This document shows, piece by piece, positions 1-64,000 of a DNA stretch of 64,000 nt. Numbering within the stretch: position 1 is the first letter of the stretch; every line of letters starts with the position of its first letter. Position numbers and translations under genes: made by a program. Location: the NCBI GenBank assembly GCA_013166775.1, contig JABLTJ010000003.1, positions 1 to 64,000 of the forward strand. The letters are read 5' to 3'. The notes under the pieces are model-generated. The model saw only the letters and a list, made by a program, of their open reading frames with translations. It searched no databases and had not been told where the DNA came from. This DNA comes from Promethearchaeati archaeon. Lineage in GTDB: Archaea > Asgardarchaeota > Heimdallarchaeia > Heimdallarchaeales > Heimdallarchaeaceae.

Positions 1-533
1 GCAAGGCTTCTAGCTGGGAAGATGTCTGATAAGCCATCACCTATATAGATTATTTTGTAACCTGAATCCTTGAGCTGCTTGACATGCGAATATTTGCAAT
101 TTGCGCAATCATGTGTGCACTGTGCTGTTAAAAACTCTAGTTTTATCTTTCCATCATCTAATTTCATATCATTAGCTTTAATTTCAAATTCATCTTCAGG
201 AATTTCAGTATTAGAAAGAATTCTCTCAATATAAGTGATGAATCCATCCGAGACAATAATAAATTTCAAACTTATTTTCTTTGTCCATTCATAGAACTCT
301 ATGAAGGTTGGATCAACTTTGATTTCATCAACAATTTTGTTTATATCACTCATGGTTGTTTTTTCTATCATACCCCATTGATTGACTAAAGCTTCCCTTG
401 TACCCATTTTTCCTTTGATTACCAAATCATCATAATGATACCAATTTTTATCTGTTAATTCAGTCAAAAGAGCTTTACCAGTATCCATTAATGTAATAGT
501 GCCATCAAAATCGCAGCAAATAGCATAATGCAT
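1..533 (-). CDS. HAD-IB phosphatase, MtnX/PSP-like (partial, runs off window start)
   Basis: Not in ORF track. Manual translation from ATG at 533: MHYAICCDFDGTITLMDTG (motif I DxDGT), IIVSDGF (motif II), CTHDCANCK, IYIGDGLSD (motif IV). Confidence 0.85.
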   Translation of the reverse strand, partial: MHYAICCDFDGTITLMDTGKALLTELTDKNWYHYDDLVIKGKMGTREALVNQWGMIEKTTMSDINKIVDEIKVDPTFIEFYEWTKKISLKFIIVSDGFITYIERILSNTEIPEDEFEIKANDMKLDDGKIKLEFLTAQCTHDCANCKYSHVKQLKDSGYKIIYIGDGLSDIFPARSL

Positions 534-637
534 TAGTTTAGGATTTAGATTTTATATGAAAAATCTTCCTATTCGCCCTCAATTGGGTAGTTATATATAT
601 GTTGAGGATAATAAATTGAGCGAAGGGGTGTAAAACA

Positions 638-2005
638 ATCGACCCATTAGAATCTCTGTTAGAACAGACAAGGAAACAAGATACAGCTTATTCCGATATT
701 CGCTATGGAAGAATAAAACAGAAAAATATCATAGCACTCGATGGAGAAATCGTCAAAGAAAATAATTGTATAAACTCTGGTTACGGAATAAGAATGCTTT
801 CAGATGGTATTATTACCTTTGCTTCTTCTCCAGATGTGGAATTTGCAGAAAGGGAGATAAAAAAAGCTACCAGAGTTTCGAGTTTGATATCTAATTGGAA
901 AAAAGGTATTGCCGCATTAATCGATGCCCCTGTAGTAGATACTTCCGTAATTAAGAAACCTAAGGTCAGCTGGCAGGAGATGGATTTAAGGGAAACTAAA
1001 GAGAAAATAAGACATCTTGATGATTTTATTAGAGATTCATTAAAAGTTGAAGCTGAAATAGAAACTGATATTATGTTTATGAATTGGTCTGAAAGATTTG
1101 GAAGTTCAGAAGGATCAAGAGTACATCAAGAATATCCATATGCAATTTTGACTCTAACAGGTAGAGTTATGCACAATAATTTACAAGTGAAATATTATCA
1201 ATCGTTTGGAGGATTAGGTGGGATAGAAGCTCTACCTTTTGATAAATTAGAGCAACTTAGTCACTTTATCGAAGTAATAAATAATTTGCCAAATGCCCAG
1301 CTTGTTAAGCAAGGAAAATACCATTCTGTTCTAAGTGAAGATATGTCTTGGACACTTCTACATGAAGTTCTAGGTCATTCATTAGAAGCAGATAATGTTC
1401 TATCTGGTAGATCATTTTCAGCTGGAATGTTAGGATTAAAGATAGCTCCTTCCATGGTCAGTGTTATTGATGATCCCTATATTGAGACACTAGGGTACTA
1501 TGAATATGATTCTGAAGGAACAAAAGGTCGAGGAACACTATTAGTGGATGAAGGAATACTATCAGATTTTCTACATAGTCGAATGACAGCAGCTGCTATG
1601 GAGGGTGAAACTTCCGCTAATTTCAGAGCTTATAATTTTGAATTTCTTCCCCAGGTGAGAATGAGCAACATCTTCTTTGAACCCAAAGATTATTCTGAAG
1701 AAGAATTGTTTGAAACAGTTCAGAATGGATTGTATATTGGTGAAGGCTTGGGTGGTTCATCGGAACCACAAACTGGTGAATACAATTTGGATGCGCAATA
1801 TGGTCGAATCATCAAAGATGGTGAATTATCTGAATATATTTTACAATTTCAGATTAGTGGTAAAATGACTGATACACTGTCTAAAGTTGAATCAATAAGT
1901 GATAGATTAGTAGCTCAACCCGGTAGTTGTGTAAAGAATAATCAAAGACTCTATGTTGGATCTGTATGTCCAAAAATAGCTGTAACAGAGATGAAGGTGA
2001 GTTAA
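638..2005 (+). CDS. tldD: TldD family metalloprotease
   Basis: LLHEVLGHSLEAD zinc motif, DDP..GYYEYDSEG, VRMSN, GSCVK. The frame is open upstream of the ORF-track ATG (794) with TldD-like N-terminal sequence (YSDIRY...GYGIR); probable start at ATC 638. Confidence 0.9.
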   Translation: MDPLESLLEQTRKQDTAYSDIRYGRIKQKNIIALDGEIVKENNCINSGYGIRMLSDGIITFASSPDVEFAEREIKKATRVSSLISNWKKGIAALIDAPVVDTSVIKKPKVSWQEMDLRETKEKIRHLDDFIRDSLKVEAEIETDIMFMNWSERFGSSEGSRVHQEYPYAILTLTGRVMHNNLQVKYYQSFGGLGGIEALPFDKLEQLSHFIEVINNLPNAQLVKQGKYHSVLSEDMSWTLLHEVLGHSLEADNVLSGRSFSAGMLGLKIAPSMVSVIDDPYIETLGYYEYDSEGTKGRGTLLVDEGILSDFLHSRMTAAAMEGETSANFRAYNFEFLPQVRMSNIFFEPKDYSEEELFETVQNGLYIGEGLGGSSEPQTGEYNLDAQYGRIIKDGELSEYILQFQISGKMTDTLSKVESISDRLVAQPGSCVKNNQRLYVGSVCPKIAVTEMKVS

Positions 2006-3360
2006 TGTACTCTGATGACGAACTAAAAGATTTTGCCTCACAGATTTTACAAAAAGCGGAAAAACAATTCAATCTCTCTGAAGCTGAGGTTTTCATACAA
2101 TCATTATCACATATGATGGGTGGAATAGAATACAGAACCCCTAAAGTATTTCAAATAACTAATAGGGCAGGATGTGCAATAAGATTCTTCAAAAATGATG
2201 AACTATTTTTTGCATGTTTTCCATTAACCTCTGTTTTTCAAGAACTGGATAATTTAGAGCAAATTGCTACTTATCCTATTGCATCGAAGAAGTTTGAATT
2301 TCCAGAGATTAAGTTATCCTCATCCTCAGTATCAAACATTTATGACAAAAGAATAGCTTCCTTAAATGAAGAAGAGATTTATTCACTTTCGTATTCAATG
2401 AGTGAGTATGAAAAAACGATTGATGATATTATACTTGATGGTTCGATTCTCTTCTCTTTAGAAAAAAAAGTGATAGCAAATTCAACTCAAGCTTTAGCAT
2501 TTGAAAAAAGTACATGGTGTGATATCAGTTTACGGGCCCTCTATCGTGGATATGATATGATATCCACATCTGAAAAACATCTAACAAGTAGACAGATTCC
2601 TAGTTCAATTGCTAGCATTGTTGAAGATTTGGTTTCTGAAACTATGCAAAGATCTTCATTAAGTGAGACATTAACTAACCTATCCGTACCAATTATATTT
2701 TCCCCAATGGCTTTCTCGCAGATTTTTTCCTTTTCTTTTGTACCACTTTTAAAAAAGCCTAATACACACAAACTCTCTCCACTTGAATTTTCTCCTGAAT
2801 TCAGTTTAACAGATGATGGAACAGTACCTGGTCTACCAAACTCTACTGCTTTTGATGATGAAGGGATTAGTCAAGCCAAGACAGTTGTAATAAAAAAAGG
2901 CTCTCTAGAACAAGCTCTAAATAATTCTCAATTTTCACAAGAAAATGAAGAGAAAACTGGAAATTCTTTTAGAGTGAAATTATTTGAGATTTTTCCACGA
3001 AATTATCAAGCTTATCCTGACATTTTTCCATCGAATTTATTGGTCGGGGAAGGGCAAGAATCTTATGATCAAATAATCAATGATGTGAGTGAAGGTATTT
3101 TTGTTAACTCAACACAAGGATATATGACAGCTGATTACCATTCAGGCACTTTCAAAGTATCAGCAAACGATTCTTACAGAGTTGAACAAGGAGTAGTAGC
3201 TGGGACCTTACCCACTTTTGACGTAATTGGGAATATCTTTGAATTGCTATCAAAATCTCCAAGATTTTCTAAAGATAGAAAAGTAGTACGACCAATTAAT
3301 ACTCCTTATAGTATACTTTCTCCTTATGTTTATACAGAAGAAACTTCTATCTTCCTTTAA
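2005..3360 (+). CDS. tldE: TldE/PmbA family protein (non-catalytic partner of TldD)
   Basis: TDDGT..G..STAFDDEG, TGNS, SGTFKV motifs and no HExxH. ATG at 2005 overlaps the tldD stop (TAATG) and follows AAGGTGA. Confidence 0.85.
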   Translation: MYSDDELKDFASQILQKAEKQFNLSEAEVFIQSLSHMMGGIEYRTPKVFQITNRAGCAIRFFKNDELFFACFPLTSVFQELDNLEQIATYPIASKKFEFPEIKLSSSSVSNIYDKRIASLNEEEIYSLSYSMSEYEKTIDDIILDGSILFSLEKKVIANSTQALAFEKSTWCDISLRALYRGYDMISTSEKHLTSRQIPSSIASIVEDLVSETMQRSSLSETLTNLSVPIIFSPMAFSQIFSFSFVPLLKKPNTHKLSPLEFSPEFSLTDDGTVPGLPNSTAFDDEGISQAKTVVIKKGSLEQALNNSQFSQENEEKTGNSFRVKLFEIFPRNYQAYPDIFPSNLLVGEGQESYDQIINDVSEGIFVNSTQGYMTADYHSGTFKVSANDSYRVEQGVVAGTLPTFDVIGNIFELLSKSPRFSKDRKVVRPINTPYSILSPYVYTEETSIFL

Positions 3361-3465
3361 TTATTTGATAAACTGATTAAGCCAGAAGAAAACAAGTTCG
3401 ATAAGTTTAAAAATACAGATGACTCCAAAAGTCTGAATAAGAAGCCCCAATAATCGGTGAATTAA

Positions 3466-5007
3466 GTGGTAACGAAAAGATTGATTTTACCTCTCATGGT
3501 AATTGCTTTAATTACGAGTGTGAATTTTATAGCTGCAGATTTTGTTGATAATGAAACCACCAAAATCTCAAAAGATCAAGACAAAGATTTAATCTCTTTT
3601 CCAAAGAAAGCAATAAATTATAGACCTGTTTTTTGGAAAACAGATGCAAATACAACAGAGATTGTTGAAAGATATCCAGCAAACAATACTGGAGCAGTAA
3701 TTAAAGCCGATATCTATGCAAACGTTACTATTTGGTATACTTACGTTGGAGGAGATAACGAATCAGCTCCATTGCTTTTTGGAGACGATGGAACTATAGG
3801 TCCAGGTAGCCTAAGTTGGACAGAAGGAACTCTAATGACATATGACAACGAGACAACAGTTTCTAAAAACGATGGATTAGGATATTATAATTATACATTT
3901 AATATGTCATCCCAGTTTGTTACATTCAGAGCTAGATATGGTTTATATGAAGATGATATTGGTGTTCCTAATGTAATAACAATTGATATCTGGTTGAATT
4001 CAAGTCTCATTCAAGATTTCTATACTCAGTATGATGAAATTGATATGAATATAAGGATGAGAAGATATAATATTACAAATTATGGACTTGTTTACAGGGA
4101 AGTTATAACAGATCCTGAAGATCCTGATTATCGAACGAATTTCCAAAATATTACGGTACCGTATGTAGAAGATGGCAGTTCAATTGCAAAGGTTGTGAAT
4201 GCAACTACTTTAGATACTTTTCCTGTTGACACTGAATTGGACGTGAGAGCATTTGTAACTCACTATGATAATGTTACTTTACAAGAAAGAGTATTTTTCG
4301 AAAATGACGCAGATATTGTTACTATTGTTGATGGTAATCCACAAATGAACATTACTCATACAAGATATACTAATTCACTAAATGTTAGTGTTAACTGGGA
4401 AGCTGAAGCTCCCAAACTCAATATTACAACAGTAGAAATTGATTGGGATGATTCAACTGGACTAGATATTTATGCTGATTTACCAAAACATACAGCTTAT
4501 CATCTTTATTCTGAAACAGGTGAGTATTCTATAAATGTTACAGCTTATGCTTATGGTGCTCATATTAGCAAATTCGCAACAGTGTTAATAGAAACTGAAG
4601 TACCAGATGGAGAAATCCTATTACAATTAGCTAATGGAACTATGATTGATCCTACATCTCTAGAAACAACAAAAATAGAATCAAAAGATAAACGTATTAC
4701 TTTCTATTTCAATGGTTCTGATACTGGAGGTAGTGAGATTGATAAATTCGTCATAGAAACTGATGAAGGGAATCTTTTCGAATTTCTGAACGCTGCAACA
4801 GCAATAATTGCTTTCTTAGAATATGGAGTTCATGATATCTATTTCAGAATTTATGATAAATCAGGTAACATCTACGAAATTCAGTTCCAAATTGAACTTA
4901 CTATACCTCCAGAACCAACTGATATGCCAGTACCTTATCCATTTGGTGTCATATCATTTCTTGGTTTAGTAGCTTTAGCTTTTATTTATCTACGTAAAAA
5001 GAGATAA
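3466..5007 (+). CDS. Secreted, C-terminally anchored surface glycoprotein with PKD/Ig-like domains
   Basis: N-terminal signal peptide, many N-x-S/T sequons, IDWDDS...HLYSETGEYSINVTAY PKD-like segment, and Pro-rich motif + TM + RKKR tail. Confidence 0.7.
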   Translation: MVTKRLILPLMVIALITSVNFIAADFVDNETTKISKDQDKDLISFPKKAINYRPVFWKTDANTTEIVERYPANNTGAVIKADIYANVTIWYTYVGGDNESAPLLFGDDGTIGPGSLSWTEGTLMTYDNETTVSKNDGLGYYNYTFNMSSQFVTFRARYGLYEDDIGVPNVITIDIWLNSSLIQDFYTQYDEIDMNIRMRRYNITNYGLVYREVITDPEDPDYRTNFQNITVPYVEDGSSIAKVVNATTLDTFPVDTELDVRAFVTHYDNVTLQERVFFENDADIVTIVDGNPQMNITHTRYTNSLNVSVNWEAEAPKLNITTVEIDWDDSTGLDIYADLPKHTAYHLYSETGEYSINVTAYAYGAHISKFATVLIETEVPDGEILLQLANGTMIDPTSLETTKIESKDKRITFYFNGSDTGGSEIDKFVIETDEGNLFEFLNAATAIIAFLEYGVHDIYFRIYDKSGNIYEIQFQIELTIPPEPTDMPVPYPFGVISFLGLVALAFIYLRKKR

Positions 5008-5057
5008 TTTCTCTTTCTTTTTTAAATACAAAATTTTTTTTATTACGATGTTTAATT

Positions 5058-5633
5058 ATGTTTGTGGATTCTACACAAAAGGATAAGCAAAGTAAAGTTT
5101 ATTCAGAGGAAGAGCTCATCAACTATCTCCTCTCAGCAACAGAAGACTCAAGGAGAGACTTCAGTCTTTTTGCAATCCGTGAAATGAAACACTATCATTC
5201 TCCTAGGATTGTAGATAGGTTAGTTAAAATCATTCAAGAAGACCCAGAACCTCTTAAAAAAGTCGAAGCAATTAGAACAATTTCAGTAAAAAAACCAAAT
5301 CAGTACATAAAACAAATCGTTCTAGATGAACTTAGGTCTGAAGATGAAAGAGTTAGATCTGCAGCTGCTGAATTGCTTAAATTCTATAACGATAGCATTA
5401 CTAATGATTTACATTCATTACTAGATGTGGATTTGCCAGAATATACAAAAACTAAGATTATTTGGTTGTTGGGTCATGTGGGGAATCAATCTTCAATAGA
5501 TATTCTAACAAAGAAAAGTTTTGTAGAAGCTGAAGAATTCAAAGATTCTGTGAAAGATACAATAAATTCTATTAAGCAAAGGTTTGTAAAACTTTCAATT
5601 GATGACATTAGGAAAAAAAGTGAGGAAGAATAA
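5058..5633 (+). CDS. HEAT-repeat protein
   Basis: HEAT_2-like repeats (DEDERVRSAAAELL-type, IIWLLGHVG). Confidence 0.7.
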   Translation: MFVDSTQKDKQSKVYSEEELINYLLSATEDSRRDFSLFAIREMKHYHSPRIVDRLVKIIQEDPEPLKKVEAIRTISVKKPNQYIKQIVLDELRSEDERVRSAAAELLKFYNDSITNDLHSLLDVDLPEYTKTKIIWLLGHVGNQSSIDILTKKSFVEAEEFKDSVKDTINSIKQRFVKLSIDDIRKKSEEE

Positions 5634-6020
5634 TTACTCTTTCCATGCAATTGCAGATATTTCAACTTCTACATCTAGTGGTAAACGACTTGCTTCAAAG
5701 GCTACTCTAGCAGGAGGTTGTTCTGGGAAATAAGAACCGTAAATTTCATTCATTTTTCCGAAATCATCCATATTTTTCAGGTAAACTCTGCATCTAACTA
5801 CATCCATCATAGTGTAACCCGCTTCTTCCACAATAGCTGCAATATTTTCCATTACTTGCATTGTTGCTTTCTGAATGTCCCCTCTGATTATTTCTTTTGT
5901 TTCAGGATTCACTGGTACCTGTCCTGCAACATATAGAAATTGTCCCGCTTGAACTGCTTGAGAATAAGGACCAACAGGTGCTGGAGCTTTATCAGTTAAT
6001 ATTATCTTCTTAGATGTCAT
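5634..6020 (-). CDS. ridA: RidA/YjgF enamine-imine deaminase
   Basis: APAPVGPYSQAV, YVAGQVP, PPARVAFEASRLPLDVEVEI. Likely start ATG 6020 (ORF track 6041). Confidence 0.93.
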   Translation of the reverse strand: MTSKKIILTDKAPAPVGPYSQAVQAGQFLYVAGQVPVNPETKEIIRGDIQKATMQVMENIAAIVEEAGYTMMDVVRCRVYLKNMDDFGKMNEIYGSYFPEQPPARVAFEASRLPLDVEVEISAIAWKE

Positions 6021-6062
6021 AAAACAAAAAAGAACAAGCAAAAGATAAACTTTCCCCTAAAA

Positions 6063-6929
6063 CTATATCGTTTCCCAAATCTGAAGAATCTGAAAAATCA
6101 AACCTACGACAAAATTAAGAACAATTTTGTTTCTTCTCTTAAACTGTGTTTCAACAATATCAACATACATCGCATTTGGTATAATAATCTCAAGAATTTC
6201 AAGTAATATCTGAGGTGTTAATCCAAATGGCTCTGCTGTTCCTAGAGTTGGAACAAAAGATTGATCCAACACATCTACGTCTATACTTAAGTAAACTCGA
6301 TCAAACTTCTCGACAAACTCTCTAATAATATTATAACTCTCTTCTCTACTTTTCATTATCTGTTGAGTAGGTAAGAAGTTTACTTCATTATTATTGATTT
6401 TTTTATGTTCTGTAGAGGTTTGGGTAAAAGCATGTCCTCCAATTAGTAATAATTGATTAGCTTTGAGTTTATTGAAATTCTTTAGATTTGTAAATACTGT
6501 ACCATGTGATTGAATAATCCCTTCTGGGTATTCATCCGCTAAATCAGCATGAGAATCTAACCAAATGATTGCTGTTTTATCATCTATTTCTGAGCAGGAT
6601 AAAGTATCGAAAGTTATACTATGATCTCCCCCTAAAACTAGTATTTTAGAATCCAAATCATAGGCTTTTTTCCAAACTTCTGCAATTTTATTGGATCCCC
6701 AGAAATCTCCTAAATCAAAATATACGCTTTTGCTCTTTGTAATATCATATTTCATTGAAACTCCGCTGAACTCATATGAATGTTTGCGAATTGCTTTTGG
6801 TGCTTTCTTTGATCCCCCTGGTGTAGCTTTTACTCTCTCAAAAGGTAATCCAAAAAGGAGGATTGAATTTTTCTCGTTTATATCACTAACACTTTCTTTT
6901 CTATAGAAACCAACAAAAGTATTTTTCAT
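6063..6929 (-). CDS. Ureohydrolase, probably agmatinase
   Basis: GGDHSIT, WLDSHADL, SHGT, YLSIDVDVLD metal ligands and GTAEPFG. Confidence 0.85.
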   Translation of the reverse strand: MKNTFVGFYRKESVSDINEKNSILLFGLPFERVKATPGGSKKAPKAIRKHSYEFSGVSMKYDITKSKSVYFDLGDFWGSNKIAEVWKKAYDLDSKILVLGGDHSITFDTLSCSEIDDKTAIIWLDSHADLADEYPEGIIQSHGTVFTNLKNFNKLKANQLLLIGGHAFTQTSTEHKKINNNEVNFLPTQQIMKSREESYNIIREFVEKFDRVYLSIDVDVLDQSFVPTLGTAEPFGLTPQILLEILEIIIPNAMYVDIVETQFKRRNKIVLNFVVGLIFQILQIWETI

Positions 6930-6986
6930 TCTTTAGCTTCCTCTTTATCTAGCAGAAATAAGAGAATAAAAAACCTGCCGTTTTCA

Positions 6987-9530
6987 TCATTGATCTCTTA
7001 GGAAATAATCAGGAGAAGTAACATAACGATGTTCATCATCTATCTCCCCAACTTCTATATCAGTATAAATCTCTTCCATAATTTCTTCATCACTAATATC
7101 AGCTAGTATTTTTCTTTTATCTACTGAAATTATCCTAGCTAATTCTATTGATTTAGGATTGAATTTTTCCATTAATTCACTTAAATAATCTATATCTGAT
7201 ATTTTACCAGATAAATTCATGAAAATCATAACTATATCTGGTCGCAGTGCAATTTGAGGAGCAATACTTAGTTGTTTTCCTATTGAGATAGCTAAATTAT
7301 CAATGAAGTTCTGATCTTTTCTAAAGAGCTTCTCTGGTGTATCCGAGATTAGAGAAGCTATTAACATTAAATCAATAGACGTCCAAAGATGAAGGACAGG
7401 TTTTTTGAGGAGTTTCAAATCATAGACGACTCCTATTTCTGTTCCTTTTACATTTTCTACAACTTTCCCTTCTAAATCAAAGATTTCTGAAAGTCCAAAC
7501 GTAGGGGATCCGTAATTTGCTATAATCGAATCACTTATGATTTTCACGTTGCCAAGTGAAATTAAAGAATATCTAGAACTTTCGATTTTTTCTGGCAGTA
7601 TACCTGTATTCTTCTCGATGAGAATTCGTTTGAAGAATTCTATGTTTATGGTCTCTTCCTCGCTTTTATCAAATTCTTGCGAAAATTCAGTTATTGTTGC
7701 CTCTTTCATCTCTTTTCTAGTTAGAGTTTTTGCTCTTTCAGGAGCTGGAACTATCTCCCCATGGAGTAGTTTATAGATTTGTTCGTAAATAAAATCGCCA
7801 ACGAATTCATTCTCCACTACTAAAAAATACCCCTTATCAGGATGATAGATGATAGATTGAGCTTTTCCAATTTCATTACTGAATATATCTCTTACTACTA
7901 CATTAGTATTAGCTGATAAGTGATCGTTTATCATATTACTTTCTGTTGGATTAAAGTAAGGCAGAATTTCTCCGTTTTGAATAATATTCTCACTTTTAAT
8001 AATAATTTCTCTTGAAGATTTTGTAACAAATTCTATTGGAATAAATAGAAAATTATCTGGCTGTAACATAACTTGTTTTAATTCATCAGAAATTGGAGAT
8101 TCTGCTATAGAACAGTATTCTATTATCGCTTCTGGAATGAGATAAGTAAATGGTACTTGTGGAAGATTTTTAGTTAATTCGTTAAGTAAATATTCTTTCT
8201 TTTCTTCTTCAGATAAATCTTCTTGTTTATTCTTTCTATCAGACAGAATATTATCATATATTCGTCTAGCCATTGAAAGAGAAATCTCTTGTTGTTGCTT
8301 TATTATAATTCCAAATTGCTCATCCAATTGTCCTGGTCCAACTAGAAATCCTACTAGATCACTTTGTTCATCAAGAACAGGTTTTCCAGTATATCGCCAT
8401 AGTGCTTTAAGTTCAGATAGAAGTTGATAATTTATGTCTCTGCTTGCGAAGTTTGATGAAACAGAGATTTTTGTTCTTTCACCCAAAGAACTCATTAATT
8501 CGCTATAACTTTGGATTCTATCTTCAGCTTCAAGTGTTAGATCTTTAAAGTAAGGAGTTATTATTTCTTGATAGCGCAAGTGTTCTCCATAAATTGCATT
8601 CATCGCATCTAAGTCTTTTGTATAATCATTGATATCATCGTCAAGTAGTTCTTCATAGATGACTAACTGCTTAATTTTTCTTTCTAATTCATCTTTCTGA
8701 TTTTGATTTAAATTACTCTTATTGATATCATAGAACTGTTTAAAACGCTCTTTTTCCTGTTGGATTGAAACTTTCCAATCGAGTGTATCTTGAGCTGCTT
8801 TTTTTAGAATAGGTCGGTGCCTAAGAACTCGATCATTAATATCATAAATAATCCCTTTTAGTTCTTTCTTCTCTGTTTCCATTCTTCTTAATCGATTAAT
8901 ATTTTCACTTACTTCATTATTGAAGAGAAGAAAATTGTTGTGAGTGTTTTTATACAAATGATCTCTGCATACTGAAAATAATAATTCAGATAATTTGTAA
9001 AAATGTTGAAAGATTTTATGTTGTTTTCTTTCTATATCATTCTTTGCTCCAACATAATCTTGATCGCTTACTCTACCAATAATAATATCCTGTTCCAAAT
9101 CCATCTCTTCTTCAAAGGTTTTTGTTGCAGCTTTAATTGCCATATGCATAACATATCGAATCTTCAACTCTTCTATCTCTATTGCTGGAATCAATGGTAA
9201 TTCAATAGATGGAACCTCAATAATTATAATTGGTTGAGGTGCTGGAGAAACGATTTCTTTCCCAGTTTCTAGCTGATGAATATCAGATTCTAGTTCAGGG
9301 AGGGATTCTTTCGTCTCTTCAAATATCTTGATTTCTTGTGAGATTCGAAGCGTTTGAGGAAGACTAGTTAGCATCTCTTGATATTTGCTTTTAAGAGTTT
9401 GATATGTTCTTCTATCAATTGAACCTCTAATGTATCTCAAATCTAAATCTCTTATGAATCGAAGGATTCTTCGTTTTCTAGAACCACTATCATCTTCTAT
9501 CATTATTAAATAACATTGAGTTATTCCCAT
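6987..9530 (-). CDS. Large coiled-coil protein with three PRC-barrel-like segments
   Basis: N-terminal helical/coiled-coil half, then YTGKPVLDEQSDLVGFL, VVRDIFSNEIGKA and LEGKVVENVKGTEIGVVYDL matching the PRC-barrel G-x-V-x-D/N-x2-G-x2-IG pattern. Confidence 0.55.
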   Translation of the reverse strand: MGITQCYLIMIEDDSGSRKRRILRFIRDLDLRYIRGSIDRRTYQTLKSKYQEMLTSLPQTLRISQEIKIFEETKESLPELESDIHQLETGKEIVSPAPQPIIIIEVPSIELPLIPAIEIEELKIRYVMHMAIKAATKTFEEEMDLEQDIIIGRVSDQDYVGAKNDIERKQHKIFQHFYKLSELLFSVCRDHLYKNTHNNFLLFNNEVSENINRLRRMETEKKELKGIIYDINDRVLRHRPILKKAAQDTLDWKVSIQQEKERFKQFYDINKSNLNQNQKDELERKIKQLVIYEELLDDDINDYTKDLDAMNAIYGEHLRYQEIITPYFKDLTLEAEDRIQSYSELMSSLGERTKISVSSNFASRDINYQLLSELKALWRYTGKPVLDEQSDLVGFLVGPGQLDEQFGIIIKQQQEISLSMARRIYDNILSDRKNKQEDLSEEEKKEYLLNELTKNLPQVPFTYLIPEAIIEYCSIAESPISDELKQVMLQPDNFLFIPIEFVTKSSREIIIKSENIIQNGEILPYFNPTESNMINDHLSANTNVVVRDIFSNEIGKAQSIIYHPDKGYFLVVENEFVGDFIYEQIYKLLHGEIVPAPERAKTLTRKEMKEATITEFSQEFDKSEEETINIEFFKRILIEKNTGILPEKIESSRYSLISLGNVKIISDSIIANYGSPTFGLSEIFDLEGKVVENVKGTEIGVVYDLKLLKKPVLHLWTSIDLMLIASLISDTPEKLFRKDQNFIDNLAISIGKQLSIAPQIALRPDIVMIFMNLSGKISDIDYLSELMEKFNPKSIELARIISVDKRKILADISDEEIMEEIYTDIEVGEIDDEHRYVTSPDYFLRDQ

Positions 9531-9649
9531 TCAAATATATTACTAAACTACCCAATATAGCGAGAAAAAAAATAAAAAACGAAATTGCCTCTAGAAAAAA
9601 TATATAATAGTTAATAGATAAATGCATGTAGACAGAAAGGTGAAATAGT

Positions 9650-10015
9650 ATGAGCTTTCAAGATGATGTTGCTATTTTGGTACAAGAAGGAACAATCGGT
9701 GTGTGTTGGTTAGTCGGAGATGATCAAAAGATCTATTATACTTATGGAGATTGGGCAGTAGATCCATTAATTCCCTTTAACTCGTTTAAATCTCAAGATC
9801 CAATCGTTGGAATTGACTTTGGTGGAGGTTTACGTTTTACTACTATAGCTATGACGCCAGATAGATTAATCACTTCAAATTTGGGTGGTCAAGGTCATAT
9901 AATGGTTGCAAAATGTCCTAAATGGGCAGGTTGTGTTATTACTTGGTCTCCTGCTGATGTTGAACACAGATATGCTTATGCTTCTGCTGCGAGATTAGCT
10001 GCAAAAGTTCAATAA
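9650..10015 (+). CDS. Asgard-type profilin
   Basis: 121 aa; GDWAV...GLRFTTIAMTPDRLITSNLGGQGHIMVAKC resembles the Asgard profilin pattern (GIKY..ER..GTNITGKGH). Strong AAGGTGA RBS. Confidence 0.75.
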   Translation: MSFQDDVAILVQEGTIGVCWLVGDDQKIYYTYGDWAVDPLIPFNSFKSQDPIVGIDFGGGLRFTTIAMTPDRLITSNLGGQGHIMVAKCPKWAGCVITWSPADVEHRYAYASAARLAAKVQ

Positions 10016-10032
10016 CCTTTTTGGTGTTTTTT

Positions 10033-10335
10033 TTGTCTCAGCATCCTTGCATCGAGGTTCAAGATGATTCTATATCTGTTTCATTGAATGTTCATCCAAA
10101 TTCTCAGAGGAGTAAAATAGTAATTACGGACTATTCAGTTGAAATTTATATAAAGGAACCACCAGCAAAGGGAAAAGCAAATCAAGCACTGATTAAATTT
10201 TTATCCAGAAAACTTGAAATCTCCACATCCTCCATAAAATTAGTATTTGGTGAAAAATCAAAGAAAAAAGTAGTTTCTATCTCAGGATTGACTCAACAGC
10301 AAATTTTAGAACGAATGAATGAAAGAAGTGGTTAA
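10033..10335 (+). CDS. UPF0235/DUF167 (YggU-like) protein
   Basis: VHPNSQRS, EPPAKGKANQALIKFL, GEKSKKK signature. Confidence 0.9.
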   Translation: MSQHPCIEVQDDSISVSLNVHPNSQRSKIVITDYSVEIYIKEPPAKGKANQALIKFLSRKLEISTSSIKLVFGEKSKKKVVSISGLTQQQILERMNERSG

Positions 10336-10895
10336 AGCTTCATCTTTTCAAATGCTCTTAATAGTTCATTTCTTTCATTGAATCTATCATGGAGGTTTCT
10401 GCTTATGGACATGAGATTTGCAACATTTTCTTCCACAGTATCCAACATCATTTCCTCAAGATTAGTTTGAACATCAAAGATTTTTTCTTTAAATTCCTCA
10501 GATTGATCAAGAATTTCGATTTCCAGAATATATAGAATGGATAGATCTATTCCGTGTTCCCCTTCAACATCTTTAACGTCAAAGAATGTTGAGTACTTAT
10601 AATCTGTATCAGATGCTTCTTTTCGTAGGTCAGAAATAATTTTCATTACTATTCCAGCTGGTCCCCAACTGGTTAATAATTGTGAATGAATTAGCAGTTC
10701 ATGAACTTGACTCATTGCATCTCCTGTATCTCTAAGAATGGTAAGAAGTTTAGTTCTGAATGCTACATCTGAATTTTTTCTGTTTTCTGTAGCTCTATAT
10801 CCATGATAATCTGGAATGTTTGTGTTTAATATCTTCAAAGCTTCACTTGGATCATTTGAAATATGATCATCGTCTTTTTTCTTTCGACTAAACAT
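10332..10895 (-). CDS. Conserved hypothetical helical protein
   Basis: 187-aa ORF with IPDYHGY..ENR..SD..FR motif; directly downstream of the ligase gene on the same strand. Confidence 0.6.
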   Translation of the reverse strand: MFSRKKKDDDHISNDPSEALKILNTNIPDYHGYRATENRKNSDVAFRTKLLTILRDTGDAMSQVHELLIHSQLLTSWGPAGIVMKIISDLRKEASDTDYKYSTFFDVKDVEGEHGIDLSILYILEIEILDQSEEFKEKIFDVQTNLEEMMLDTVEENVANLMSISRNLHDRFNERNELLRAFEKMKL

Positions 10896-10908
10896 GTGTT
10901 GTCGTACC

Positions 10909-12678
10909 TTATTTGTCCTTTTGATTTAAATATATTGTGCGTATTTCTTCATTTGAAGTAGCTTGATCAGGTGGTCTATCGTCAACAATTTTACCTGTAA
11001 ATCTTGGGAATCTTAAAGCTAAACCATCTGTTTTCTTATCTAAATGCCCTCTAGAACAAGTATGCATCTGACTTACAGTTATCTCTGCTCCTGTAATTTC
11101 TATTACGATATGAGGATCAAACCAATATTGGCAATCTATGTCACTAAAAACTTCTTTAGGTTTATCTCTACTTAAGGGTTTAAGTAGTTTATAAAATTCA
11201 TCTAAATGCTCATCTGTAAAACCAGTAGCAACCCAAGTAAAAGTTTGGTATAAACTTTCATCTTGATCAAAACATCCCAATAGGAAAGTACCGAATTTAC
11301 CTGCTCTTCTTCCTTTCCCATAATCTGCACCAAGAATAACAAGATCAAAAGTGTCTGATAGAGCATAATCAGCTTTAAACTTCACCCAATTCCAACCTCT
11401 AGCTCCTGCTTGATATACAGAACCTTGAGCAACGTTCTTTCCCATCACTCCTTCACAACTATTTTCAAGAGCTTGGTTGAAGAAAACTTCTATTTCATCA
11501 GTTGAATTTGCTACCATTTGATGTGAAAATTGAATATTATCTGTCTCTTTTACAATTTCAGACAATAATTTCCTTCTTTCAAGATAATCTGTATCCAATT
11601 TAGATTTTTTGTCAAAATAAAGAACATCAAAAAGATATATTCTTACTGGAATTTCCTTTGCTTTTTGTTCAATATCATGCTTTCTTTTTCTTTGGGAAAC
11701 TTCTTGGAATGGTAAAATTTTCTGTTTCCTTAAATCATAAGCCACAATTTCCCCTTCAATTATAAATTCATCAATTTTTGAAGCCTCTTTAATGAATCTT
11801 AATACATCAGGGAATTGATTTGTGATATTTTCAGGCTTTCTTGAGTAGAGTTTAATGTTTTTACCTTGCTTATGAATTTGAACTCTCAAGCCATCATATT
11901 TGTATTCTAATGAGCATTTTCCTCCAAATTTCTCTAACAATTCTTCTGAACTTGATACTATTTGTGCTAGCATGACTCGAATAGGTTTGAAAATTTCCAC
12001 ATCAATGTTCTTCAGATATTCAATTCCTTCCGAATAGAGCGTTTCAGCAACATAACCAATATCAGAACTTCTATTGTAAGCCCTTTCGAGAACTCCCTTA
12101 AAATCCCTGGATCCTGTCTTTGCAACGGATAATGCTTCTAATAAAAGCTGAGAAGCCACTCCTATTCGTAACTGTCCCACTACTAATCTAATAATATATC
12201 TCGCTTCTAAAGGTGACACTTTTGAAATTAATCCTGAGAGTGTTCGAATTTTTTTATCTGATGAACCTTCTCCAGACATTTTTGCTATCTTATCAAGAAT
12301 ATCCCATATATCTAAAACCTCTAATTCCTCTTCTTCATCGTGTTGTTGAGTAAAAGCAAGGAGCGTTGATTGAGGTTTTTTTTCGAGCATTTGATGAGCC
12401 ATTTTACCAAGGTCTCCTATTCCCTCCAACTCTTTTTGAACCAATTTTTCATTCTTTCCAGTAGCTAATGCTAGTGATTTGATAGCCATCCTTTCTGCAA
12501 TCATTAGCTCAATCCCTACAAAATCGGGATATAATTTGCCTATGGTTAACAGAGCGATTTTTCCTATTTCAGTGTTTGAAGCATCTTTCAAAGTCTTTGC
12601 TAGTAAATCTACCATTTCAAGTTTCTTCTGTGTTTTTTCTAATTCAAAATAACACTCACATAATTTCTTATATTTCAA
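10909..12678 (-). CDS. lig: ATP-dependent DNA ligase (archaeal)
   Basis: Motif I EYKYDGLRVQIH, EGEIV, YLFDVL, EGVMGK, WVKFK, LRFPRF. Confidence 0.96.
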   Translation of the reverse strand: MKYKKLCECYFELEKTQKKLEMVDLLAKTLKDASNTEIGKIALLTIGKLYPDFVGIELMIAERMAIKSLALATGKNEKLVQKELEGIGDLGKMAHQMLEKKPQSTLLAFTQQHDEEEELEVLDIWDILDKIAKMSGEGSSDKKIRTLSGLISKVSPLEARYIIRLVVGQLRIGVASQLLLEALSVAKTGSRDFKGVLERAYNRSSDIGYVAETLYSEGIEYLKNIDVEIFKPIRVMLAQIVSSSEELLEKFGGKCSLEYKYDGLRVQIHKQGKNIKLYSRKPENITNQFPDVLRFIKEASKIDEFIIEGEIVAYDLRKQKILPFQEVSQRKRKHDIEQKAKEIPVRIYLFDVLYFDKKSKLDTDYLERRKLLSEIVKETDNIQFSHQMVANSTDEIEVFFNQALENSCEGVMGKNVAQGSVYQAGARGWNWVKFKADYALSDTFDLVILGADYGKGRRAGKFGTFLLGCFDQDESLYQTFTWVATGFTDEHLDEFYKLLKPLSRDKPKEVFSDIDCQYWFDPHIVIEITGAEITVSQMHTCSRGHLDKKTDGLALRFPRFTGKIVDDRPPDQATSNEEIRTIYLNQKDK

Positions 12679-12695
12679 AACAATCTATCCTCAAG

Positions 12696-14069
12696 TTATT
12701 TTCTTCTCTTTTGTTGTTCTTTCATTTCGATAAGAATCTCACTTAAAAGATGAATTAGATTTGCACTTAAAACGTCAATACTGTTCTTAAATTCCTTCAA
12801 GGTTTTTATTAATTCAGATAAATTTGCGTCTCCAATTTGACTTTCTATTCCTGTAATTTCCTGTATTTCCTTTATACTCTTATGTGGTTCTTCAAAGAAC
12901 TTAACTTCTCTCTCAAATGCATCTGGTTCAGGCATTTGTGGAGTTGGAACTGCATCTAAATCTACTTCTCCAGGTTTTGTTCTCTTTTCTTCTGCTGGTT
13001 TTTTCCCTTTCTTTCTTGCTCTCATTTTTTCTAGATAAGGAATGACTTGAGTATAATCTATTCCCTGCCTTCTAGCCATGTCTGTAATCAAAATGTCTCT
13101 ATAACCTGGATCTTCTATATTGAGCGAATCAATTTCTTTTTCCAATTCCTCAATAATTGCTATTGCTTCGTAAATATCTTCCTTTTGCATTTTAGGAACT
13201 TCTTGATATTCAACTTTTGTTCCTCTGACTTCTTCTTTGAGCATATCCATTGCTTTCATGACTTCTTGTTTAATAGAATCAGTTTCTCCCTTTTCCAAAG
13301 CTTCTTTTACCATATCTACTCTACTCATAGATTCTTGAGGAGGTTTTTTTTCAATAACTACTTCTTCAATTTCTGTTTCTTCTTCTTGAGCAGTAGCTTC
13401 AGATAGTGGTGATTCTGCAATGTGTTCAAATATATTTTTGATGATTTTCCTGTTATCACTTAAATCGATTCCAGCTTTTCTATCAGAGAACATTAAGTAA
13501 GAACCACAAACAAAAACAGAACCTAATCCATATGAAGTTGTAACCATTACTGTTGCACTGGGAGGATCACTAGAAGATTGTGTTCTAGCTATCTCTTCAA
13601 CATTTTTTCCTGGATTGATTGAACAACATGATATGATTGTGAGTTTCTCAACTTCTTGCGTAAAAGCATGGTTATACAGCTTAGTCACAACTGCATTGCT
13701 TTCGAGTTCTAAGTCGAAATTCTTATAATCAAAGATTTGATTTGCAACTAATTCTATATCAAAGTGTTTAAGCAGAGTATTCATATTAGTATTAAGTCCT
13801 TTATCTCCTCCAGCATTTGCAAAAATAGTTAAACATCCTCCTTCGTCAACATATCTAAGTAATGCTTTCACTTCATGACCATATAGCTTGGAGCCATCTG
13901 GACAAAGAAATACGAAGATATCCGAGTTGGAGATTGATGAATACTTTATAGGATATGAGGAATATCTCCTAATCTTATGACCCTCATTTTCAAGTAATTC
14001 AGCTAGTTTCTCAAAATTCTGATTAACAGATCCCCTTTCTTTTTGTGTTTCATCAAATAGAATATTCAA
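12696..14069 (-). CDS. GIFT-domain (IFT52/GldG-like) protein with acidic and coiled-coil C-terminus
   Basis: ILFDETQKE...NFEKL...YVDEGG..IFANAGGDKGLNTNMNTLLKHFDI...GSVFVCGSYLMFSD...DNRK resembles the IFT52 N-terminal domain. Likely TTG start at 14069 after GGTGGT. Confidence 0.65.
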   Translation of the reverse strand: MNILFDETQKERGSVNQNFEKLAELLENEGHKIRRYSSYPIKYSSISNSDIFVFLCPDGSKLYGHEVKALLRYVDEGGCLTIFANAGGDKGLNTNMNTLLKHFDIELVANQIFDYKNFDLELESNAVVTKLYNHAFTQEVEKLTIISCCSINPGKNVEEIARTQSSSDPPSATVMVTTSYGLGSVFVCGSYLMFSDRKAGIDLSDNRKIIKNIFEHIAESPLSEATAQEEETEIEEVVIEKKPPQESMSRVDMVKEALEKGETDSIKQEVMKAMDMLKEEVRGTKVEYQEVPKMQKEDIYEAIAIIEELEKEIDSLNIEDPGYRDILITDMARRQGIDYTQVIPYLEKMRARKKGKKPAEEKRTKPGEVDLDAVPTPQMPEPDAFEREVKFFEEPHKSIKEIQEITGIESQIGDANLSELIKTLKEFKNSIDVLSANLIHLLSEILIEMKEQQKRRK

Positions 14070-14290
14070 AATACCACCCTTAGAATTTGATATTTGAACT
14101 AAATTTGTCAATTTCAAACAAATTCTGACTTTATAGAGAATATTTAATATTTTATACATATAAGGTTGATGTTGGTATGTAAATACGACCTTCAAAACTC
14201 TGTTACCACGTTGAATATTTTAATAAAGTATTATTTCATGGAAAAGTAATTTAAATACGTCTTACAAATATCAAATTATCCGGTGAAGAA

Positions 14291-15145
14291 ATGGGGTTAT
14301 CTGAACTAAGCAAATTAGAAGCATTAAATAGTAATAAACTTGATATAATAATACTACATTCCCAGAAAGGAGGTCCAGGAAAAACAACTCTCTCATGCAA
14401 CATAGCACATGAATTAGCTAAACGTGGAAATAAAACCGTCCTAATTGATTTAGACATCGCACAACCTACGATTCAACACATTTTTCATGTTCCTGATGAA
14501 GATATAGCTATCACAATCAATGATATACTTCTTGGTGAATCAAAAGTTGATGAAGAAGCCTTGATTAAAACAGAAAATTCTAATTTATTCTTGATTCCTG
14601 CGAAAGAAAATGTAGAATATGGAGAGGGATTATTATCTTTATTAGAAGGGATTCAGCAATTTTCATTTTTCGCTTTGCATGAGATGACGAAATTTCTACA
14701 AAGAATGGGATTCAGATATGTAGTATATGACTGTGCTCCAGGATATAGGATGGAATCAGTTAATGCAGCAGCAATCGCAGATGCTAGAGTGTTTGTTGTA
14801 AGACCTTCAACTTTTAGCTTCGAAGGTGCTAAGCAAATGCTTACAGACATTTACAAGAAACTAGATATAAGATCACTTAATTTCTTTGTTTTCAATCAAC
14901 TTCCGCCAGATTTGAAAAAAGAGAATGCAGAACTTCTTGAGACATGGCAAGAAGAAATTATTGAATTATACAAACCAGAAAAGATCTCATTTTTAGGTTT
15001 TTTACCAATTTCCTTTGATATTATGGAATTAGGTATCACAGGAAAATACATCTTTCCAGAATCTGACGATTTATATGTGAAATTAACAGAAATAGTTGAT
15101 AAACTAATAAAAGACATAGATGAAATGAAAAAGAAAAAGAAATGA
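14291..15145 (+). CDS. MinD/ParA family ATPase
   Basis: Deviant Walker A KGGPGKTT, LIDLD, VVYDCAPG, FNQ. Confidence 0.88.
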   Translation: MGLSELSKLEALNSNKLDIIILHSQKGGPGKTTLSCNIAHELAKRGNKTVLIDLDIAQPTIQHIFHVPDEDIAITINDILLGESKVDEEALIKTENSNLFLIPAKENVEYGEGLLSLLEGIQQFSFFALHEMTKFLQRMGFRYVVYDCAPGYRMESVNAAAIADARVFVVRPSTFSFEGAKQMLTDIYKKLDIRSLNFFVFNQLPPDLKKENAELLETWQEEIIELYKPEKISFLGFLPISFDIMELGITGKYIFPESDDLYVKLTEIVDKLIKDIDEMKKKKK

Positions 15146-15226
15146 TGCTGAAAATAAATAGCTACTAGAAGTTTTCTGATACCTTTGTGCCAAATTTTAT
15201 ATTCCCCTATGTTTACAGTTTTATCA

Positions 15227-16213
15227 ATGAGCCAATTAGTGAAATTTCAATGTCCTCATTGTAACGCTCCAGTAGATGTTAATCCTGAGGATGCAATTTT
15301 CAATTGTATATCGTGTGGGCAAGCTTATCTTGATGATGGTTCAAAATTTGATAATCACTATATTTTAGTGAATACATTAAATCAGAAACAAATACACGAT
15401 ATTGTTCAGAATTTTATCAGAAAGAAAGGTTTTCTTAGAGGAATTCGTGGTTATAAGATAACTAAGCTAACACCAACGCTTTTGCCTTTCTGGAGTGCAA
15501 CAGCTGATGTCTATACCCACTATGTTGGGTATTTACGTTATTCAGAAACTAAAACTAGAACTGTAGGAACGGGAAAGAATAGACGTACAGTTACTGAACA
15601 TGTTACAGTTTATAGACCAATTGATGAAGAAATACGTGAAAAAAGAATAGAAGTTCTTTTAGGAAGAAGAGGAAGTTCAATCTATGGCTATGAAATAGTA
15701 AAAAAACTACTCCAAACAGAATTTCGAAGGGCTGTACCCTTTAGTCATGACCGTTTAATGAATACAGAGAAGGAATTCCAATATTTGTCTTCTGAAATTG
15801 CACTAAATGCTGTTAATCAGCTAGCAAAAACTGCTATTTTTGATGATCATAGAGCAAGAGCTGAAAAACGGTGTACCAAAGTTTTCGATTGTGCGACACA
15901 ACTCACATTTACAGGAACCTACTTTGTACATGTTCCAGTTTGGCAAGTGGAGTATACATTTAAAGATGAGACTTATAGAATTGCAATACTTGGAAGCAAT
16001 GGACAAATTATCAAAGGAGAAATTCCAGTAACAACTAGATTCAGAGCAATCTTCCTAACCTTATCCATCCTTACTATGGGAGGAGCAGGGGTGGTGAGCT
16101 ATTTCTTCGCTGATCAAATCGCAGTACCAATAATCGCAGGTATAGTGACGGCTGTAATAGGTTTCTTCACATTGAAGAATACTTTCAAGCCAATGAGTGT
16201 TTATGGAGGTTAA
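15227..16213 (+). CDS. Zinc-ribbon membrane protein (paralog 1)
   Basis: CPHC...CISC ribbon, LPFW, HVPVW..Y...NGQIIKGEIP, two C-terminal TM helices. Confidence 0.7.
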   Translation: MSQLVKFQCPHCNAPVDVNPEDAIFNCISCGQAYLDDGSKFDNHYILVNTLNQKQIHDIVQNFIRKKGFLRGIRGYKITKLTPTLLPFWSATADVYTHYVGYLRYSETKTRTVGTGKNRRTVTEHVTVYRPIDEEIREKRIEVLLGRRGSSIYGYEIVKKLLQTEFRRAVPFSHDRLMNTEKEFQYLSSEIALNAVNQLAKTAIFDDHRARAEKRCTKVFDCATQLTFTGTYFVHVPVWQVEYTFKDETYRIAILGSNGQIIKGEIPVTTRFRAIFLTLSILTMGGAGVVSYFFADQIAVPIIAGIVTAVIGFFTLKNTFKPMSVYGG

Positions 16214-16217
16214 AAAG

Positions 16218-17198
16218 ATGAAAAGTATAATGTGCCCAAACTGTAATGCTCCTCTAGAAATGGAAGAAACTCAATCTCATGTCACTTGCCCTTATTGTAA
16301 AGTAACTAGCGAGCTAAAGAATGTTAAGGAATTAGTAGAACACTTCATGTTGCCTGCGGATTATGACGTAGAACAGATTAGAACAGAATTGGTTGGAGAT
16401 ATACTAAAACATCCTGGTACGCCGGAGGATTTACATAAATCGTTAAGATTGAAAGATGTGAAACTTAAGTTCTATCCTTACTTCATTGTTACAGTTCATC
16501 TAAGAACAGAGTACAAAGGTAATGGTGAGTATGCAACTTTTAGCCATAGATACAAGTCAGGTTATCGAAATATAGATACCCATCTTAAACCTGAACAAGG
16601 CGTGTTTGACGATGAAAGAGAATTCATAATTTACGCTGCGAAAGAAGTTAATCAAGATTTAATCAATTTTGAAATCTCAACTCGAGGTAAAAGATATTTT
16701 CAAGCTCAAGAAGCTAAGGAAATTCAGGCTGATGTTGTTGAAAGTATATTTGATTTAGAACAAGCAAAAGCTGAAGCAATTAATTCGATGCGAGAAATTC
16801 ACAAGGGATTAATGCTAAAAGAATTAGCCCAGATTTTAGAAGTTAAAGATAAGCCTGAAATTAAAGGAGTTTATTTGTTACACATTCCTTTCTACTTCCT
16901 CAAATTTGAAGCAGGTAAAAAACAATACGAAGCAATTCTAGATGGAGCTACTGGTAGAACAGTTATTACTCAAATACCACGAGAAACATCTTATTGGATG
17001 CAGGTAAGTCTTCTCTCTGTTTTGTTTGGAGCAATAGGACTTGGAGGAATATTCTTAGCTGTAAACCCATTAATAGGGGGTATAGATTTTAGTTATTTTG
17101 GTATCTTTGCTGCAATTGGTGGTCTTATCTATACGATACGAGTTTTACAACTTGGTCTTAGAAGTAGATTTAGGGAAACACGAAGGAGAAAAAGATAA
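16218..17198 (+). CDS. Zinc-ribbon membrane protein (paralog 2)
   Basis: CPNC...CPYC ribbon, YPYF, HIPFY...DGATG, two C-terminal TM helices. GGAGG RBS overlaps the upstream gene end. Confidence 0.7.
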   Translation: MKSIMCPNCNAPLEMEETQSHVTCPYCKVTSELKNVKELVEHFMLPADYDVEQIRTELVGDILKHPGTPEDLHKSLRLKDVKLKFYPYFIVTVHLRTEYKGNGEYATFSHRYKSGYRNIDTHLKPEQGVFDDEREFIIYAAKEVNQDLINFEISTRGKRYFQAQEAKEIQADVVESIFDLEQAKAEAINSMREIHKGLMLKELAQILEVKDKPEIKGVYLLHIPFYFLKFEAGKKQYEAILDGATGRTVITQIPRETSYWMQVSLLSVLFGAIGLGGIFLAVNPLIGGIDFSYFGIFAAIGGLIYTIRVLQLGLRSRFRETRRRKR

Positions 17199-17258
17199 GT
17201 TTAAAGATATAATCTCTCCTCTTTTTTTGTTCATATATTTAATTAGAAATGTGATATC

Positions 17259-17984
17259 ATGAGTGAAAAGATTCCAATATTCATAGATTTCGGGGGGACT
17301 TTAGTAGATACATTAGAAATAACTCGCTTAATGTTTAAGAAGACATTTAATCGTTCCTTCTCGAATGAGCAGATAATAAAAATGTACAAAGATGCATCGA
17401 AAAGAAGGTTGAGTATGATGTTATTTTTCAAATATCCTGTCAATCCAATCAAGCTAATGCTCAACCAAAAAAAGATGAGAGGAATTCAAGAAGAATTGTT
17501 TCTTAATAAAGCTAAACTGCACCCTAAAGCCAAACAAACTCTTGAGAAGATAAAGAAACATGGTGGTTTTTCCCTTATTCTTGTCACTCAAAATCCAACT
17601 ATGGAAGATGAAGAGCATTCTAAACAGATAATTAAAAAGCTTTTTGGAAATAAGAATCCATTTGACCTTATTTTAGCAGGTGAAGATAAAACCGCATTGA
17701 TTGATAATCATTTCAATTCAGAATCAATTTCTAAAGGAATTTTCATAGGAGATTTACCTAACGATATACTTAACGCAGAAATGTTAGGGATTCCATGTAT
17801 AGGTGTAACATGGGGGTATTCTACTGAATCAGAGTTAGAGACACCATATATTGCAGATGATTTTGATGAACTATATGATTTAGTAATAGATCACGTAGAA
17901 GATTTGAAAGAAGATTTAGCTGAAGAAGATGTAGATGAAATTGAGTTTGAAGAAGAAATAGAAGGATATGAATTTGTAGAGTAA
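17259..17984 (+). CDS. HAD-superfamily hydrolase (phosphoglycolate phosphatase-like) with acidic tail
   Basis: FIDFGGTLVDT, LVT, K, FIGDLPND, GVTWGY. Confidence 0.8.
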   Translation: MSEKIPIFIDFGGTLVDTLEITRLMFKKTFNRSFSNEQIIKMYKDASKRRLSMMLFFKYPVNPIKLMLNQKKMRGIQEELFLNKAKLHPKAKQTLEKIKKHGGFSLILVTQNPTMEDEEHSKQIIKKLFGNKNPFDLILAGEDKTALIDNHFNSESISKGIFIGDLPNDILNAEMLGIPCIGVTWGYSTESELETPYIADDFDELYDLVIDHVEDLKEDLAEEDVDEIEFEEEIEGYEFVE

Positions 17985-18019
17985 TTTGAATAGGATTTGT
18001 TTAGGTTTTGGAACATTGA

Positions 18020-18547
18020 CTAATTCAATTTTCTCTTGAAAATATCCATAAACTTCTTATAATCAGATTCTGAAAATAATACTATAAATAATTCTCTTAA
18101 ATTATGTGTCTCATTTAAGAGAAATAAATTGAAAGTATTGATCATTATTTCAGCACATTCTGATAAAGGAAAGCCAGCAATTCCTGTTCCAATTGCTGGG
18201 AAAGCTATTGAATTGATCATATTTTCAGATCCTATTCTTAAGCTATTCCAAACAGAATCTTTTAGTGATTCTGCAGTGGTTCTACCTCCCAAGTGCATAG
18301 AAGCTGCATGAATAATAAATTTTACATTAAGATTACCTCCACGCGTAATTACTGCTTCCCCAAGTTTTACTGGTCCTATGTTATTGCATTCTTTCTGAAT
18401 AGTTGAACCACCCTTTTTCCTTATAGCACCTGCAACTCCTCCTCCTAGTATTAATTTTGTGTTTGCTGCATTTACAATAGCATCAACCTCTAATTCTGTG
18501 ATATCGCCTCTCTTGAGTTGAATATTCGTATCTTTAATCTGCCACAT
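18020..18547 (-). CDS. Macro domain protein (ADP-ribose binding / O-acetyl-ADP-ribose deacetylase)
   Basis: GDIT, DAIVNAAN, GGGVAGAI, IIHA, AFPAIGTGIAGF. Confidence 0.93.
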   Translation of the reverse strand: MWQIKDTNIQLKRGDITELEVDAIVNAANTKLILGGGVAGAIRKKGGSTIQKECNNIGPVKLGEAVITRGGNLNVKFIIHAASMHLGGRTTAESLKDSVWNSLRIGSENMINSIAFPAIGTGIAGFPLSECAEIMINTFNLFLLNETHNLRELFIVLFSESDYKKFMDIFKRKLN

Positions 18548-18571
18548 AATTTAGTAAATAAAGGAGATGAT

Positions 18572-19315
18572 TTAACTTTTTTTCTTCACTTTACATACAG
18601 CAGAAAGAACACTATCAACTGTTGTGAAACCTAGTTTTTCATATAGTAAAACTGCTGGGTAATTTCGTTCTTCTACCCAGAGGAAAATTCTTTCAATTTT
18701 CTGTTCAAAAGCAATCTTGGATATATGAGATGTTAAATCTGCACCTAAACCTTGATTTCTATAGTTTGGATGCACCCACACATCTCTAATAGAAGCAAAG
18801 GAAAATGGTTCTTCTTGCACAATTTGAGAAGCAAAAGCACATCCTAAGAGTGAATCATTCTTAATAATTCCAACTCCTCCAATCCCTCTAGACTGATGAA
18901 TCCTCCTTTTAATGGTTAATACTCCTAGATCCTCTCTCGTTAATTTTCTTGATTGATATTGTTCTTTTGGATTGAAGTTTTCTTCTAATAATTCCATACA
19001 AAGGAACTTGTTGAATTTATCTTTCTCATTTACCTCTACTACTAACTCAAAGTCATAGAAATAATCTTTAACTAAAGAGATCCACTCAGGTTTGAAAGAA
19101 ATAACCAATTCTCCTTTGGGTTGAAAACCTTCTAATATTATCTTATCGGGTTTTCCATGAAACAATACATAATGCTCATAATTACAACGGAGTGTATCAT
19201 TACTAATTTTTAAATTAAAAAATTCGGGAAATTTGAAATAATCCCAAACCATGAAACAAAAATAACCCGAATTTTCCCTTGCTAATTGCAGGAATTGTTC
19301 ATATTCTGTCCTCAT
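18572..19315 (-). CDS. GNAT family N-acetyltransferase
   Basis: VWVHPNYRNQGLG (motif A) and NYPAVLLYEKLGF. Confidence 0.85.
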   Translation of the reverse strand: MRTEYEQFLQLARENSGYFCFMVWDYFKFPEFFNLKISNDTLRCNYEHYVLFHGKPDKIILEGFQPKGELVISFKPEWISLVKDYFYDFELVVEVNEKDKFNKFLCMELLEENFNPKEQYQSRKLTREDLGVLTIKRRIHQSRGIGGVGIIKNDSLLGCAFASQIVQEEPFSFASIRDVWVHPNYRNQGLGADLTSHISKIAFEQKIERIFLWVEERNYPAVLLYEKLGFTTVDSVLSAVCKVKKKS

Positions 19316-19381
19316 CTAAATTAGAATTTCTCTTTACATTTATCTCTTTTTAGTTAAAATCAGGAATTCAGTTTGAAGATT

Positions 19382-20293
19382 TTATCCATATTTTGGACCA
19401 AACATTTCTTTATCAAGTTGATCTAGATATTCCTTGAACTCTGGATTATCTTGATTTTCATATGCTCGTTTTACTCGTACCGTTCCTTCATATCTTTGAC
19501 CTAGCTTTACTAACGCTTTACCTGATAAAAACGTTGCAACTGGATCATCTCTTTCCAAGGCTAATAATTCATTACAAACATTGAACGCTTTCTGATTTTG
19601 CCCTTCATCTAGATACAATCTTGCCAATTTATAGTAAATTGTCTTACTTACTGGTCTAGTCTTTTCCTCAACTTGTAATGCTTGAAGGTATTTCTCTTTT
19701 GCAATATCGGAGCGGCCAATTGATAGGTATAGATCTCCAAGTTCTCCATAAAGCTCTTGGTTAGTAGGATCAAGATTAATTGCTTCATTATATGCGTCAA
19801 TTGCTGATAGAAAATTATTCATTTCCTTGTAGCTTGTACCTAATAATCTCCAGGTCTCAGCATCATTTCTATTGATTCTTAAGTATGTTTCAAAACTTAA
19901 AACAGCTACTTGGTATTCCCCTTTCTGAAGAGCTAATATTCCTTTTCCCAACCAAGCTTGTGTTGCTCTTGGATTTATGGATGTTGCTTTGAAATAGTAA
20001 TTTTCTGCAAGTTCAATTTGTTTATTCCTTCTATAAGCTTCCCCTAAGAGCTCGTAAGCCTCCCAGAAATCTGAATCTTGAGCAATAACAGTAGATAATT
20101 CATCTATTGCTTCTTTTAACATACCTGAAAGAAAGAAAACTTTACCTTTTAGATAGATAAAATATGGATCTGCGTATCTCTTTAGGAGTCTGTCTAAGAA
20201 TGGGAGAGCCTCATCAAAAAGATGATTTTCAATTAGACTTTCAACTAATTCAGTCTCAAACATTTTAGAATTTTCACCAGTTTCTAATCCCAT
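19382..20293 (-). CDS. TPR-repeat protein
   Basis: Successive 34-aa TPR units (AW..LG..Y..A...Y..A...P). Confidence 0.88.
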   Translation of the reverse strand: MGLETGENSKMFETELVESLIENHLFDEALPFLDRLLKRYADPYFIYLKGKVFFLSGMLKEAIDELSTVIAQDSDFWEAYELLGEAYRRNKQIELAENYYFKATSINPRATQAWLGKGILALQKGEYQVAVLSFETYLRINRNDAETWRLLGTSYKEMNNFLSAIDAYNEAINLDPTNQELYGELGDLYLSIGRSDIAKEKYLQALQVEEKTRPVSKTIYYKLARLYLDEGQNQKAFNVCNELLALERDDPVATFLSGKALVKLGQRYEGTVRVKRAYENQDNPEFKEYLDQLDKEMFGPKYG

Positions 20294-20391
20294 GTACCCA
20301 CCTTGTATAATGTATCTATTGATTTATTCAACTTAAAACTTTTTCTCACATAAGAAAAAATATGAGAAAATGTGAAATTAAGAAAGAAATC

Positions 20392-21972
20392 TCATCTATT
20401 ATATTGTCTAATTAATTCTCTCTTCAATACCTTACCGGCAGCACTTAAAGGAACGCTTTCAACAAATTCAAAGCTTTTGGGGATTTTGTATTTTGTCATG
20501 TTCTGTTCTAGACAGTACTCCTTCATTTCCTCTTCAGAGAGATTAAAGCCTTCTCTAGGTATGATGAATGCTTTTCCTACCTCCCCAAAATAATCATCAG
20601 GTACAGGAATTACAACTGCTAACGAGACACCAAGGTGCTTGAAAAGTACCTCTTCAACTTCTCTCGGATATATTTTTAATCCTCCAGAATTGATTATGTC
20701 TTTTACTCTATCTACTAAGAAGTAATAACCTTCTGTATCGATTATTGCTAAATCACCAGTCTTTAACCACCTTTCCTTTGTTAAGATATTTACAGATTCT
20801 AATCCTTTCCCCCAGTATCCCTTCATTACTTGAGGACCCTTGATTATTACTTCTCCCACTTCTCCTTTTGGAACATCTTCTTGTGTGTCTGAATTTATCA
20901 GCTTAACATGAGTATCTGGCAGGGGTTTGCCAATTGAGTTAACTTTTGGTTTAGCAAAAGGATTAATATGAGTTACTGGACTGCACTCTGTTAAACCATA
21001 ACCTTCGACAATTGCTACTCCAGTTCTCTTTTCGAATTCTTCATGCACCCTACGAGGTAAAGCTGCACCCCCCGAAACACATAACTTAAGTGAAGACAAA
21101 TCATACTCCTCTATTTCTAGTCTAAGTAAGGCAATGTACATAGTTGGTACTCCATAAAATGAATTTACATTTTTATTTTGAATAATCTCCAGAACTTCCT
21201 TTGGATCAAATTTAGGGAGAATAATTATTTTTTCTCCTCTGAAGATTGGAGCAAAAAAACCGCACTGCAAACCAAAACTGTGGCATAATGGTAGAGCTGA
21301 CAAAACACTTCCTGAAAATTCTTTTGGAATCTGTTTTATCCAAGCATTAAATTGGTAAGCATTAGCGAGAACATTAGAATGGGAAAGCATTACTCCTTTA
21401 GATTTACCAGTAGTTCCACCTGAATATAATAAGAAAGCTATATCACTCAGATTTAGTAAATCTTCTTCCATAGGATAGCTTTCCCCTAAAATATCTTTCA
21501 ACAGTATTGCATTTTTAATCTGATTCTCCTTCTTGTCTGTTTGAATAACTGAATTTAGCTGATAATGTTTCAAAATTCCTCCCAAAACGCTTGAGAAATT
21601 GCTATTTGTGATCAATACTTTGGTTTCCGAATCAATCATTTGAAATTGTATATCATTTTCTGCTAATCTGGGATTAATTAGCGAAACCTTTGCACCAGTT
21701 TTAAAAGCAGCAAAAATAGAGACAACAAACCAGATTGAGTTAGGTAAGAGAATAGAAATTGTATCATTTTGTTTTATACCTTGTGATAAAAGGAAACCTG
21801 ATAAACGATTACTAAGTGATAAGATTTCACTCGAAGTGTATTTTTCATTTCCTTCCTCGATAATAATAGCATTAGGGTTTTTTTCAACAATTCTAACAAA
21901 ATTCTTGTAAATTGGAACATTAGGAAAATCCAGTTTGAGAACTTTGTTAACTGATAATTCACTTCTATTCAA
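20392..21972 (-). CDS. Long-chain fatty-acid--CoA ligase (AMP-binding family)
   Basis: YSGGTTGKSKG P-loop, EGYGLTECSP, TGDL, DRVKD, GKVLK. Confidence 0.9.
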   Translation of the reverse strand: MNRSELSVNKVLKLDFPNVPIYKNFVRIVEKNPNAIIIEEGNEKYTSSEILSLSNRLSGFLLSQGIKQNDTISILLPNSIWFVVSIFAAFKTGAKVSLINPRLAENDIQFQMIDSETKVLITNSNFSSVLGGILKHYQLNSVIQTDKKENQIKNAILLKDILGESYPMEEDLLNLSDIAFLLYSGGTTGKSKGVMLSHSNVLANAYQFNAWIKQIPKEFSGSVLSALPLCHSFGLQCGFFAPIFRGEKIIILPKFDPKEVLEIIQNKNVNSFYGVPTMYIALLRLEIEEYDLSSLKLCVSGGAALPRRVHEEFEKRTGVAIVEGYGLTECSPVTHINPFAKPKVNSIGKPLPDTHVKLINSDTQEDVPKGEVGEVIIKGPQVMKGYWGKGLESVNILTKERWLKTGDLAIIDTEGYYFLVDRVKDIINSGGLKIYPREVEEVLFKHLGVSLAVVIPVPDDYFGEVGKAFIIPREGFNLSEEEMKEYCLEQNMTKYKIPKSFEFVESVPLSAAGKVLKRELIRQYNR

Positions 21973-22108
21973 GTTTTACCACTTGAACCTATTCTTTATT
22001 GATGTATTAATGAATTTTATTACGTTGTAGATTATAATGTTCAAATAGTTGTATAAGCAAAATGTTGATATATAAAATTATGATGTTGAATTATCCATTT
22101 TACAGAGT

Positions 22109-24880
22109 ATGGCAAGAGTGTCTTCAAAGAAACCAGTTAAGGATTCTAAAGAGATTGATTACAATGTTAATTATAAAAATGAAGACGAACTCAAGAAACT
22201 AGCCAAGAAATTTGGAATTCCTTTTGATTCTGATAAAGAAAAATTAATTGCGAACCTTGCTCTAAAAGGACAAGAATATATCAATATGAATGAATTTGAA
22301 AAATCAAAAGAGATCTGTGATATATTATTTTCTTTAGCTTCTCAATGGAAAGATGATTTTACTCGTATGAAAGCAAATCTCTTGAAAGCTCAAATCCTTT
22401 CCAGTAAAAAACAAGATTCGCTTGGTAGCTTACATGATGGGTTGAAAACTGCAAAGAAGCTTAAGTTGCATGACATAGTTGTTGGTATAAGAGTACAAAT
22501 TGCTTTTGAGAAATATCGAAGACATCAGTACAAAGGAGTTCTTAGGGAATTAAATCAAATCATGAAATTTTCAGAAATTAATGATGAAAACTCAAGAATA
22601 ATCTGTGAGCTTAGAGCGCGATCATTTTGGGAACTCGATGATTACAAAAAGGGATTTGATGCTACACTTCTCTGGTTTAAGAAATTGAAAGAAAAACCTG
22701 ATGATCTTTATTCTTTATTTATGGTTATTGTCTATCTTCTTACAGTTTTGAGTTCTATTTCTTTGTCTTATTCTGAAGATGAATTAGAAGAAATAAAAAA
22801 AGATATAAATTCTGTTTTATCACAAATAGCAACTTCAACTCATCTTTTCAAAGACTTAATTCCAAATTTAGATACTTTATTTGCCAAATCTTTAATGATG
22901 GTTGAACCTAAAATACTTCATGAGTTCTCAGACCTCATTCTTCAATCTGTCAGATGGATGGACGAAGAAAAATACCTGTTTCTGTGTATGAAACTTGCTG
23001 ATTCTTTCTGTAATATTAGCGATTTTGACAAAGCAACCAATCTAGTTGACAAAGCTATTCAATTCGCAAGAGAAAAGAAATATGAGAAAATTGAACCAAT
23101 GCTCATTTTTAAGAGAACAGAGATTACAAGTCTCATTTTTTATTTTGTACCATTAGATCCTATGTTCGATCCCTCAGCAATTGAATCTGTTACAGTATGT
23201 ATAGATGGAAAAACTGAAACTCAAAACCTGAGTCTAATTCAAGCCCCAACAAATAATTTCCCCTCTACATCTTACTCTCAATTTCTACGAATACTTGAGA
23301 AAGCATCTCATTTTTATGAAAAAGAAGGATATTTAGAAATTAATGGATTAAGTCAAAACGAGGAGCGGGGTCATTTCGTTTTACAATTTGAAATAGCAGA
23401 TGAACAAATAGATCTTCTGATGAGAGAGGATTTCAAAGTTGAGAAAAATATCTCTCAAACATTACATTCCACAGTTTCTCCTTACTATTCTGTTATTGGG
23501 GTAATTACAGATTCAAGTGCAAAACCAATTGATGATATTGAAGATATAGAAAAAATTCTATTGAAGATTCAAAGAGGAGTTAATTGTCCTGCATCAAAAA
23601 TTAATCTAATATTTCCAAAGAAACCTCCCCAGTTAAACATTTTTAGTTTCTACAATGAAGACAAAAAATTCAGGAGTCTGAAAATTAAATTACTAGAAAT
23701 TGCTTCTTCTCTTCGTAGAGATTACGATTTTGTTCGAGAGAATGAGTTTCTTCAAATCTTCCAAAGTGATCCTATTACAATTTTCGATTTATCTCTTAGG
23801 GAACCTGAGCAATTAGAACCATTATCAAAACTGCTCAGACACGCTTATGGGGTAGATTTAGATAATTCAATTTTATCTGAATTTTTCAGCAATGTAATAA
23901 CTCTATTCCTTGAAAGAATTGACACAAAATTTTGGAAAGATTTTTACTACCAATATGCATGGCTACAACTCAAAGGTGAATTTCTTTTACTAACAAATAA
24001 ACAGATATCAAGAAAGAAGATTTTAGGTCAAAGATTGATTGAAATAGCTAAAAAATTAAAAGATGAAGAAAAGATACTTGAAAGTAGATATTATCATCTT
24101 TTTTCCTCAATTATAGATAAAGAAGATAATCTGAATGTGGAAATTGAAGAATTAATAAAAGAATCTGCGAATCTAGAATCTAAAAAATACTTAACTATCT
24201 TCAAAATAATAACAAATTTAAACAAAGAAAAAGATAAATTGAAAGACGAGTTGCTAATTGATACAATCAACAATTTTTGCGAACTGTGTGAATTTAAAGA
24301 TTGGGACAAGAGCTTAGAACTCTTTGTTCTTCTTCTAAGTAAAATTCCTCAAATAACTTCTTTGCTAGAAATATGCAAAAATAAGGAGACCAAAGAAACA
24401 GGTTTTCTGTTATATTTGCATTTAATAAAACATCTAATATCCTTAGAAGATTACAATGCAGCTTTTGATATGCTCAAATGGGTTATTTCAAGCCTTGTAG
24501 AAAGAAAAAAGACATTTTTCTATCCTGAACATACCTGGAATTATTTCTTTGTGTCTGCAAATCAATTCTTGTATGAAATATATGATAAAATCCCACAAAA
24601 GCAACTTAAAGAATCCAAAATTAACAAGCATTACATAATCTCAAATCTTCTAAGTAACCATGAATGGATAGCTGATCCATTATTACTTGTAAAACTACTT
24701 AGAGAAGAAACAGAAATCCATATAGATAAATCTGATTTTTCCTTAGCTGAAAGCAACTATCATTGGATCGAACAACTAATGTACTATTCTTGGGATATTT
24801 TTACATCAGAAGAAAATAAAGAACTACTTGAACTAATTCAAAGTACCAAAAGACGGATTGTAAGTCAGCATTTTACTTAG
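22109..24880 (+). CDS. Large alpha-helical (TPR-like) hypothetical protein
   Basis: 923-aa ORF, mostly helical repeats with a central mixed alpha/beta segment; no catalytic motif recognised. Confidence 0.55.
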   Translation: MARVSSKKPVKDSKEIDYNVNYKNEDELKKLAKKFGIPFDSDKEKLIANLALKGQEYINMNEFEKSKEICDILFSLASQWKDDFTRMKANLLKAQILSSKKQDSLGSLHDGLKTAKKLKLHDIVVGIRVQIAFEKYRRHQYKGVLRELNQIMKFSEINDENSRIICELRARSFWELDDYKKGFDATLLWFKKLKEKPDDLYSLFMVIVYLLTVLSSISLSYSEDELEEIKKDINSVLSQIATSTHLFKDLIPNLDTLFAKSLMMVEPKILHEFSDLILQSVRWMDEEKYLFLCMKLADSFCNISDFDKATNLVDKAIQFAREKKYEKIEPMLIFKRTEITSLIFYFVPLDPMFDPSAIESVTVCIDGKTETQNLSLIQAPTNNFPSTSYSQFLRILEKASHFYEKEGYLEINGLSQNEERGHFVLQFEIADEQIDLLMREDFKVEKNISQTLHSTVSPYYSVIGVITDSSAKPIDDIEDIEKILLKIQRGVNCPASKINLIFPKKPPQLNIFSFYNEDKKFRSLKIKLLEIASSLRRDYDFVRENEFLQIFQSDPITIFDLSLREPEQLEPLSKLLRHAYGVDLDNSILSEFFSNVITLFLERIDTKFWKDFYYQYAWLQLKGEFLLLTNKQISRKKILGQRLIEIAKKLKDEEKILESRYYHLFSSIIDKEDNLNVEIEELIKESANLESKKYLTIFKIITNLNKEKDKLKDELLIDTINNFCELCEFKDWDKSLELFVLLLSKIPQITSLLEICKNKETKETGFLLYLHLIKHLISLEDYNAAFDMLKWVISSLVERKKTFFYPEHTWNYFFVSANQFLYEIYDKIPQKQLKESKINKHYIISNLLSNHEWIADPLLLVKLLREETEIHIDKSDFSLAESNYHWIEQLMYYSWDIFTSEENKELLELIQSTKRRIVSQHFT

Positions 24881-25115
24881 TATTAGTGAAAAACTACAAA
24901 AATCTCATTCTAAGCAGAATAATTTTTTCAAGCCTGAATTTTTCTCGTAAGTTTTTCTTTATAAAGAAAGGCGTATTTTATGTCTATAGAGGCTTCAGAG
25001 CTTATTTTTCACCTATGTAACCCATAACAATATTTATCAATGAAATTCTCAAATAGTCATGTGTGTACTTAAAAGGCGAACTTAACCGCTATATCCTATA
25101 TTTGGTGTCTAATTA

Positions 25116-27728
25116 ATGTCTTCGGAACACGAAATAGCGATAATTTCAGTTGGTTATACAAATAGCCCAATGATAGAAGAAATTCTTCAAAACGAAATTA
25201 TCCCCTTTTCTATAATTGCAAACAACTCATGTGACTTCCAAATTCACCATGCTGATCCATCGAAGGTACTTAACTACAGCATGGAATTCACTAATACAAT
25301 TGAAATTATAGCTAAGAACAGCATGGATTCGTTAGCGGTTTTTGAAACCTTAGGACAATTCTTTGATTTTTATAATCCCTTACGTTTATCAACTTTAAAT
25401 TATCTCATTTCAAAATATGCGACAAGCATTAAACCGGAAAATAAGAATTATTTAAAAGCATGGAAACAAATAACAAATGCGATTTTTGAGGAAGATATTA
25501 TTTTTCCATTATTTGAAGAAACCCGAATTGTACATATTAAAGAGGGAGATGTAGAAGTACCTGTTAGACACTTTTTAATTTCAAAAGAGATTGAGATAAA
25601 GAAAAATAACAATAACAAAAAATCAGTTGAAGCTTCAGTTGAAGAAATTACAGGATTAATTGATTTAGATAAACTCGATAAATTAAAGTTATGCAGTGAA
25701 GCAACCAAAAAGATTATTTCAGCTACTGGAGTAATTATTGCACCAACAGATATAGTATCTCTCTTTATAATGTTCAGCTCTGAAAGCTTTAGAGACGTTT
25801 TGGAAAGAACCTCAGGAAAGATTGCCTTTGTATCTCCCTTCTGGCCTGATAAAAAACTTTCAAATCTTGAAAAAATGATACTAGAAAAAACAGATTTTAA
25901 AGTAACCCTTGAGAATATTGTTGATCTTGTAAAAAATACTGTAGACACGATAATAATAGATGAAAAAAATAGTAATTTAGTTCCAACATTGAGAGAAGCA
26001 GGAGTAACTGTTCTTGTCGAAAATCTGTCGTGTGAGAATCAACAAACTACAGAATTCTTAGATACTGTTTTAAAATCAATAGATATTTCCCTTGATACAA
26101 TACAGATTGAGCCAAAATTGGCAATTGAAGGATTAGGAGAAAGACTTGTAAACCTTTTCAGGGTTCGTGAACCCAAAAAGGAAGAAGTGCTTGAAGCTGA
26201 AGAGATTCTTGAAGTTGATGAAGATAAACGAAAAATAGAATCCATGTTAGCTCAACAAACTCCTGAAGATACTGAAACTGAAGAAGAAGTTACTCTTGAA
26301 GTAGACGAACCTGAAATTATAGAAACTGTTGATTCTTTAACTGATGAGTTTGAAATGGAAATAATTGAAACAGAAGAAGACATATCTCAGATTCCAATTC
26401 CACCTCCAAAGGATGCATTAATTGAAAGTGATCTAATGTTCCAGCAAACTGATGGTCAATTTGTTCTTCCAGGAATTGAGCAGATAACTCAATTTGAACT
26501 TGAAGAGCTAGATTCTTTAGATGTTGATGATCATATTATTTCTTCTTTTATAGATCGAGCCATTTCTTCAACAGCATCAGGATTGGAAGTAGTTTTTTCT
26601 GACTTACTCTCATTACAGAATAATCCATTACTAATAGATAAAATCTATTCAATGTTAATGAAAAGATTATTAAAATCAAGAGAATTGAGCCCAGAAATTA
26701 AGATAGGTGATATGGTTACATATCTCTCTGCGCATAAACCTGAATATTATAAGGAAAGACTAGAAAAGCTATTAGAAGCTACTATCAAAGCAAAAGAAGA
26801 AAAGGAATTTTATCAATATTTGAGAACAACTTCCTTAGTTATAAAAAGTTCTCTCTTAATAGCAAGTGATATTTTAGAGGAATTTATCTTTAAATTCATT
26901 ATAACTGAAGATATCTATGCTTTAGATAGACTCAAACGAATCATCAATGTTTTTGCAATATCTGATCCTGATATTCTGCAATTAGTATGTAAAGTTCTTG
27001 TTGAATTGTACAATAATGAGCTTGAAAAAGAAAAAATTAATCAAAACATCATAGATAGAGCATTTGTTTTTCTTTCATTGTTTGATGGAGTGTCAGTTGG
27101 AACTTCCTTAATATTCCATGAATCAGATAAAATAAGAGATTCATTTTTGGAAAAACTTGTTAAAATAAATTTCAATGATCCCTTCAAGCAAATTGTCTCT
27201 AGCATAATTGAGAAATATAAGGAAGGTACATATGAAGAGTTAATGGAAACTCTACAAGGGAGAGAACTTCCTGATGTTATAGAGCTTGAAATGATGAAAA
27301 GAAAATACATCAGTAGTCTTTCGAAAGTGGGTTCAATACCCTTGGAATTATTTGCAGAGAGAATAGGTCAACCGCTTGAAAAAACAGAGAAAATTATCTA
27401 TGATATGATTCTAAAAGAAGAAATTCCAGCTAGAATTGAATTAGTAGATGGCAGATTATACATTGTTCAAGGAGAAGATAAAGAAGAACTGCCAGAAAAA
27501 ATCACTGAAGATAAGCTGGAAGAAACAATCGAGATACAAGAAGATGTAGAAGTAACAGAAGAAGAACCAGAAGCAACCAAAGATAAAATTAAAAAAGAGA
27601 AAGAAATTGAGGAAAAACCTTCTGAAGAAGAAGTAGAAAATGAAAATACTTGCCCTCAATGTGATAGAAAGTTTTCCAGTGAACGTGGACTCAAAACACA
27701 TATTTCTAGAAGTCATAAAGAGAAATGA
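25116..27728 (+). CDS. Multidomain protein: CofD/UPF0052-like domain, acidic linker, helical solenoid, PCI winged helix, C2H2 zinc finger
   Basis: GVIIAPTDIVSL / IAFVSPF / DTIIIDEKN (CofD-like); IPLELFAERIG..EKTEKIIYDMILKEEIPARI (PCI); CPQCDRKFSSERGLKTHISRSH (C2H2). Confidence 0.6.
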   Translation: MSSEHEIAIISVGYTNSPMIEEILQNEIIPFSIIANNSCDFQIHHADPSKVLNYSMEFTNTIEIIAKNSMDSLAVFETLGQFFDFYNPLRLSTLNYLISKYATSIKPENKNYLKAWKQITNAIFEEDIIFPLFEETRIVHIKEGDVEVPVRHFLISKEIEIKKNNNNKKSVEASVEEITGLIDLDKLDKLKLCSEATKKIISATGVIIAPTDIVSLFIMFSSESFRDVLERTSGKIAFVSPFWPDKKLSNLEKMILEKTDFKVTLENIVDLVKNTVDTIIIDEKNSNLVPTLREAGVTVLVENLSCENQQTTEFLDTVLKSIDISLDTIQIEPKLAIEGLGERLVNLFRVREPKKEEVLEAEEILEVDEDKRKIESMLAQQTPEDTETEEEVTLEVDEPEIIETVDSLTDEFEMEIIETEEDISQIPIPPPKDALIESDLMFQQTDGQFVLPGIEQITQFELEELDSLDVDDHIISSFIDRAISSTASGLEVVFSDLLSLQNNPLLIDKIYSMLMKRLLKSRELSPEIKIGDMVTYLSAHKPEYYKERLEKLLEATIKAKEEKEFYQYLRTTSLVIKSSLLIASDILEEFIFKFIITEDIYALDRLKRIINVFAISDPDILQLVCKVLVELYNNELEKEKINQNIIDRAFVFLSLFDGVSVGTSLIFHESDKIRDSFLEKLVKINFNDPFKQIVSSIIEKYKEGTYEELMETLQGRELPDVIELEMMKRKYISSLSKVGSIPLELFAERIGQPLEKTEKIIYDMILKEEIPARIELVDGRLYIVQGEDKEELPEKITEDKLEETIEIQEDVEVTEEEPEATKDKIKKEKEIEEKPSEEEVENENTCPQCDRKFSSERGLKTHISRSHKEK

Positions 27729-27801
27729 AGTTGGAGATATGGCTTTTTTAATAAACAGAAAATTGGATAAGATTTTTATCTAAATTTACGTTATTTTTAT
27801 T

Positions 27802-28323
27802 ATGATTAAACCTCAAATAGCTGTTATAGGTTCTGGATTATTATTAGAAAATCAGAAGGAGTATTCTCTCGCAAAAGAATTGGGGGAAGGATTAATTGAC
27901 AAGGGATATAGAATCTTATGTGGGGGACTAGGTGGAGTAATGACTGCTGTATGTGAAGGAGCAAAAACTTCTCCAAATTACTCTGAAGGATCTACAATCG
28001 GAATACTGCCTACATTGGATAGAGATCTTGTAAATCCTTTTATTGATATATGTATTGCAACTGGTCTCTCAATGGCAAGAAATCAGGTTATTATTGCATC
28101 ATCAGAGATAGTTATAGCAATAGGTGGGGGTGCTGGAACTTTGTCAGAACTCGCATTTGCTTGGCAATTAAATAAACCAATTATTACTCTTCGAGACACA
28201 GGAGGATGGTCGAGTAAGTTATCAGACCAAAAAATTGATGATAGTAGAATAGATACGATTAATTCAGTAGATAAAGTCAGCGAAGTACTAGAACTAATAT
28301 CTACGATTTTGGAAGAAAAATAA
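27802..28323 (+). CDS. TIGR00725 / LOG-family Rossmann-fold protein
   Basis: CGGLGGVM, TIGILP, ARNQVII, GGGAGTLSELAFA. Confidence 0.88.
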   Translation: MIKPQIAVIGSGLLLENQKEYSLAKELGEGLIDKGYRILCGGLGGVMTAVCEGAKTSPNYSEGSTIGILPTLDRDLVNPFIDICIATGLSMARNQVIIASSEIVIAIGGGAGTLSELAFAWQLNKPIITLRDTGGWSSKLSDQKIDDSRIDTINSVDKVSEVLELISTILEEK

Positions 28324-28374
28324 GTATACAACCAATTGACAAAAATTTTAAAGTATTCTCCCCTATTAGTTTAT

Positions 28375-29373
28375 ATGCTTATTTGCTTGTTCAAATTAGA
28401 AGATGTGGGACCAGCTCTTGTTACTATGGTTTCCGATAAAAATGTAGAATTTGATGAATCAGTTGTAGAGAAATTTAGATTCTCAGGTTCCATCACCTAC
28501 TCTTTAGTTTTTCAAGGAATGATATCAATTGAAGATTTTTCTGCTGAACTTTATGGACCTTTTCCATTCGCATTTTCTTCTGGATTTGTACAATATGCAT
28601 TTTCATTTATTGCTGAAGATAAATCAGTGAAAGATCAGAGAATGAAAAGTAGAACTCTGGGTTTAGTTCTAATGCTAGTACCAGAGATGATGTCCAAAAT
28701 CGACGACTTCAGAGAAGAGTTAGCGAAAATACTGTTATATAAGTTTCATAATATCAAGAAAATTAGTCAAGTCAATAAAAACTTTCTATCTGAAATTATT
28801 AAAGATTATAATGAAGTTGTGAAAAACTTATTAAACACACAACAAGCAGACATGCTTGCAAATCAGCTCATCAATTTTGTTCAGCAGAAGCCTTCAAAGA
28901 AAAGAAAACTAGCAGAAATTGGAATAATATATCCAGAAGAGTATATTACTTTGATTAAAAACTACTATGCATCTTTTATGTCCTCTTTACCATATGAGGA
29001 GTCTTCATATGGAGTTAATGCTGCAAATATCAAAACGAAAAACTATTCTTTTAACTTCAAAAAAGATACTTTAGTTGATGAACAATTCATAGCTCCTATG
29101 GAAGCGCTAGTTTTCATAGTTGATGTTGCAAATAAGGAATACAAAGAAGTTTATAATATATTAGAGAGTTTGAAAACAAAACCGAAAATTGCTTTGGTTG
29201 TCTCTTTACCTGAAAATATTGAAAAAGCTAGTACATCCTATGCAAAATTCTTCACAGGACTTCAAAGACACATAGAAGGATTGCCCTTCTTTTCTGCAAG
29301 TTTTACTTCAACATATGATTTCAAGTCCAAAATGCTAGAAGCAATCTTTTGGACACTTTCTCCATTAAACTGA
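28375..29373 (+). CDS. Asgard-type longin/DENN-like domain fused to a degenerate small-GTPase-like domain
   Basis: N-terminal FKLEDVGP...LYGPFPF...YAFSF..D..VKDQR; C-terminal EALVFIVDV / IALVVS / FSAS strands without a P-loop. Confidence 0.4.
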   Translation: MLICLFKLEDVGPALVTMVSDKNVEFDESVVEKFRFSGSITYSLVFQGMISIEDFSAELYGPFPFAFSSGFVQYAFSFIAEDKSVKDQRMKSRTLGLVLMLVPEMMSKIDDFREELAKILLYKFHNIKKISQVNKNFLSEIIKDYNEVVKNLLNTQQADMLANQLINFVQQKPSKKRKLAEIGIIYPEEYITLIKNYYASFMSSLPYEESSYGVNAANIKTKNYSFNFKKDTLVDEQFIAPMEALVFIVDVANKEYKEVYNILESLKTKPKIALVVSLPENIEKASTSYAKFFTGLQRHIEGLPFFSASFTSTYDFKSKMLEAIFWTLSPLN

Positions 29374-29392
29374 AATTCTTATGAATGGTGTC

Positions 29393-30499
29393 TCAGAGCG
29401 ATATTTTTTCTGATGCAAGTTCTTCGATTTTTTCTATATTTATTTTAACACCAATGCCATGTGAATTTCTAGGGACATCAATTGTTCCATCATTATTTAA
29501 CTTGAAAATAGGTTCAACGATATAGTCTGTATAATATCTTGCACTCTCGCTGATATCATTAGGAAGTGAAAAGGTAGATAAGCTAGCAACCGCAACATTC
29601 TTAGCTCTTCCTATACCTGTTTCTAACATACCTCCGCACCATAATGGTGTCTTTAGTTTTTCAGCTAATTTATGGATTTTCAGTGTCTCAGTAATTCCAC
29701 CAACTCTTGCAGGTTTCACATTTATGATCCTGCAAGCGTCAGACTCTATTGCTACTCTTGCATCATCTACACTTTTGATTGACTCATCAAGACAGATAGG
29801 AGTTGAGATATCTTTTTGGAGTTTAGCATGATCAAGAATATCATAATATTGAAGAGGCTGTTCTATCATCATTAAATTGTACTTATCCAGATTAAGAAAA
29901 ATATCCTTGTCTTTGTACCGATAAGCACTGTTTGCATCGACCATTAGAAGTATATCTGGAAAAACATCTCTAATTTGTTTGATTATCTCAACATCCCAAC
30001 CAGGTTCGATTTTTATTTTGATTCTCTGATAATTTTGCTCTACTGCTGTTTTTATTTTTTCCAAAAGAATGTCAATGTTTTTTTGAATACCAAGAGAGAT
30101 TCCAGAAGGAATTGTTTCCTTAGATCCGTTTATCATGTTCTTGAGAGAAACATTGTTTAATTTCCCGTAAAGGTCCCATACTGCATCTTCTACACATGCT
30201 TTTGCCATTTGATTTCCTTTAATATTACTAACTAAGCGTTGGTAATCTGAAGGATGTTCTAATCCTTCTTCTTTCATCCAGGGGATGATATATTCACTGA
30301 TTATAAATTTGCATGATGAAATAGTTTCTCCAGAATACCAGGGTCCATGCTCTGCAACACATTCTCCCCAACCACTTCTTCCTTCATATTCCAATTTTAC
30401 CAAAAGAATTTCGCGTTCTTTCGTTACACCAAAGCTTGTTCTAAAAGGGTGCTTTAGAACCATTTTTACAAGAAATAAATTAGCGTTTTCTAACTTCAT
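29393..30499 (-). CDS. N-succinylamino acid racemase / o-succinylbenzoate synthase (NSAR/OSBS, enolase superfamily)
   Basis: PFRTSFG, KIKIEPG, VDANSAY, IEQP, LDES, NVK, WCGGMLETGIGRA, DIS.S.RY. Confidence 0.9.
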   Translation of the reverse strand: MKLENANLFLVKMVLKHPFRTSFGVTKEREILLVKLEYEGRSGWGECVAEHGPWYSGETISSCKFIISEYIIPWMKEEGLEHPSDYQRLVSNIKGNQMAKACVEDAVWDLYGKLNNVSLKNMINGSKETIPSGISLGIQKNIDILLEKIKTAVEQNYQRIKIKIEPGWDVEIIKQIRDVFPDILLMVDANSAYRYKDKDIFLNLDKYNLMMIEQPLQYYDILDHAKLQKDISTPICLDESIKSVDDARVAIESDACRIINVKPARVGGITETLKIHKLAEKLKTPLWCGGMLETGIGRAKNVAVASLSTFSLPNDISESARYYTDYIVEPIFKLNNDGTIDVPRNSHGIGVKINIEKIEELASEKISL

Positions 30500-30531
30500 T
30501 CCATCACCGTTTAAATTTTCAAATATAAGTC

Positions 30532-31386
30532 CTACTTATGATTATTCACAATCTCCTCTTTCTTCAAAATATGGAAACATTTGATACCATCTGTTTCTTT
30601 CTCAACAATAAAATCTGTCGCTTTATAACCTTTATCGAAGTATGTTTCAAAAGCTTTTCGAGTCTCTTTTCTCCAGTGAATCAGTGTCTTTTTGTCTTTC
30701 TTTATCAATTCATTAAAATTTGAAGGTATTTCGATTAACATATATTGTGAATTTAGTTCTAAGCGTGCTTTCTTAACAACTAGTTTGTTATTATCTATTT
30801 GAGTATCGAATACTTTACAATTACTTGAATGAATGAAATGTGAAAAATCCCCGTTTTTCCCTTGAACTCTTTCTTCAACATGTTTTGATCTGATATACCA
30901 ATTACTGTAAAATCGATCTGAATCTATTCCTTTGTTGAGAATATCCGTCATCTCTCCCCAATAATTCCTTTTGTAATTACTACATACTACTCCCAGCTTG
31001 TGAAGATTCAGATAGCAATTTTTTGATTGTAGAGGATCGAAAGTCCAGTTAATTAGATTATAGCCTTGTTTAATCGCCCAATCTCTCTGAACTAGTTTAA
31101 GTTGAAATCCTATACCTTGATTTTGATATTCCTTGCGGACAGCATTATGATGAGAATAAATGAAGAGACCATAAGGATCCTTATTTCCAACCCACCCCCA
31201 ACAATAACCGACAACTTCTTCACTTTTATAAGCTCCAATTACAACTCCTCCACTCTTTAATGTAGCATAGATTAATCTCTTCGGAACTAATTCTCTAGCA
31301 GGCATCCCCCAAGCATCTTCTTGTATATCTTCAAGAATATCATATTCAGAGAAATCCAGCATCTCCTTATATTCAAGAATAGTCAT
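30532..31386 (-). CDS. GNAT succinyl/acetyltransferase of the NSAR-associated family
   Basis: YSHHNAVRKEYQNQGIG..LK..QR, WTFDPLQSKN..LNL.KLG, SDRF; lies directly upstream of the NSAR gene. Confidence 0.82.
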   Translation of the reverse strand: MTILEYKEMLDFSEYDILEDIQEDAWGMPARELVPKRLIYATLKSGGVVIGAYKSEEVVGYCWGWVGNKDPYGLFIYSHHNAVRKEYQNQGIGFQLKLVQRDWAIKQGYNLINWTFDPLQSKNCYLNLHKLGVVCSNYKRNYWGEMTDILNKGIDSDRFYSNWYIRSKHVEERVQGKNGDFSHFIHSSNCKVFDTQIDNNKLVVKKARLELNSQYMLIEIPSNFNELIKKDKKTLIHWRKETRKAFETYFDKGYKATDFIVEKETDGIKCFHILKKEEIVNNHK

Positions 31387-31468
31387 TGGTTTAACTGATT
31401 TTTTGGGTGATAAAAATATTTTCCAATAAACTATATTATTTGAAAAACATTGAAAAATAGAGATAAAA

Positions 31469-32758
31469 TTATTCTCCGAAAGTAATAGAAAGTACTTCTG
31501 GATTAGTTAGTAGCTCGAAGGAGACTGATGTAAAGGCAACTGCAAGACTTCTGGGAGTGAATCCATCATCCTTTGTTTTTTCTTGTAAGATGCTTGTAAG
31601 CTTGTGCTTTATTGCTTTCTTAGTTTCTTCCATGAAAATATCTGGATCGTCAATAAATTTAGTAAATTGTTCAATTTCGATTATTGGTAAAGACATTTGG
31701 GGATATTCCTCAAAAACCTCAAACCAAATGTCGAATAAATACCTCAAATAATGTTGTTGCTCATCCAGATCCTTTTTACCGAATTCATTTACAGCTTTCC
31801 AATCCAAAATCATTTCAATATTGCTTTCAATTTGCATTTTCCATGATTCATCAATTTCTTTTCCTAATTTCAATCTCTTGAGCAAAGAATCTTGGAAAAT
31901 TCTTAGGACTTTTTCTATTCTACCTTGAATGAAAGCAGGTTGAGTAGAAATCTCTTCCTCTGGTTCTAGTCTTTTGATTTCCTCTTTATGGATTGCTGGA
32001 CTAGCTTCTACAACCCCTATTAAAGATTGATCTAATTGAGTTAAATAAGGTTCTATAAGAACAATATTAATCATATCATAAAGAATATCCTCTCCTTTGG
32101 AAATAGGATATTTTGAGATTATTTTAGCATATAATTTTCCAGCAGATTCTGCACTCTCTATACTCTCACTTTGTTCAAGAGAGAATTCTATAAAGTATGC
32201 AAAGATTGCAGATAAGAATCTCATATCAATTTCAAACTCTCCAACTTCAAAATGAAGATTCGCTTCAGATATTGCTGGAGAGAAATTTCTTTGAATCAAT
32301 GTAGTTTCAATCACATCTCTTTGAATTCCCATTCTTCTAAGATCTACAAAATTCTGAACTATAATCTCTGTGGATTTTTTAGCTGATTTTAGAATGTTTA
32401 TAAAAGAAGCAAGCAATCCTACGAATTCATCATCAGTACATGACATTTTTTTATCTGTCGCATTTAACAGACTAGAAATATCATCTGCAAAGAAATGAGG
32501 TTCATAATTTTTCAATATATCTTCTGTTATTATAATACCATATATGGACAAAGCCATATCTTTCTTATGAGGTGATAAAAAACCAATTTCAGTTTTTAGT
32601 TTTTGACGTATTTCATTAAGAAAGGTTGGTTGAGTTCTCACGAATTGTTTGATTTTTGAATCTAATTTTGAATACATATTTCGGAATTCACCAATTATAT
32701 CCACAACATCTTTAGGTATGTATTTTATCTCAGTACTATCTCTTACTTCTTCACTCAT
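31469..32758 (-). CDS. Hypothetical helical protein
   Basis: Long ORF. Likely ATG at 32758 overlaps the upstream stop and follows GAGGTG. Confidence 0.6.
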   Translation of the reverse strand: MSEEVRDSTEIKYIPKDVVDIIGEFRNMYSKLDSKIKQFVRTQPTFLNEIRQKLKTEIGFLSPHKKDMALSIYGIIITEDILKNYEPHFFADDISSLLNATDKKMSCTDDEFVGLLASFINILKSAKKSTEIIVQNFVDLRRMGIQRDVIETTLIQRNFSPAISEANLHFEVGEFEIDMRFLSAIFAYFIEFSLEQSESIESAESAGKLYAKIISKYPISKGEDILYDMINIVLIEPYLTQLDQSLIGVVEASPAIHKEEIKRLEPEEEISTQPAFIQGRIEKVLRIFQDSLLKRLKLGKEIDESWKMQIESNIEMILDWKAVNEFGKKDLDEQQHYLRYLFDIWFEVFEEYPQMSLPIIEIEQFTKFIDDPDIFMEETKKAIKHKLTSILQEKTKDDGFTPRSLAVAFTSVSFELLTNPEVLSITFGE

Positions 32759-33974
32759 TTCCTGCACCTCTATTTTCGATTGCATGAGTATCCTTAAGGG
32801 ATGGATATTTTTCGATATATTTAATTTTAACAAATGGAGTAACTTTCCAATTCTCTAAATCAGTTTTCTTAATTGTTTCTTCCCAAGCAGTTTGATTTGT
32901 TAGATTTGCGTAGATAGCATTCATTATTTTGTTAAGAGATTCTGCTGATATTAAACGAGTATCATTATATCTTGTATCCGAAATGAAGCCAAAAACCATT
33001 AGTTCATCAGATTCTTGTTTTTTATAACCTATTGTTAAGTCTATTATATCACTAGTTGCTTTTACCTGGTATTTAACCTTTGTAGGTATTGTGATTAAAT
33101 TCTGCAGCTTTAGTGCAGAAAATTGACTGATCGAAGATATTAAATCCTTTGGAATTTCAGAGTTTTGTAGATATTTGAATAATCTTGATGGAGATTCAAC
33201 GTTATTCTCTCCTACTATTTCCACTAAATCTTCTGGGTAGCCAAAAGAAATTTCTTCCAAATTCAAATCTGGAGAGATTAAAACTAAATCTCCCCCACAT
33301 TCACATCTTACTCCCTCTGGAGTCGAATCTTTGGAATAAATCTTCTGACATTCTCCAATGCATTTCATTCTATCCTTAATTATTTGAGCTCTAACCAAAA
33401 ACGCAGATGTTATCACAGGAGTAATTTCAGAATCTTCCCTCTTCCCTCTTAAACTACCTTCTTCTAATATTTGCCAATTATAGAATTTGGATAATTTTTC
33501 TAGATTCCTTTTAAGTTCAATTTTCTGATTTATATCAGCAATAATTTCAGTTTCCTTTTGAAATTCAGTTCTTCTAAAAACACCTATTAATGATTGAGTT
33601 AAAGATAGGATTTCTTCGTTTGTTTCCTCCAAATTTAAATCTACAAAAGGTCCAATAATAATATTTAGAAGAGTAAAATCCCGAACACTATTTCTAAGAA
33701 TGTAAATTTTATTGTTTATCTCTTCCTCAATTTTATCTACATTAACAAAGGAGTATCTAGACGCTTTGAAGAGAATTTGTGTTTCTGAAAAAATGTTCTT
33801 AATATTGAGCTTTTCTAGATCCATCTCTCTTTTTGCTTTTACAGTGTCATCTGGAACTAGCTTTTCCCCCCCCATTATGTCGATTATATGTGTATTTGTG
33901 TCTAATTCCTTTTGAGGATAGCTAATTAGAAATAAACTAAGAGTATTATCTTTTAATTGATTCTCATTTTCCAT
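32751..33974 (-). CDS. Hypothetical protein with internal zinc-ribbon
   Basis: 407-aa ORF with CIGEC...CECGG and a GGAG RBS. Confidence 0.6.
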   Translation of the reverse strand: MENENQLKDNTLSLFLISYPQKELDTNTHIIDIMGGEKLVPDDTVKAKREMDLEKLNIKNIFSETQILFKASRYSFVNVDKIEEEINNKIYILRNSVRDFTLLNIIIGPFVDLNLEETNEEILSLTQSLIGVFRRTEFQKETEIIADINQKIELKRNLEKLSKFYNWQILEEGSLRGKREDSEITPVITSAFLVRAQIIKDRMKCIGECQKIYSKDSTPEGVRCECGGDLVLISPDLNLEEISFGYPEDLVEIVGENNVESPSRLFKYLQNSEIPKDLISSISQFSALKLQNLITIPTKVKYQVKATSDIIDLTIGYKKQESDELMVFGFISDTRYNDTRLISAESLNKIMNAIYANLTNQTAWEETIKKTDLENWKVTPFVKIKYIEKYPSLKDTHAIENRGAGNE

Positions 33975-34107
33975 CTTACAAACTCCTTTTTTCTCGAGTT
34001 TATAACATTAATTCCCATTAATACTAACAAATGAACATATATTAAGATATATTTCAATTTTTACATAATTCTCAAAAAAAATTACTCACAACTAATATTT
34101 TTCATTT

Positions 34108-34623
34108 TTATTGATTTTCTTGTTCAATCGCTATTTCAGCCATTTTTTTGAATAGAGGAAATAGATTAACGTTATCTTTCGCAGAAACTTCAAAATACAA
34201 AGTATTTAGTTTTCCAGCGTATTTCTCAGCATCCTCTATTGAAACTTTTCTTCCGGTTATTAGATCATTTTTATTCCCAACTAAAACTATTGGAATATCT
34301 CCAATTCCCTTTTTTAAGGTTTCAAGCCAAAAATCTAATCTATCAAAGCTCTCTTGGCTAGTGATGTCGAATACTATTGCAGCTGCTAATGAACCTTGAA
34401 AGTATGTAGGTAAAACTGGGAGAAACCTTTCTTGAGATCCTGAATCAGCTATAATGAGTTTTATTTCTTCACCTTCAAAAATAGTATTCCAAATAAGAAA
34501 ATTAGCACCTAAGGTTGGCTGGTGAACAGGTGGAAAGGAATTTTGAGCCTGTCTTAGTGCGATGGAAGTTTTTCCAACACCAGGATCACCACATAAAGAT
34601 ATCTTATAATTCTTTGGTGCCAT
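34108..34623 (-). CDS. Rab-like small GTPase
   Basis: G1 GDPGVGKTS, G2 PTLGANF, G3 variant DSGSQERF, G4 GNKND, G5 EVSAK; no C-terminal prenylation cysteines. Confidence 0.92.
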   Translation of the reverse strand: MAPKNYKISLCGDPGVGKTSIALRQAQNSFPPVHQPTLGANFLIWNTIFEGEEIKLIIADSGSQERFLPVLPTYFQGSLAAAIVFDITSQESFDRLDFWLETLKKGIGDIPIVLVGNKNDLITGRKVSIEDAEKYAGKLNTLYFEVSAKDNVNLFPLFKKMAEIAIEQENQ

Positions 34624-34739
34624 ATTGATTAACATCTCGTTTTCATCTGTTTTAAAGGCTTGTTATAAGGTAAAAAAATAAGCACAATTCTGCATGAAAA
34701 ATAATTTATAATAATCAAGACAATGCTTCTTGAGAAGCA

Positions 34740-34925
34740 ATGGGAAACGAAGATCAATGCGGAGATTATGTTGTCTATATGACTGATGATGGATGGTGGG
34801 AAGTCAGAAATTCCAAAACTGGGATAATTATCGGAAAATTTCAGAAAAAGAATGATGCAATAGAAAAAATTGCATTGATTCTTCAAGACGATGAAGATAG
34901 GTTAGAATCAGAATCTGTATGCTGA
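34740..34925 (+). CDS. Small protein directly upstream of a radical SAM/SPASM gene
   Basis: 61-aa ORF whose last codons overlap the ATG of the rSAM gene (ATGCTGA). Confidence 0.55.
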   Translation: MGNEDQCGDYVVYMTDDGWWEVRNSKTGIIIGKFQKKNDAIEKIALILQDDEDRLESESVC

Positions 34926-36364
34926 AAATGATGGGGAAAATGAGTAGAAAATTATTTTTTTATAAAACAATCAGTGAAAATATGATATTAGATCCAACTT
35001 CTCAGCTCATTTGGAAATTAAATGGAACTCTAAAATCATTAGAGAAAATAGATGAAGGTAAATATACTCTTTTAGATTTCTGTAAAATAATTCAAGAAAT
35101 CGATAACGATGAATCAAGGGAAATACTTTCGGGTCTTACAAAACTAAATTCTTTTGGTTTCTTTCAAGATAAAGAAACAAAAGTGAAAAAAATCTCTTCA
35201 AACGATTTTCATCATATTGTTATTAATCCTACAACAGAGTGTAATCTTGATTGCTGGTATTGCTATTCAAAAGAATTCAGAAAGTATAATTCAGAAGAAA
35301 TCAGCTTAGAAGAAATGGAAAAAACTATCTTGTATTTTGCTGATAGAAAAAAGGAAAATCAAAGTAAAAGTCCACTGTCTATTTCACTCTTTTTGTCAAG
35401 TGAAATAACTCTTAATTTTCATGTTTTTCTTAAAATTAAAGTGTTTATTGAGAAAATTAAAAGCAATTATTCTTTTGATATATTCCTCTTTCCTCCTCCA
35501 ACTAATTTAATGGAAATTGATCAGAGTTTTGTTGATTATATCAATGATTATGGATTTTTAACTGTCTCAGTTGACTATAGCAATAGCAACCAGATTCAAA
35601 AAATACTGGAAAATGTAGAAGCTTTTGACGATAAAATAATCAAACATTGTATAGTACCTTTGCATTCTGGAATGAATGATCTGGTTGAAGTTTACAAAAG
35701 ATTTATGGAAGTTTTTGATTATGTATCTCTTAGACCAGTAAGAGTAGGTGAAAACTCAAAGTTTCCGTGGGGAACAGATTCATCACAATTTGTTGATAAT
35801 GAATTAAATGTGCTGTGTAATCAACTCATTGAAATGGAAGATGAAGAGTTAATTAAATTCCTTCTATCTTTAGGACCATCAGATTATTTCAGAAGATATA
35901 TACAACGTGTAATTTCAAGAAGTAAATTATTAAACCGGTGTTCTGCAGGAATTAAAGCTCTAGCTGTTGGACCCGATTCAAAATTTTATCCATGTTCAGG
36001 TTTTGTAGGTAGGAAAAATTTCGTATTAGGCACCATAAAAACTGGAGTAAATATAGATTTAATATCTAAATATCAGAACCGTTTCGATTCAAATACTCTA
36101 TGTAGAGATTGTTCAATAAAATACTACTGTGGAGGATTCTGTGAAGATTGGAAACATGTGATGGGAAAGAAACAAGAAAGCCAACAAACAGAATGTAATA
36201 TCAACCATGCTTTCTTCAAAAATAGTTCCTCTTTTGTCATCAAATTACTAGAAAAGAAACCCTATATTCTTACAACTTTTGTAAAAGAAAATGGGATAGA
36301 CTCTAAGTTGTCTTATCCTTTGAATTTTGATGATTTTGTTTCTTTTTTCTCAGCTACTAACTAA
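34919..36364 (+). CDS. Radical SAM enzyme with SPASM domain
   Basis: CNLDCWYC (CX3CX2C); SPASM CSAG...FYPC...CRDC...YYCGGFC...C. Confidence 0.88.
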   Translation: MLKMMGKMSRKLFFYKTISENMILDPTSQLIWKLNGTLKSLEKIDEGKYTLLDFCKIIQEIDNDESREILSGLTKLNSFGFFQDKETKVKKISSNDFHHIVINPTTECNLDCWYCYSKEFRKYNSEEISLEEMEKTILYFADRKKENQSKSPLSISLFLSSEITLNFHVFLKIKVFIEKIKSNYSFDIFLFPPPTNLMEIDQSFVDYINDYGFLTVSVDYSNSNQIQKILENVEAFDDKIIKHCIVPLHSGMNDLVEVYKRFMEVFDYVSLRPVRVGENSKFPWGTDSSQFVDNELNVLCNQLIEMEDEELIKFLLSLGPSDYFRRYIQRVISRSKLLNRCSAGIKALAVGPDSKFYPCSGFVGRKNFVLGTIKTGVNIDLISKYQNRFDSNTLCRDCSIKYYCGGFCEDWKHVMGKKQESQQTECNINHAFFKNSSSFVIKLLEKKPYILTTFVKENGIDSKLSYPLNFDDFVSFFSATN

Positions 36365-36765
36365 ATCAACCATGGGAATAGAGTAGGAAAGTCTGACCCA
36401 CCGAAATAAGTAATAGTGAATAGTGTCATTATTACCATGAAAACCCAACTAAGAAGGAACCATAGTAATAGAGTACCTGTAGCGGCAGCTACAGATCTCC
36501 TTTCCGAAATGCCTCCAAGAAGCACCCATAAGCCCCAACAAATAAGGAAGAAGAGTATTCCATAAACAATTGTTACTGCACTTCCCAATACAAGAAGTGG
36601 GAGACCAAAAACCCAGATTAATGAACAAATTGCAGCCATAATTAAGTTTATCCAGCTCCATTTGCTCGCTTCTCGTCTAAACATGATTGATGATATTATA
36701 GCTGCGGCGATGTAAAAGAAAACTATGTTAATCAATATTACTACAATTTGCTGAACAGCAGCCAT
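36361..36765 (-). CDS. Small integral membrane protein (about 4 TM)
   Basis: Four hydrophobic segments. Confidence 0.65.
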   Translation of the reverse strand: MAAVQQIVVILINIVFFYIAAAIISSIMFRREASKWSWINLIMAAICSLIWVFGLPLLVLGSAVTIVYGILFFLICWGLWVLLGGISERRSVAAATGTLLLWFLLSWVFMVIMTLFTITYFGGSDFPTLFPWLI

Positions 36766-36845
36766 GAAATTGCTTTGAAATTTCGAATAAATAAAAGTTT
36801 CCCAAAGATACGTAACATTAACAAATGTGAAATTCTATATTTATA

Positions 36846-37982
36846 TTGATGATCTTTTCCGAAGATAAAAAAGAAGAACAGAAGAATTGTTCATTTTGTA
36901 AGGCAGAAAAGATTGTAGCTTCCGCTCTATCGGTTTGTAAAGAATGTTTAGTAAACAATTTTGAAGAAACTAAATCTTATGTGAAGGAAGCTCATAAAAT
37001 TGCTCGAACTAGACTCAATCTTCCAATTTCGGCTCCCTCCGATGGTCAAAACAAATGTACCTTATGCCACCATAATTGTATAATTGGTAAAAATGATGTT
37101 AGTTTCTGTGGTTTGCGATATAACAAAGATGGAAAATTTATCTCCATGGTTAGCAAAGAAATTGGAGTACTTGACTATTATCTTGATCCCTTACCTTGCA
37201 ATTGTTGTGCTGCTTGGTTTTGTCCCGCCGGAACTGGAGCTGGATATCCTGAGTTTGCAGCAAAGAAAGGTAAAGAAATAAGTCATCATAATCTGTCCAT
37301 TTTCTTCTACGGATGCTCATTCAATTGTCTATTTTGCCAAAATCAAAGCCATAAAAGTGTAAAAGTGGGTTCCAAAATATCTGCAGAAAGACTTATTGAA
37401 GTTTATAAGCAAAATAAGAGCATTACTTGCGTTTGCTTTTTTGGTGGATCTCCTGAACCTCAGTTTAATTTTGCTTTACATCTTTCAGAAAAAATACTTG
37501 AAGTTGCTAAGAAAGAGAAACGAATAGCAAGAATATGTTGGGAATGGAATGGTTTTGGAAATAGAAATTTAGTTAAGAAAGCTGCTGAATTATCTTTAAA
37601 ATCTGGTGGAAATATTAAGTTTGACTTAAAAGCTTGGAATCCATATGTTCATGAGGCTTTGACTGGTGTTAAGAACGAGGAAGTTTTGAAAAATTTTGAA
37701 TTCGTTGGGAAAGAGTTTTTCACTCAACGTCAAGACCTACCTGTTTTGAACGCAGCTACTTTGCTGGTACCAGGTTATGTTAATGAGGATGAAGTAGAAA
37801 ATATTGCTGCGTTTATTGCATCAATTAATGAAGATATTCCGTACTCACTGCTTGGATTTTATCCCCATTTTTGGTTCAATGACATGTCCTTAACATCAAG
37901 AAAGCAAGCTGAGAGATGTTTTAATGTAGCGAAAAAATATCTTAATCATGTTAATATAGGTAATAAACATCTTTTGGTTTAG
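36846..37982 (+). CDS. Radical SAM protein, PFL-activase/AmrS-like
   Basis: GCSFNCLFCQN, FFGGSP, FDLKA, LLVPG, F.PHF, and an N-terminal Cys-rich region. Confidence 0.85.
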   Translation: MMIFSEDKKEEQKNCSFCKAEKIVASALSVCKECLVNNFEETKSYVKEAHKIARTRLNLPISAPSDGQNKCTLCHHNCIIGKNDVSFCGLRYNKDGKFISMVSKEIGVLDYYLDPLPCNCCAAWFCPAGTGAGYPEFAAKKGKEISHHNLSIFFYGCSFNCLFCQNQSHKSVKVGSKISAERLIEVYKQNKSITCVCFFGGSPEPQFNFALHLSEKILEVAKKEKRIARICWEWNGFGNRNLVKKAAELSLKSGGNIKFDLKAWNPYVHEALTGVKNEEVLKNFEFVGKEFFTQRQDLPVLNAATLLVPGYVNEDEVENIAAFIASINEDIPYSLLGFYPHFWFNDMSLTSRKQAERCFNVAKKYLNHVNIGNKHLLV

Positions 37983-38362
37983 AGATCGATTTTATAAAAA
38001 TGGCTTAAGCAAGATTTTTTGCAATCACTATTTCCAAAACCAATAATTGGAATAAGTTCCTTAAATTTCTCAAGCTTTCTGGAGATTAAACATTCCGATT
38101 TTTCATTAGGAAAAATAACAACACCGTAAAATGTGCAGTTTTCAGTACATGTGACTTGATCGATGTGCCAGTGCTGTTTCTTGCTTCTTCGGAGGTGTCG
38201 ATGAATTCTAGATGAAAGACCTCCTGCACCAAAAGCACTACCTACATAAATGTAGAATCCTGTTTGAAGTGTAAGAATCCTTTCTTTTAATCTAATTTCC
38301 AAGTTATTTGTTAATTCCAAATAGAGAAGATAGGTACCATAAAGGTCTTGTGTGAATTCAAG
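37979..38362 (-). CDS. GIY-YIG (Uri superfamily, DUF123) endonuclease
   Basis: GTYLL (upstream of the ORF-track start 38320), GFYIYVGSA, RIHRH, HWHID, EC, GFGNSDC...SH. Start codon uncertain. Confidence 0.85.
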   Translation of the reverse strand, partial: LEFTQDLYGTYLLYLELTNNLEIRLKERILTLQTGFYIYVGSAFGAGGLSSRIHRHLRRSKKQHWHIDQVTCTENCTFYGVVIFPNEKSECLISRKLEKFKELIPIIGFGNSDCKKSCLSHFYKIDL

Positions 38363-38382
38363 AACTGCTCCTCGTAGAATAT

Positions 38383-39417
38383 CTATCCCTCTTCTAGTTT
38401 AGAAGCTCTTTCCCAGCTACTTAATGCTTTTTCCATATCACCTAAATCTTCATAGATATCTCCAATCATTTGGAAGAGTTTACTGCTCTCTGGATTATAT
38501 CTAAGTGATTGTTGTAAAAACGTTACTGCTCTATCATAATCTTTTGAAGCCCAGTATAATGATGCTAGGGAGAGAGATGCATCTTCAAAACTGGGATCAC
38601 GCTTTAAACATTCTTCATAATTTGTAATCGACTCTGCTATATTTGCATCTGCTGCATAGATTTTTGCTAGATAATAATACCCTAATACATTGTCAGGATC
38701 AATTTCCAAAACCTTACCAAAAGCCTGAATAGCATGAGCAAAATCCTGCTTTGCTTCATATGTTTTTCCTAATTGGAACCATGCTGGAATACTGGAAGGA
38801 TTTGCAACTGATGCTTTCCTGAAATACTCTTCCGCTCGATCAAAATTATCTAGATCAAAATAGACTTCTCCTATTTGTACTAGCAATTTTACATTTGTTG
38901 GTGCTAGTTCCTCAGCTCTCATCAATTTATTCCAACATTCAATTTCGTTCCCCATTTTTTGATAGATGGAAGCAAGTAAGCTTAGTACTAAAGCATCTTC
39001 CTCATAATCAAGATAATTCATCAAAGATTGTGTAGCTTTGACGTATTCACCAGTTTGATAATACAGTTCCCCTAATTTAAACCAAATATTGAACCTTTTA
39101 GAATCTGCTTCAGTGACCTTCTTCCAGGAAATTTCTGCTACTTCATAGTTCATAAGAGCAAAATACGTGTCACCCATCAATTCCAAAGTATCTAGATTTT
39201 CTGGTGCTAGCTCCAATGCTTTTTGCAGATAATTTAGAGAAGTATGAGGATTGTCCATCATGAGATATAACTCACTTAGACTGTTGAAAATCTCATAATA
39301 TTCTTCAAATTCAGACATTCTTTCCTCAATTCTATCTATTGCCTCTTGGATACTGTTCTCAATGATTAAATCTTCTATCATGTGAAGTAATTCTGCTAGC
39401 TGAGGATTTTTAGACAT
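38383..39417 (-). CDS. TPR-repeat protein
   Basis: About nine consecutive TPR units. Confidence 0.88.
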   Translation of the reverse strand: MSKNPQLAELLHMIEDLIIENSIQEAIDRIEERMSEFEEYYEIFNSLSELYLMMDNPHTSLNYLQKALELAPENLDTLELMGDTYFALMNYEVAEISWKKVTEADSKRFNIWFKLGELYYQTGEYVKATQSLMNYLDYEEDALVLSLLASIYQKMGNEIECWNKLMRAEELAPTNVKLLVQIGEVYFDLDNFDRAEEYFRKASVANPSSIPAWFQLGKTYEAKQDFAHAIQAFGKVLEIDPDNVLGYYYLAKIYAADANIAESITNYEECLKRDPSFEDASLSLASLYWASKDYDRAVTFLQQSLRYNPESSKLFQMIGDIYEDLGDMEKALSSWERASKLEEG

Positions 39418-39524
39418 TATGAATTTATCTCAGTCTAATCCTTAATAATATTTTGTAAATAAACTACTACTACTGCGAGAATTAAGAAAGAGTTTAAATT
39501 ATACGAAGTTTAAAACTAAGATTG

Positions 39525-40421
39525 ATGTTCCAAGTTATTACTCGTCGTGATGATAACATTGGGTATCATATCTATCTATCTGACATTCCTATTGAGTTGT
39601 TAGATGATTCAATTGTTTTTATGCCAGAATTATCTACCAAGGAACATCATCATGTTAAATATGTGTCAAAATACACTCATAAATCTGGTAATATAATAGT
39701 AAAGCTAGTAAGAAGCGATGGAGAGGATCCCTTTGGAAGACCTAAATCATTATCTCATAGCTTTGTGGTTACCTCTGAAGAATATAATTTTAATTCCTTG
39801 AAATATTATTCTTCTCCATTGGTTGAATCAAATCTCTTTGATAATGTGGATACTGAACCTAGATTATTAGATCTGAACAATTTCAAAAAATCAGAAAACA
39901 AGATTCTTGAGAAAATTGATATGAAAAAATTAAGAGAGATAATTGTCGCTGCTATGGTTGAACAGAAAGTAGTTTTACAACCAAATTTAGAGTCTGATGA
40001 TTTAATTAGTTTAGCAAGCTTAATCGACAAAGCAATACCATATGAAGCTTCATACGATTTTTCATTGATAACATACTCTGATAAAAGCTGTAATCAATTT
40101 CTGATTCATAATATTCTGTACTTCTTCTCAAGAGAAAATAAGATTCAAGAAGGAATAGATGTTAAAAACATAAGTACTAGAGTAAAGGAAATTGCTAAAG
40201 AAGAGAAGGAATATTTGGACAACTATATTGAAATAATAATCCATGAGGATTATGAAAAACTTCTGCAAGAACATGCAAAATGGGTGATTGGGATGAATTA
40301 TAATGATCACAAAGAATTACAAAAACATTTTACAAGAAGATATCAGCTCGATATACCCTTCTCAAGAAGAAATAAGTTTCATGCTCAACTTGTGAAGTCT
40401 TTATCTGTTTTTTATACATAA
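39525..40421 (+). CDS. GAP1-N2/GAP1-M (DENN-like) domain protein
   Basis: GEDPFGRPKSLSHSFVV and IP......FSLITY resemble the GAP1-N2 D-x2-GR...H and GAP1-M P...F.TY motifs. Confidence 0.4.
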   Translation: MFQVITRRDDNIGYHIYLSDIPIELLDDSIVFMPELSTKEHHHVKYVSKYTHKSGNIIVKLVRSDGEDPFGRPKSLSHSFVVTSEEYNFNSLKYYSSPLVESNLFDNVDTEPRLLDLNNFKKSENKILEKIDMKKLREIIVAAMVEQKVVLQPNLESDDLISLASLIDKAIPYEASYDFSLITYSDKSCNQFLIHNILYFFSRENKIQEGIDVKNISTRVKEIAKEEKEYLDNYIEIIIHEDYEKLLQEHAKWVIGMNYNDHKELQKHFTRRYQLDIPFSRRNKFHAQLVKSLSVFYT

Positions 40422-40502
40422 CAATTCAGTTTTAAAGCTGATTGGGAAGTTTTATAATTGTTTTACCTTCCTTTTAGATAGAATTTGGATTAAGTGTAAA
40501 AA

Positions 40503-41483
40503 ATGCATATGCCTGATGGAATTTTATCTTTTCCTGAATCAATTATTTACTTAGCAATTTCTGTTGTAATTATATTATTCTCAATATGGATGAGCAGGAA
40601 AAATCTACAAACTAAGCAAATTCCAGTTATTGGCGTTTTAGCTGCAGGTCTTTTTGCAGCACAAATGTTTAATTTTCCTACACCAGCTGGTGCAAGTGGG
40701 CATCTTATTGGGACAGCTCTAGCAACTACCTTAGTAGGACCTTGGGTAGGTATTCTTATTATCTCTTCTATACTGATTGTTCAAGCAATGTTTGGAGATG
40801 GCGGATTATTAGCTTTTGGAGCTAATGCTTTGAATATGGCTATTATAGGCGCTTTCACAACTTGGTTAGTTTTCTATTTTGTACCAGTGAAATGGAAGGA
40901 AAACAATAAAGGATTTTCACTTGTTTCTGCAATTGCAGGTTTTCTTTCAACAATGATGATGTCTTTTGCTGCATCAATTGAACTAACAATAGCTGAAGCA
41001 GGTCCTTCAGGCATAATTTTTGGGTGGATGCTGGGTCTTCATGCATTAATTGGTTTGATTGAAGGATTGATAACTTTCGCTATTGTTATATTTGTTTTTA
41101 AGGCTGATCCTTCACTGCTCAAAGCTGCTGAGGGTTCTCTTTATTTAAGAATGCAGACAGAATCTATACCTGAAAAATTTAAAATTCCTCTTTGGACTCT
41201 CTTTGTTTCTCTAGGTGTTTTTGTTTTTATGAGCATATTTGGTGTAATAGCTAGTACAAATCCAGATGGTTTAGAAAGAACCTTTGAAAGTCTAGGTATT
41301 GAAGGTGGTGTTACAGGTTTTCTAAGCTTTGGAGATGGACTTGCATATGACATACTTCAAATGTTTATTATCATGATTATTTTATTTATTGTGCTGGTTG
41401 TTTTGAGTTATATCGTTTATAGACTGAATATTTACCAAGCATCTAAAAGAAAAGAAACTATAATACCTGCAGATAAAAGATAG
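40503..41483 (+). CDS. nikMN: ECF Ni/Co transporter S component, NikM-NikN (PDGLE) fusion
   Basis: N-terminal MHMPDG metal-binding motif, FAAQMFNFP, GHLIG, QA..GDGG, and C-terminal NPDGLE. Confidence 0.88.
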   Translation: MHMPDGILSFPESIIYLAISVVIILFSIWMSRKNLQTKQIPVIGVLAAGLFAAQMFNFPTPAGASGHLIGTALATTLVGPWVGILIISSILIVQAMFGDGGLLAFGANALNMAIIGAFTTWLVFYFVPVKWKENNKGFSLVSAIAGFLSTMMMSFAASIELTIAEAGPSGIIFGWMLGLHALIGLIEGLITFAIVIFVFKADPSLLKAAEGSLYLRMQTESIPEKFKIPLWTLFVSLGVFVFMSIFGVIASTNPDGLERTFESLGIEGGVTGFLSFGDGLAYDILQMFIIMIILFIVLVVLSYIVYRLNIYQASKRKETIIPADKR

Positions 41484-41533
41484 TCAGACAAATAAATATT
41501 AATAGAATCTTCTCTTATTTTCTTGCGTTAATA

Positions 41534-42247
41534 ATGAGCTTTCTACTTCCTTTTAAAGAGCGATATGAGAAAAAATCTCTCTCTCCTATAGCGATGACTA
41601 TTACAGTTTTTCTTTCTGTTATTCTTATGATTGTCAGTGAAGATTTTCTATCAATAGTTTTCATCTATGTGCTCACATCCCTTTTTTTTCTGCTACTTGG
41701 AGCATCTTTTTTAAGAACAATAAAATTAGTTTCAGCAGCAGCATTACTTATTTTTTTCCTCGGACTCCCAAGTTTATTCTTGGAAAATGGACTGGAAAGA
41801 GCAGGTTTCATTTGGATGCGAGGTATTTTATCTGCTTCATTAATTACTCTATATTCTTCAACAATTACTATGCAGGAATTTGCACAAAGCTTGAGAAGTT
41901 TGTTCTTCCCAAATCTTATTGTTACAATTATTGTTTTGATTCTTCGTTATACACCATTACTATACCAACAAGGAGCAGAAATCAGAACAGCACAAGAATT
42001 AAGAGGTATCTCACAATCTAATAGGAAACGAAGATTCAATGCAGTAGTATCCTTATTAGGAGGAACTTTAATTCGTTCTGTATATAGGGGTGGAGAAATT
42101 TATGAGGCGATGCTTGTTAGAGGATTGGAAAGTATAAAAATCGTCAGAAGAGGTTCAATAAAACCCTTGGATCCTTTCATTATGGTCATCTTTACTGTTG
42201 TTTTAAGTTTATTATCAGGAGGAATTTTATCATGCATCATGAAATAG
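41534..42247 (+). CDS. nikQ: ECF transporter T component (CbiQ/NikQ)
   Basis: TM helices, LRY, AQELRG and AMLVRG motifs. Confidence 0.85.
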   Translation: MSFLLPFKERYEKKSLSPIAMTITVFLSVILMIVSEDFLSIVFIYVLTSLFFLLLGASFLRTIKLVSAAALLIFFLGLPSLFLENGLERAGFIWMRGILSASLITLYSSTITMQEFAQSLRSLFFPNLIVTIIVLILRYTPLLYQQGAEIRTAQELRGISQSNRKRRFNAVVSLLGGTLIRSVYRGGEIYEAMLVRGLESIKIVRRGSIKPLDPFIMVIFTVVLSLLSGGILSCIMK

Positions 42248-42951
42248 AATTTAAAGAAGTTGTTTTTGAATATCCAGAGAAGAAATTTGGTTTATACAAT
42301 ATCACATTCAATATAGGCATTGGAACAAAATTTGCAGTTTGTGGAAGAAATGGAGCTGGAAAAACAACTTTACTTAGAATTTTGATGGGTTTAGAGGAAC
42401 ATCAAGCTGGTAACATTAAAGTTCAAGAATTAACATTAAACCGTGAAAATATAAAAGAAGTAAGAAAACGAATTGGTTTTGTTTTTCAAAACCCTGATTC
42501 ACAAGTTTTCTCTGCGAGTGTATATGAAGATGTTGCATTTGGACCAAGAAATTTGGGATTAGAAGAAGAAGAAGTGGAAAAGAGAGTTGAAGAAGCTTTG
42601 AAGAGTGTTGATTTATTGGATTGTACTCACGAATCACCGTTTCGATTATCCTTTGGTCAACGTAAAAGAGTCGCTATCGCAGGTGTACTGTCAATGGATC
42701 CATCTATAATAATTCTAGATGAACCATTCTCAAATCTAGATTATCCTACAAGAACTTCCTTAAAAAAACTTCTAGAAAACTCTGTTCTTAAAAGAGGAAA
42801 AACAATTATATTCACAACACATTATAGAAAGTTAATAAACGAATGGGCAGACAGTGTACTTTTCTTAGATGCGGGTAAAATCCTTTATCACGGAAATGTA
42901 GAAGATTTATCTATAATAGACGAAGCGGATAGATTCTTAGGACCTTTCTAA
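42232..42951 (+). CDS. nikO: ECF transporter ATPase (CbiO/NikO)
   Basis: GRNGAGKTT, FQNPD, LSFGQRKRVAIAG, LDEP. Confidence 0.9.
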   Translation: MHHEIEFKEVVFEYPEKKFGLYNITFNIGIGTKFAVCGRNGAGKTTLLRILMGLEEHQAGNIKVQELTLNRENIKEVRKRIGFVFQNPDSQVFSASVYEDVAFGPRNLGLEEEEVEKRVEEALKSVDLLDCTHESPFRLSFGQRKRVAIAGVLSMDPSIIILDEPFSNLDYPTRTSLKKLLENSVLKRGKTIIFTTHYRKLINEWADSVLFLDAGKILYHGNVEDLSIIDEADRFLGPF

Positions 42952-43364
42952 AGTATTAGTTTAGAATATTTATCTACTACTTCAAGATACATTTCATTAC
43001 ATTTTTCTTCAGATAATTCCATTATCCCTTTTTCCATTCTTGCTGAAATTCTACTTACTAGTTCTTTCAGTTTATCTCGAAATTCAATAATTGGAAGAGT
43101 ATAGTACAAATATTTGTAACCACCTCTTTCTAGACTGGTCTTTTCTTTTTTTACAGCTCCAACATCCATTAATCTTTGAATTGATCTAACAATTGATGCT
43201 CTGTCTTTTCTGATTATTTCAGTGATTCCTTTAACATCTACTGGTTTGTTATGATTAATACATGCAAGTACTTCCAATTCATTTTCAGACAGTCCAAAAA
43301 GAGCTCTAACTATATCAAAGCAAGTTATGTCATCAGAATCAAAAGAAGAAAGAGGGAATGACAT
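42948..43364 (-). CDS. Archaeal winged-HTH transcriptional regulator (TrmB-like / COG3355-type)
   Basis: FGLSENE...KDRASIVRSIQRL..G.V.K...GGYKYLY; last gene of the sulfur-relay operon; contains three Cys. Confidence 0.8.
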   Translation of the reverse strand: MSFPLSSFDSDDITCFDIVRALFGLSENELEVLACINHNKPVDVKGITEIIRKDRASIVRSIQRLMDVGAVKKEKTSLERGGYKYLYYTLPIIEFRDKLKELVSRISARMEKGIMELSEEKCNEMYLEVVDKYSKLIL

Positions 43365-43375
43365 TTTTTTCACCT

Positions 43376-43750
43376 CTAGAAAGTATATACAACATCAGCT
43401 TCGAGGGATTCAGTTACTAAGAACATTCCTCCGACTATATCGTCAACTTCCTCAATGAAATCTTCACGTTTTAAATTATACATCTCAAGTACTGGACTGC
43501 AGACGTAAATTTTAGCACCTACTTCTTTAGCTTCACGTAAAGTTTCAATGTAGGGATTCTTGCCTTCCATTGGAATTAAGTTTTCAGGAACTCCTTTCTT
43601 AAGTAGTAATCCAGCTGACATAGTATAAATAATTGTTACTTCTGCATCAAGCATAGCTGCTAGTGATGCAAGATGTAAGGGGGGCTCAAGTCTTTCTTTG
43701 AATTCCTTTCCATGAGTTAATACGAAAACTATTTTCTGTTCAGGCATCAT
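43376..43750 (-). CDS. DsrE/DsrF-like sulfur-relay protein
   Basis: FVLTHG, AAMLDAEV, GAKIYVCS conserved Cys, ADVVYTF. Confidence 0.82.
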   Translation of the reverse strand: MMPEQKIVFVLTHGKEFKERLEPPLHLASLAAMLDAEVTIIYTMSAGLLLKKGVPENLIPMEGKNPYIETLREAKEVGAKIYVCSPVLEMYNLKREDFIEEVDDIVGGMFLVTESLEADVVYTF

Positions 43751-43756
43751 TACCAC

Positions 43757-44230
43757 CTAGAAGTATAATGTGATATCTGCTTCTGATGCAAATTCTAAGA
43801 AGGTTGCAGCTCCACCAACTTCACATTCATCAATCAGCTGCTTTCTTTTGATTTTCATTACATCCATTGTCATTTGACAAGCAATGAGCTTTACACCAGA
43901 TTCAATAGAAATGTCCATCAATTCTTGTAATTTTGCAACATTAGCACCTTTCATCCAGCTTTTCATCATTGCTGTTGCCATATCAGTCATACCAGGAATC
44001 ATTCCTACAATTTGTGGTATTGGCATTGGCATAGCTGTTTGACCTACGGGAGTTACTTTGAGTTTGTTTAGTTTTTTCTTCTTCAACATATTTAATCCAA
44101 AGAATGTGAAGAATATACCTACTTCATAATCCATTGCTGCTGCAGTAGTGGCTAAGATTAATGGTGGGTATGCACCAGCAATATCTGCTTTTGAAGCTAT
44201 CATAGCTATTCGTTTTTTCTTTTCCGACAT
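43757..44230 (-). CDS. DsrE2 (DsrE/DsrF/DrsH-like) sulfurtransferase
   Basis: YPPLILATTAAAM, FFTFFGL, GVKLIACQMTMDVM, GAATFL. Confidence 0.88.
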   Translation of the reverse strand: MSEKKKRIAMIASKADIAGAYPPLILATTAAAMDYEVGIFFTFFGLNMLKKKKLNKLKVTPVGQTAMPMPIPQIVGMIPGMTDMATAMMKSWMKGANVAKLQELMDISIESGVKLIACQMTMDVMKIKRKQLIDECEVGGAATFLEFASEADITLYF

Positions 44231-44239
44231 TTTTTTCAC

Positions 44240-44479
44240 CTATTTAATTCTTTTAATGATATAGCGGTATACTCCGCCTTCTTCCGAGTTAGCAATAAGT
44301 TCATTTCCGGTAGATCTGGTCCATGCTTGGAAATCCGCAACTGATCCAGGATCTGTTGAGAAAACTTCAATATGCTCCCCTAATGAAATTTCCATAATTG
44401 CTTTCTTTGTTTTAAGGATTGGAAGAGGACAGCTTAACCCCTTTGCATTAAGAGTTTTAGCAATTTTTGTATCACTCAT
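44240..44479 (-). CDS. tusA: TusA/SirA sulfur carrier
   Basis: GLSCPLP motif, TDPGS..DF.AW. Confidence 0.92.
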   Translation of the reverse strand: MSDTKIAKTLNAKGLSCPLPILKTKKAIMEISLGEHIEVFSTDPGSVADFQAWTRSTGNELIANSEEGGVYRYIIKRIK

Positions 44480-44490
44480 TTTTTTCACCT

Positions 44491-45636
44491 TTATAATCGT
44501 CCTTTAATCAAGAATTTGAAATAAGCAAATTTGAACGCCTTCTTGAATAATCCAAACAAAAGAGTTGAATTTAATCCGTATTTTTTTGGAGGGTAGTTAT
44601 AACTGAAATGCAATAACATAGATTTTTTGAAGGATGTTAATATGAAACAGATTGTTAATCCCTTGTATTTAGCTTTGGGAGGTTTCCCTTTAAGTTCTGA
44701 AATTAAGTTTTTCACTAAAATATTAGAAGAGAAGTGCGAAACAGTTCCAGATTTTGAAACTGGTAAATTTGTTCCATCTCCGATTGCATAGATGTTGTCA
44801 TGTTCGTTGTGTTTCATTGTATATCTATCAGTAGTAATCCATCCTTCTCTATCACCCAATCCAGAGTCTTTTATGACATCTTGACCTTCATGAGGAGGTA
44901 TTATTATAAGACTTTCATATCCTATTTCTTCTCCTTCAAGAGATAGTACTTTGTTGTTTTCATTATCAATTGTTTCGAAATTGAAAAATGGAGTGAACTT
45001 GATGTTTCTTTTAGCAAAAAGTTTCTCTACTTTCTTAGCAGGTTCAGCCATTGTGAAAGCTCTTGATAATGGATAGAGAAATCTGATTGTTGATTTGTGT
45101 CTTATTCCTCTCTTACGTAGGTATTTATCTAATAAAAATGCGAATTCAATTGGAGTAGGTGGGCATTTGTAAGGTACGGTTGTCGGAGTAATAACAATAG
45201 TTCCTCCATCAAACTCCATAAGTTTTTCTTTTAGATGTTCAACTCCATCTTTGGTATAAAATTCGCAAACATTATCAGTTTGACAATATGCATCAAGTTT
45301 CTCTTGTGCCATTCTTGCTCCTGTTGCTAAGATAAGAAAATCGTATAGGATATTTTTCCCATTTTCTATTGTTACTATGTTTTTTTCAGGGTCTATCTTT
45401 GTAGCAATGTTTTTAATCCAGTTTACTTCTTTACTCAGTAATTTAGAAATTGGCTTTAAGAGATTAGAAATTGGTTTATCTTGAAAAACCCAAAATAAGT
45501 ACTCTGGTTCATAGATATTTTCTTCCTTTGGCTCAATCAAAGTGATTTTGACTTTTTTTCTATTTATTTTACGTGCTAAATGATTAGCTGTAGCTAAACC
45601 AGAAAAACCTCCACCTATTATAACTATATTTTTCAT
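44491..45636 (-). CDS. Sulfide:quinone oxidoreductase-like FAD-dependent oxidoreductase
   Basis: IIGGGFSG, YDFLILATG, YKCPPTPIE, YAIGD, SKSG, Y.G...CF; both redox cysteines are present. Confidence 0.8.
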   Translation of the reverse strand: MKNIVIIGGGFSGLATANHLARKINRKKVKITLIEPKEENIYEPEYLFWVFQDKPISNLLKPISKLLSKEVNWIKNIATKIDPEKNIVTIENGKNILYDFLILATGARMAQEKLDAYCQTDNVCEFYTKDGVEHLKEKLMEFDGGTIVITPTTVPYKCPPTPIEFAFLLDKYLRKRGIRHKSTIRFLYPLSRAFTMAEPAKKVEKLFAKRNIKFTPFFNFETIDNENNKVLSLEGEEIGYESLIIIPPHEGQDVIKDSGLGDREGWITTDRYTMKHNEHDNIYAIGDGTNLPVSKSGTVSHFSSNILVKNLISELKGKPPKAKYKGLTICFILTSFKKSMLLHFSYNYPPKKYGLNSTLLFGLFKKAFKFAYFKFLIKGRL

Positions 45637-45646
45637 TTTAGTTCCT

Positions 45647-45886
45647 TCAGTGTAGTTTTTTTACAATATAACGATCGAAACCGTCTTCATTGATTAGTGC
45701 AGTTAATTCATGTTTTGCTTTATCAACCCAAGCGGGAACATCTACTCTTGTTCCCTCATCAGAGCTTAGCAAAGCAATGAATTCTCCAACTTCTGCTTGA
45801 CGTATTGCTTTAATCAGTTCCATCATTGGTCCTGGGCAAAACGCCCCTCTTGCATCTACTTCTATAGCTATTTCATAATCAGTCAT
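45647..45886 (-). CDS. tusA: TusA/SirA sulfur carrier (second copy)
   Basis: DARGAFCPGP motif, SSDEG...DVPAW. Confidence 0.9.
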   Translation of the reverse strand: MTDYEIAIEVDARGAFCPGPMMELIKAIRQAEVGEFIALLSSDEGTRVDVPAWVDKAKHELTALINEDGFDRYIVKKLH

Positions 45887-45903
45887 TTATTCACCTTATT
45901 GTT

Positions 45904-45946
45904 CGGTTGTGACGAGTTTAACATAATTGCTCACAACCGTATAAAA
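45904..45946 (-). promoter_or_regulatory. TATA box plus inverted-repeat operator of the tusA-sqr-dsrE operon
   Basis: CGGTTGTGA (45904-45912) - N18 - TCACAACCG (45931-45939) abuts a minus-strand TTTTATA (45940-45946). Confidence 0.6.
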
Positions 45947-46172
45947 GTATTTGGTTTTTCTTATTTTCTCCATTTTAAAAAAACAACGTTATTAATAATA
46001 TATTTAATGAAGTACTTTGCTTTTATTGGTTCAAAATTTTAATTACAATATAAAATAATTATTTCATAAGAAGTGAATATACTAAATAGGAACAAGATGA
46101 AACAAGTGAAATTAACGAATTTTGTAATAATGTTTCAATAGTTCTTTTATTAGTTCTCATATAAATTAAGAT

Positions 46173-46628
46173 CTATTTGACTATTTTCAGAATTAGTGCT
46201 GTTATTGGAAATGCTAGAAGAAGGACCCCTCCAATAATAGTTGGGATTCCAGCTTTAACAAGACCATATTCAGTAATCAGCAATATACCTATTGTGATAG
46301 CTACAACACTTGTAAAAGTAAGAAACACTACAAGTCTTTTATTTAATAAAGTTTCTTTCAAATTTTCCTTGCTAAAAGCTCTATATTCTGGATGTTCCTT
46401 AACAAACTCTCTGTGTTCCTTAATTTTTCTTATCACCCAAATAACTAAAGGAATCAAAAGAAGTATTCCAACACCCGAGAGAATTAAACCTAATAGAAGC
46501 TCTTCCATAACTAAAAACATTATTCCAAGACCTATGGGTAATGCAATTAAGCCAATAAGAAGGAAACCAAAAAAAATCTTAGCGAAAGTAATACCAAAAT
46601 CTCTAGGTACAGGTATGGGAATTACCAT
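46173..46628 (-). CDS. Membrane protein (two TM hairpins)
   Basis: Four hydrophobic segments separated by a charged loop. Confidence 0.6.
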   Translation of the reverse strand: MVIPIPVPRDFGITFAKIFFGFLLIGLIALPIGLGIMFLVMEELLLGLILSGVGILLLIPLVIWVIRKIKEHREFVKEHPEYRAFSKENLKETLLNKRLVVFLTFTSVVAITIGILLITEYGLVKAGIPTIIGGVLLLAFPITALILKIVK

Positions 46629-46803
46629 ATTGAATCCTTCGAGTTTTAGAATTAAATTATTTAAACTTTTTTACATTTCTGAAACCTTTTCTTTAAACAT
46701 TATGTCTTTTTGCATATTTAGCTATATGAAATAGATATTGAAGATTCTTCTAGTCAAGCGTTTTGGTCTGTAAAAATGCAATAGTTTCATTTTCGGGAAT
46801 ATC

Positions 46804-46901
46804 TTTTTATATATGTATAGGCTTCTGCGTATGATACGGTTGTCGAAAAGTTCGTTTCTAAACTGCAATAAAACGAACTCTAAGTAATAACCGGTGAGAA
46901 T
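46804..46901 (+). promoter_or_regulatory. hdr-mvh promoter and leader
   Basis: TTTTTATATA at 46804-46813, ATACGGTTGT at 46834-46843, inverted repeat AGTTCGTTT/AAACGAACT (46849-46879), and GGTGA RBS. Confidence 0.5.
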
Positions 46902-47594
46902 ATGATAGCAGTATGGATTAGTTTAATAGTTACTGCCATCTTGGTAGCTGGCTCAATTTCTTTACGTATTATTTCTAAAGAGGGAGAGGAAGGAAGAATC
47001 ATCAGACCTAATGAGAAATTATCTGATGAATTCATGGAGGATTTAGCGCTAGTACCTGGTGGTGATAAAATAAAAGAATGCATACAATGTGGCATTTGTT
47101 CTGCTAGTTGCCCTGTTTCTTTTGCTATGGATTATACTCCTAGACAAATATGGGAACTTCTGAGATCTGGGCAATTAAAAAAAGCACTAAATAGTCACAC
47201 TGTATGGTTGTGCTCTTCTTGTTACAAATGTGCTGTAAGATGTTCGACTGGCATCCCCTTTACTGACGTAATGTATGGATTAAAGCGCTTAGGTAAAGAG
47301 AAGAAATTGAATCAAAAGGGTATAAGTGGACCAATCTGGGCAAGTACTTTTCTTAACAATGTTCGTCGTTATGATCGAATCACTGATTTATTTGTAATGA
47401 TTATGTTTATGGTTAAGAAACAACCCTTCAGAATACTTTCAATCATTCCAGAATCTTGGGGAATGTTCACTAAAGGACGAGTTCCGTTTAAGAATCTCAT
47501 GATGCTTGTTCCTAAAACAATCAAATCTTTTTTCACTAAGAGCGATGTCAAGAAGATGATGAAATGGATAGATAAAAACGTGGAGATTAGTTAA
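46902..47594 (+). CDS. hdrC: Heterodisulfide reductase subunit C with N-terminal TM helix
   Basis: CIQCGICSASCP, MDYTPRQ, WLCSSCYKCAVRC; hydrophobic residues ~2-24. Confidence 0.9.
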   Translation: MIAVWISLIVTAILVAGSISLRIISKEGEEGRIIRPNEKLSDEFMEDLALVPGGDKIKECIQCGICSASCPVSFAMDYTPRQIWELLRSGQLKKALNSHTVWLCSSCYKCAVRCSTGIPFTDVMYGLKRLGKEKKLNQKGISGPIWASTFLNNVRRYDRITDLFVMIMFMVKKQPFRILSIIPESWGMFTKGRVPFKNLMMLVPKTIKSFFTKSDVKKMMKWIDKNVEIS

Positions 47595-48491
47595 ATGACT
47601 GAAGTAGAAAAAAAGGGAGGATATACTTACTTTCCCGGATGTGCTCTAGAAGGAATTCAAGAACCTTACAAAAAATCTACAGAAGCAGTTGCTAAAGAAT
47701 TAGGGATTGTCTTAAACGAGCTTAAATCATGGAACTGTTGTGGAACTCCCTCCATCATTGGTGTAGATGAGATTAAGGCTCTAGCTTTGTCTGCTAGAAA
47801 TCTTGCCTTAGCAGCAAAAGAAGGAGATCAAATTGTAAGTCCCTGTAACACTTGTTTTGGTACTCTGAAAAAAGTGAATAGATACATGGAATATAATAAA
47901 GAAATTTACTCTGCAATAAACGGTTCCCTGAATGCTGCGGGATTATCTTATGAACCTAACACTGTAGAAGTAAGACATTTTGTAGATATCTTAGTAAATG
48001 ATTATGGAATAGAAGAGATTAGGAAAAGAGTCAAAAGACCTCTTACAGGTTTCCGTGTAGTTCCATTTTATGGATGTCATTTTTCTAGACCTTTTGGTGA
48101 ACATGATGATGTAGAAAATCCAAGAAAAATGGATGATTTAATCAAAATTTCTGGAGCAGAATGGGTAGATTATCCAATGAAATTTACCTGTTGCGGAGCT
48201 ACTCTTCCAGTAACTGATCCAAAGATTGGTTATCGACTTATACATGAGATTCTCAGATCAGCGAAGGAAGTAAAAGCTGATTTCATAATTACATCGTGTC
48301 CTCTCTGTCAAACTAACTTAGAAATGTTTCAGAGAGTAGCAGGAAATATGTATGGTGGCAAGCACCACATTCCTGTTTTATATGTTACTCAATTAGTTGG
48401 ATATGCACTTGGGCTTTCAGTAAAGGAACTGATGATAGATAAAACTCTGGTCAAGCCAAAAAGACTTATTGAAAAAAGTGAGGTGGTCTAA
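47595..48491 (+). CDS. hdrB: Heterodisulfide reductase subunit B
   Basis: Two CCG domains: YFPGC...WNCCG...PCNTC and FYGC...TCCG...CPLCQ.NLE. Confidence 0.93.
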   Translation: MTEVEKKGGYTYFPGCALEGIQEPYKKSTEAVAKELGIVLNELKSWNCCGTPSIIGVDEIKALALSARNLALAAKEGDQIVSPCNTCFGTLKKVNRYMEYNKEIYSAINGSLNAAGLSYEPNTVEVRHFVDILVNDYGIEEIRKRVKRPLTGFRVVPFYGCHFSRPFGEHDDVENPRKMDDLIKISGAEWVDYPMKFTCCGATLPVTDPKIGYRLIHEILRSAKEVKADFIITSCPLCQTNLEMFQRVAGNMYGGKHHIPVLYVTQLVGYALGLSVKELMIDKTLVKPKRLIEKSEVV

Positions 48492-49774
48492 TGACATCTG
48501 AAGCAGATCCAAGAATTGGAGTATTTGTGTGTAAATGTGGAAAAAACATTGCAGCAAAAGTCGCAGTTAATGAAGTAGCAGAATATGCAAAAACATTAGA
48601 TAATGTAGAGTTTAGTCAAGTAAATACTTTTACCTGTTCAGCAGTAGGACAAAATGCTATCAAGGATGCCGTAAAGGAACACAATCTAGATAGAGTAGTT
48701 GTAGCGAGTTGCTCACCTACTATGCACGAAAGCACTTTTCAAGCTGCTACTGAAGAAGCTGGAATAAATAGATATCAATTCCAAATGGCAAACATAAGAG
48801 AATTCTCTTCATGGGTTACCAAAGATCCAGCTGAAGCTACAAGCAAAGCTAAGAGAATAGTAACAGGTGCCGTAAGAAGAGTCGCATTTCATGAACCACT
48901 TGAAGAAGTAATCGTTCCAGTTAATCCAAATACGTTAGTCATTGGTGGTGGAATCGCAGGAATTTCTGCTGCATTAAAAATTGCAGATGCTGGCCATAAA
49001 GTTATCTTAGTAGAAAAAGAACCTTCTATAGGTGGAAGGATGGCTCAACTAGATAAAACTTTTCCAACATTGGATTGTGCAGCATGTATTCTATCACCTC
49101 GAATGGTAGATGTTGGAAAGCATCCAAACATAGAGATGATGGCTTATTCTGAAGTCGTAGCTGTTGATGGTTACATAGGAAATTTCAATGCTAAAATAAA
49201 GAACAAAGCTAAGTCAGTAGATGAAGAAAAGTGTACTAGTTGTGGAGATTGTTGGGAAAACTGTCCCGTTAGATATACTGCTTATACAGAACCAGCAAAA
49301 ATAGTTCCTGCATTGCTTTATGATGAGAAAACCTTCTTAGATAAAATCATAACCAAGTACAAAGATAGACGAGGAGCTATTATGCCAGTTCTTGAGGCAA
49401 TTAATAGTGAATACCGTTATCTTCCTGAAGAGAGCTTGAAATATGTTGCAGTACAAATGGATTATCCTCTCAGTTCTATTTATAGAATTGCTACATTCTA
49501 CAATGCATACAGCTTAGAACCAAGAGGAGATCATCTGATAAGCGTCTGTATGGGAACAACATGTCATGTTAAAGGAGCTCCAAGGCTTGTTGAAAGGCTA
49601 AAGAGCGAGTTGAAAATTGATATTGGTGAGACTACAGATGACGGTAAATTTACTTTAGAAACAGTTCGATGTTTGGGCTGTTGTAGCTTAGCTCCGGTGA
49701 TAACGATAGATGGTGAAGCTTTCGGTAATATGAAACCGAGTAGAATTCCAAGGGTGCTTGATAAATATGAGTGA
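48491..49774 (+). CDS. hdrA: HdrA N-terminal half fused to a NuoE/HydC [2Fe-2S] domain
   Basis: RIGVFVCKCG.NI, ASCSP, ANIRE, IGGGIAG, IGGRMAQLDKTFPTLDCAACIL, CTSCGDCWENCPV; then ATFY..Y..EPRG, VCMGTTCHVKG, CLGCCSLAP. Confidence 0.9.
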   Translation: MTSEADPRIGVFVCKCGKNIAAKVAVNEVAEYAKTLDNVEFSQVNTFTCSAVGQNAIKDAVKEHNLDRVVVASCSPTMHESTFQAATEEAGINRYQFQMANIREFSSWVTKDPAEATSKAKRIVTGAVRRVAFHEPLEEVIVPVNPNTLVIGGGIAGISAALKIADAGHKVILVEKEPSIGGRMAQLDKTFPTLDCAACILSPRMVDVGKHPNIEMMAYSEVVAVDGYIGNFNAKIKNKAKSVDEEKCTSCGDCWENCPVRYTAYTEPAKIVPALLYDEKTFLDKIITKYKDRRGAIMPVLEAINSEYRYLPEESLKYVAVQMDYPLSSIYRIATFYNAYSLEPRGDHLISVCMGTTCHVKGAPRLVERLKSELKIDIGETTDDGKFTLETVRCLGCCSLAPVITIDGEAFGNMKPSRIPRVLDKYE

Positions 49775-51674
49775 TATAAAACCAGCTGATATTAATATTC
49801 TGAGAGCTAAGGGAGAAGAATCTCTTTATCCAGATAGACCTAAAATTGGAATTAGCATGGCTTCATGCGGATTAGCTGCTGGTGCTGGGAAAATTTTGGA
49901 AACAATTGAAGGAGAATTGAAGAACCTAGATCTTGATTGGATTGTTACAAAAACAGGATGTCCTGGTTTTTGCCAAAAAGAACCTCTATTATATTATCAT
50001 GCACCTGGAAAAGAGAAAATTTACTTCGGTGAATTAACGGAGAAGAAAGCAAAAGATTTAGTCAAAGAGTTATCCGAAAATACAGTAGATAGAGATTTTG
50101 CTACATGGAAAATTATGTCTGATGTTACAATTGATGATAAGACATTGTTCATTAGTGAAGAAACAGAAATCGAAGATATTCCATTATACCAAGAATATGA
50201 TTTTTTTAAAAAACAACATAAAATTGCTCTTAGAAACTGTGGTTTCATTGATCCTCAAAGTATAGAGGAATATATCGCAAAAGGAGGGTATGCAGCTTTC
50301 CAAAAAGCTTTGAAAATGAAACCAGACGAGGTTATTGATTTCATTAAGAAATCAGGACTACGTGGAAGAGGTGGAGGAGGATTCCCTACGGGATTAAAGT
50401 GGGAACTCTGTTCCAAAGAAGATTCAGATATTAAGTATATTATCTGTAACGCAGATGAAGGAGATCCTGGAGCATATATGGATAGAAGTATACTTGAGGG
50501 TGATCCTCACTCTATAATCGAAGGGATGCTGATTGGTGCCTATGGTATCGGATCTAATGAAGGCTATATCTATGTAAGAGCTGAATATCCATTAGCAATA
50601 GAATTGCTAGATATTGCAGTTCAACAAGCTCGTGAAAATGGTTTTCTTGGAGCAAATATCCTCAATTCAGGTTTTAGTTTTGATATTAATCTTGCATATG
50701 GAGCAGGTGCTTTTGTTTGTGGTGAAGAGACAGCTCTAATAGCATCAATAGAAGGTAGACCAGTTGAACCAAGAATAAGACCTCCCTTTCCATCACAATC
50801 AGGTTTATGGGAGAAACCTACCAACATTAACAATGTAGAAACTTGGGCTAATGTACCCCCAATTATTCTGAAAGGACATGATTGGTATTCCTCTTTAGGA
50901 ACAGAAACAAGTAAGGGAACAAAAGTATTTTCTCTAGTTGGTAAAATTAACAACACAGGACTAGTGGAAGTTCCTATGGGAATTACTTTGCGAGAAATCA
51001 TCTACGATGTAGGTGGAGGTATAATCGATAATAAGAAATTCAAAGCTATTCAAACAGGTGGTCCATCAGGTGGATGCCTTCCTGAAAGCCATATTGATCT
51101 ACCAGTGGATTATGAGAGTCTCAAGGAAGCTGGGTCTATAATGGGGTCAGGAGGAATGATTGTTGTTGATGAAGACACTTGCATTGTGGACCTTGCGAAA
51201 TTCTTTATAGATTTTACTAGAGATGAATCTTGTGGTAAATGTGTTTCTTGTCGTGATGGATTAGATGCATGTCACGAAATTCTGAATAAAATAACTGAAG
51301 GAAAATCTGCTTTAGAAGACCTAGATTACTTAGAAGAGCTTGGACAATCAATTGTTGATTTCTCAATGTGCGGTTTAGGAACCACAGCTCCAAATCCTGT
51401 TCTGACAACTCTACGATATTTCAAAGATGAATATATAGCTCATATCGAGAAAAAAGAATGCTCAGCTAAAGTTTGCAAAGCGTTAATTACCTATGAAATA
51501 ATCAAAGATAATTGTGTTGGATGCCAGGCATGTGCTAGACTTTGTCCAGAAAATGCAATAAAAGGGCAGAAAGATAAAGTCCACAAGATTAACCAAGAAC
51601 TCTGTATAAAATGCGGAGTCTGTTTTGATACGTGTAGATACGATGCAATTCTAATAAGGAGTGGTGATAAATAA
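49767..51674 (+). CDS. HydB/NuoF-type FMN/NAD-binding subunit with C-terminal 2x[4Fe-4S]
   Basis: SGLRGRGGGGFPTG, CNADEGDPGAYMDR, GAFVCGEETAL, GGPSGG, ESCGKCVSCR..C, and two C-terminal CxxCxxCxxxC motifs. Confidence 0.92.
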   Translation: MSDIKPADINILRAKGEESLYPDRPKIGISMASCGLAAGAGKILETIEGELKNLDLDWIVTKTGCPGFCQKEPLLYYHAPGKEKIYFGELTEKKAKDLVKELSENTVDRDFATWKIMSDVTIDDKTLFISEETEIEDIPLYQEYDFFKKQHKIALRNCGFIDPQSIEEYIAKGGYAAFQKALKMKPDEVIDFIKKSGLRGRGGGGFPTGLKWELCSKEDSDIKYIICNADEGDPGAYMDRSILEGDPHSIIEGMLIGAYGIGSNEGYIYVRAEYPLAIELLDIAVQQARENGFLGANILNSGFSFDINLAYGAGAFVCGEETALIASIEGRPVEPRIRPPFPSQSGLWEKPTNINNVETWANVPPIILKGHDWYSSLGTETSKGTKVFSLVGKINNTGLVEVPMGITLREIIYDVGGGIIDNKKFKAIQTGGPSGGCLPESHIDLPVDYESLKEAGSIMGSGGMIVVDEDTCIVDLAKFFIDFTRDESCGKCVSCRDGLDACHEILNKITEGKSALEDLDYLEELGQSIVDFSMCGLGTTAPNPVLTTLRYFKDEYIAHIEKKECSAKVCKALITYEIIKDNCVGCQACARLCPENAIKGQKDKVHKINQELCIKCGVCFDTCRYDAILIRSGDK

Positions 51675-53449
51675 TGGTGAATATAACTATAAACGATCAA
51701 GAATATGATATTGAAGAAGGAAAAACAATTCTTGAAGCTGCTCAAGCAATGGGATTGGAAATACCGACTCTGTGCTATCATAAAGCTCTTAGTCCGTATG
51801 GTGCTTGTCGTCTATGTACTGTAGAAATTGAACTCAACGGAAGAACAATGTATCAAGCTTCATGCCAATATCTCGTTGAAGAAGGTATGAACATTCAAAC
51901 TGAGAGTGAACGAGTTGTTAATGGCCGTAAGAAGATGATTGAACTTCTTCTAGCAAGAGCTCCGGAAGCAGAAGATATTTTGGATCTTGCTTATAAATAT
52001 GGTGTCAAAGATACAAGATTCTTAAAGGAATTTGATGACGTCTGTATTTTATGTGGTCTTTGTATTCGTGTCTGTCATGATAGAATGGGTTTCAAAGCTA
52101 TTGAATTCATTAACCGTGGAATCGAAAGAAAAGTCAGCCTACCCTTTGAAGATTTCCATGAAGTTTGCAGAACTTGTGGTTCCTGTTCAACATACTGCCC
52201 AACAGGTGCTAAAGCAGTGCAACTAGAAAATCTCACACATCATACTCCAAGACCAATATTATCAGAATTTGATCAAGGATTAGCAACTAGACCAGCAGTT
52301 TATACACCATTTCCACAGGCTGTACCAAAAATCCCAGTAATTGACAGAAATAATTGCATACACTTCCAGACTGGTGAATGTAAGATTTGTCAAGATGTAT
52401 GTGAACCTGATGCTATAAATTATGAACAAGAAGATGAAATTGTAGAAAGGGAAGTAGGAGCAATCGTCGTTACTACAGGTTTTGATCCTTTTGATCCTAA
52501 CAGACTACCTCAATATGGTTATGGAAAATATCCTAATGTAATAACTTCATTAGAATTTGAGAGAATCTCAAGTGCAAGTGGTCCAACAGAAGGTGAAATC
52601 ATTTTCCCAGGAGTTACTGAAATAAAAAGTGCTGCAATTCTCCATTGTATAGGTAGTAGAGATGAAAACACAAACAGATACTGTTCCAGACTCTGTTGTA
52701 TGAATGCCCTCAAAGCTGCGAATCTTATAAGAGATAAATTACCAGATTCTCATGTTTATGAATTTTATATAGACATTAGAGCTGCAGGTAAAGGGTATGA
52801 GGAATATTATCAAAAGATGCTTAGAAGTGATATACGAATTATAAGAGGAAAAGTAGCTGAAATCACCAACATTCCAGATTTGCCTGAAGATGAAGGACGG
52901 TTAACTGTAGTAGCAGAAGACACTCTTCTTGGAGCAATTTTGAGAGTACCAGTTGATCTTGTGATTCTAATGGTTGGTATTGAACCCAAAAAAGATGCTA
53001 GAGATTTAGCCCATATACTCCATTTACCATGTACTGAAGAAGGATTCTATAATGAAAAGCATCCAAAGCTAGCACCAACTGAAACTGTTATAGAAGGAAT
53101 CCATGTAGCTGGTGCATGTCAATTTCCAAAGGATGTACCTGATTCTGTAGCGCAAGGAGAATCTGCTGCAGCTGCTGTTCTTTCAAAGATTGCAAGAGGA
53201 GAATATATTACGGAACCAACGAAAGCTGAAATAGTGGACGATCATTGTTCTGGATGTAGAAACTGTATAGGATTATGCCCCTATTTGGCAATAAGCTTTG
53301 ATGAGGAAGAGGAAATTGCAAAGATAGATTCAGCTCTTTGCCAAGGATGTGGAGTCTGTGTAGCCAGTTGTCCATCTGGAGCAATAATTCACAGAGGTTA
53401 TACTGACAAACAGATCTTTGCGGAAATTGAAGGAGTACTAGAAAGGTGA
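51674..53449 (+). CDS. hdrA: NuoG/HydA-type Fe-S domain fused to HdrA C-terminal half
   Basis: IPTLC..GACRLC..SC, CILCGLCIRVC, CRTCGSCSTYCP; then EFDQGL..R.AVY.PFPQAVP, LEFER, HCIGSRD, YCSRLCCMNALK, DIRA.GKGYEEYY, E.HPKL, GACQFPKD, and a C-terminal ferredoxin. Confidence 0.9.
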   Translation: MVNITINDQEYDIEEGKTILEAAQAMGLEIPTLCYHKALSPYGACRLCTVEIELNGRTMYQASCQYLVEEGMNIQTESERVVNGRKKMIELLLARAPEAEDILDLAYKYGVKDTRFLKEFDDVCILCGLCIRVCHDRMGFKAIEFINRGIERKVSLPFEDFHEVCRTCGSCSTYCPTGAKAVQLENLTHHTPRPILSEFDQGLATRPAVYTPFPQAVPKIPVIDRNNCIHFQTGECKICQDVCEPDAINYEQEDEIVEREVGAIVVTTGFDPFDPNRLPQYGYGKYPNVITSLEFERISSASGPTEGEIIFPGVTEIKSAAILHCIGSRDENTNRYCSRLCCMNALKAANLIRDKLPDSHVYEFYIDIRAAGKGYEEYYQKMLRSDIRIIRGKVAEITNIPDLPEDEGRLTVVAEDTLLGAILRVPVDLVILMVGIEPKKDARDLAHILHLPCTEEGFYNEKHPKLAPTETVIEGIHVAGACQFPKDVPDSVAQGESAAAAVLSKIARGEYITEPTKAEIVDDHCSGCRNCIGLCPYLAISFDEEEEIAKIDSALCQGCGVCVASCPSGAIIHRGYTDKQIFAEIEGVLER

Positions 53450-53454
53450 TGAAA

Positions 53455-53931
53455 ATGGTAGTAACAGATGAAAAAACTATTGAAAATACTGATTGGGAAC
53501 CGAGGATTGTAGGATTCTTATGCCGGTGGTGTTCATATGCTGGTGCAGATCTTGCAGGTATAAGTAGACTAGATTACCCACCAAATTCCATCTTTATTAA
53601 AGTACCTTGCACAGGACGTGTCGATCCTACTTTCGTATTGAAAGCTTTTGCTGATGGAGCTGATGCAGTATTCATATCTGGATGCCATCTAGGCGATTGT
53701 CATTATATCGAAGGAAATTACAAAACTATGCGACGATTTGAAATACTCAAAGAAACACTAAAGCAATTGGGTATACATGAGAGAAGGTTTCAACTGACAT
53801 GGATATCAGCATCTGAAGCCCAGAAATTAAAAGAATTTCTCACAAGTATGACATCTTCAATAAAAGAATTAGGACCTATACAATTGCCGATTTTAGCACC
53901 TTTACAAAAGGAGGATAAACAAGATGACTGA
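53455..53931 (+). CDS. mvhD: MvhD [2Fe-2S] adaptor subunit
   Basis: CRWCSYAGADLAG, VPCTGRVD, GCHLGDCHY, WISASE. Confidence 0.94.
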   Translation: MVVTDEKTIENTDWEPRIVGFLCRWCSYAGADLAGISRLDYPPNSIFIKVPCTGRVDPTFVLKAFADGADAVFISGCHLGDCHYIEGNYKTMRRFEILKETLKQLGIHERRFQLTWISASEAQKLKEFLTSMTSSIKELGPIQLPILAPLQKEDKQDD

Positions 53932-54880
53932 GAAACTCAAACTAGCCTTCTATTGGGCAGCGAGTTGTGGTGGCTGTGAAGTAGCTATCTTGGATATTGA
54001 TGAAAAAGTCCTTGATGTAGTAGCAATCGCTGATATTGTGTTCTGGCCAGTAGCCATTGATATTAAATACAATGATGTAAGAGCTATGGACGACAAAAGC
54101 ATTGATGTCACCTTCTTTAATGGTTCGATAAGAACTGAAGAGAATGCTGAACTAGCTCGATTATTGAGAGCAAAATCAAAAACATTGGTTGCATTTGGTT
54201 CCTGTTCTTGCTATGGTGGAGTTATAGGTTTAGGAAATCTTTCCTCTAAAGAGGAGTTGTTACATCGAGCCTATATTACAAGTGATTCAACTGATAATCC
54301 TGAGCAGATAAAACCTCAGCTTCATTACAAGGAAGTTCATATTCCTGATGTTCTACCAGCTAATTATGCTTTGGATCAGGTTGTAGATGTTGATTATTAC
54401 TTACCAGGATGTCCACCAAAAGATACACTAGTTTGGAGTGCTATAGAAGCCATTGCTTCTGGAAATCTTCCTGCTAAGGGTGCTGTTTTAGCTCCCAATC
54501 TTACTGTATGCCATGATTGTCCTCGAGAGAAACATGATGAACGAACAATTAAGGAATTCAAAAGAGTTTATAACTTCCAACCTGATGAAACAAAATGTCT
54601 TCTGGAACAAGGTTTAATCTGTATGGGACCTGCTACACGTTCAGGTTGCGATGCTTCTTGTGTTTCTGTAAATATGCCATGTCGAGGTTGTATGGGACCA
54701 ACAGATCAAGTATTTGACCAAGGAGCTAAGATGATTTCCGTGTTAGGAGGACTAATAGATTCTGATGATCCTGAAGAAGTTAAAGAAATAGTTAGTACTA
54801 TAGTTGATCCAGTTGGAACTTTATACTATTTTGGAGTATCCAAGTCTCTAATTAAGCAAAGTGGTGTTAAAAGGAGGTAA
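53924..54880 (+). CDS. mvhG: [NiFe]-hydrogenase small subunit, group 3c
   Basis: ASCGGCE, FGSC..YGG, PGCPP, VCHDCPR, CLLEQG..CMGPAT..GC...C...NMPCRGC. Confidence 0.93.
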   Translation: MTEKLKLAFYWAASCGGCEVAILDIDEKVLDVVAIADIVFWPVAIDIKYNDVRAMDDKSIDVTFFNGSIRTEENAELARLLRAKSKTLVAFGSCSCYGGVIGLGNLSSKEELLHRAYITSDSTDNPEQIKPQLHYKEVHIPDVLPANYALDQVVDVDYYLPGCPPKDTLVWSAIEAIASGNLPAKGAVLAPNLTVCHDCPREKHDERTIKEFKRVYNFQPDETKCLLEQGLICMGPATRSGCDASCVSVNMPCRGCMGPTDQVFDQGAKMISVLGGLIDSDDPEEVKEIVSTIVDPVGTLYYFGVSKSLIKQSGVKRR

Positions 54881-54884
54881 AATA

Positions 54885-56339
54885 ATGACAGAAAAAACAG
54901 TAAAACATATTGTTATTGATCCAGTAACTCGTCTAGAAGGGCATGCCAAAATTGACATTATTCTAGATGATAAAGGAAAGATAGAAGATGTATACTTACA
55001 AGTACCAGAATTCAGAGGATTTGAAAAATTCTGTGAAGGTAGAAGAGTGGAAGAGCTTCCAAGAATAACACCAAAAATCTGTGGTGTTTGTCCTATGGCA
55101 CATCATATGGCATCTGCAAAAGCGTTAGATATGGCATTTGGGGTTGAACCAACATCAGTTGCTCATAAACTTAGAGAGCTTATGTACAATGCCTATGTAT
55201 TTGAGGATCATACACTTGCCTTCTATTTCCTACAAGCTCCAGATTTTGTAGTTGGTCCATCAGCACCTCCAGCTGAGAGGAATATTCTAGGAGTTATAGC
55301 TAAAGTAGGTGTAGATATTGGAAAGGAAGTCATAAAACATCGAGCTTATGGACAACAAATGTTACAGATTCTTACTGGAAGTAAAATCTTTCCAGCAGTT
55401 GCAATTCCAGGTGGAGTTAGCAAAGGATTATCCGAAGAAGACAGAGACAAAATGATACCTTGGGCTGAGAGTTGTGTTGAGTTTTCAAAATTTACACAAC
55501 AGTTATTGCATGATGTAGTTCTCGAAAACAAAGATTATGTAGACTTGATTCTCTCTGATACATACAATCTGAAAGCATATAATATGGGACTAGTTGATGA
55601 GAATAACAAAATCAACTTCTATGATGGACAAATTAGAGTTACATCTCCTGAAGATAAGGAATTTGTAAAATTTGAATCCAAAGATTATCTAGAACACGTT
55701 GCTGAAGTACCAATCCCACATAGTTATGTCAAACGAACTTATCTCAAGAAATTAGGTTTGGAAAATGGATTATATCGAGCTGGACCTCTAGCAAGATTGA
55801 ATGCATCAGAAGGTATGACTACACCTTTAGCACAAAAAGAATACGAGAAATTCTATAGTGTTTTAGGAGGAAAACCAGCAAATCAAACCCTAGCTTACAA
55901 TTGGGCACGCGTAATTGAACAGCTCTATGCTGCTGAAAGAGTTCTTGAATTATTGAATGATCCAGAAATTACAAGTGATGATTTCAGAACCTTAGCAACA
56001 GAAGTACCAACTGAAGGAGTCGGTGTAGTTGAAGCATGCAGAGGAACACTTTATCATCATTACAAATGTGATGAGAAAGGATTGGCTAAGGAGGTAAACC
56101 TAATTGTGGCTACAACTAATAATAAATTTGCATTAGAGAAATCAGTCGAAAAAGCTGCTAGAGGTTTAATAGAATCAGAGCAACCAGATCAAGGAATACT
56201 GAATATGGTAGAAATGTCATTCAGAGCTTATGATCCTTGTATGGCTTGTGCAACACATTCTCTGCCAGGAAAAATGCCATTGACTATCAATCTTTATGAT
56301 AAGAACAAAAATCTTTTACGTAAAATTCAAAGGAAATAA
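54885..56339 (+). CDS. mvhA: [NiFe]-hydrogenase large subunit, group 3c
   Basis: TRLEGH, RGFEKF, L1 KICGVC, L2 RAYDPCMACATH followed by a C-terminal extension. Confidence 0.94.
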   Translation: MTEKTVKHIVIDPVTRLEGHAKIDIILDDKGKIEDVYLQVPEFRGFEKFCEGRRVEELPRITPKICGVCPMAHHMASAKALDMAFGVEPTSVAHKLRELMYNAYVFEDHTLAFYFLQAPDFVVGPSAPPAERNILGVIAKVGVDIGKEVIKHRAYGQQMLQILTGSKIFPAVAIPGGVSKGLSEEDRDKMIPWAESCVEFSKFTQQLLHDVVLENKDYVDLILSDTYNLKAYNMGLVDENNKINFYDGQIRVTSPEDKEFVKFESKDYLEHVAEVPIPHSYVKRTYLKKLGLENGLYRAGPLARLNASEGMTTPLAQKEYEKFYSVLGGKPANQTLAYNWARVIEQLYAAERVLELLNDPEITSDDFRTLATEVPTEGVGVVEACRGTLYHHYKCDEKGLAKEVNLIVATTNNKFALEKSVEKAARGLIESEQPDQGILNMVEMSFRAYDPCMACATHSLPGKMPLTINLYDKNKNLLRKIQRK

Positions 56340-56340
56340 A

Positions 56341-56370
56341 CCTTTTCTCTTTTCTTTCTTTTATTTTTAA
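56341..56370 (+). terminator. Pyrimidine/T-rich archaeal terminator after mvhA
   Basis: CCTTTTCTCTTTTCTTTCTTTTATTTTT directly after the stop codon. Confidence 0.5.
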
Positions 56371-56424
56371 TATTCAAAGATTTGTAAAGTGAAATTTATT
56401 AAGGATGGTATCATTCTTTAGTCA

Positions 56425-58092
56425 ATGAAAGTAAGAAGGTTTCTGAAGACTTTACTCTTATTAGTATTGATTCTTAATCTGAGATCAGTTAATACAATAC
56501 TATCCAATGCAGGAATTGTAAAGGAACAGAATAATTCTTCTTATATCTGGTTATGGGAAGAATTGTATGGAGCTCCAAGTAATATTCCTGGAGAAGACGT
56601 TGTTTTCTGGGGAGAGAGCTTAGGACCTTATCATAATTATACTGAAATGGTAAACAAACTAGTGTCATTAAACGAAAGTTTCCCAGAGATTGTTGATTTG
56701 TTCTCACTTGGCAAGACATGGAGAGGAAACGAAATATGGTGTGTAAAATTAACAAATGAAACAATTACAACTGCAAAATCTGAATACTACATTGTAGGTA
56801 ATCATCATGCACGCGAATTAATCTCTGTAGAAAACTCCCTCTACTTTCTAGATAGAATTATTTATGAGACACAATTTGGTAATTTCACTAATCTTCTTTC
56901 TAACAAGGAACTATATGTTATACCTATGTTAAATCCTGATGGTTTATCAATTATACACACTTTTCCAGAACAAAGAAAAAATCTTCGTGAAATTGATGAC
57001 GATGAGGATGGCACGGTTATTGATGAGTATGAGATTGTATATTTTTGGAATACTACATCAAATACCTCTGAAAAGATAGAAATAGACCTTGATGGAGATT
57101 CCTTTCAAGGAGAGGATTTACCAGGAGGTGTAGATTTAAATCGAAATTATCTTGCTTTTTGGGATGTTTCAGGTGGGTCATCCCCTGTAAAGGTAGAATC
57201 AACTTATCGTGGAGAAGCTCCATTCAGTGAGAATGAAACGCAGATAATTAGGAATTTCATGCGAGGACATTTCTTTAACTTAGCAGTGAGTCTTCATAGT
57301 GGGATCCAAGCAATTATTTCTCCTTGGGGGTATAATAGTTCATATCCTATCGCTGATGGTGATGAATTTCAAGCTCTTCTTTCAGAATTAAAAAGCATTA
57401 CACTTTTACCACTCTGGGAAGAAATTCCTGGAAATTATAATGCTTCAGGAACCTGGGATGATTATTGTTACTTGTATCATGATATTATGTGTTTCACACT
57501 AGAAACATATGGTGCTTTTCCATCGGGTTCATTTTTTGATGATTACAATCCTTCTGGTGATCAAATCATAGCAAATTGTGAAATGGTTTTCCCAGCTTTA
57601 ACTTATTTGGCAATGGAACCTCAGCTCACATACTCAAATACACCTCCATCTCTTGATGTTACAAATCCATCAAGAGAGAATCAAGTGTTTGATAATTATA
57701 CTATTAGATGGTCTATGAATGATATTGAAGAAGATTCTCTAAACTGTTCAGTACTTGTTTCTAGAAATGGTTGGAATTGGACAGTATTAGCTTCAAATAT
57801 TATTGGAAGTACATCCATATTCTGGGATGTCACAGATGTTACTCCAGGGTCATATTATTTGAAAGTTGCAGTTTCAGATGGAGAAAACTGGATTTTTGAT
57901 GTAAGTGATATAAAGCTAAATGTAAAAAAAGAACCACCCAAATCCAGAGCTTCTTTCTGGATTTTAGCTGTTTTTATAGGAACTTCTGCTGTTGTGTATC
58001 TATTCTTCTATATCAGAAAAACAAAAAAGATAGGAAAAGATTGGGAACCTGATTCATATAAAGAATCTCAAGCAGAAAAAAAGAAAAAATAA
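56425..58092 (+). CDS. Secreted, membrane-anchored M14 zinc carboxypeptidase
   Basis: Signal peptide, HHARE, NPDG, GVDLNRNY, SENET, LHS, TLE; Ig-like domain and C-terminal TM. Confidence 0.88.
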   Translation: MKVRRFLKTLLLLVLILNLRSVNTILSNAGIVKEQNNSSYIWLWEELYGAPSNIPGEDVVFWGESLGPYHNYTEMVNKLVSLNESFPEIVDLFSLGKTWRGNEIWCVKLTNETITTAKSEYYIVGNHHARELISVENSLYFLDRIIYETQFGNFTNLLSNKELYVIPMLNPDGLSIIHTFPEQRKNLREIDDDEDGTVIDEYEIVYFWNTTSNTSEKIEIDLDGDSFQGEDLPGGVDLNRNYLAFWDVSGGSSPVKVESTYRGEAPFSENETQIIRNFMRGHFFNLAVSLHSGIQAIISPWGYNSSYPIADGDEFQALLSELKSITLLPLWEEIPGNYNASGTWDDYCYLYHDIMCFTLETYGAFPSGSFFDDYNPSGDQIIANCEMVFPALTYLAMEPQLTYSNTPPSLDVTNPSRENQVFDNYTIRWSMNDIEEDSLNCSVLVSRNGWNWTVLASNIIGSTSIFWDVTDVTPGSYYLKVAVSDGENWIFDVSDIKLNVKKEPPKSRASFWILAVFIGTSAVVYLFFYIRKTKKIGKDWEPDSYKESQAEKKKK

Positions 58093-58181
58093 TTCATTTT
58101 GAAATATCTCTGCAACTAGCAAATTTTTTAAAGAGGGGAACACACTAGATATTATTAGTGGAATGGTTCAAAGGGGTTTGA

Positions 58182-59264
58182 ATGTATATTTATATCAAGT
58201 ACATTGCTGCTATTGCTTTAGTTTGCGGTGGATTCATAACTGTTTATTGGGGAAGGAGAAGACAGAATCCCTTTTATCTGTCTTGGTCTCTATTCTTAAT
58301 CTCCTATGGAATTTTCTCAATAGTTGATACCTTAGAAAGTATGTATGAAACTATTCTTCTTTACCGAATTCTACTGATTTTTCAGTCATTTGCTTGGATT
58401 TCACTTTTTGCTGCAAGTTTAGAGCAATCAATGATTACAACTCCTAGGGCAAGCAAAATTGTTGCTATAAGCTTGGGAGTCTTTGTCTTATATTTCATTA
58501 TCATACCCCTAAATCCTATTGTTAATGAATTTAAGACTCTAACTATTTCAATCTACAATAAAATTTATACAGACATTTATGGTTTTATTTTTGCTTTTTT
58601 TATCTTAATTAGTGCCTTTCTGCTGATCAATGTTTTCAAGAGATATTTGAAGTTAGCATCAATATCAAAGAAAAAAAGGTTGAAAGTGAAGAGAGATGTT
58701 ACTTTAGTATTTATTCTGATGCTTATAGGTTTAGCATTTCTAGTTCTAATTAGACGCAGATTGGATGTAAACAATCTTGAATATTTTGAATTGGTAGATG
58801 TAATCTACTCATTTGTTGTTGTTCTAACAGTAGCTCTATATCAAAGCCAATCTATGTCTCATGGAATAGAAACTATCTTAGTTGTTGATAAAGAAGGAAA
58901 TCCTCTGTTAGGATACTCTCCCATTAGAAGCAGAAGAATTTCTTTTGAAGAAAAAATAATTGCAGCTGCTGGGTATTTAGCTGGTCTATTTAATTTCATA
59001 CATAACTATGTTGCAACAACTAGTGATGAACAGTTCAAAGAGATGAGAACAACATCTTCAACATTCTCATTTTATGCTAGTGAAAAGATTTTCATGATTA
59101 TACAAACAAAGATATCAAGTCACTTACTTGAAAAAACAGCTAATAATATTATGGGGGAAATTAATACTATCTTAAAAGATTTTCAAGCTAACCAAATGCC
59201 AACAGAGGAGCAATTAAGTAAAATAATAAAAAAACTAGAAAAGAACTTCTATTTAATGGCCTAG
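58182..59264 (+). CDS. About 7-TM membrane protein with C-terminal longin/roadblock-like domain
   Basis: Seven hydrophobic segments, then IETILVVDKEGNPL...AAAGYLAGLFNFI. Confidence 0.55.
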   Translation: MYIYIKYIAAIALVCGGFITVYWGRRRQNPFYLSWSLFLISYGIFSIVDTLESMYETILLYRILLIFQSFAWISLFAASLEQSMITTPRASKIVAISLGVFVLYFIIIPLNPIVNEFKTLTISIYNKIYTDIYGFIFAFFILISAFLLINVFKRYLKLASISKKKRLKVKRDVTLVFILMLIGLAFLVLIRRRLDVNNLEYFELVDVIYSFVVVLTVALYQSQSMSHGIETILVVDKEGNPLLGYSPIRSRRISFEEKIIAAAGYLAGLFNFIHNYVATTSDEQFKEMRTTSSTFSFYASEKIFMIIQTKISSHLLEKTANNIMGEINTILKDFQANQMPTEEQLSKIIKKLEKNFYLMA

Positions 59265-59318
59265 GTTTTCAAGATTTTTCAGTAACTTTATATTAATGCT
59301 TGAATAAATGAAATAGTA

Positions 59319-60638
59319 ATGTATTCTCTTGCATTTGTTGTAGGAACTAGACCCGAAATTACTAAGATAGCTCCTGTAATTCTTGAAGCAGAGAACAGGA
59401 ACCTTTCATTTACTATTATTCACACAGGACAACATTATGACAAAGAGATGTCCGATCAATTCTTTGATGTGCTTGAACTTAGAAAACCAGATTTTAATTT
59501 GGGAGTTCAAGCTAAGCAAACAAATCAGCAATTAGGAGACATGATTAAAAAATTAGGTGAATTATTTCTAGAACTTTCTCCAAATATAGTCTTAGCTGTA
59601 GGAGATACTGTAAGTGTTTTAGCTGCTTGTTTAGCTAGTGTAAACAATCAGATTCCTTTCGGACATATTGAATCAGGTCTAAGGTCTTATGATAATACAA
59701 TGCCAGAAGAAATAAACAGAAGGATAGTAGATAGTGTATCTTCAATTCTATTTGCTCCATCTCAAAGAGCAGTTGTAAATTTACTCTATGAAGGAATAGA
59801 TGCAGAGAGAATACACTTTGTAGGAAATACAATTGTTGATTCAATACAAATTTTTGGGGATAAAATTAAGCAAGAAATACCTTCCCAAGCAAGTGAATTA
59901 TTAAAGAAAACACAAAGAGATTTTATCATTTGCACAATTCATAGAGTTAGTAATGTTGAAAATGAAACCAACCTTAAAGAAATAGTAGAGACTTTAGAGG
60001 AAATTAAGGACACCTCGATTATTTTCTTGCTACATCCACGAACTGCAAATAAATTAGAAGAATTTAAACTCATGTCACAATTCAAGAGTATTGAAAATAT
60101 GTTGCTATCTTCACCAATAGATTACTTCTCAATACTAAGCCTAATGAGAAATGAACGTTGTAAGCTAATACTCACTGATTCCGGAGGATTGCAAGAAGAA
60201 GCTGCGTTTTTGAAAATCCCATGTATAACTCTAAGACCAAATACTGAAAGACCTGAAACAGTTGAACAAGAAATAAATAAGCTAGTCAGAATAAAAAAGG
60301 ATGAAATTATAAACACCATAAAACAGACATTGGGTGATGTAAATATCAAGCGGAAATTTGATGAATTCATTTTTCCCTATGGAGATGGAAATTCCAGAAA
60401 GAAAATACTAGATATTATTGAGAACAACTTGGATAATCTATCTTTCATATCTCCTGAAATGTATTCCAGTGGATCCAAATCTTTTTTCCTTATAGAAATC
60501 AAGACTAAAATAAGTAGTTCAATTGTTGAAAACAAATTCAATTGCACTATTACTCTAGTATATGATGAGAGAGGGCAACCTATACCTATTCCAGATGAAC
60601 TACAAAAAGGGTATTGGATAAGAGTCTCAGTCAAATGA
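59319..60638 (+). CDS. wecB: UDP-N-acetylglucosamine 2-epimerase (non-hydrolysing)
   Basis: GTRPE, HTGQHYD, GDT, HIESGLRS, PEEINR, TDSGGLQEEA, TERPE, PYGDG. Confidence 0.93.
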   Translation: MYSLAFVVGTRPEITKIAPVILEAENRNLSFTIIHTGQHYDKEMSDQFFDVLELRKPDFNLGVQAKQTNQQLGDMIKKLGELFLELSPNIVLAVGDTVSVLAACLASVNNQIPFGHIESGLRSYDNTMPEEINRRIVDSVSSILFAPSQRAVVNLLYEGIDAERIHFVGNTIVDSIQIFGDKIKQEIPSQASELLKKTQRDFIICTIHRVSNVENETNLKEIVETLEEIKDTSIIFLLHPRTANKLEEFKLMSQFKSIENMLLSSPIDYFSILSLMRNERCKLILTDSGGLQEEAAFLKIPCITLRPNTERPETVEQEINKLVRIKKDEIINTIKQTLGDVNIKRKFDEFIFPYGDGNSRKKILDIIENNLDNLSFISPEMYSSGSKSFFLIEIKTKISSSIVENKFNCTITLVYDERGQPIPIPDELQKGYWIRVSVK

Positions 60639-60639
60639 A

Positions 60640-61569
60640 TTAGATTGCTATGCCTGTTAGGACTTTAATTAATAGTCTTATTGCTGCTACGACTGCCAAT
60701 AACCAAAAACCTGATAGAATCCATTCTGATTTTATTTTATGAATGTATCTGGGAACTATATTTGCTGCAATGACTGTTCCTAATGCCCAGATTATAACAA
60801 TGTCCCATCTCACAGTACCCCACCCACTAGAGAAAATTCTGGTTCCAATAGCGAATGGATTTGCAATTAAGATTGTGAGTGTAGAAGTAGCTGCTGCAAT
60901 TCCAGCTGGAATACCTAAAGCCATAGTTAAAATTGGCATAAAAACTACACCTCCTCCTAGACCAAGCATTCCTCCTACAAATCCTCCTAAAACAGCAATA
61001 AAAACTCCTGGAACAAGTTTGGCTTTATATTTGTGGACATTTCCATGACGATCTGTAATTTCTCGAACTAATACAGTTTGCTTCCACCAAGGTCTATCTT
61101 CTTGGATTTCTTCTTTTTTAATGATTTCTTCGTTGTTATTGTTCTTCTTGTACTTTGCTACAAATATTGTTGTTATTTTGTAAAGTGCTATAGTAATCAT
61201 TGTTACAGCAAAGATGATTTGTAAAGTGTCTATTTTATATTTTTTTTCAGATAACCATTTTGAGAGAGTAGAACCAGCTATAGCTCCAGGAACTGCAAAT
61301 AAGACGAATGAAAAGGCAATTCTATAATCTATCCGTTTCTCTCTCGCATAAGATAAAGTTCCACTCAATGCAGTGAAAAATATTATTCCAAGCGAAGTTG
61401 AAGTTGCTGTAAATGTATCAAGTTCTAAAACATTGGAATAAATAAGTAATAATAAAGGAACATTAAGTAATCCTCCACCAATGCCGAATGTAGGAGCAAT
61501 GGTTCCGACAAGTAATCCTAAAGCAAATAATGAGAAACCTATAGCTACAGAGAATTCAAAGAAAACCAT
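60640..61569 (-). CDS. TauE/SafE (TSUP) sulfite/sulfur-compound exporter
   Basis: FGIGGGLLNVP, ATSTSL, GLGGGVVFMP, AAATS repeats; about 8 TM. Confidence 0.88.
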   Translation of the reverse strand: MVFFEFSVAIGFSLFALGLLVGTIAPTFGIGGGLLNVPLLLLIYSNVLELDTFTATSTSLGIIFFTALSGTLSYAREKRIDYRIAFSFVLFAVPGAIAGSTLSKWLSEKKYKIDTLQIIFAVTMITIALYKITTIFVAKYKKNNNNEEIIKKEEIQEDRPWWKQTVLVREITDRHGNVHKYKAKLVPGVFIAVLGGFVGGMLGLGGGVVFMPILTMALGIPAGIAAATSTLTILIANPFAIGTRIFSSGWGTVRWDIVIIWALGTVIAANIVPRYIHKIKSEWILSGFWLLAVVAAIRLLIKVLTGIAI

Positions 61570-61705
61570 ATTTTCACCTTTTAACAAATTCAAGAAAAGA
61601 CCTATATTTAAAAATTCAATTATTTACCCAATTTCTACTAAGATACTTTTGTAAAATAATTTTCGAAAAATAAAGATAGATTCTAGATTATGTAAACCTT
61701 GAAAA

Positions 61706-62650
61706 CTAGATTGTAACAATAGTCAAGACACTGATAAGAAGTCTTATTGCAGCTGATATCGCTAAAATCCAGAATCCTGTTGAAATCCATGCTGATTTTA
61801 TTTTATTTAAAAATCTTGGAACGATATTAGAAGAAATAATTGTACCAGCAGCCATTACTAATACTATATCCCATCTAACATACATATGCCTAATTCCTAC
61901 AGCGAAAGGTGAAACAAAAAGAATTGTAAACGTTGAAGTAGCTGTGGCAATTGCTACAGGTAAACCGAGAACCATTGTTAATATTGGTACATATACCACT
62001 CCTCCTCCTAATCCAAGCATAGATCCAATAAATCCTCCAATAAACGCAATAAAAATGCCTGGTACAAGTTTAATTCTGTATTTAAAAGCTATACCTCTCT
62101 TATCCTCAAAATCTCTGTAAAGAATAGTTTGTCTCCACCAAGATTTATTAACTTGCTCTTCATCACATTCTAAGCTCATGCATTCATTTTCTTCATCAAG
62201 AAGACCTTTTATTTGTTTCCTCCTCTGAATGAATACGTTTGTAATTTTATAGATTGCTATCAAAATCATTGTACAAGCAAAAATAATTTGAAGGATATCG
62301 ATTTCATATTTCCTCTCTTTTAGCCATTTTGAGAATAGAGCTCCTGAAATGGCACCAGGGATAGCATAAATCATAAAAGTTGCAGCTACTCTAAAATCTA
62401 TTCTTTTCTCTCGTATGTAAGATTGTGATCCACTTAATGAAGTAAAAATGATTACACCCAATGATGTAGCTGTAGCTGCATTTGCATCAAGATCAAATAT
62501 ATTTTTATAAACAAGCAAAAGAATTGGTACATTTAACAAACCACCCCCAATGCCAAATGTTGGTGCTATTGCTCCACTTAATAATCCAAAAGCAAATAGA
62601 GACAAAACAATCCACCAATTAAAATCTGCAAACATTTCCACTAGATGCAC
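61706..62650 (-). CDS. TauE/SafE (TSUP) exporter, tandem paralog
   Basis: FGIGGGLLNVP, ATATSL, GLGGGVVYVP, ATATS. Confidence 0.88.
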   Translation of the reverse strand: MHLVEMFADFNWWIVLSLFAFGLLSGAIAPTFGIGGGLLNVPILLLVYKNIFDLDANAATATSLGVIIFTSLSGSQSYIREKRIDFRVAATFMIYAIPGAISGALFSKWLKERKYEIDILQIIFACTMILIAIYKITNVFIQRRKQIKGLLDEENECMSLECDEEQVNKSWWRQTILYRDFEDKRGIAFKYRIKLVPGIFIAFIGGFIGSMLGLGGGVVYVPILTMVLGLPVAIATATSTFTILFVSPFAVGIRHMYVRWDIVLVMAAGTIISSNIVPRFLNKIKSAWISTGFWILAISAAIRLLISVLTIVTI

Positions 62651-62751
62651 CTAATCATTTATTCATTGAAATATATTGTGTTTAAAACTCTAGTGTAAGA
62701 ACTATTTTTCAAGTAGAAATCATTTTAAATTATTAGAAAAATAAATAACTA

Positions 62752-63624
62752 ATGAATGTTGAAAGAGAAACCGAAATAGCAGAACACTTGCTCTCATTAA
62801 TGAAGAAAAAAAACATTTGGGATTTAGATATAATCTCTTCAATTTTAAATATAAATCCTTTAGAACTCTCAAACTTCATAAAGACTTTACCGATGGCTTA
62901 TGGTCTTTCAATTTTAAACAAGAAAATATCTGTAACTATTGAGCTTGTTAGAGATGTCGAAGAAGAGATTAAAAGTAGTTTTATTAATTGGTATCAAAGA
63001 ACAGTACCTGACGCTTATTCTCGAATAAAACTAGCTCCTACTGATATTTTATCTGATAAACAAAGAAAACAGATAGTTACGGATCAACAATCCAAATCAA
63101 GAGTATCGATTTATGGAGATTATTTCTTAGTTGAAAAGATTATAAATCAATACATTGAGCGAGAAGGATTGCATCCTTCATATAAATATGTGGGAGGATA
63201 TGAACCCATTAATTTTGACTTAAAATTAGGAAATGAGATAATTTCAACACAGTTTTCCATAATCGATTATAAAAGAGATATACTTTCCCTAGCTCCCTTA
63301 CTCTTTGAAGATGTTGAAGGATTTCTCTTCATCTTTGATCCACAAGATTTGCATCAGATAGAGAAAATCAATCAAATGTCTGAATTATTAATAAACAAAA
63401 GAAAAAAGGATATATTGGTTTCGTTTTTAGCAATATTAAGAAGTGAGAATGAAACGAATTCATTAAATGAGATTGCAGATATTTTAACTAGAATAGTCGA
63501 ATGTTTTGAAGATATACAAGTTTTCAAAGTTTCATTTGCTGTATTGTTTAAGCCAGAACACATAGAAAGAAAAATCAATGATTTGATTCAGACTGCACGT
63601 TTATTAGTAAAAATGAGTAGTTAG
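62752..63624 (+). CDS. Winged-helix protein with degenerate small-GTPase-like domain
   Basis: N-terminal HTH-like segment; RVSIYGD, FSIID, FEDVEGFLFIFDP match GTPase strands but GKS/T is absent. Confidence 0.4.
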   Translation: MNVERETEIAEHLLSLMKKKNIWDLDIISSILNINPLELSNFIKTLPMAYGLSILNKKISVTIELVRDVEEEIKSSFINWYQRTVPDAYSRIKLAPTDILSDKQRKQIVTDQQSKSRVSIYGDYFLVEKIINQYIEREGLHPSYKYVGGYEPINFDLKLGNEIISTQFSIIDYKRDILSLAPLLFEDVEGFLFIFDPQDLHQIEKINQMSELLINKRKKDILVSFLAILRSENETNSLNEIADILTRIVECFEDIQVFKVSFAVLFKPEHIERKINDLIQTARLLVKMSS

Positions 63625-63630
63625 TTTCTT

Positions 63631-64000
63631 TTATCTTAAGCTTTCATCATCTAGAAGATGAGAGTATGCTCGGAAGGAAATGTTTACAGGTATTAATCCT
63701 CCAATAAGTAGAAGAACAGATATTGCTGAGATTATGATGCCTGTTAAGTCGATACCAATCAGAACATCTCCTTGTGTGAAGGATGCCCCAAAGAAGAGAC
63801 AATAAGCTACAGCTTGTAATGCAAAAGATATTGTTGGTAAGAAATTTGGATGTTTGACAATAATTTTCTTGAAATATAAGGTGAGTAATTGCTTTCTAAA
63901 GAAAAAGAAAGATAAACTAAATACTATACTCGAGATTATCATTAATATGTCACCAATATAGAAAAACGCAACTCGAATAATCTTACCATCATCATCAACT
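63631..64000 (-). CDS. Membrane protein (partial, starts beyond window end)
   Basis: Frame is open to the window end, with several TM helices. Confidence 0.55.
   Translation of the reverse strand, partial: VDDDGKIIRVAFFYIGDILMIISSIVFSLSFFFFRKQLLTLYFKKIIVKHPNFLPTISFALQAVAYCLFFGASFTQGDVLIGIDLTGIIISAISVLLLIGGLIPVNISFRAYSHLLDDESLR

Follow-up and report, generated by a model that had tools for sequence, protein, structure and literature searches.

The sulfide-stress operon cst of Staphylococcus aureus brings together SQR, carriers of the TusA/DsrE type and a thiol-based repressor; it encodes the repressor CstR, CstA (a Rhod-TusA-DsrE fusion), CstB and SQR. TusA and DsrE are also known partners of the sHdr system (PMC11094781), as the sequence-only reading of the present locus had stated, and sHdr-LbpA occurs with TusA, DsrE3 and rhodanese in Hyphomicrobium denitrificans, Aquifex and Thioalkalivibrio (PMC11094781, PMC6067878). 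A dsrE3A-dsrE2B-tusA cluster is described from Metallosphaera cuprina and the Sulfolobales (PMC4175335; PDB 3MC3, 2QS7). For the Asgard archaeon Nerearchaeum marumarumayae (Promethearchaeaceae), a preprint presents a genome-based model in which a group 3c hydrogenase-Hdr complex couples H2 oxidation to the reduction of TusA- and DsrE-bound persulfide (10.1101/2025.07.22.663070).

In the 64,000-nt stretch of Heimdallarchaeaceae DNA analysed here (the window), six tightly packed minus-strand genes, with gaps of 0-10 nt, form a sulfur-relay operon, and a plus-strand cassette whose ORFs abut or overlap is transcribed away from it (Table 1). The sequence-only reading had listed tusA, sqr-like, tusA, dsrE2, dsrE and a regulator divergent from hdr-mvh, with one membrane gene between; all of these genes were found, in place and on the expected strands, while some names required refinement. 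The dsrE product is DsrE3A-like and the dsrE2 product DsrE2B-like. A NuoE/NuoF module divides HdrA in two, and hdrCBA is accordingly hdrC-hdrB-hdrA'::nuoE-nuoF-fer2::hdrA'', followed by mvhDGA; we count this as a nine-gene cassette. The intervening membrane ORF belongs to no Pfam or NCBIfam family and has no paralogue elsewhere in the genome (3.85 Mb, 88.7% complete). Among 1.84 billion representatives just two are clearly homologous to it (60% and 42% identical), and a third gives a marginal match over a short length. It is absent from the closest relatives (L113, the P0244 contig, G006 and L015), being particular to the host genome (W), where it interrupts a shared divergent promoter region otherwise of ~200 bp.

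Table 1. Features of the sulfur-relay operon, the Hdr-NuoEF-Mvh cassette and the region between them
Feature	Position	Strand	Characteristics
wHTH regulator (TrmB/MarR/Lrs14-like), last gene of operon	42948-43373	-	Pfam TrmB 1.8e-08, MarR 1.3e-05
DsrE3A-like sulfur transferase, 126 aa	43376-43756	-	Pfam DsrE 9.3e-10; single invariant Cys in V-C-S-P
DsrE2B-like sulfur carrier, 160 aa	43757-44239	-	Pfam DrsE_2 2.5e-47; invariant Cys in I-A-C-Q/E
TusA, second copy	44240-44488	-	CPLP active-site motif; Pfam TusA 3.7e-22; invariant Cys
SQR-family flavoprotein (type III-like), 381 aa	44491-45636	-	NF049943 353 bits (cut-off 525 not reached)
TusA, first copy (promoter-proximal)	45647-45886	-	CPGP active-site motif; Pfam TusA 4e-17; invariant Cys
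Putative operator (palindrome)	45904-45939		CGGTTGTGA-N18-TCACAACCG; abuts tusA TATA box
Orphan membrane ORF, 151 aa	46173-46628	-	~4 TM helices
hdrC promoter	46795-46843	+	invariant BRE/TATA block GGGAATATCTTTTTATAT (46795-46812); invariant ACGGTTGT (46836-46843)
HdrC-like 2x[4Fe-4S] subunit	46902-47594	+	Pfam Fer4_8, TIGR03290, partial QmoC match
HdrB	47595-48491	+	two complete CCG domains, 10 invariant Cys; Pfam CCG 1.5e-29
HdrA N-terminal part (~residues 1-260)::NuoE-type [2Fe-2S] domain	48491-49774	+	Pfam 2Fe-2S_thioredx 1.3e-49, FAD Rossmann
NuoF/HydB-like FMN/NAD(H) subunit	49758-51674	+	Pfam Complex1_51K 2.8e-45, NADH_4Fe-4S 1.3e-28
NuoG/HydA-like N-terminal Fe-S module::HdrA C-terminal part	51674-53449	+	Pfam Fer2_4 4.7e-20, Fer4, Pyr_redox_2
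MvhD, MvhG (small subunit), MvhA-like [NiFe] large subunit	53446-56339	+	Pfam FlpD 4.5e-52, Oxidored_q6, NiFeSe_Hases

The minus-strand operon would constitute a self-contained sulfane-sulfur relay. Its flavoprotein aligns at 172 bits with human SQOR structures, whose catalytic cysteines correspond to its KC-P-P and T-x-C motifs; both redox cysteines are kept as two invariant positions in the alignment, and the C-terminus is basic and amphipathic. Because of this conserved Cys pair, the enzyme is predicted to oxidise sulfide to cysteine persulfide. Neither an MqnA/D-type (futalosine) quinone-synthesis gene nor a haem-copper oxidase that might serve it was found in the genome. The active-site cysteines of TusA and of the DsrE2B-like (NF047629 182 bits, cut-off 210 not reached; best PDB match 2qs7_A) and DsrE3A-like (best PDB match 3mc3_A, 2.6e-16, over full length) carriers suggest that the sulfur would then pass to them, and the two TusA genes are the only stand-alone copies in the genome. 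The operon probably serves sulfide/persulfide homeostasis or biosynthetic sulfur supply. The wHTH protein, which has an NCBIfam Sta1/Lrs14 match below cut-off and homologues in Heimdall-labelled MAGs only, carries three cysteines invariant across 8 genus members, and may repress the operon through the palindrome over the tusA promoter.

The plus-strand cassette appears to encode an Hdr/[NiFe]-hydrogenase complex that is flavin-based, linked to NAD(H) and of a type found mainly in bacteria. The sequence-only reading called HdrB methanogen-type, and its full two-CCG architecture bears this out, with an end-to-end match to PDB 8rvu_b (175 bits; TIGR03288 200 bits, cut-off 345 not reached), although most members of its clade are bacterial. 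At its N-terminus HdrC carries a hydrophobic helix seen only in the Heimdall clade. The genome also encodes an unsplit HdrA, whose first 260 aa align with the HdrA'::NuoE ORF and whose remainder aligns with residues 165-590 of fer2::HdrA''. The MvhA-like subunit retains intact CxxC nickel motifs (C-G-V-C and D-P-C-M-A-C), but its assignment to group 3c needs qualifying, as it resembles NAD-linked, bifurcating NiFe-HydABCSL (7t2r_D, 406 bits) no less than MvhA (5odc_F, 384 bits). As had been noted, the window contains no LbpA and no CoM/CoB or mcr genes; the genome's three GcvH-type proteins are encoded on contigs other than this one. Searches for McrA, ComA and DsrC across the 88.7% complete genome were negative, leaving no other candidate thiol/disulfide substrate among those sought.

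The two modules have separate histories. DsrE2 is present in 22 of 24 species genomes of the genus (74-94% identity) and in sister families (57-64%), and the sulfur-relay operon is core to this Heimdallarchaeaceae-type genus. In G001, G016, G010, G005 and L112 it is directly divergent from M14-7TM-epimerase genes with no hdr/mvh between, and this cassette-free position beside the M14-peptidase gene is the ancestral arrangement; the G023 contig stops just past tusA1, its neighbour lying outside view. An HdrB orthologue, in turn, is found in 2 of 25 genomes of the genus and in 2 of 399 species genomes of the Asgard phylum. The cassette adjoins the sulfur operon in five assemblies of one narrow clade (W, L113, the P0244 contig, G006 and L015), and does so neither in the other genus members examined nor in operon-keeping sister families. 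On the Heimdall contigs L009-L013 it adjoins a radical-SAM or a NUDIX gene instead. Zixibacteria have all nine genes in unchanged order, at 36-61% identity, with GTP cyclohydrolase I on one side and unrelated genes on the other; no sulfur carrier lies within 8-10 kb at the three loci. Among 80 further, mostly bacterial, loci with the nearest HdrB relatives, HdrA accompanies HdrB at 78, NuoF at 66 and MvhD at 61, while TusA, DsrE, DsrE2, SQR and the regulator occur within 10 kb at none (tblastn; HMM with positive controls). In our tree the Heimdall HdrB clade (SH-aLRT 100) is nested in the bacterial radiation; a second HdrB of the host genome (C76) falls outside it, as do other HdrBs from Asgard archaea. 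The cassette is thus a laterally acquired insert, which entered between tusA and the gene for the M14 peptidase in the narrow clade's ancestor. Within this clade the hdr part has been exchanged: one variant carries NuoEF, the other, HdrL-like, a GltD insert. Adjacency persists despite this exchange, which could mean selection for the neighbourhood.

The promoters suggest how the insert was accommodated. The tusA palindrome, kept genus-wide as CGG[TA]TGTG ... TCA[CT]AA[CT]CG in a 10-genome alignment, is the sole such palindrome in the 3.85-Mb genome. One arm of it, ACGGTTGT, recurs in the hdrC promoter; cassettes at other sites lack it ahead of hdrC. Chance would yield 0.37 copies in the window, which contains 3. 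Co-regulation, which the sequence-only reading had named as a test, is consistent with this conserved candidate half-site in both promoters. A shared operator would also be predicted by true metabolic coupling.

We judge it slightly on the probable side that two modules of separate origin stand side by side here, the cassette having been acquired and then captured by tusA-operon regulation. Since the hdrC promoter keeps the candidate tusA operator half-site, the cassette is probably under the same repressor, and would have been drawn under it after insertion. We read the pattern as regulatory capture of an acquired redox module and not as demonstrated metabolic coupling.

Alternatively, the tusA|M14 intergenic region may be a permissive insertion spot that received the cassette by chance, and the shared 8-mer may have no regulatory meaning. 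G004 carries a different insert there, encoding a 589-aa surface protein, and the host genome alone has the additional orphan ORF. About two shared 8-mers are expected by chance between two ~280-nt regions, hdrC has a single half-site and no palindrome, and a search with the degenerate half-site found no further regulon members. However, the shared word coincides exactly with the conserved operator arm, is invariant amid variable flanks in the diverged hdrC promoters of W, L113, G006 and L015 (the four cassette-clade members with DNA available), and faces the same way with respect to transcription at tusA and at hdrC. It is also rare, with 21 copies in the genome, of which only 4 are intergenic and two of these are the tusA and hdrC copies. 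Coincidence is thus an unlikely explanation on the whole.

Less likely still is a single pathway in which Hdr-NuoEF-Mvh reduces TusA/DsrE persulfides with H2 and/or NADH, or the reverse, as the sequence-only reading had proposed. The operons are adjacent and divergent, and in L113 and the P0244 contig they share a promoter region of ~200 bp; their adjacency across the cassette clade, the half-site in both promoters, the lack of CoM, DsrC and mcr genes and the confinement of stand-alone TusA to this locus all fit such a pathway. So do the Nerearchaeum model (10.1101/2025.07.22.663070) and the feeding of sHdr by TusA/DsrE3 in sulfur oxidisers (PMC11094781). Yet the linkage is not conserved across Asgard genomes, an outcome that the sequence-only reading itself had named as refuting its proposal, and gene linkage therefore gives the reduction of carrier-bound sulfur no support: the operon-bearing relatives examined outside the narrow clade lack an adjoining cassette, and carriers occur within 8-10 kb at none of the 80 mostly bacterial loci and at none of the three in Zixibacteria. 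The cassettes at other Heimdall sites lack the motif, G006 and L015 lost sqr and retained the cassette, and the sulfur operon already has a redox enzyme of its own. Nothing at any other cassette site ties its substrate to TusA/DsrE. Persulfide as the HdrB substrate is possible, if improbable.

Set against known systems, the minus-strand operon is a functional analogue of cst, which differs in its CsoR-like regulator fold in place of wHTH, in carriers fused into one protein, in having a persulfide dioxygenase, and in being bacterial and aerobic. Like sHdr-LbpA, the locus encodes TusA and DsrE-type carriers, with CPxP motifs and single-Cys active sites, beside HdrB/HdrC/HdrA-type genes. Unlike sHdr, it has one HdrC/HdrB pair instead of two, no LbpA or lipoate-maturation gene, a split HdrA fused to NuoE/NuoG-like modules, and an attached [NiFe] hydrogenase and NuoF; sHdr is "always accompanied" by its carriers, whereas the linkage here is lineage-specific. 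That TusA/DsrE do partner Hdr proteins in sHdr is a counter-point to capture (PMC11094781).

HdrB, HdrC, MvhD, MvhG and MvhA match MvhADG-HdrABC of hydrogenotrophic methanogens end to end (PDB 5ODC, 8RVU), and the NuoE/NuoF/HydA-like parts are of the NAD-linked type of NiFe-HydABCSL (PDB 7T2R). Unlike these systems, the cassette belongs to a genome without CoM-S-S-CoB metabolism, its HdrA is split at ~residue 260 by the NAD(H) module, its HdrB clade is mainly bacterial, and the Heimdall-clade HdrC has an N-terminal membrane helix. The Nerearchaeum model is the persulfide idea itself, in a different Asgard class; the passages setting it out cite neither gene linkage nor promoters as evidence.

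With the Metallosphaera cuprina cluster the operon shares three carrier types in the same relative order, and 3MC3 and 2QS7 from the Sulfolobales are the best structural-database matches of its DsrE proteins. Beyond these it encodes another TusA, a flavoprotein of the SQR family and a wHTH regulator rich in Cys, and its host appears anaerobic and no acidophilic sulfur oxidiser, with a neighbouring Hdr that is not sHdr. Archaeoglobus fulgidus (AE000782, ~505 kb) has a PALP-ThiS-ThiF-TusA-DsrE-TusA-SQR-like cluster with a common tusA-dsrE-tusA-SQR-like core and a 45% identical flavoprotein, but without DsrE2 and with a different regulator. Its linkage to ThiS/ThiF sulfur-carrier activation points to biosynthetic sulfur supply, and since no Hdr is adjacent, the sulfur module appears to be autonomous.

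We lean towards regarding the sulfur operon and the Hdr-NuoEF-Mvh cassette as independent modules with probable regulatory capture of the cassette. An ORF listing and Pfam/NCBIfam scans bear out the genes and strands that the sequence-only reading had named for both operons, and close protein homologues carry Heimdallarchaeota or Heimdallarchaeaceae source labels. Of the 24 other species of the genus, 22 have DsrE2 at 74-94% identity, and the order's sister families have it at 57-64%. An orthologue of the window's HdrB (72%) occurs among those genus genomes only in G006; the rest hold only a 32-37% paralogue, on other contigs, and the count is 2 of 25 genus genomes and 2 of 399 phylum genomes. 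When the sulfur operon and its flanks were compared in seven genus members, the operon proved directly divergent from M14-peptidase/7TM/epimerase genes in G001, G016, G010 and G005, as it also is in L112, and these are the genes that follow mvhA in the window. In G004, an unrelated 589-aa secreted/anchored repeat (surface) protein occupies the spot between tusA and M14, while the G023 contig stops just past tusA1, with the neighbour beyond it outside view. Because the sulfur operon adjoins M14 without the cassette in relatives, the ~10-kb cassette must have been inserted between these two genes. Outgroup families have the sulfur genes but not the cassette; a single gain is more parsimonious than repeated loss. 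Linkage of the two operons, whose absence in relatives was to count against the persulfide idea, is confined by synteny and by the genus and phylum counts to one narrow clade.

Coordinates of the features discussed
Feature	Sequence	Position	Strand
CbiM-CbiQ-ABC ATPase set	window	40503-42951	
Sulfur operon, tusA-sqr-tusA-dsrE2B-dsrE3A-regulator	window	42948-45886	minus
Third motif copy, TACGGTTGTCG, inside sqr, antisense	window	45174-45184	
tusA operator palindrome	window	45904-45939	
Membrane ORF between the operons	window	46173-46628	
Operator half-site in hdrC promoter	window	46836-46843	
hdrC leader hairpin	window	46846-46880	
HdrC N-terminus	window	46902-46990	
Hdr-NuoEF-Mvh cassette	window	46902-56339	plus
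NuoE + NuoF + 2Fe-2S module	window	48491-53449	
Corresponding region in G006	L001	7047-10424	
360-aa multi-pass membrane protein	window	58182-59264	
589-aa surface protein of G004	L006	6214-7983	
Second Hdr/hydrogenase locus	C76 (L021)	28000-46000	
HdrD/GlcF-like, GlcD-like and GcvH-type genes	C97	~83400-86400	
The same genes	L022	7392-10431	
Archaeoglobus fulgidus cluster	AE000782 (L111)	498436-515578	
Intergenic motif copy in repeated element	C27	5220	
Intergenic motif copy in repeated element	C93	9558	

The site between tusA and M14 holds different inserts in different species. The CbiM-CbiQ-ABC ATPase set (Ni/Co ECF-type uptake), convergent with the regulator gene, also stands there in G016 and on the P0244 contig and is absent in G006, G001, G010, G005, G004 and L113; this patchiness marks it as another variable insert. 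The 360-aa multi-pass membrane protein, which matches no Pfam family, has a conserved place across the genus, beside the genes for M14 peptidase and UDP-GlcNAc 2-epimerase.

Five assemblies share the operon adjacency: the window, L113 (GCA_016839875.1), the P0244 contig, G006 and L015. The regulators of L113 and the P0244 contig are 86% and 92% identical to that of the window, and in both, hdrC and tusA are directly divergent, ~200 bp apart. The window's 151-aa membrane ORF is one more insertion, confined to this genome; its only good homologue sits on a 1-kb contig, with any neighbours beyond it. G006 and L015 are without sqr, and their HdrA is one 1125-aa HdrL-like protein whose GltD/NfnB-like NAD(P)H module (Fer4_20 + Pyr_redox_2) sits where the window has NuoE/NuoF. 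The region corresponding to this part of G006 comprises three polypeptides in the window. Compared with G006, the window's mvhG/mvhA and flanks are 84-92% identical (mvhG/mvhA 90-91%), and hdrC/hdrB 72-73%. In addition, a quick ML tree groups the window HdrB weakly with NuoEF variants at other sites, and not with G006. This difference in identity, together with the tree placement, suggests from sequence comparison that the 5' half of the cassette was exchanged in place. The locus documents in-place swapping of the cassette's NAD(P)H module.

Beyond the small Heimdall clade (70-94%), the nearest HdrB relatives are bacterial, at 42-49%. All nine genes, in identical order and with HdrA split around NuoE/NuoF, are found on three Zixibacteria contigs at 36-61% identity, where genes for GTP cyclohydrolase I, PfkB and glycosyltransferase flank them. 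A quick ML tree with SH-aLRT support places the Heimdall HdrB clade (SH-aLRT 100, long stem) within the bacterial radiation, with the paralogue on C76 and other Asgard HdrBs outside it. In our survey of the best 80 cassette loci, drawn from species genomes of many phyla, an HdrA part was present in 78, NuoF in 66 and MvhD in 61. TusA, DsrE, DsrE2, the SQR-like enzyme and the regulator were found at none of these 80 in flanks of up to 10 kb per side, or as far as the contig ran; the search used tblastn (E up to 0.01) and genus-alignment HMMs (E up to 1), which recovered all positive controls. Heimdall metagenome contigs also have a NuoEF-type cassette: in L009-L012 it adjoins a radical-SAM gene, and in L013 a NUDIX gene follows it. 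Lateral spread of the nine-gene cassette between bacteria and Asgard archaea is documented by these data. Cassette GC3 is 0.19-0.31, equal to the genome mean of 0.232 +/- 0.029 and without compositional signal, so that the transfer is old or the donor genome was similar. The higher overall GC of the cassette (0.36-0.38 vs ~0.32) was dropped as a sign of foreign origin, because the excess sits in codon positions 1 and 2.

The sulfur module likewise has relatives elsewhere. Outside Heimdall-type MAGs, the nearest relatives of the flavoprotein are from Archaeoglobus (45%), and A. fulgidus has a PALP-ThiS-ThiF-TusA-DsrE-TusA-flavoprotein cluster with no Hdr adjacent, which shows the tusA-dsrE-tusA-flavoprotein core to be a unit of its own. 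The context of this core points tentatively to activation of sulfide as a source of sulfur for biosynthesis. In A. fulgidus, an HMP-domain protein and a PP-loop ATPase follow the SQR-like flavoprotein, and the cluster may be a biosynthetic sulfur route from sulfide to thiocarboxylate.

The cassette ORFs overlap and encode HdrC, HdrB, an HdrA N-part::NuoE fusion, a NuoF-like protein, a 2Fe-2S/4Fe-4S module fused to the HdrA C-part, MvhD, MvhG and MvhA. HdrA is split near residue 260, with NuoF between the halves, as judged against the unsplit HdrA on C76. HdrB aligns end to end with methanogen HdrB and has two CCG domains, HdrC has two [4Fe-4S] motifs, and MvhD/G/A are all present. The description of HdrB/C as methanogen-type holds for these motifs, although this HdrB belongs to a mainly bacterial clade. 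The MvhA-like large subunit keeps its nickel motifs, and its match to the NAD-linked bifurcating NiFe-HydABCSL (7T2R) is slightly above that to MvhA (5ODC). The HdrC N-terminus (alignment A3) is a hydrophobic helix followed by SLRIISKEGEE, conserved in the Heimdall clade and missing from the Zixibacteria homologues and the genome's second HdrC; the Hdr complex may be membrane-tethered by this predicted helix.

The sulfur operon encodes, with 0-10 nt gaps, TusA1 (CPGP), an SQR-family flavoprotein, TusA2 (CPLP), DsrE2, a DsrE-like protein and a 141-aa wHTH regulator. Both TusA proteins score above the PF01206 cut-off with an N-terminal CPxP cysteine, and each motif is invariant across 9 homologous sequences (8 genus genomes and sister-family G030). 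The best PDB matches are 2QS7 (DsrE2B) for DsrE2 and 3MC3 (DsrE3A) for the 126-aa DsrE-like protein, in the naming of PMC11094781; DsrE2 reaches 182 bits against an NCBIfam equivalog cut-off of 210, which places it at family and not equivalog level. The active-site cysteines of all four carriers, a single one in each of the two DsrE-type proteins, are invariant in aligned genus members. The flavoprotein has an N-terminal GGGFSG FAD Rossmann motif and aligns full length to human SQOR, with both redox cysteines, invariant in the genus, at its catalytic-Cys motifs; it scores 353 bits against the 525 cut-off of NF049943 (type III SQR), a model built for a selenoprotein subtype. As for a quinone acceptor, neither MqnA/D, the quinone route that the search covered, nor a haem-copper oxidase was found in the 88.7%-complete genome.

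In the tusA promoter (window 45887-45975), the TATA box abuts CGGTTGTGA-N18-TCACAACCG, a palindrome without a second example in the genome, kept in ten genomes as CGG[TA]TGTG ... TCA[CT]AA[CT]CG (alignment A5). In every cassette-bearing genome its spacer exceeds that of the cassette-free genus members by 10 nt, or one helical turn. The hdrC promoters of the window (46770-46901), L113, G006 and L015 share three elements that stay invariant while the stretches between them vary: a BRE/TATA block, the 8-mer ACGGTTGT ~24 nt downstream of it, and an RBS block. L009 and L013 have no ACGGTTGT in front of hdrC. The window has three copies against 0.37 expected, all within 1.7 kb. Of 21 copies in the genome, four are intergenic: two are the tusA and hdrC promoters and two lie in a repeated element (GGCAAGAATTACAACCGTAAA...). 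The wHTH regulator has three cysteines invariant in aligned genus members, and the palindrome spans the tusA promoter. Judged from sequence conservation, the half-site suggests that the inserted operon came under the sulfur operon's putative repressor. Co-regulation of the operons gains a conserved operator element in both promoters, with the full palindrome at tusA and only a half-site at hdrC. That difference, and a genome-wide search with a degenerate half-site that returned no further regulon members near sulfur or hdr genes, would fit adjacency and shared motif arising by pure coincidence. Against this stand the invariance of the motif in four hdrC promoters amid variable stretches and a chance probability of ~0.01-0.06 for one genome, word choice allowed for, to which the phylogenetic footprint adds; we regard coincidence as unlikely.

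The third window copy of the motif is identical to the hdrC-promoter copy over 11 nt and encodes a conserved T-T-V-P; it is probably a coincidence of coding and could be an internal operator. The hdrC leader forms a hairpin in the window, L001, L113 and L015 that varies in sequence and keeps its inverted-repeat character (GTTCGTTT...AACGAAC in the window and L113, CCTAAACTAGATTTAGG in L015), and may be a structured 5' UTR.

Insertion at a variable spot created an adjacency that is young and specific to one clade, and both modules are autonomous elsewhere; the case for a shared pathway thereby loses its main argument. Shared control would fit metabolic coupling and, equally, a redox module switched by sulfide/persulfide status. 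The clade-specific adjacency and the autonomy of both modules wherever else they are found make the proposal that HdrB reduces a persulfide unlikely, somewhat more so than coincidence. Its fuller form, in which the captured cassette is a cytoplasmic, HdrC-tethered H2/NADH:protein-persulfide oxidoreductase using TusA- or DsrE3A-bound sulfane sulfur in one Heimdallarchaeaceae sub-lineage, is a shade less likely still. The predicted complex of HdrB (A1) with TusA1 (A2) scored 0.28 against a mark of 0.32 in a run without controls and carries no weight for or against the proposal.

The genome is a 3.85-Mb MAG, 88.7% complete, with the window as contig C107. McrA (PF02249) was not found in it, in agreement with the lack of mcr genes in the window. 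The parallel claim for CoM/CoB genes extends to ComA (PF02679), the one such gene that the search covered, likewise not found. DsrC was not found in the genome at this completeness. The window's two are its only stand-alone TusA genes; C50 carries a TusA fused to rhodanese. The Hdr/hydrogenase locus that the genus conserves is a second one, on C76. It encodes, in order, MvhG/MvhA-like, MvhD-like, Fe-S and NAD-binding FlxB-like proteins, an unsplit HdrA and HycI, and continues with HdrC, HdrB, a Fer4 protein and a FAD_binding_2 flavoprotein; its last three genes resemble thiol:fumarate reductase. On C97, an HdrD/GlcF-like protein (Fer4 + two CCG, 398 aa), a GlcD-like FAD_binding_4 protein (470 aa) and a GcvH-type protein (145 aa) place a lipoyl-protein candidate beside a CCG enzyme, with two Arf-family GTPase genes just downstream. 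Both loci were rejected as alternative partners because they are unlinked to the sulfur operon.

The HdrB substrate in many non-methanogens with Hdr-Mvh is a wider question, for which carrier-bound sulfur is one candidate; the persulfide reading, if true, would make TusA/DsrE3A-bound sulfane sulfur the long-sought substrate in a non-methanogen. This locus is a weak example of HdrB-carrier linkage because its neighbourhood is young and clade-specific. The persulfide idea has been proposed for Asgard Nerearchaeum in a 2025 preprint (10.1101/2025.07.22.663070), and the Heimdallarchaeia oxygen-metabolism preprint does not treat the locus. Sister species with the same sulfur operon and without the cassette provide the natural comparison.

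With MvhADG-HdrABC of methanogens, the cassette shares the two-CCG HdrB, the two [4Fe-4S] motifs of HdrC, and MvhD/G/A. There, HdrA is a single polypeptide and CoM-S-S-CoB the substrate, whereas here HdrA is split and fused to NuoE and the NuoG-like 2Fe-2S/4Fe-4S module, in a genome in which McrA and ComA were not found. The sHdr system has two HdrC/HdrB pairs with sHdrA and sHdrH (shdrC1B1AHC2B2), and its clusters are associated with the LbpA lipoate-binding protein and lipoate-assembly genes (PMC6067878, PMC11094781). Here, as the sequence-only reading had it, the window holds no lipoate-binding protein, GcvH-family matches being confined to C27, C56 and C97; with a single hdrC and hdrB and a split, fused HdrA, this led us to reject an sHdr system. 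The accompanying TusA/DsrE transferases, whose partnership with sHdr is established in sulfur oxidisers (PMC11094781), are shared (here two TusA, DsrE2B-like and DsrE3A-like). The regulator, a candidate thiol/persulfide-sensing repressor by its wHTH fold, conserved cysteines and operator-like palindrome, falls outside the CstR, SqrR and BigR sensor families. The carriers form a cluster of Sulfolobales type, which in the Heimdall version also includes a Cys-rich regulator and an enzyme of the SQR family, and what is new here is that such a cluster neighbours, and possibly co-regulates, a laterally acquired cassette.

Follow-up and report, generated by a model that had tools for sequence, protein, structure and literature searches.

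Gene content and integrity of the locus

The window is a 64,000-nucleotide stretch of contig JABLTJ010000003.1 (assembly GCA_013166775.1), from an archaeon of the Heimdallarchaeaceae. On its plus strand, the ORF list and Pfam matches reveal an hdr/bfu/mvh operon at 46902–56339, whose eight ORFs overlap by 1–20 nt and run in the order HdrC, HdrB, HdrA 1–260 plus BfuC/NuoE, BfuB/NuoF, a short BfuA/NuoG head plus HdrA 257–650, MvhD, MvhG and MvhA (Table 1). The three central ORFs, P0001 (48491–49774), P0002 (49758–51674) and P0003 (51674–53449), have coupled starts and contain neither a frameshift nor an internal stop. All the elements that an initial annotation of this DNA had placed here were found at those positions.

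Table 1. Features of the hdr/bfu/mvh operon (window coordinates)
Feature	Position	Strand	Basis and remarks
HdrC, two [4Fe-4S]	46902..47594	+	Pfam Fer4_8 7e-12; first gene of the operon
HdrB, two CCG domains, disulfide-reducing subunit	47595..48491	+	Pfam CCG 1.5e-29, two stretches
HdrA N-terminal half, P0001 residues 1–260	48491..49270	+	aligns with 5odc_A 3–259
Linker of ~20 residues, then BfuC/HydC/NuoE-type thioredoxin-like [2Fe-2S] domain, in frame with the HdrA N-half	49271..49774	+	Pfam 2Fe-2S_thioredx 1.3e-49, residues 284–426
BfuB/HydB: N-terminal [2Fe-2S], FMN/NAD(H) site, [4Fe-4S], C-terminal 2x[4Fe-4S]	49758..51674	+	end to end with 9n5u_B, 7t2r_B
Short (Type 2) BfuA head: [2Fe-2S] A1 and two [4Fe-4S] (A2, A4)	51674..52228	+	Pfam Fer2_4 4.7e-20
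Linker, then HdrA C-terminal half (EFDQGL at 52265)	52229..53449	+	aligns with 5odc_A 257–650
MvhD, [2Fe-2S] adaptor	53446..53931	+	Pfam FlpD 4.5e-52
MvhG, [NiFe]-hydrogenase small subunit	53924..54880	+	Pfam Oxidored_q6 6e-24
MvhA, [NiFe]-hydrogenase large subunit	54861..56339	+	7t2r_D 1.6e-120, 5odc_F 6.4e-114

The arrangement is reproduced in independent assemblies. In each of two sequencing runs a single Logan contig spans 48400–53500 with 0 differences. For a third run the same interval is made up of two Logan contigs, again with 0 differences, each crossing one of the two junctions. A separate cold-seep study contributes a 4681-bp contig that covers 49139–53500 without gaps at about 90% identity. 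A chimeric assembly, which the initial annotation had named among the findings that would undo its reading, is excluded, as four runs from two studies yield contigs across both junctions.

The hydrogenase is of group 3c (Mvh). The MvhA alignment displays ICGVCPMAH and AYDPCMACATH, which match the L1 and L2 motifs as quoted in PMC6085437, and MvhG and MvhD are encoded beside the Hdr genes.

HdrA is split inside its inserted ferredoxin domain

In place of one continuous HdrA of ~650 aa, the operon contains two ORFs with the 1.9 kb bfuB between them. P0001 residues 6–261 align with residues 3–259 of Methanothermococcus thermolithotrophicus HdrA (5odc_A, E 5e-90) and P0003 residues 192–589 with residues 257–650 (5odc_A, 3e-106; also 8rvu_a 271–653, 7e-110); the halves are about 50% identical to methanogen HdrA and all cluster and FAD motifs are present. 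P0001 carries the N-terminal 4-Cys [4Fe-4S] domain (residues 6–130 align with 5odc_A), whose C.CG.NI motif occurs in 120/120 relatives compared, and the first Cys motif of the inserted ferredoxin domain (CTSCGDCWENCPV, residues 248–260, nt 49232–49270, as initially annotated), whose four cysteines are likewise kept in 120/120 relatives. P0003 supplies the conserved second Cys motif of this domain (residues 228–243, nt 52355–52402), the remaining FAD fold with its Cys-rich cluster site, and the C-terminal ferredoxin domain. Because the two 4-Cys motifs of the inserted ferredoxin domain lie on separate chains, the domain could be completed only in trans. The thioredoxin-reductase-like FAD fold is also spread over both polypeptides, with GxGxxG and the DC..CI cysteine in P0001 and GSRD...CS..CC and the C-terminal FAD motif in P0003. 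The initial proposal that HdrA is interrupted within the inserted ferredoxin domain is thus borne out: the break falls exactly inside it, the boundaries match the solved HdrA exactly and every cofactor ligand is retained across the two halves. Elsewhere the genome encodes two canonical HdrA proteins of 650 and 655 aa.

A natural single-chain relative (HdrA_N, BfuA head, HdrA_C) offers a view of how such an insert might be accommodated. Its predicted model superposes on 5odc_A with a Z score of 41.2 and an rmsd of 3.3 Å (639/653 residues), and low confidence is confined chiefly to the two linkers. The model supports the idea that the insert is compatible with a canonical HdrA fold around it.

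The insert is a bifurcation-type Bfu module

Between the HdrA halves the initial annotation had recognized a NuoEFG/HydCBA module, and alignment to HydABC-type chains supports its identification as a full bifurcation-type BfuCBA set. P0001 residues 283–427 align with HydC/NuoE chains (7t2r_C, 5.6e-41), providing the BfuC [2Fe-2S] subunit. P0002 matches bifurcating BfuB/HydB chains from end to end (9n5u_B, 6.8e-232; 7t2r_B, 4.4e-228), and this alignment together with Pfam accounts for clusters B1–B5 and the FMN/NAD(H) site; an alternative start at ATG 49767 is possible. Aligned against the residue list of PMC9304861, P0002 keeps the bifurcation-type residues T513 and DPGAYMD and, at the B2/Zn site, C475, H562, C568 and C573; the His and Cys of the B2/Zn site, together with A202 and M204 (A. 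mobile BfuB), are absent from non-bifurcating homologues (PMC9304861). P0003 residues 4–179 align with the short BfuA of WorABCSL (9mqx_A, WorA; 2.9e-35) and include A1 and A2, while the entry cluster A4 lies 21 residues ahead of the HdrA junction. As A3 and A5 are missing, the window BfuA is of Type 2; neither a His-ligated cluster nor a catalytic domain was found in the BfuA head by Pfam or in the 9mqx_A alignment.

A conserved break and an apparent same-genus cassette swap

What is the distribution of the split? The initial annotation suggested a search for HdrA-NuoE fusions. In a survey of 80 loci fetched from species-representative genomes, 49 carry the junction between the HdrA N-half and BfuC, in at least 15 phyla, and each of the two fusion proteins forms at least 120 clusters. 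Over a range of 50–90% identity and at least 15 phyla the break point does not move and no ligand is lost. Further Heimdallarchaeaceae have the same operon, as do Promethearchaeota, Planctomycetota, Armatimonadota and Chloroflexota. Conservation of the layout across lineages, together with the open reading frames, argues against gene decay, as the initial annotation had maintained. Variants exist. In some lineages the HdrA N-half (273–275 aa) and BfuC are separate genes with the position of the break unchanged, and there are also gene clusters in which an unsplit tandem HdrA-MvhD is followed by BfuC, BfuB and a short BfuA.

A genome of the same genus, G151, has at the syntenic locus an unsplit 1125-aa HdrA with an NfnB/GltD-like insert, and the flanks are 78–82% identical to those of the window. 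This insert sits in the same HdrA domain as the window's Bfu module, ~35 residues farther downstream; Pfam finds no NfnB/GltD-like FAD/NAD(P)H domain in the window proteins. The presence of a Bfu or an NfnB-like module at one and the same locus looks, from sequence comparison, like a cassette swap.

A proposed Hdr-Bfu-Mvh complex

Based on these observations, we propose that the eight genes encode one soluble MvhAGD-HdrABC-BfuABC complex in which Bfu is tethered to the low-potential outlet of HdrA. We hold this model with moderate confidence, and its assembly, wiring, direction and thiol substrate are all inferred. The two HdrA chains would reassemble into a normal HdrA fold, so that both [4Fe-4S] clusters of the inserted ferredoxin domain would each be ligated by cysteines from both chains. 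The Bfu module, with its FMN, NAD(H) site and ferredoxin site, would be tethered by linkers of ~20 residues to both sides of the break, and hence its A4-A2-A1 chain would extend the arm that normally feeds free ferredoxin. In the H2-oxidizing direction, electrons would pass from H2 to MvhAG and through MvhD to the HdrA FAD, where the pair would be split: one electron may reach a disulfide or persulfide by way of HdrC and HdrB, and the other may enter BfuA from the inserted ferredoxin domain, after which the BfuBC core would divide electrons between NAD+ and ferredoxin. Reverse operation of the chain is also possible. The initial annotation had likewise envisaged an HdrA rebuilt from two polypeptides, with the NAD module wired in at the low-potential exit. 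This interpretation gains from the split, the completeness of Bfu, the conservation of the layout, the canonical fold modelled for the single-chain relative and the position of the fusion points at the low-potential outlet; H2, NAD(H), ferredoxin and a disulfide are probably tied into one enzyme.

Several observations touch on this scheme. In its favour, no other NuoF/BfuB homologue was found in the genome (88.7% complete), and neither Rnf nor an [FeFe]-hydrogenase was found there. Low-potential electrons leave through the inserted ferredoxin domain both in the solved Hdr complexes and in the class II benzoyl-CoA reductase (BCRII) (bioRxiv 10.64898/2026.04.10.717634). In the BCRII structure the BfuA homologue lies against the N-terminal helical bundle of the BfuC homologue (same preprint), a contact that brings the Bfu tether points close in space, as insertion into one HdrA loop requires. 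Against it, linkers of 20 residues leave the inter-cluster distances free, in BCRII, the characterized HdrA plus Bfu enzyme, Bfu feeds the input side of HdrA by way of the C-terminal ferredoxin domain and an MvhD-like adaptor rather than the inserted domain, and delivering very low-potential electrons into a Bfu entry at roughly -400 mV would waste energy relative to canonical Mvh-Hdr.

A more specific version of the model is tentative, and we rate it below even chances. Two bifurcation centres would operate in series through the low-potential arm of HdrA, the first passing electrons from H2 via the HdrA FAD to disulfide and Bfu and the second from Bfu to NAD+ and ferredoxin, while the inserted ferredoxin domain would act as a socket exchanging NAD(P)H modules, Bfu or NfnB-like, between close genomes. 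If true, the series wiring would be opposite to the confurcation-then-bifurcation of BCRII, and would permit H2 oxidation at lower partial pressure with NADH and reduced ferredoxin still being made.

Could the system instead be a [NiFe] counterpart of confurcating HydABC? NADH and reduced ferredoxin would then be combined in BfuBC, and electrons would run on via BfuA, the HdrA clusters, the FAD (a wire instead of a bifurcation site) and MvhD to H2 production at the [NiFe] site; HdrBC would be a side branch with the role of regulator or alternative sink. Every gene arrangement has HdrA, Bfu and MvhD in common, usually together with MvhAG, and HdrBC is absent from the fetched stretch in many relatives whose HdrA N-part is truncated, so that not all members have the disulfide branch. 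CBS/HATPase, DRTGG and PHP/HATPase genes are typical of HydABC operons, and in a Sedimentisphaerales locus such genes lie between bfuB and the bfuA-hdrA fusion. Among solved structures, MvhA finds its best relative in the large subunit of the NiFe-Bfu hydrogenase from A. mobile, and the reconstructions published for Asgard archaea expect fermentation with H2 evolution. One clade of Cloacimonadota has the FeFe A3 (Hnd) hydrogenase and the other 'MvhADG-HdrABC' (PMC12590816), and the Cloacimonadota loci that we fetched carry the Bfu insertion. However, the window and 12/18 loci whose HdrA N-half is full-length encode both HdrB and HdrC. The window HdrB matches methanogen HdrB over its whole length (8rvu_b, 1.7e-50) with its CCG-domain cysteine motifs visible, and all elements of a bifurcating-type HdrA are retained. 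We therefore regard this explanation as unlikely, albeit one to be taken seriously.

A wiring like that of BCRII is less probable still, and we assign it little weight. Bfu would confurcate NADH and reduced ferredoxin and so give the HdrA FAD a mid-potential donor in addition to H2; bifurcation at the FAD would then serve the disulfide on one side and, on the other, a low-potential acceptor such as free ferredoxin. This arrangement has experimental support in Bam[(BC)2DEFGHI]2, and the clusters with unsplit tandem HdrA-MvhD followed by Bfu genes would suit it. In the window, however, MvhD and MvhAG already take up the input side, the fusions place Bfu on the inserted ferredoxin domain, an output in Hdr and BCRII alike, and it would be futile to spend reduced ferredoxin on reducing ferredoxin again. 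Lastly, misassembly or a broken, decaying hdrA, considered because split genes are often pseudogenes, is refuted by the contigs across both junctions, the open frames and a break conserved in at least 15 phyla; nothing was found in its favour, and its likelihood is negligible.

Comparison with known systems

The operon shares all six subunit types and the usual hdrCBA-mvhDGA order with MvhAGD-HdrABC (PDB 5ODC, 8RVU; group 3c), but its HdrA consists of two polypeptides, with BfuCBA encoded in the gap and fused to both halves. The location of BfuCBA between the HdrA halves makes NAD(H) a likely substrate of the window system. We know of no CoM/CoB metabolism in this lineage. HdrL-type HdrA proteins, such as Desulfobacterium autotrophicum HdrL, have an inserted NfnB/GltD/SudA-like NAD(P)H domain, and so likewise place a nucleotide-linked flavoprotein module within the inserted ferredoxin domain; their insert is a single domain in one polypeptide, whereas the window carries Bfu worth three genes and a physically split HdrA.

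With the BfuABC family the window has the full BfuB/BfuC cofactor set in common. Among Type 2 BfuABC members with a short BfuA (WorABCSL, PDB 9MQX; PMC9304861, PMC12318220), WorA also has only A1, A2 and A4, and NiFe-HydABCSL of Acetomicrobium mobile (PDB 7T2R) resembles the window in having a [NiFe] hydrogenase as its H2 site. Unlike in that family, the window's BfuA and BfuC are fused to HdrA halves, and BfuA would be fed by an entire HdrABC-MvhD unit in place of a simple catalytic subunit; compared with NiFe-Bfu, the hydrogenase would be linked via MvhD and HdrA, not cluster A3. The Bfu types listed in PMC9304861 do not include the HdrABC-MvhD-Bfu combination.

The only characterized enzyme that joins HdrA-type and Bfu-type modules in series is BCRII, Bam[(BC)2DEFGHI]2 of Geobacter metallireducens, for which structure and enzymology are available (bioRxiv 10.64898/2026.04.10.717634). 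The novelty expected by the initial annotation accordingly does not extend to the pairing of HdrA and Bfu; for the split architecture, no published description was found in the literature. BCRII shares with the window an MvhD-like adaptor and an HdrBC-like subunit in addition to the two modules; no aldehyde:ferredoxin oxidoreductase Pfam match indicative of the tungsten-pterin BamB/BamC was found among the operon's eight ORFs. The BCRII modules are separate subunits and BamE is an unsplit tandem HdrA, while in the window HdrA is split and fused. In BCRII, Bfu delivers to the HdrA input side (the C-terminal ferredoxin domain, then BamF), and the tungsten enzyme receives its electrons from the inserted ferredoxin domain; in the window the hydrogenase occupies the input side and Bfu is attached at the inserted ferredoxin domain. 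What is new here is the apparent same-genus cassette swap and a single-chain relative that models as a canonical HdrA fold around its insert.

A single cut in HdrA filled by a Bfu module

The window contains eight genes that run in the same direction over 46902-56339 and overlap by 1-20 nt (ORF calls), with identities assigned by Pfam and PDB sequence searches (see table). The first fusion protein, P0001, aligns without interruption to Methanothermococcus HdrA (5odc_A; residues 6-261 on 3-259, 5e-90) until directly past motif 1, the first Cys motif of the HdrA inserted ferredoxin domain (C248-C258, P259, V260; nt 49232-49270). A linker of about 20 residues leads from there into a HydC/NuoE domain (residues 283-427), the in-frame passage that the initial annotation had described. 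P0002 is a full-length BfuB/HydB, matching the complete HydB/NuoF gene that the initial annotation had placed between the halves. P0003 opens with a short BfuA head (residues 4-179) and, after a 21-residue linker, resumes HdrA at residue 257 and follows it to residue 650 (residues 192-589, 3e-106), so that a NuoG/HydA domain does run into the rest of HdrA. Both halves thus match 5odc_A in the domain mapping and alignment that the initial annotation had proposed, and together the alignments define a single cut point in HdrA: nothing is missing or duplicated, the gap holds a bfuCBA set and both ends are in frame.

Genes of the split HdrA/Bfu operon and its neighbours in the window
Feature	Position	Description
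Divergent six-gene set	42948-45886	minus strand, upstream of the hdr-mvh operon
HdrC	46902-47594	
HdrB	47595-48491	
P0001	48491-49774	HdrA N-half fused to BfuC
P0002	49758-51674	BfuB
P0003	51674-53449	BfuA head fused to HdrA C-half
MvhD	53446-53931	
MvhG	53924-54880	
MvhA	54861-56339	
M14 zinc carboxypeptidase	56425-58092	next gene after mvhA; Pfam 1.8e-45

The gene order is not an assembly artefact. One-piece Logan contigs from two marine-sediment runs span 48400-53500 with zero differences to the window, and in a third run two zero-difference pieces cover the same interval, each crossing one junction. The window assembly may derive from these three runs. A cold-seep run from a separate study is independent of it and yields a 4681-bp contig over 49139-53500 with 433 substitutions and no gaps. 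Both junctions are crossed by the contigs of the three identical runs and by the cold-seep contig, and this check on per-run Logan contigs, akin to the read mapping suggested in the initial annotation, revealed no chimera at either. None of the runs listed as containing the stretch is an RNA run.

The known HdrA cofactor sites are divided between the two chains. The N-half carries the N-terminal 4-Cys site, GxGxxG, the DC..CI cysteine and motif 1, while the C-half carries motif 2 (C228-x7-C236-x2-C239-x3-C243 in P0003), the GSRD...CS..CC site, the C-terminal FAD motif and the C-terminal 2x[4Fe-4S] domain (alignment). In the 2x[4Fe-4S] ferredoxin fold, every cluster is held by three Cys of one motif and one of the other; both clusters of the inserted domain therefore need Cys of both chains and must be built by P0001 and P0003 jointly. 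Motif 1 is intact in all 120 P0001-like proteins and motif 2 in each of the 26 P0003-like proteins aligned. The C-x7-C spacing seen in motif 2 was considered as a mark of the split family and discarded, as the canonical HdrAs of the same genome have it too.

How well does the fold tolerate an insert at this point? P0021 (L003:4787-7438; 883 aa) is a natural single chain of HdrA_N, BfuA head and HdrA_C with no bfuB or bfuC near it in its locus. A model of this 54-57% identical relative, rather than of the window's own pair, was built on 82 sequences (pLDDT 82, pTM 0.75); confidence falls below 50 chiefly in linkers 261-288 and 489-498 and in one loop, 176-190. Superposition on 5odc_A gives Z 41.2 and an rmsd of 3.3 A, with 639 of its 653 residues matched (model residues 3-883), which indicates that in the predicted fold of this relative the HdrA break site accepts a 230-residue insert with both halves canonical. 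P0079 (870 aa) is a second single chain of the same composition, and the two may be deletion products of the split form. The neighbourhood of P0021 includes a 215-aa MvhD/MvhA-fragment fusion and a sensory [FeFe]-hydrogenase-like histidine kinase.

Module type and genomic context

The alignments of P0002 to NfnB (9n5u_B) and to A. mobile NiFe-HydB (7t2r_B) run from end to end, N-terminal [2Fe-2S] and C-terminal ferredoxin domains included. Compared with the residue list of PMC9304861 for bifurcation-type residues, it has the B2/Zn-site ligands C475, H562, C568 and C573, T513 at a site occupied by Thr in about two thirds of BfuBs, and the DPGAYMD signature. Judged by these residues, the Bfu module of the window is assigned to the bifurcating kind. 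The BfuA head of P0003 is nearest to WorA of WorABCSL (9mqx_A, 2.9e-35), and both lack the His-ligated cluster. In WorABCSL cluster A4 is the electron entry (PMC12318220); in P0003 the A4 motif, C165-C175, is the final element ahead of the HdrA junction.

The genome (3.85 Mb, 88.7% complete, 4.5% contaminated) also encodes two canonical unsplit HdrAs of 650 and 655 aa (C76:37123-49477; L005, L006), so canonical and Bfu-split Hdr systems coexist. One of the two genes adjoins another [NiFe] large-subunit gene; the genome has four such large-subunit genes in all. Searching this 88.7% complete genome found no NuoF/BfuB besides P0002, no [FeFe]-hydrogenase and no Rnf. With no second NuoF-type NAD(H) module and no Rnf found, the split system may be what chiefly connects the NAD(H), ferredoxin and H2 pools of this organism.

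The divergent set upstream encodes a TrmB/MarR-type regulator, DsrE, a DsrE2-type protein, TusA, an SQR/FCSD-like flavoprotein (381 aa) and a further TusA (Pfam), and resembles a sulfur-relay operon. ORFs that match the regulator, DsrE and DsrE2 genes in size and order are also present at the corresponding locus of G151, a genome of the same genus; none of the three lies beside the operon of another Heimdall MAG (L030). For this reason we treat a persulfide as HdrB substrate as a lead only.

Distribution and an apparent cassette swap

Split HdrA proteins are widespread. The genome search for HdrA-NuoE fusions suggested in the initial annotation found the HdrA_N-BfuC junction in at least 49 of 80 fetched loci of species-representative genomes, covering at least 15 phyla; these counts, from a scan with a single peptide pattern, are lower bounds, and the carriers among the matches listed are MAGs or SAGs. 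P0003-like proteins (585-604 aa, 99-100% coverage, about 50-55% identity, rising to 77-92% in Heimdallarchaeaceae) make up all of the best 120 clusters matching P0003, and P0001-like fusions likewise all of the best 120 matching P0001. Other named carriers of P0003-like proteins are Promethearchaeota, Phycisphaerae/Planctomycetota, Armatimonadota, Dehalococcoidia, Eremiobacterota and Neomarinimicrobiota. With clustering at 50% identity, a query spanning the junction gave about 28 representatives. The genes occur in several arrangements (see table).

Gene arrangements of HdrA and Bfu
Type	Arrangement	Carriers
I	hdrC-hdrB-[HdrA_N::BfuC]-bfuB-[BfuA::HdrA_C]-mvhDGA	window, other Heimdall, Planctomycetota, Chloroflexota and others
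I variant	HdrA_N (273-275 aa) and BfuC as two genes	L028, L029
II	tandem HdrA, Bfu in its first unit	Acidobacteriota and others
III	~4 kb between HdrA_N and BfuC	Terriglobia
IV	unsplit tandem HdrA-MvhD, then bfuCBA (Bam-like)	L076, L077, L081, L085, L088, L090-L092

The Dehalococcoidia locus L028 (MAG GCA_011191875) joins the split HdrA/Bfu genes and HdrCB to a second, plain NuoG/NuoE/NuoF set and has two methylene-tetrahydrofolate reductase genes in place of Mvh; the split unit seems to be reused with various partner modules. In a Sedimentisphaerales locus (L001:5110-7997), bfuB is separated from the bfuA-hdrA fusion by ~3 kb of genes that look regulatory (CBS/HATPase, DRTGG, PHP/HATPase); bfuB is followed by a similarly sized gap in several other bacterial loci and in none of the Heimdall loci, the window included. 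Bacterial versions of the operon have a HycI-type maturation protease after mvhA, where the window instead has the M14 zinc carboxypeptidase.

In Asgard genomes the layout is rare and patchy: among 300 sampled genomes of the phylum, full-length matches to P0003 occur only in that of the window, G154 and G160, the others matching its HdrA part only. In a quick tree with midpoint root only, 23 bacterial Type I members group together (SH-aLRT 94) and the Asgard sequences fall outside them in two separate clades, so the window version was not recently imported from a sampled bacterium. A second Asgard operon type, in a Promethearchaeota MAG (L027, GCA_048938655) and in G154 (L025), has the order NfnA/PyrK-like gene, HdrL-type or canonical HdrA, split HdrA/Bfu genes, MvhD. 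The HdrA_N::BfuC gene of L027 (5840-7106) is absent from gene calls; it proved to be intact and simply uncalled, not interrupted by selenocysteine.

The most informative new result is an apparent cassette swap within the genus. At the syntenic locus of G151, which shares flanking genes with the window, hdrC-hdrB and mvhDGA enclose one unsplit hdrA of 1125 aa (L024:7047-10424). The protein shares 78% identity with P0001 (its residues 3-261 on 2-260) and 82% with P0003 (its residues 769-1123 on 235-589), MvhG and MvhA being 91% identical between the two genomes. The middle of this HdrA is an NfnB/GltD-like module (Fer4_20 and Pyr_redox_2, Pfam). From CPV to the second Cys of motif 2, the identity between the window and G151 drops to 53% (30 aligned residues), compared with 78% between the window and the Bfu-bearing L030; the boundaries of the swapped unit therefore lie just past motif 1 and within motif 2. 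It would be more parsimonious for G151 to have replaced Bfu, because the window and the more distant L030 both have Bfu.

A model for electron flow

What would a Bfu module do inside HdrA? We infer the function of the split complex from sequence, conservation and analogy. Covalent tethers to both HdrA halves, a break point that is conserved and an NfnB-like module as the alternative insert all point to an NAD(P)H module wired at the HdrA inserted ferredoxin domain, the low-potential outlet of Hdr complexes and of class II benzoyl-CoA reductase (BCRII, Bam-Bfu; bioRxiv 10.64898/2026.04.10.717634). The BfuC homologue of BCRII contacts the BfuA homologue through its N-terminal bundle (same preprint), so the Bfu tether points would be adjacent and insertion at one loop is sterically sensible.

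Our preferred reading is serial bifurcation, at the HdrA FAD and then at Bfu. Electrons from H2 would reach the HdrA FAD by way of MvhAGD; the high-potential one would leave via HdrCB to a disulfide or persulfide, and the low-potential one would travel from the inserted domain through A4-A2-A1 to BfuBC, reducing NAD+ and ferredoxin. With potentials of -414 mV for H2, -140 mV for heterodisulfide, about -280 mV for NAD and about -500 mV for ferredoxin (PMC9304861), the mean acceptor potential would, by rough calculation, be ~-265 mV versus ~-320 mV in canonical Mvh-Hdr. With serial bifurcation, oxidation of H2 would then stay favourable when H2 pressure is lower, the price being a smaller yield of reduced ferredoxin. 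As the main rival we see a [NiFe] hydrogenase dependent on NADH and ferredoxin in which HdrA is a wire; it accords with the varying presence of HdrBC among loci and with the fermentative lifestyles inferred for many carriers. BCRII-like wiring, with Bfu on the HdrA input side, is less likely, that side being already occupied by Mvh.

If NAD(H) is a substrate, hydrogen and redox-balance models of Asgard archaea, Cloacimonadota and other groups need revising, and syntrophy arguments on eukaryogenesis are likewise affected. Mvh-Hdr operons of Cloacimonadota and Asgard archaea are filed in the literature as ordinary MvhADG-HdrABC (Cloacimonadota: PMC12590816). The component families of the split operon are already known; a Bfu-HdrA coupling was proposed in 2022 (PMC9304861) and demonstrated for BCRII in a 2026 preprint (bioRxiv 10.64898/2026.04.10.717634). 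We found no account in the literature of an HdrA split by bfuCBA, nor of its combination with Mvh, a mention in a review being possible. The fusions provide a natural marker for the Bfu attachment site on HdrA. The complex would be a widespread, uncharacterised member of both the Hdr and the Bfu families and the second natural enzyme to join two electron-bifurcating modules, wired unlike BCRII, the first to be solved.
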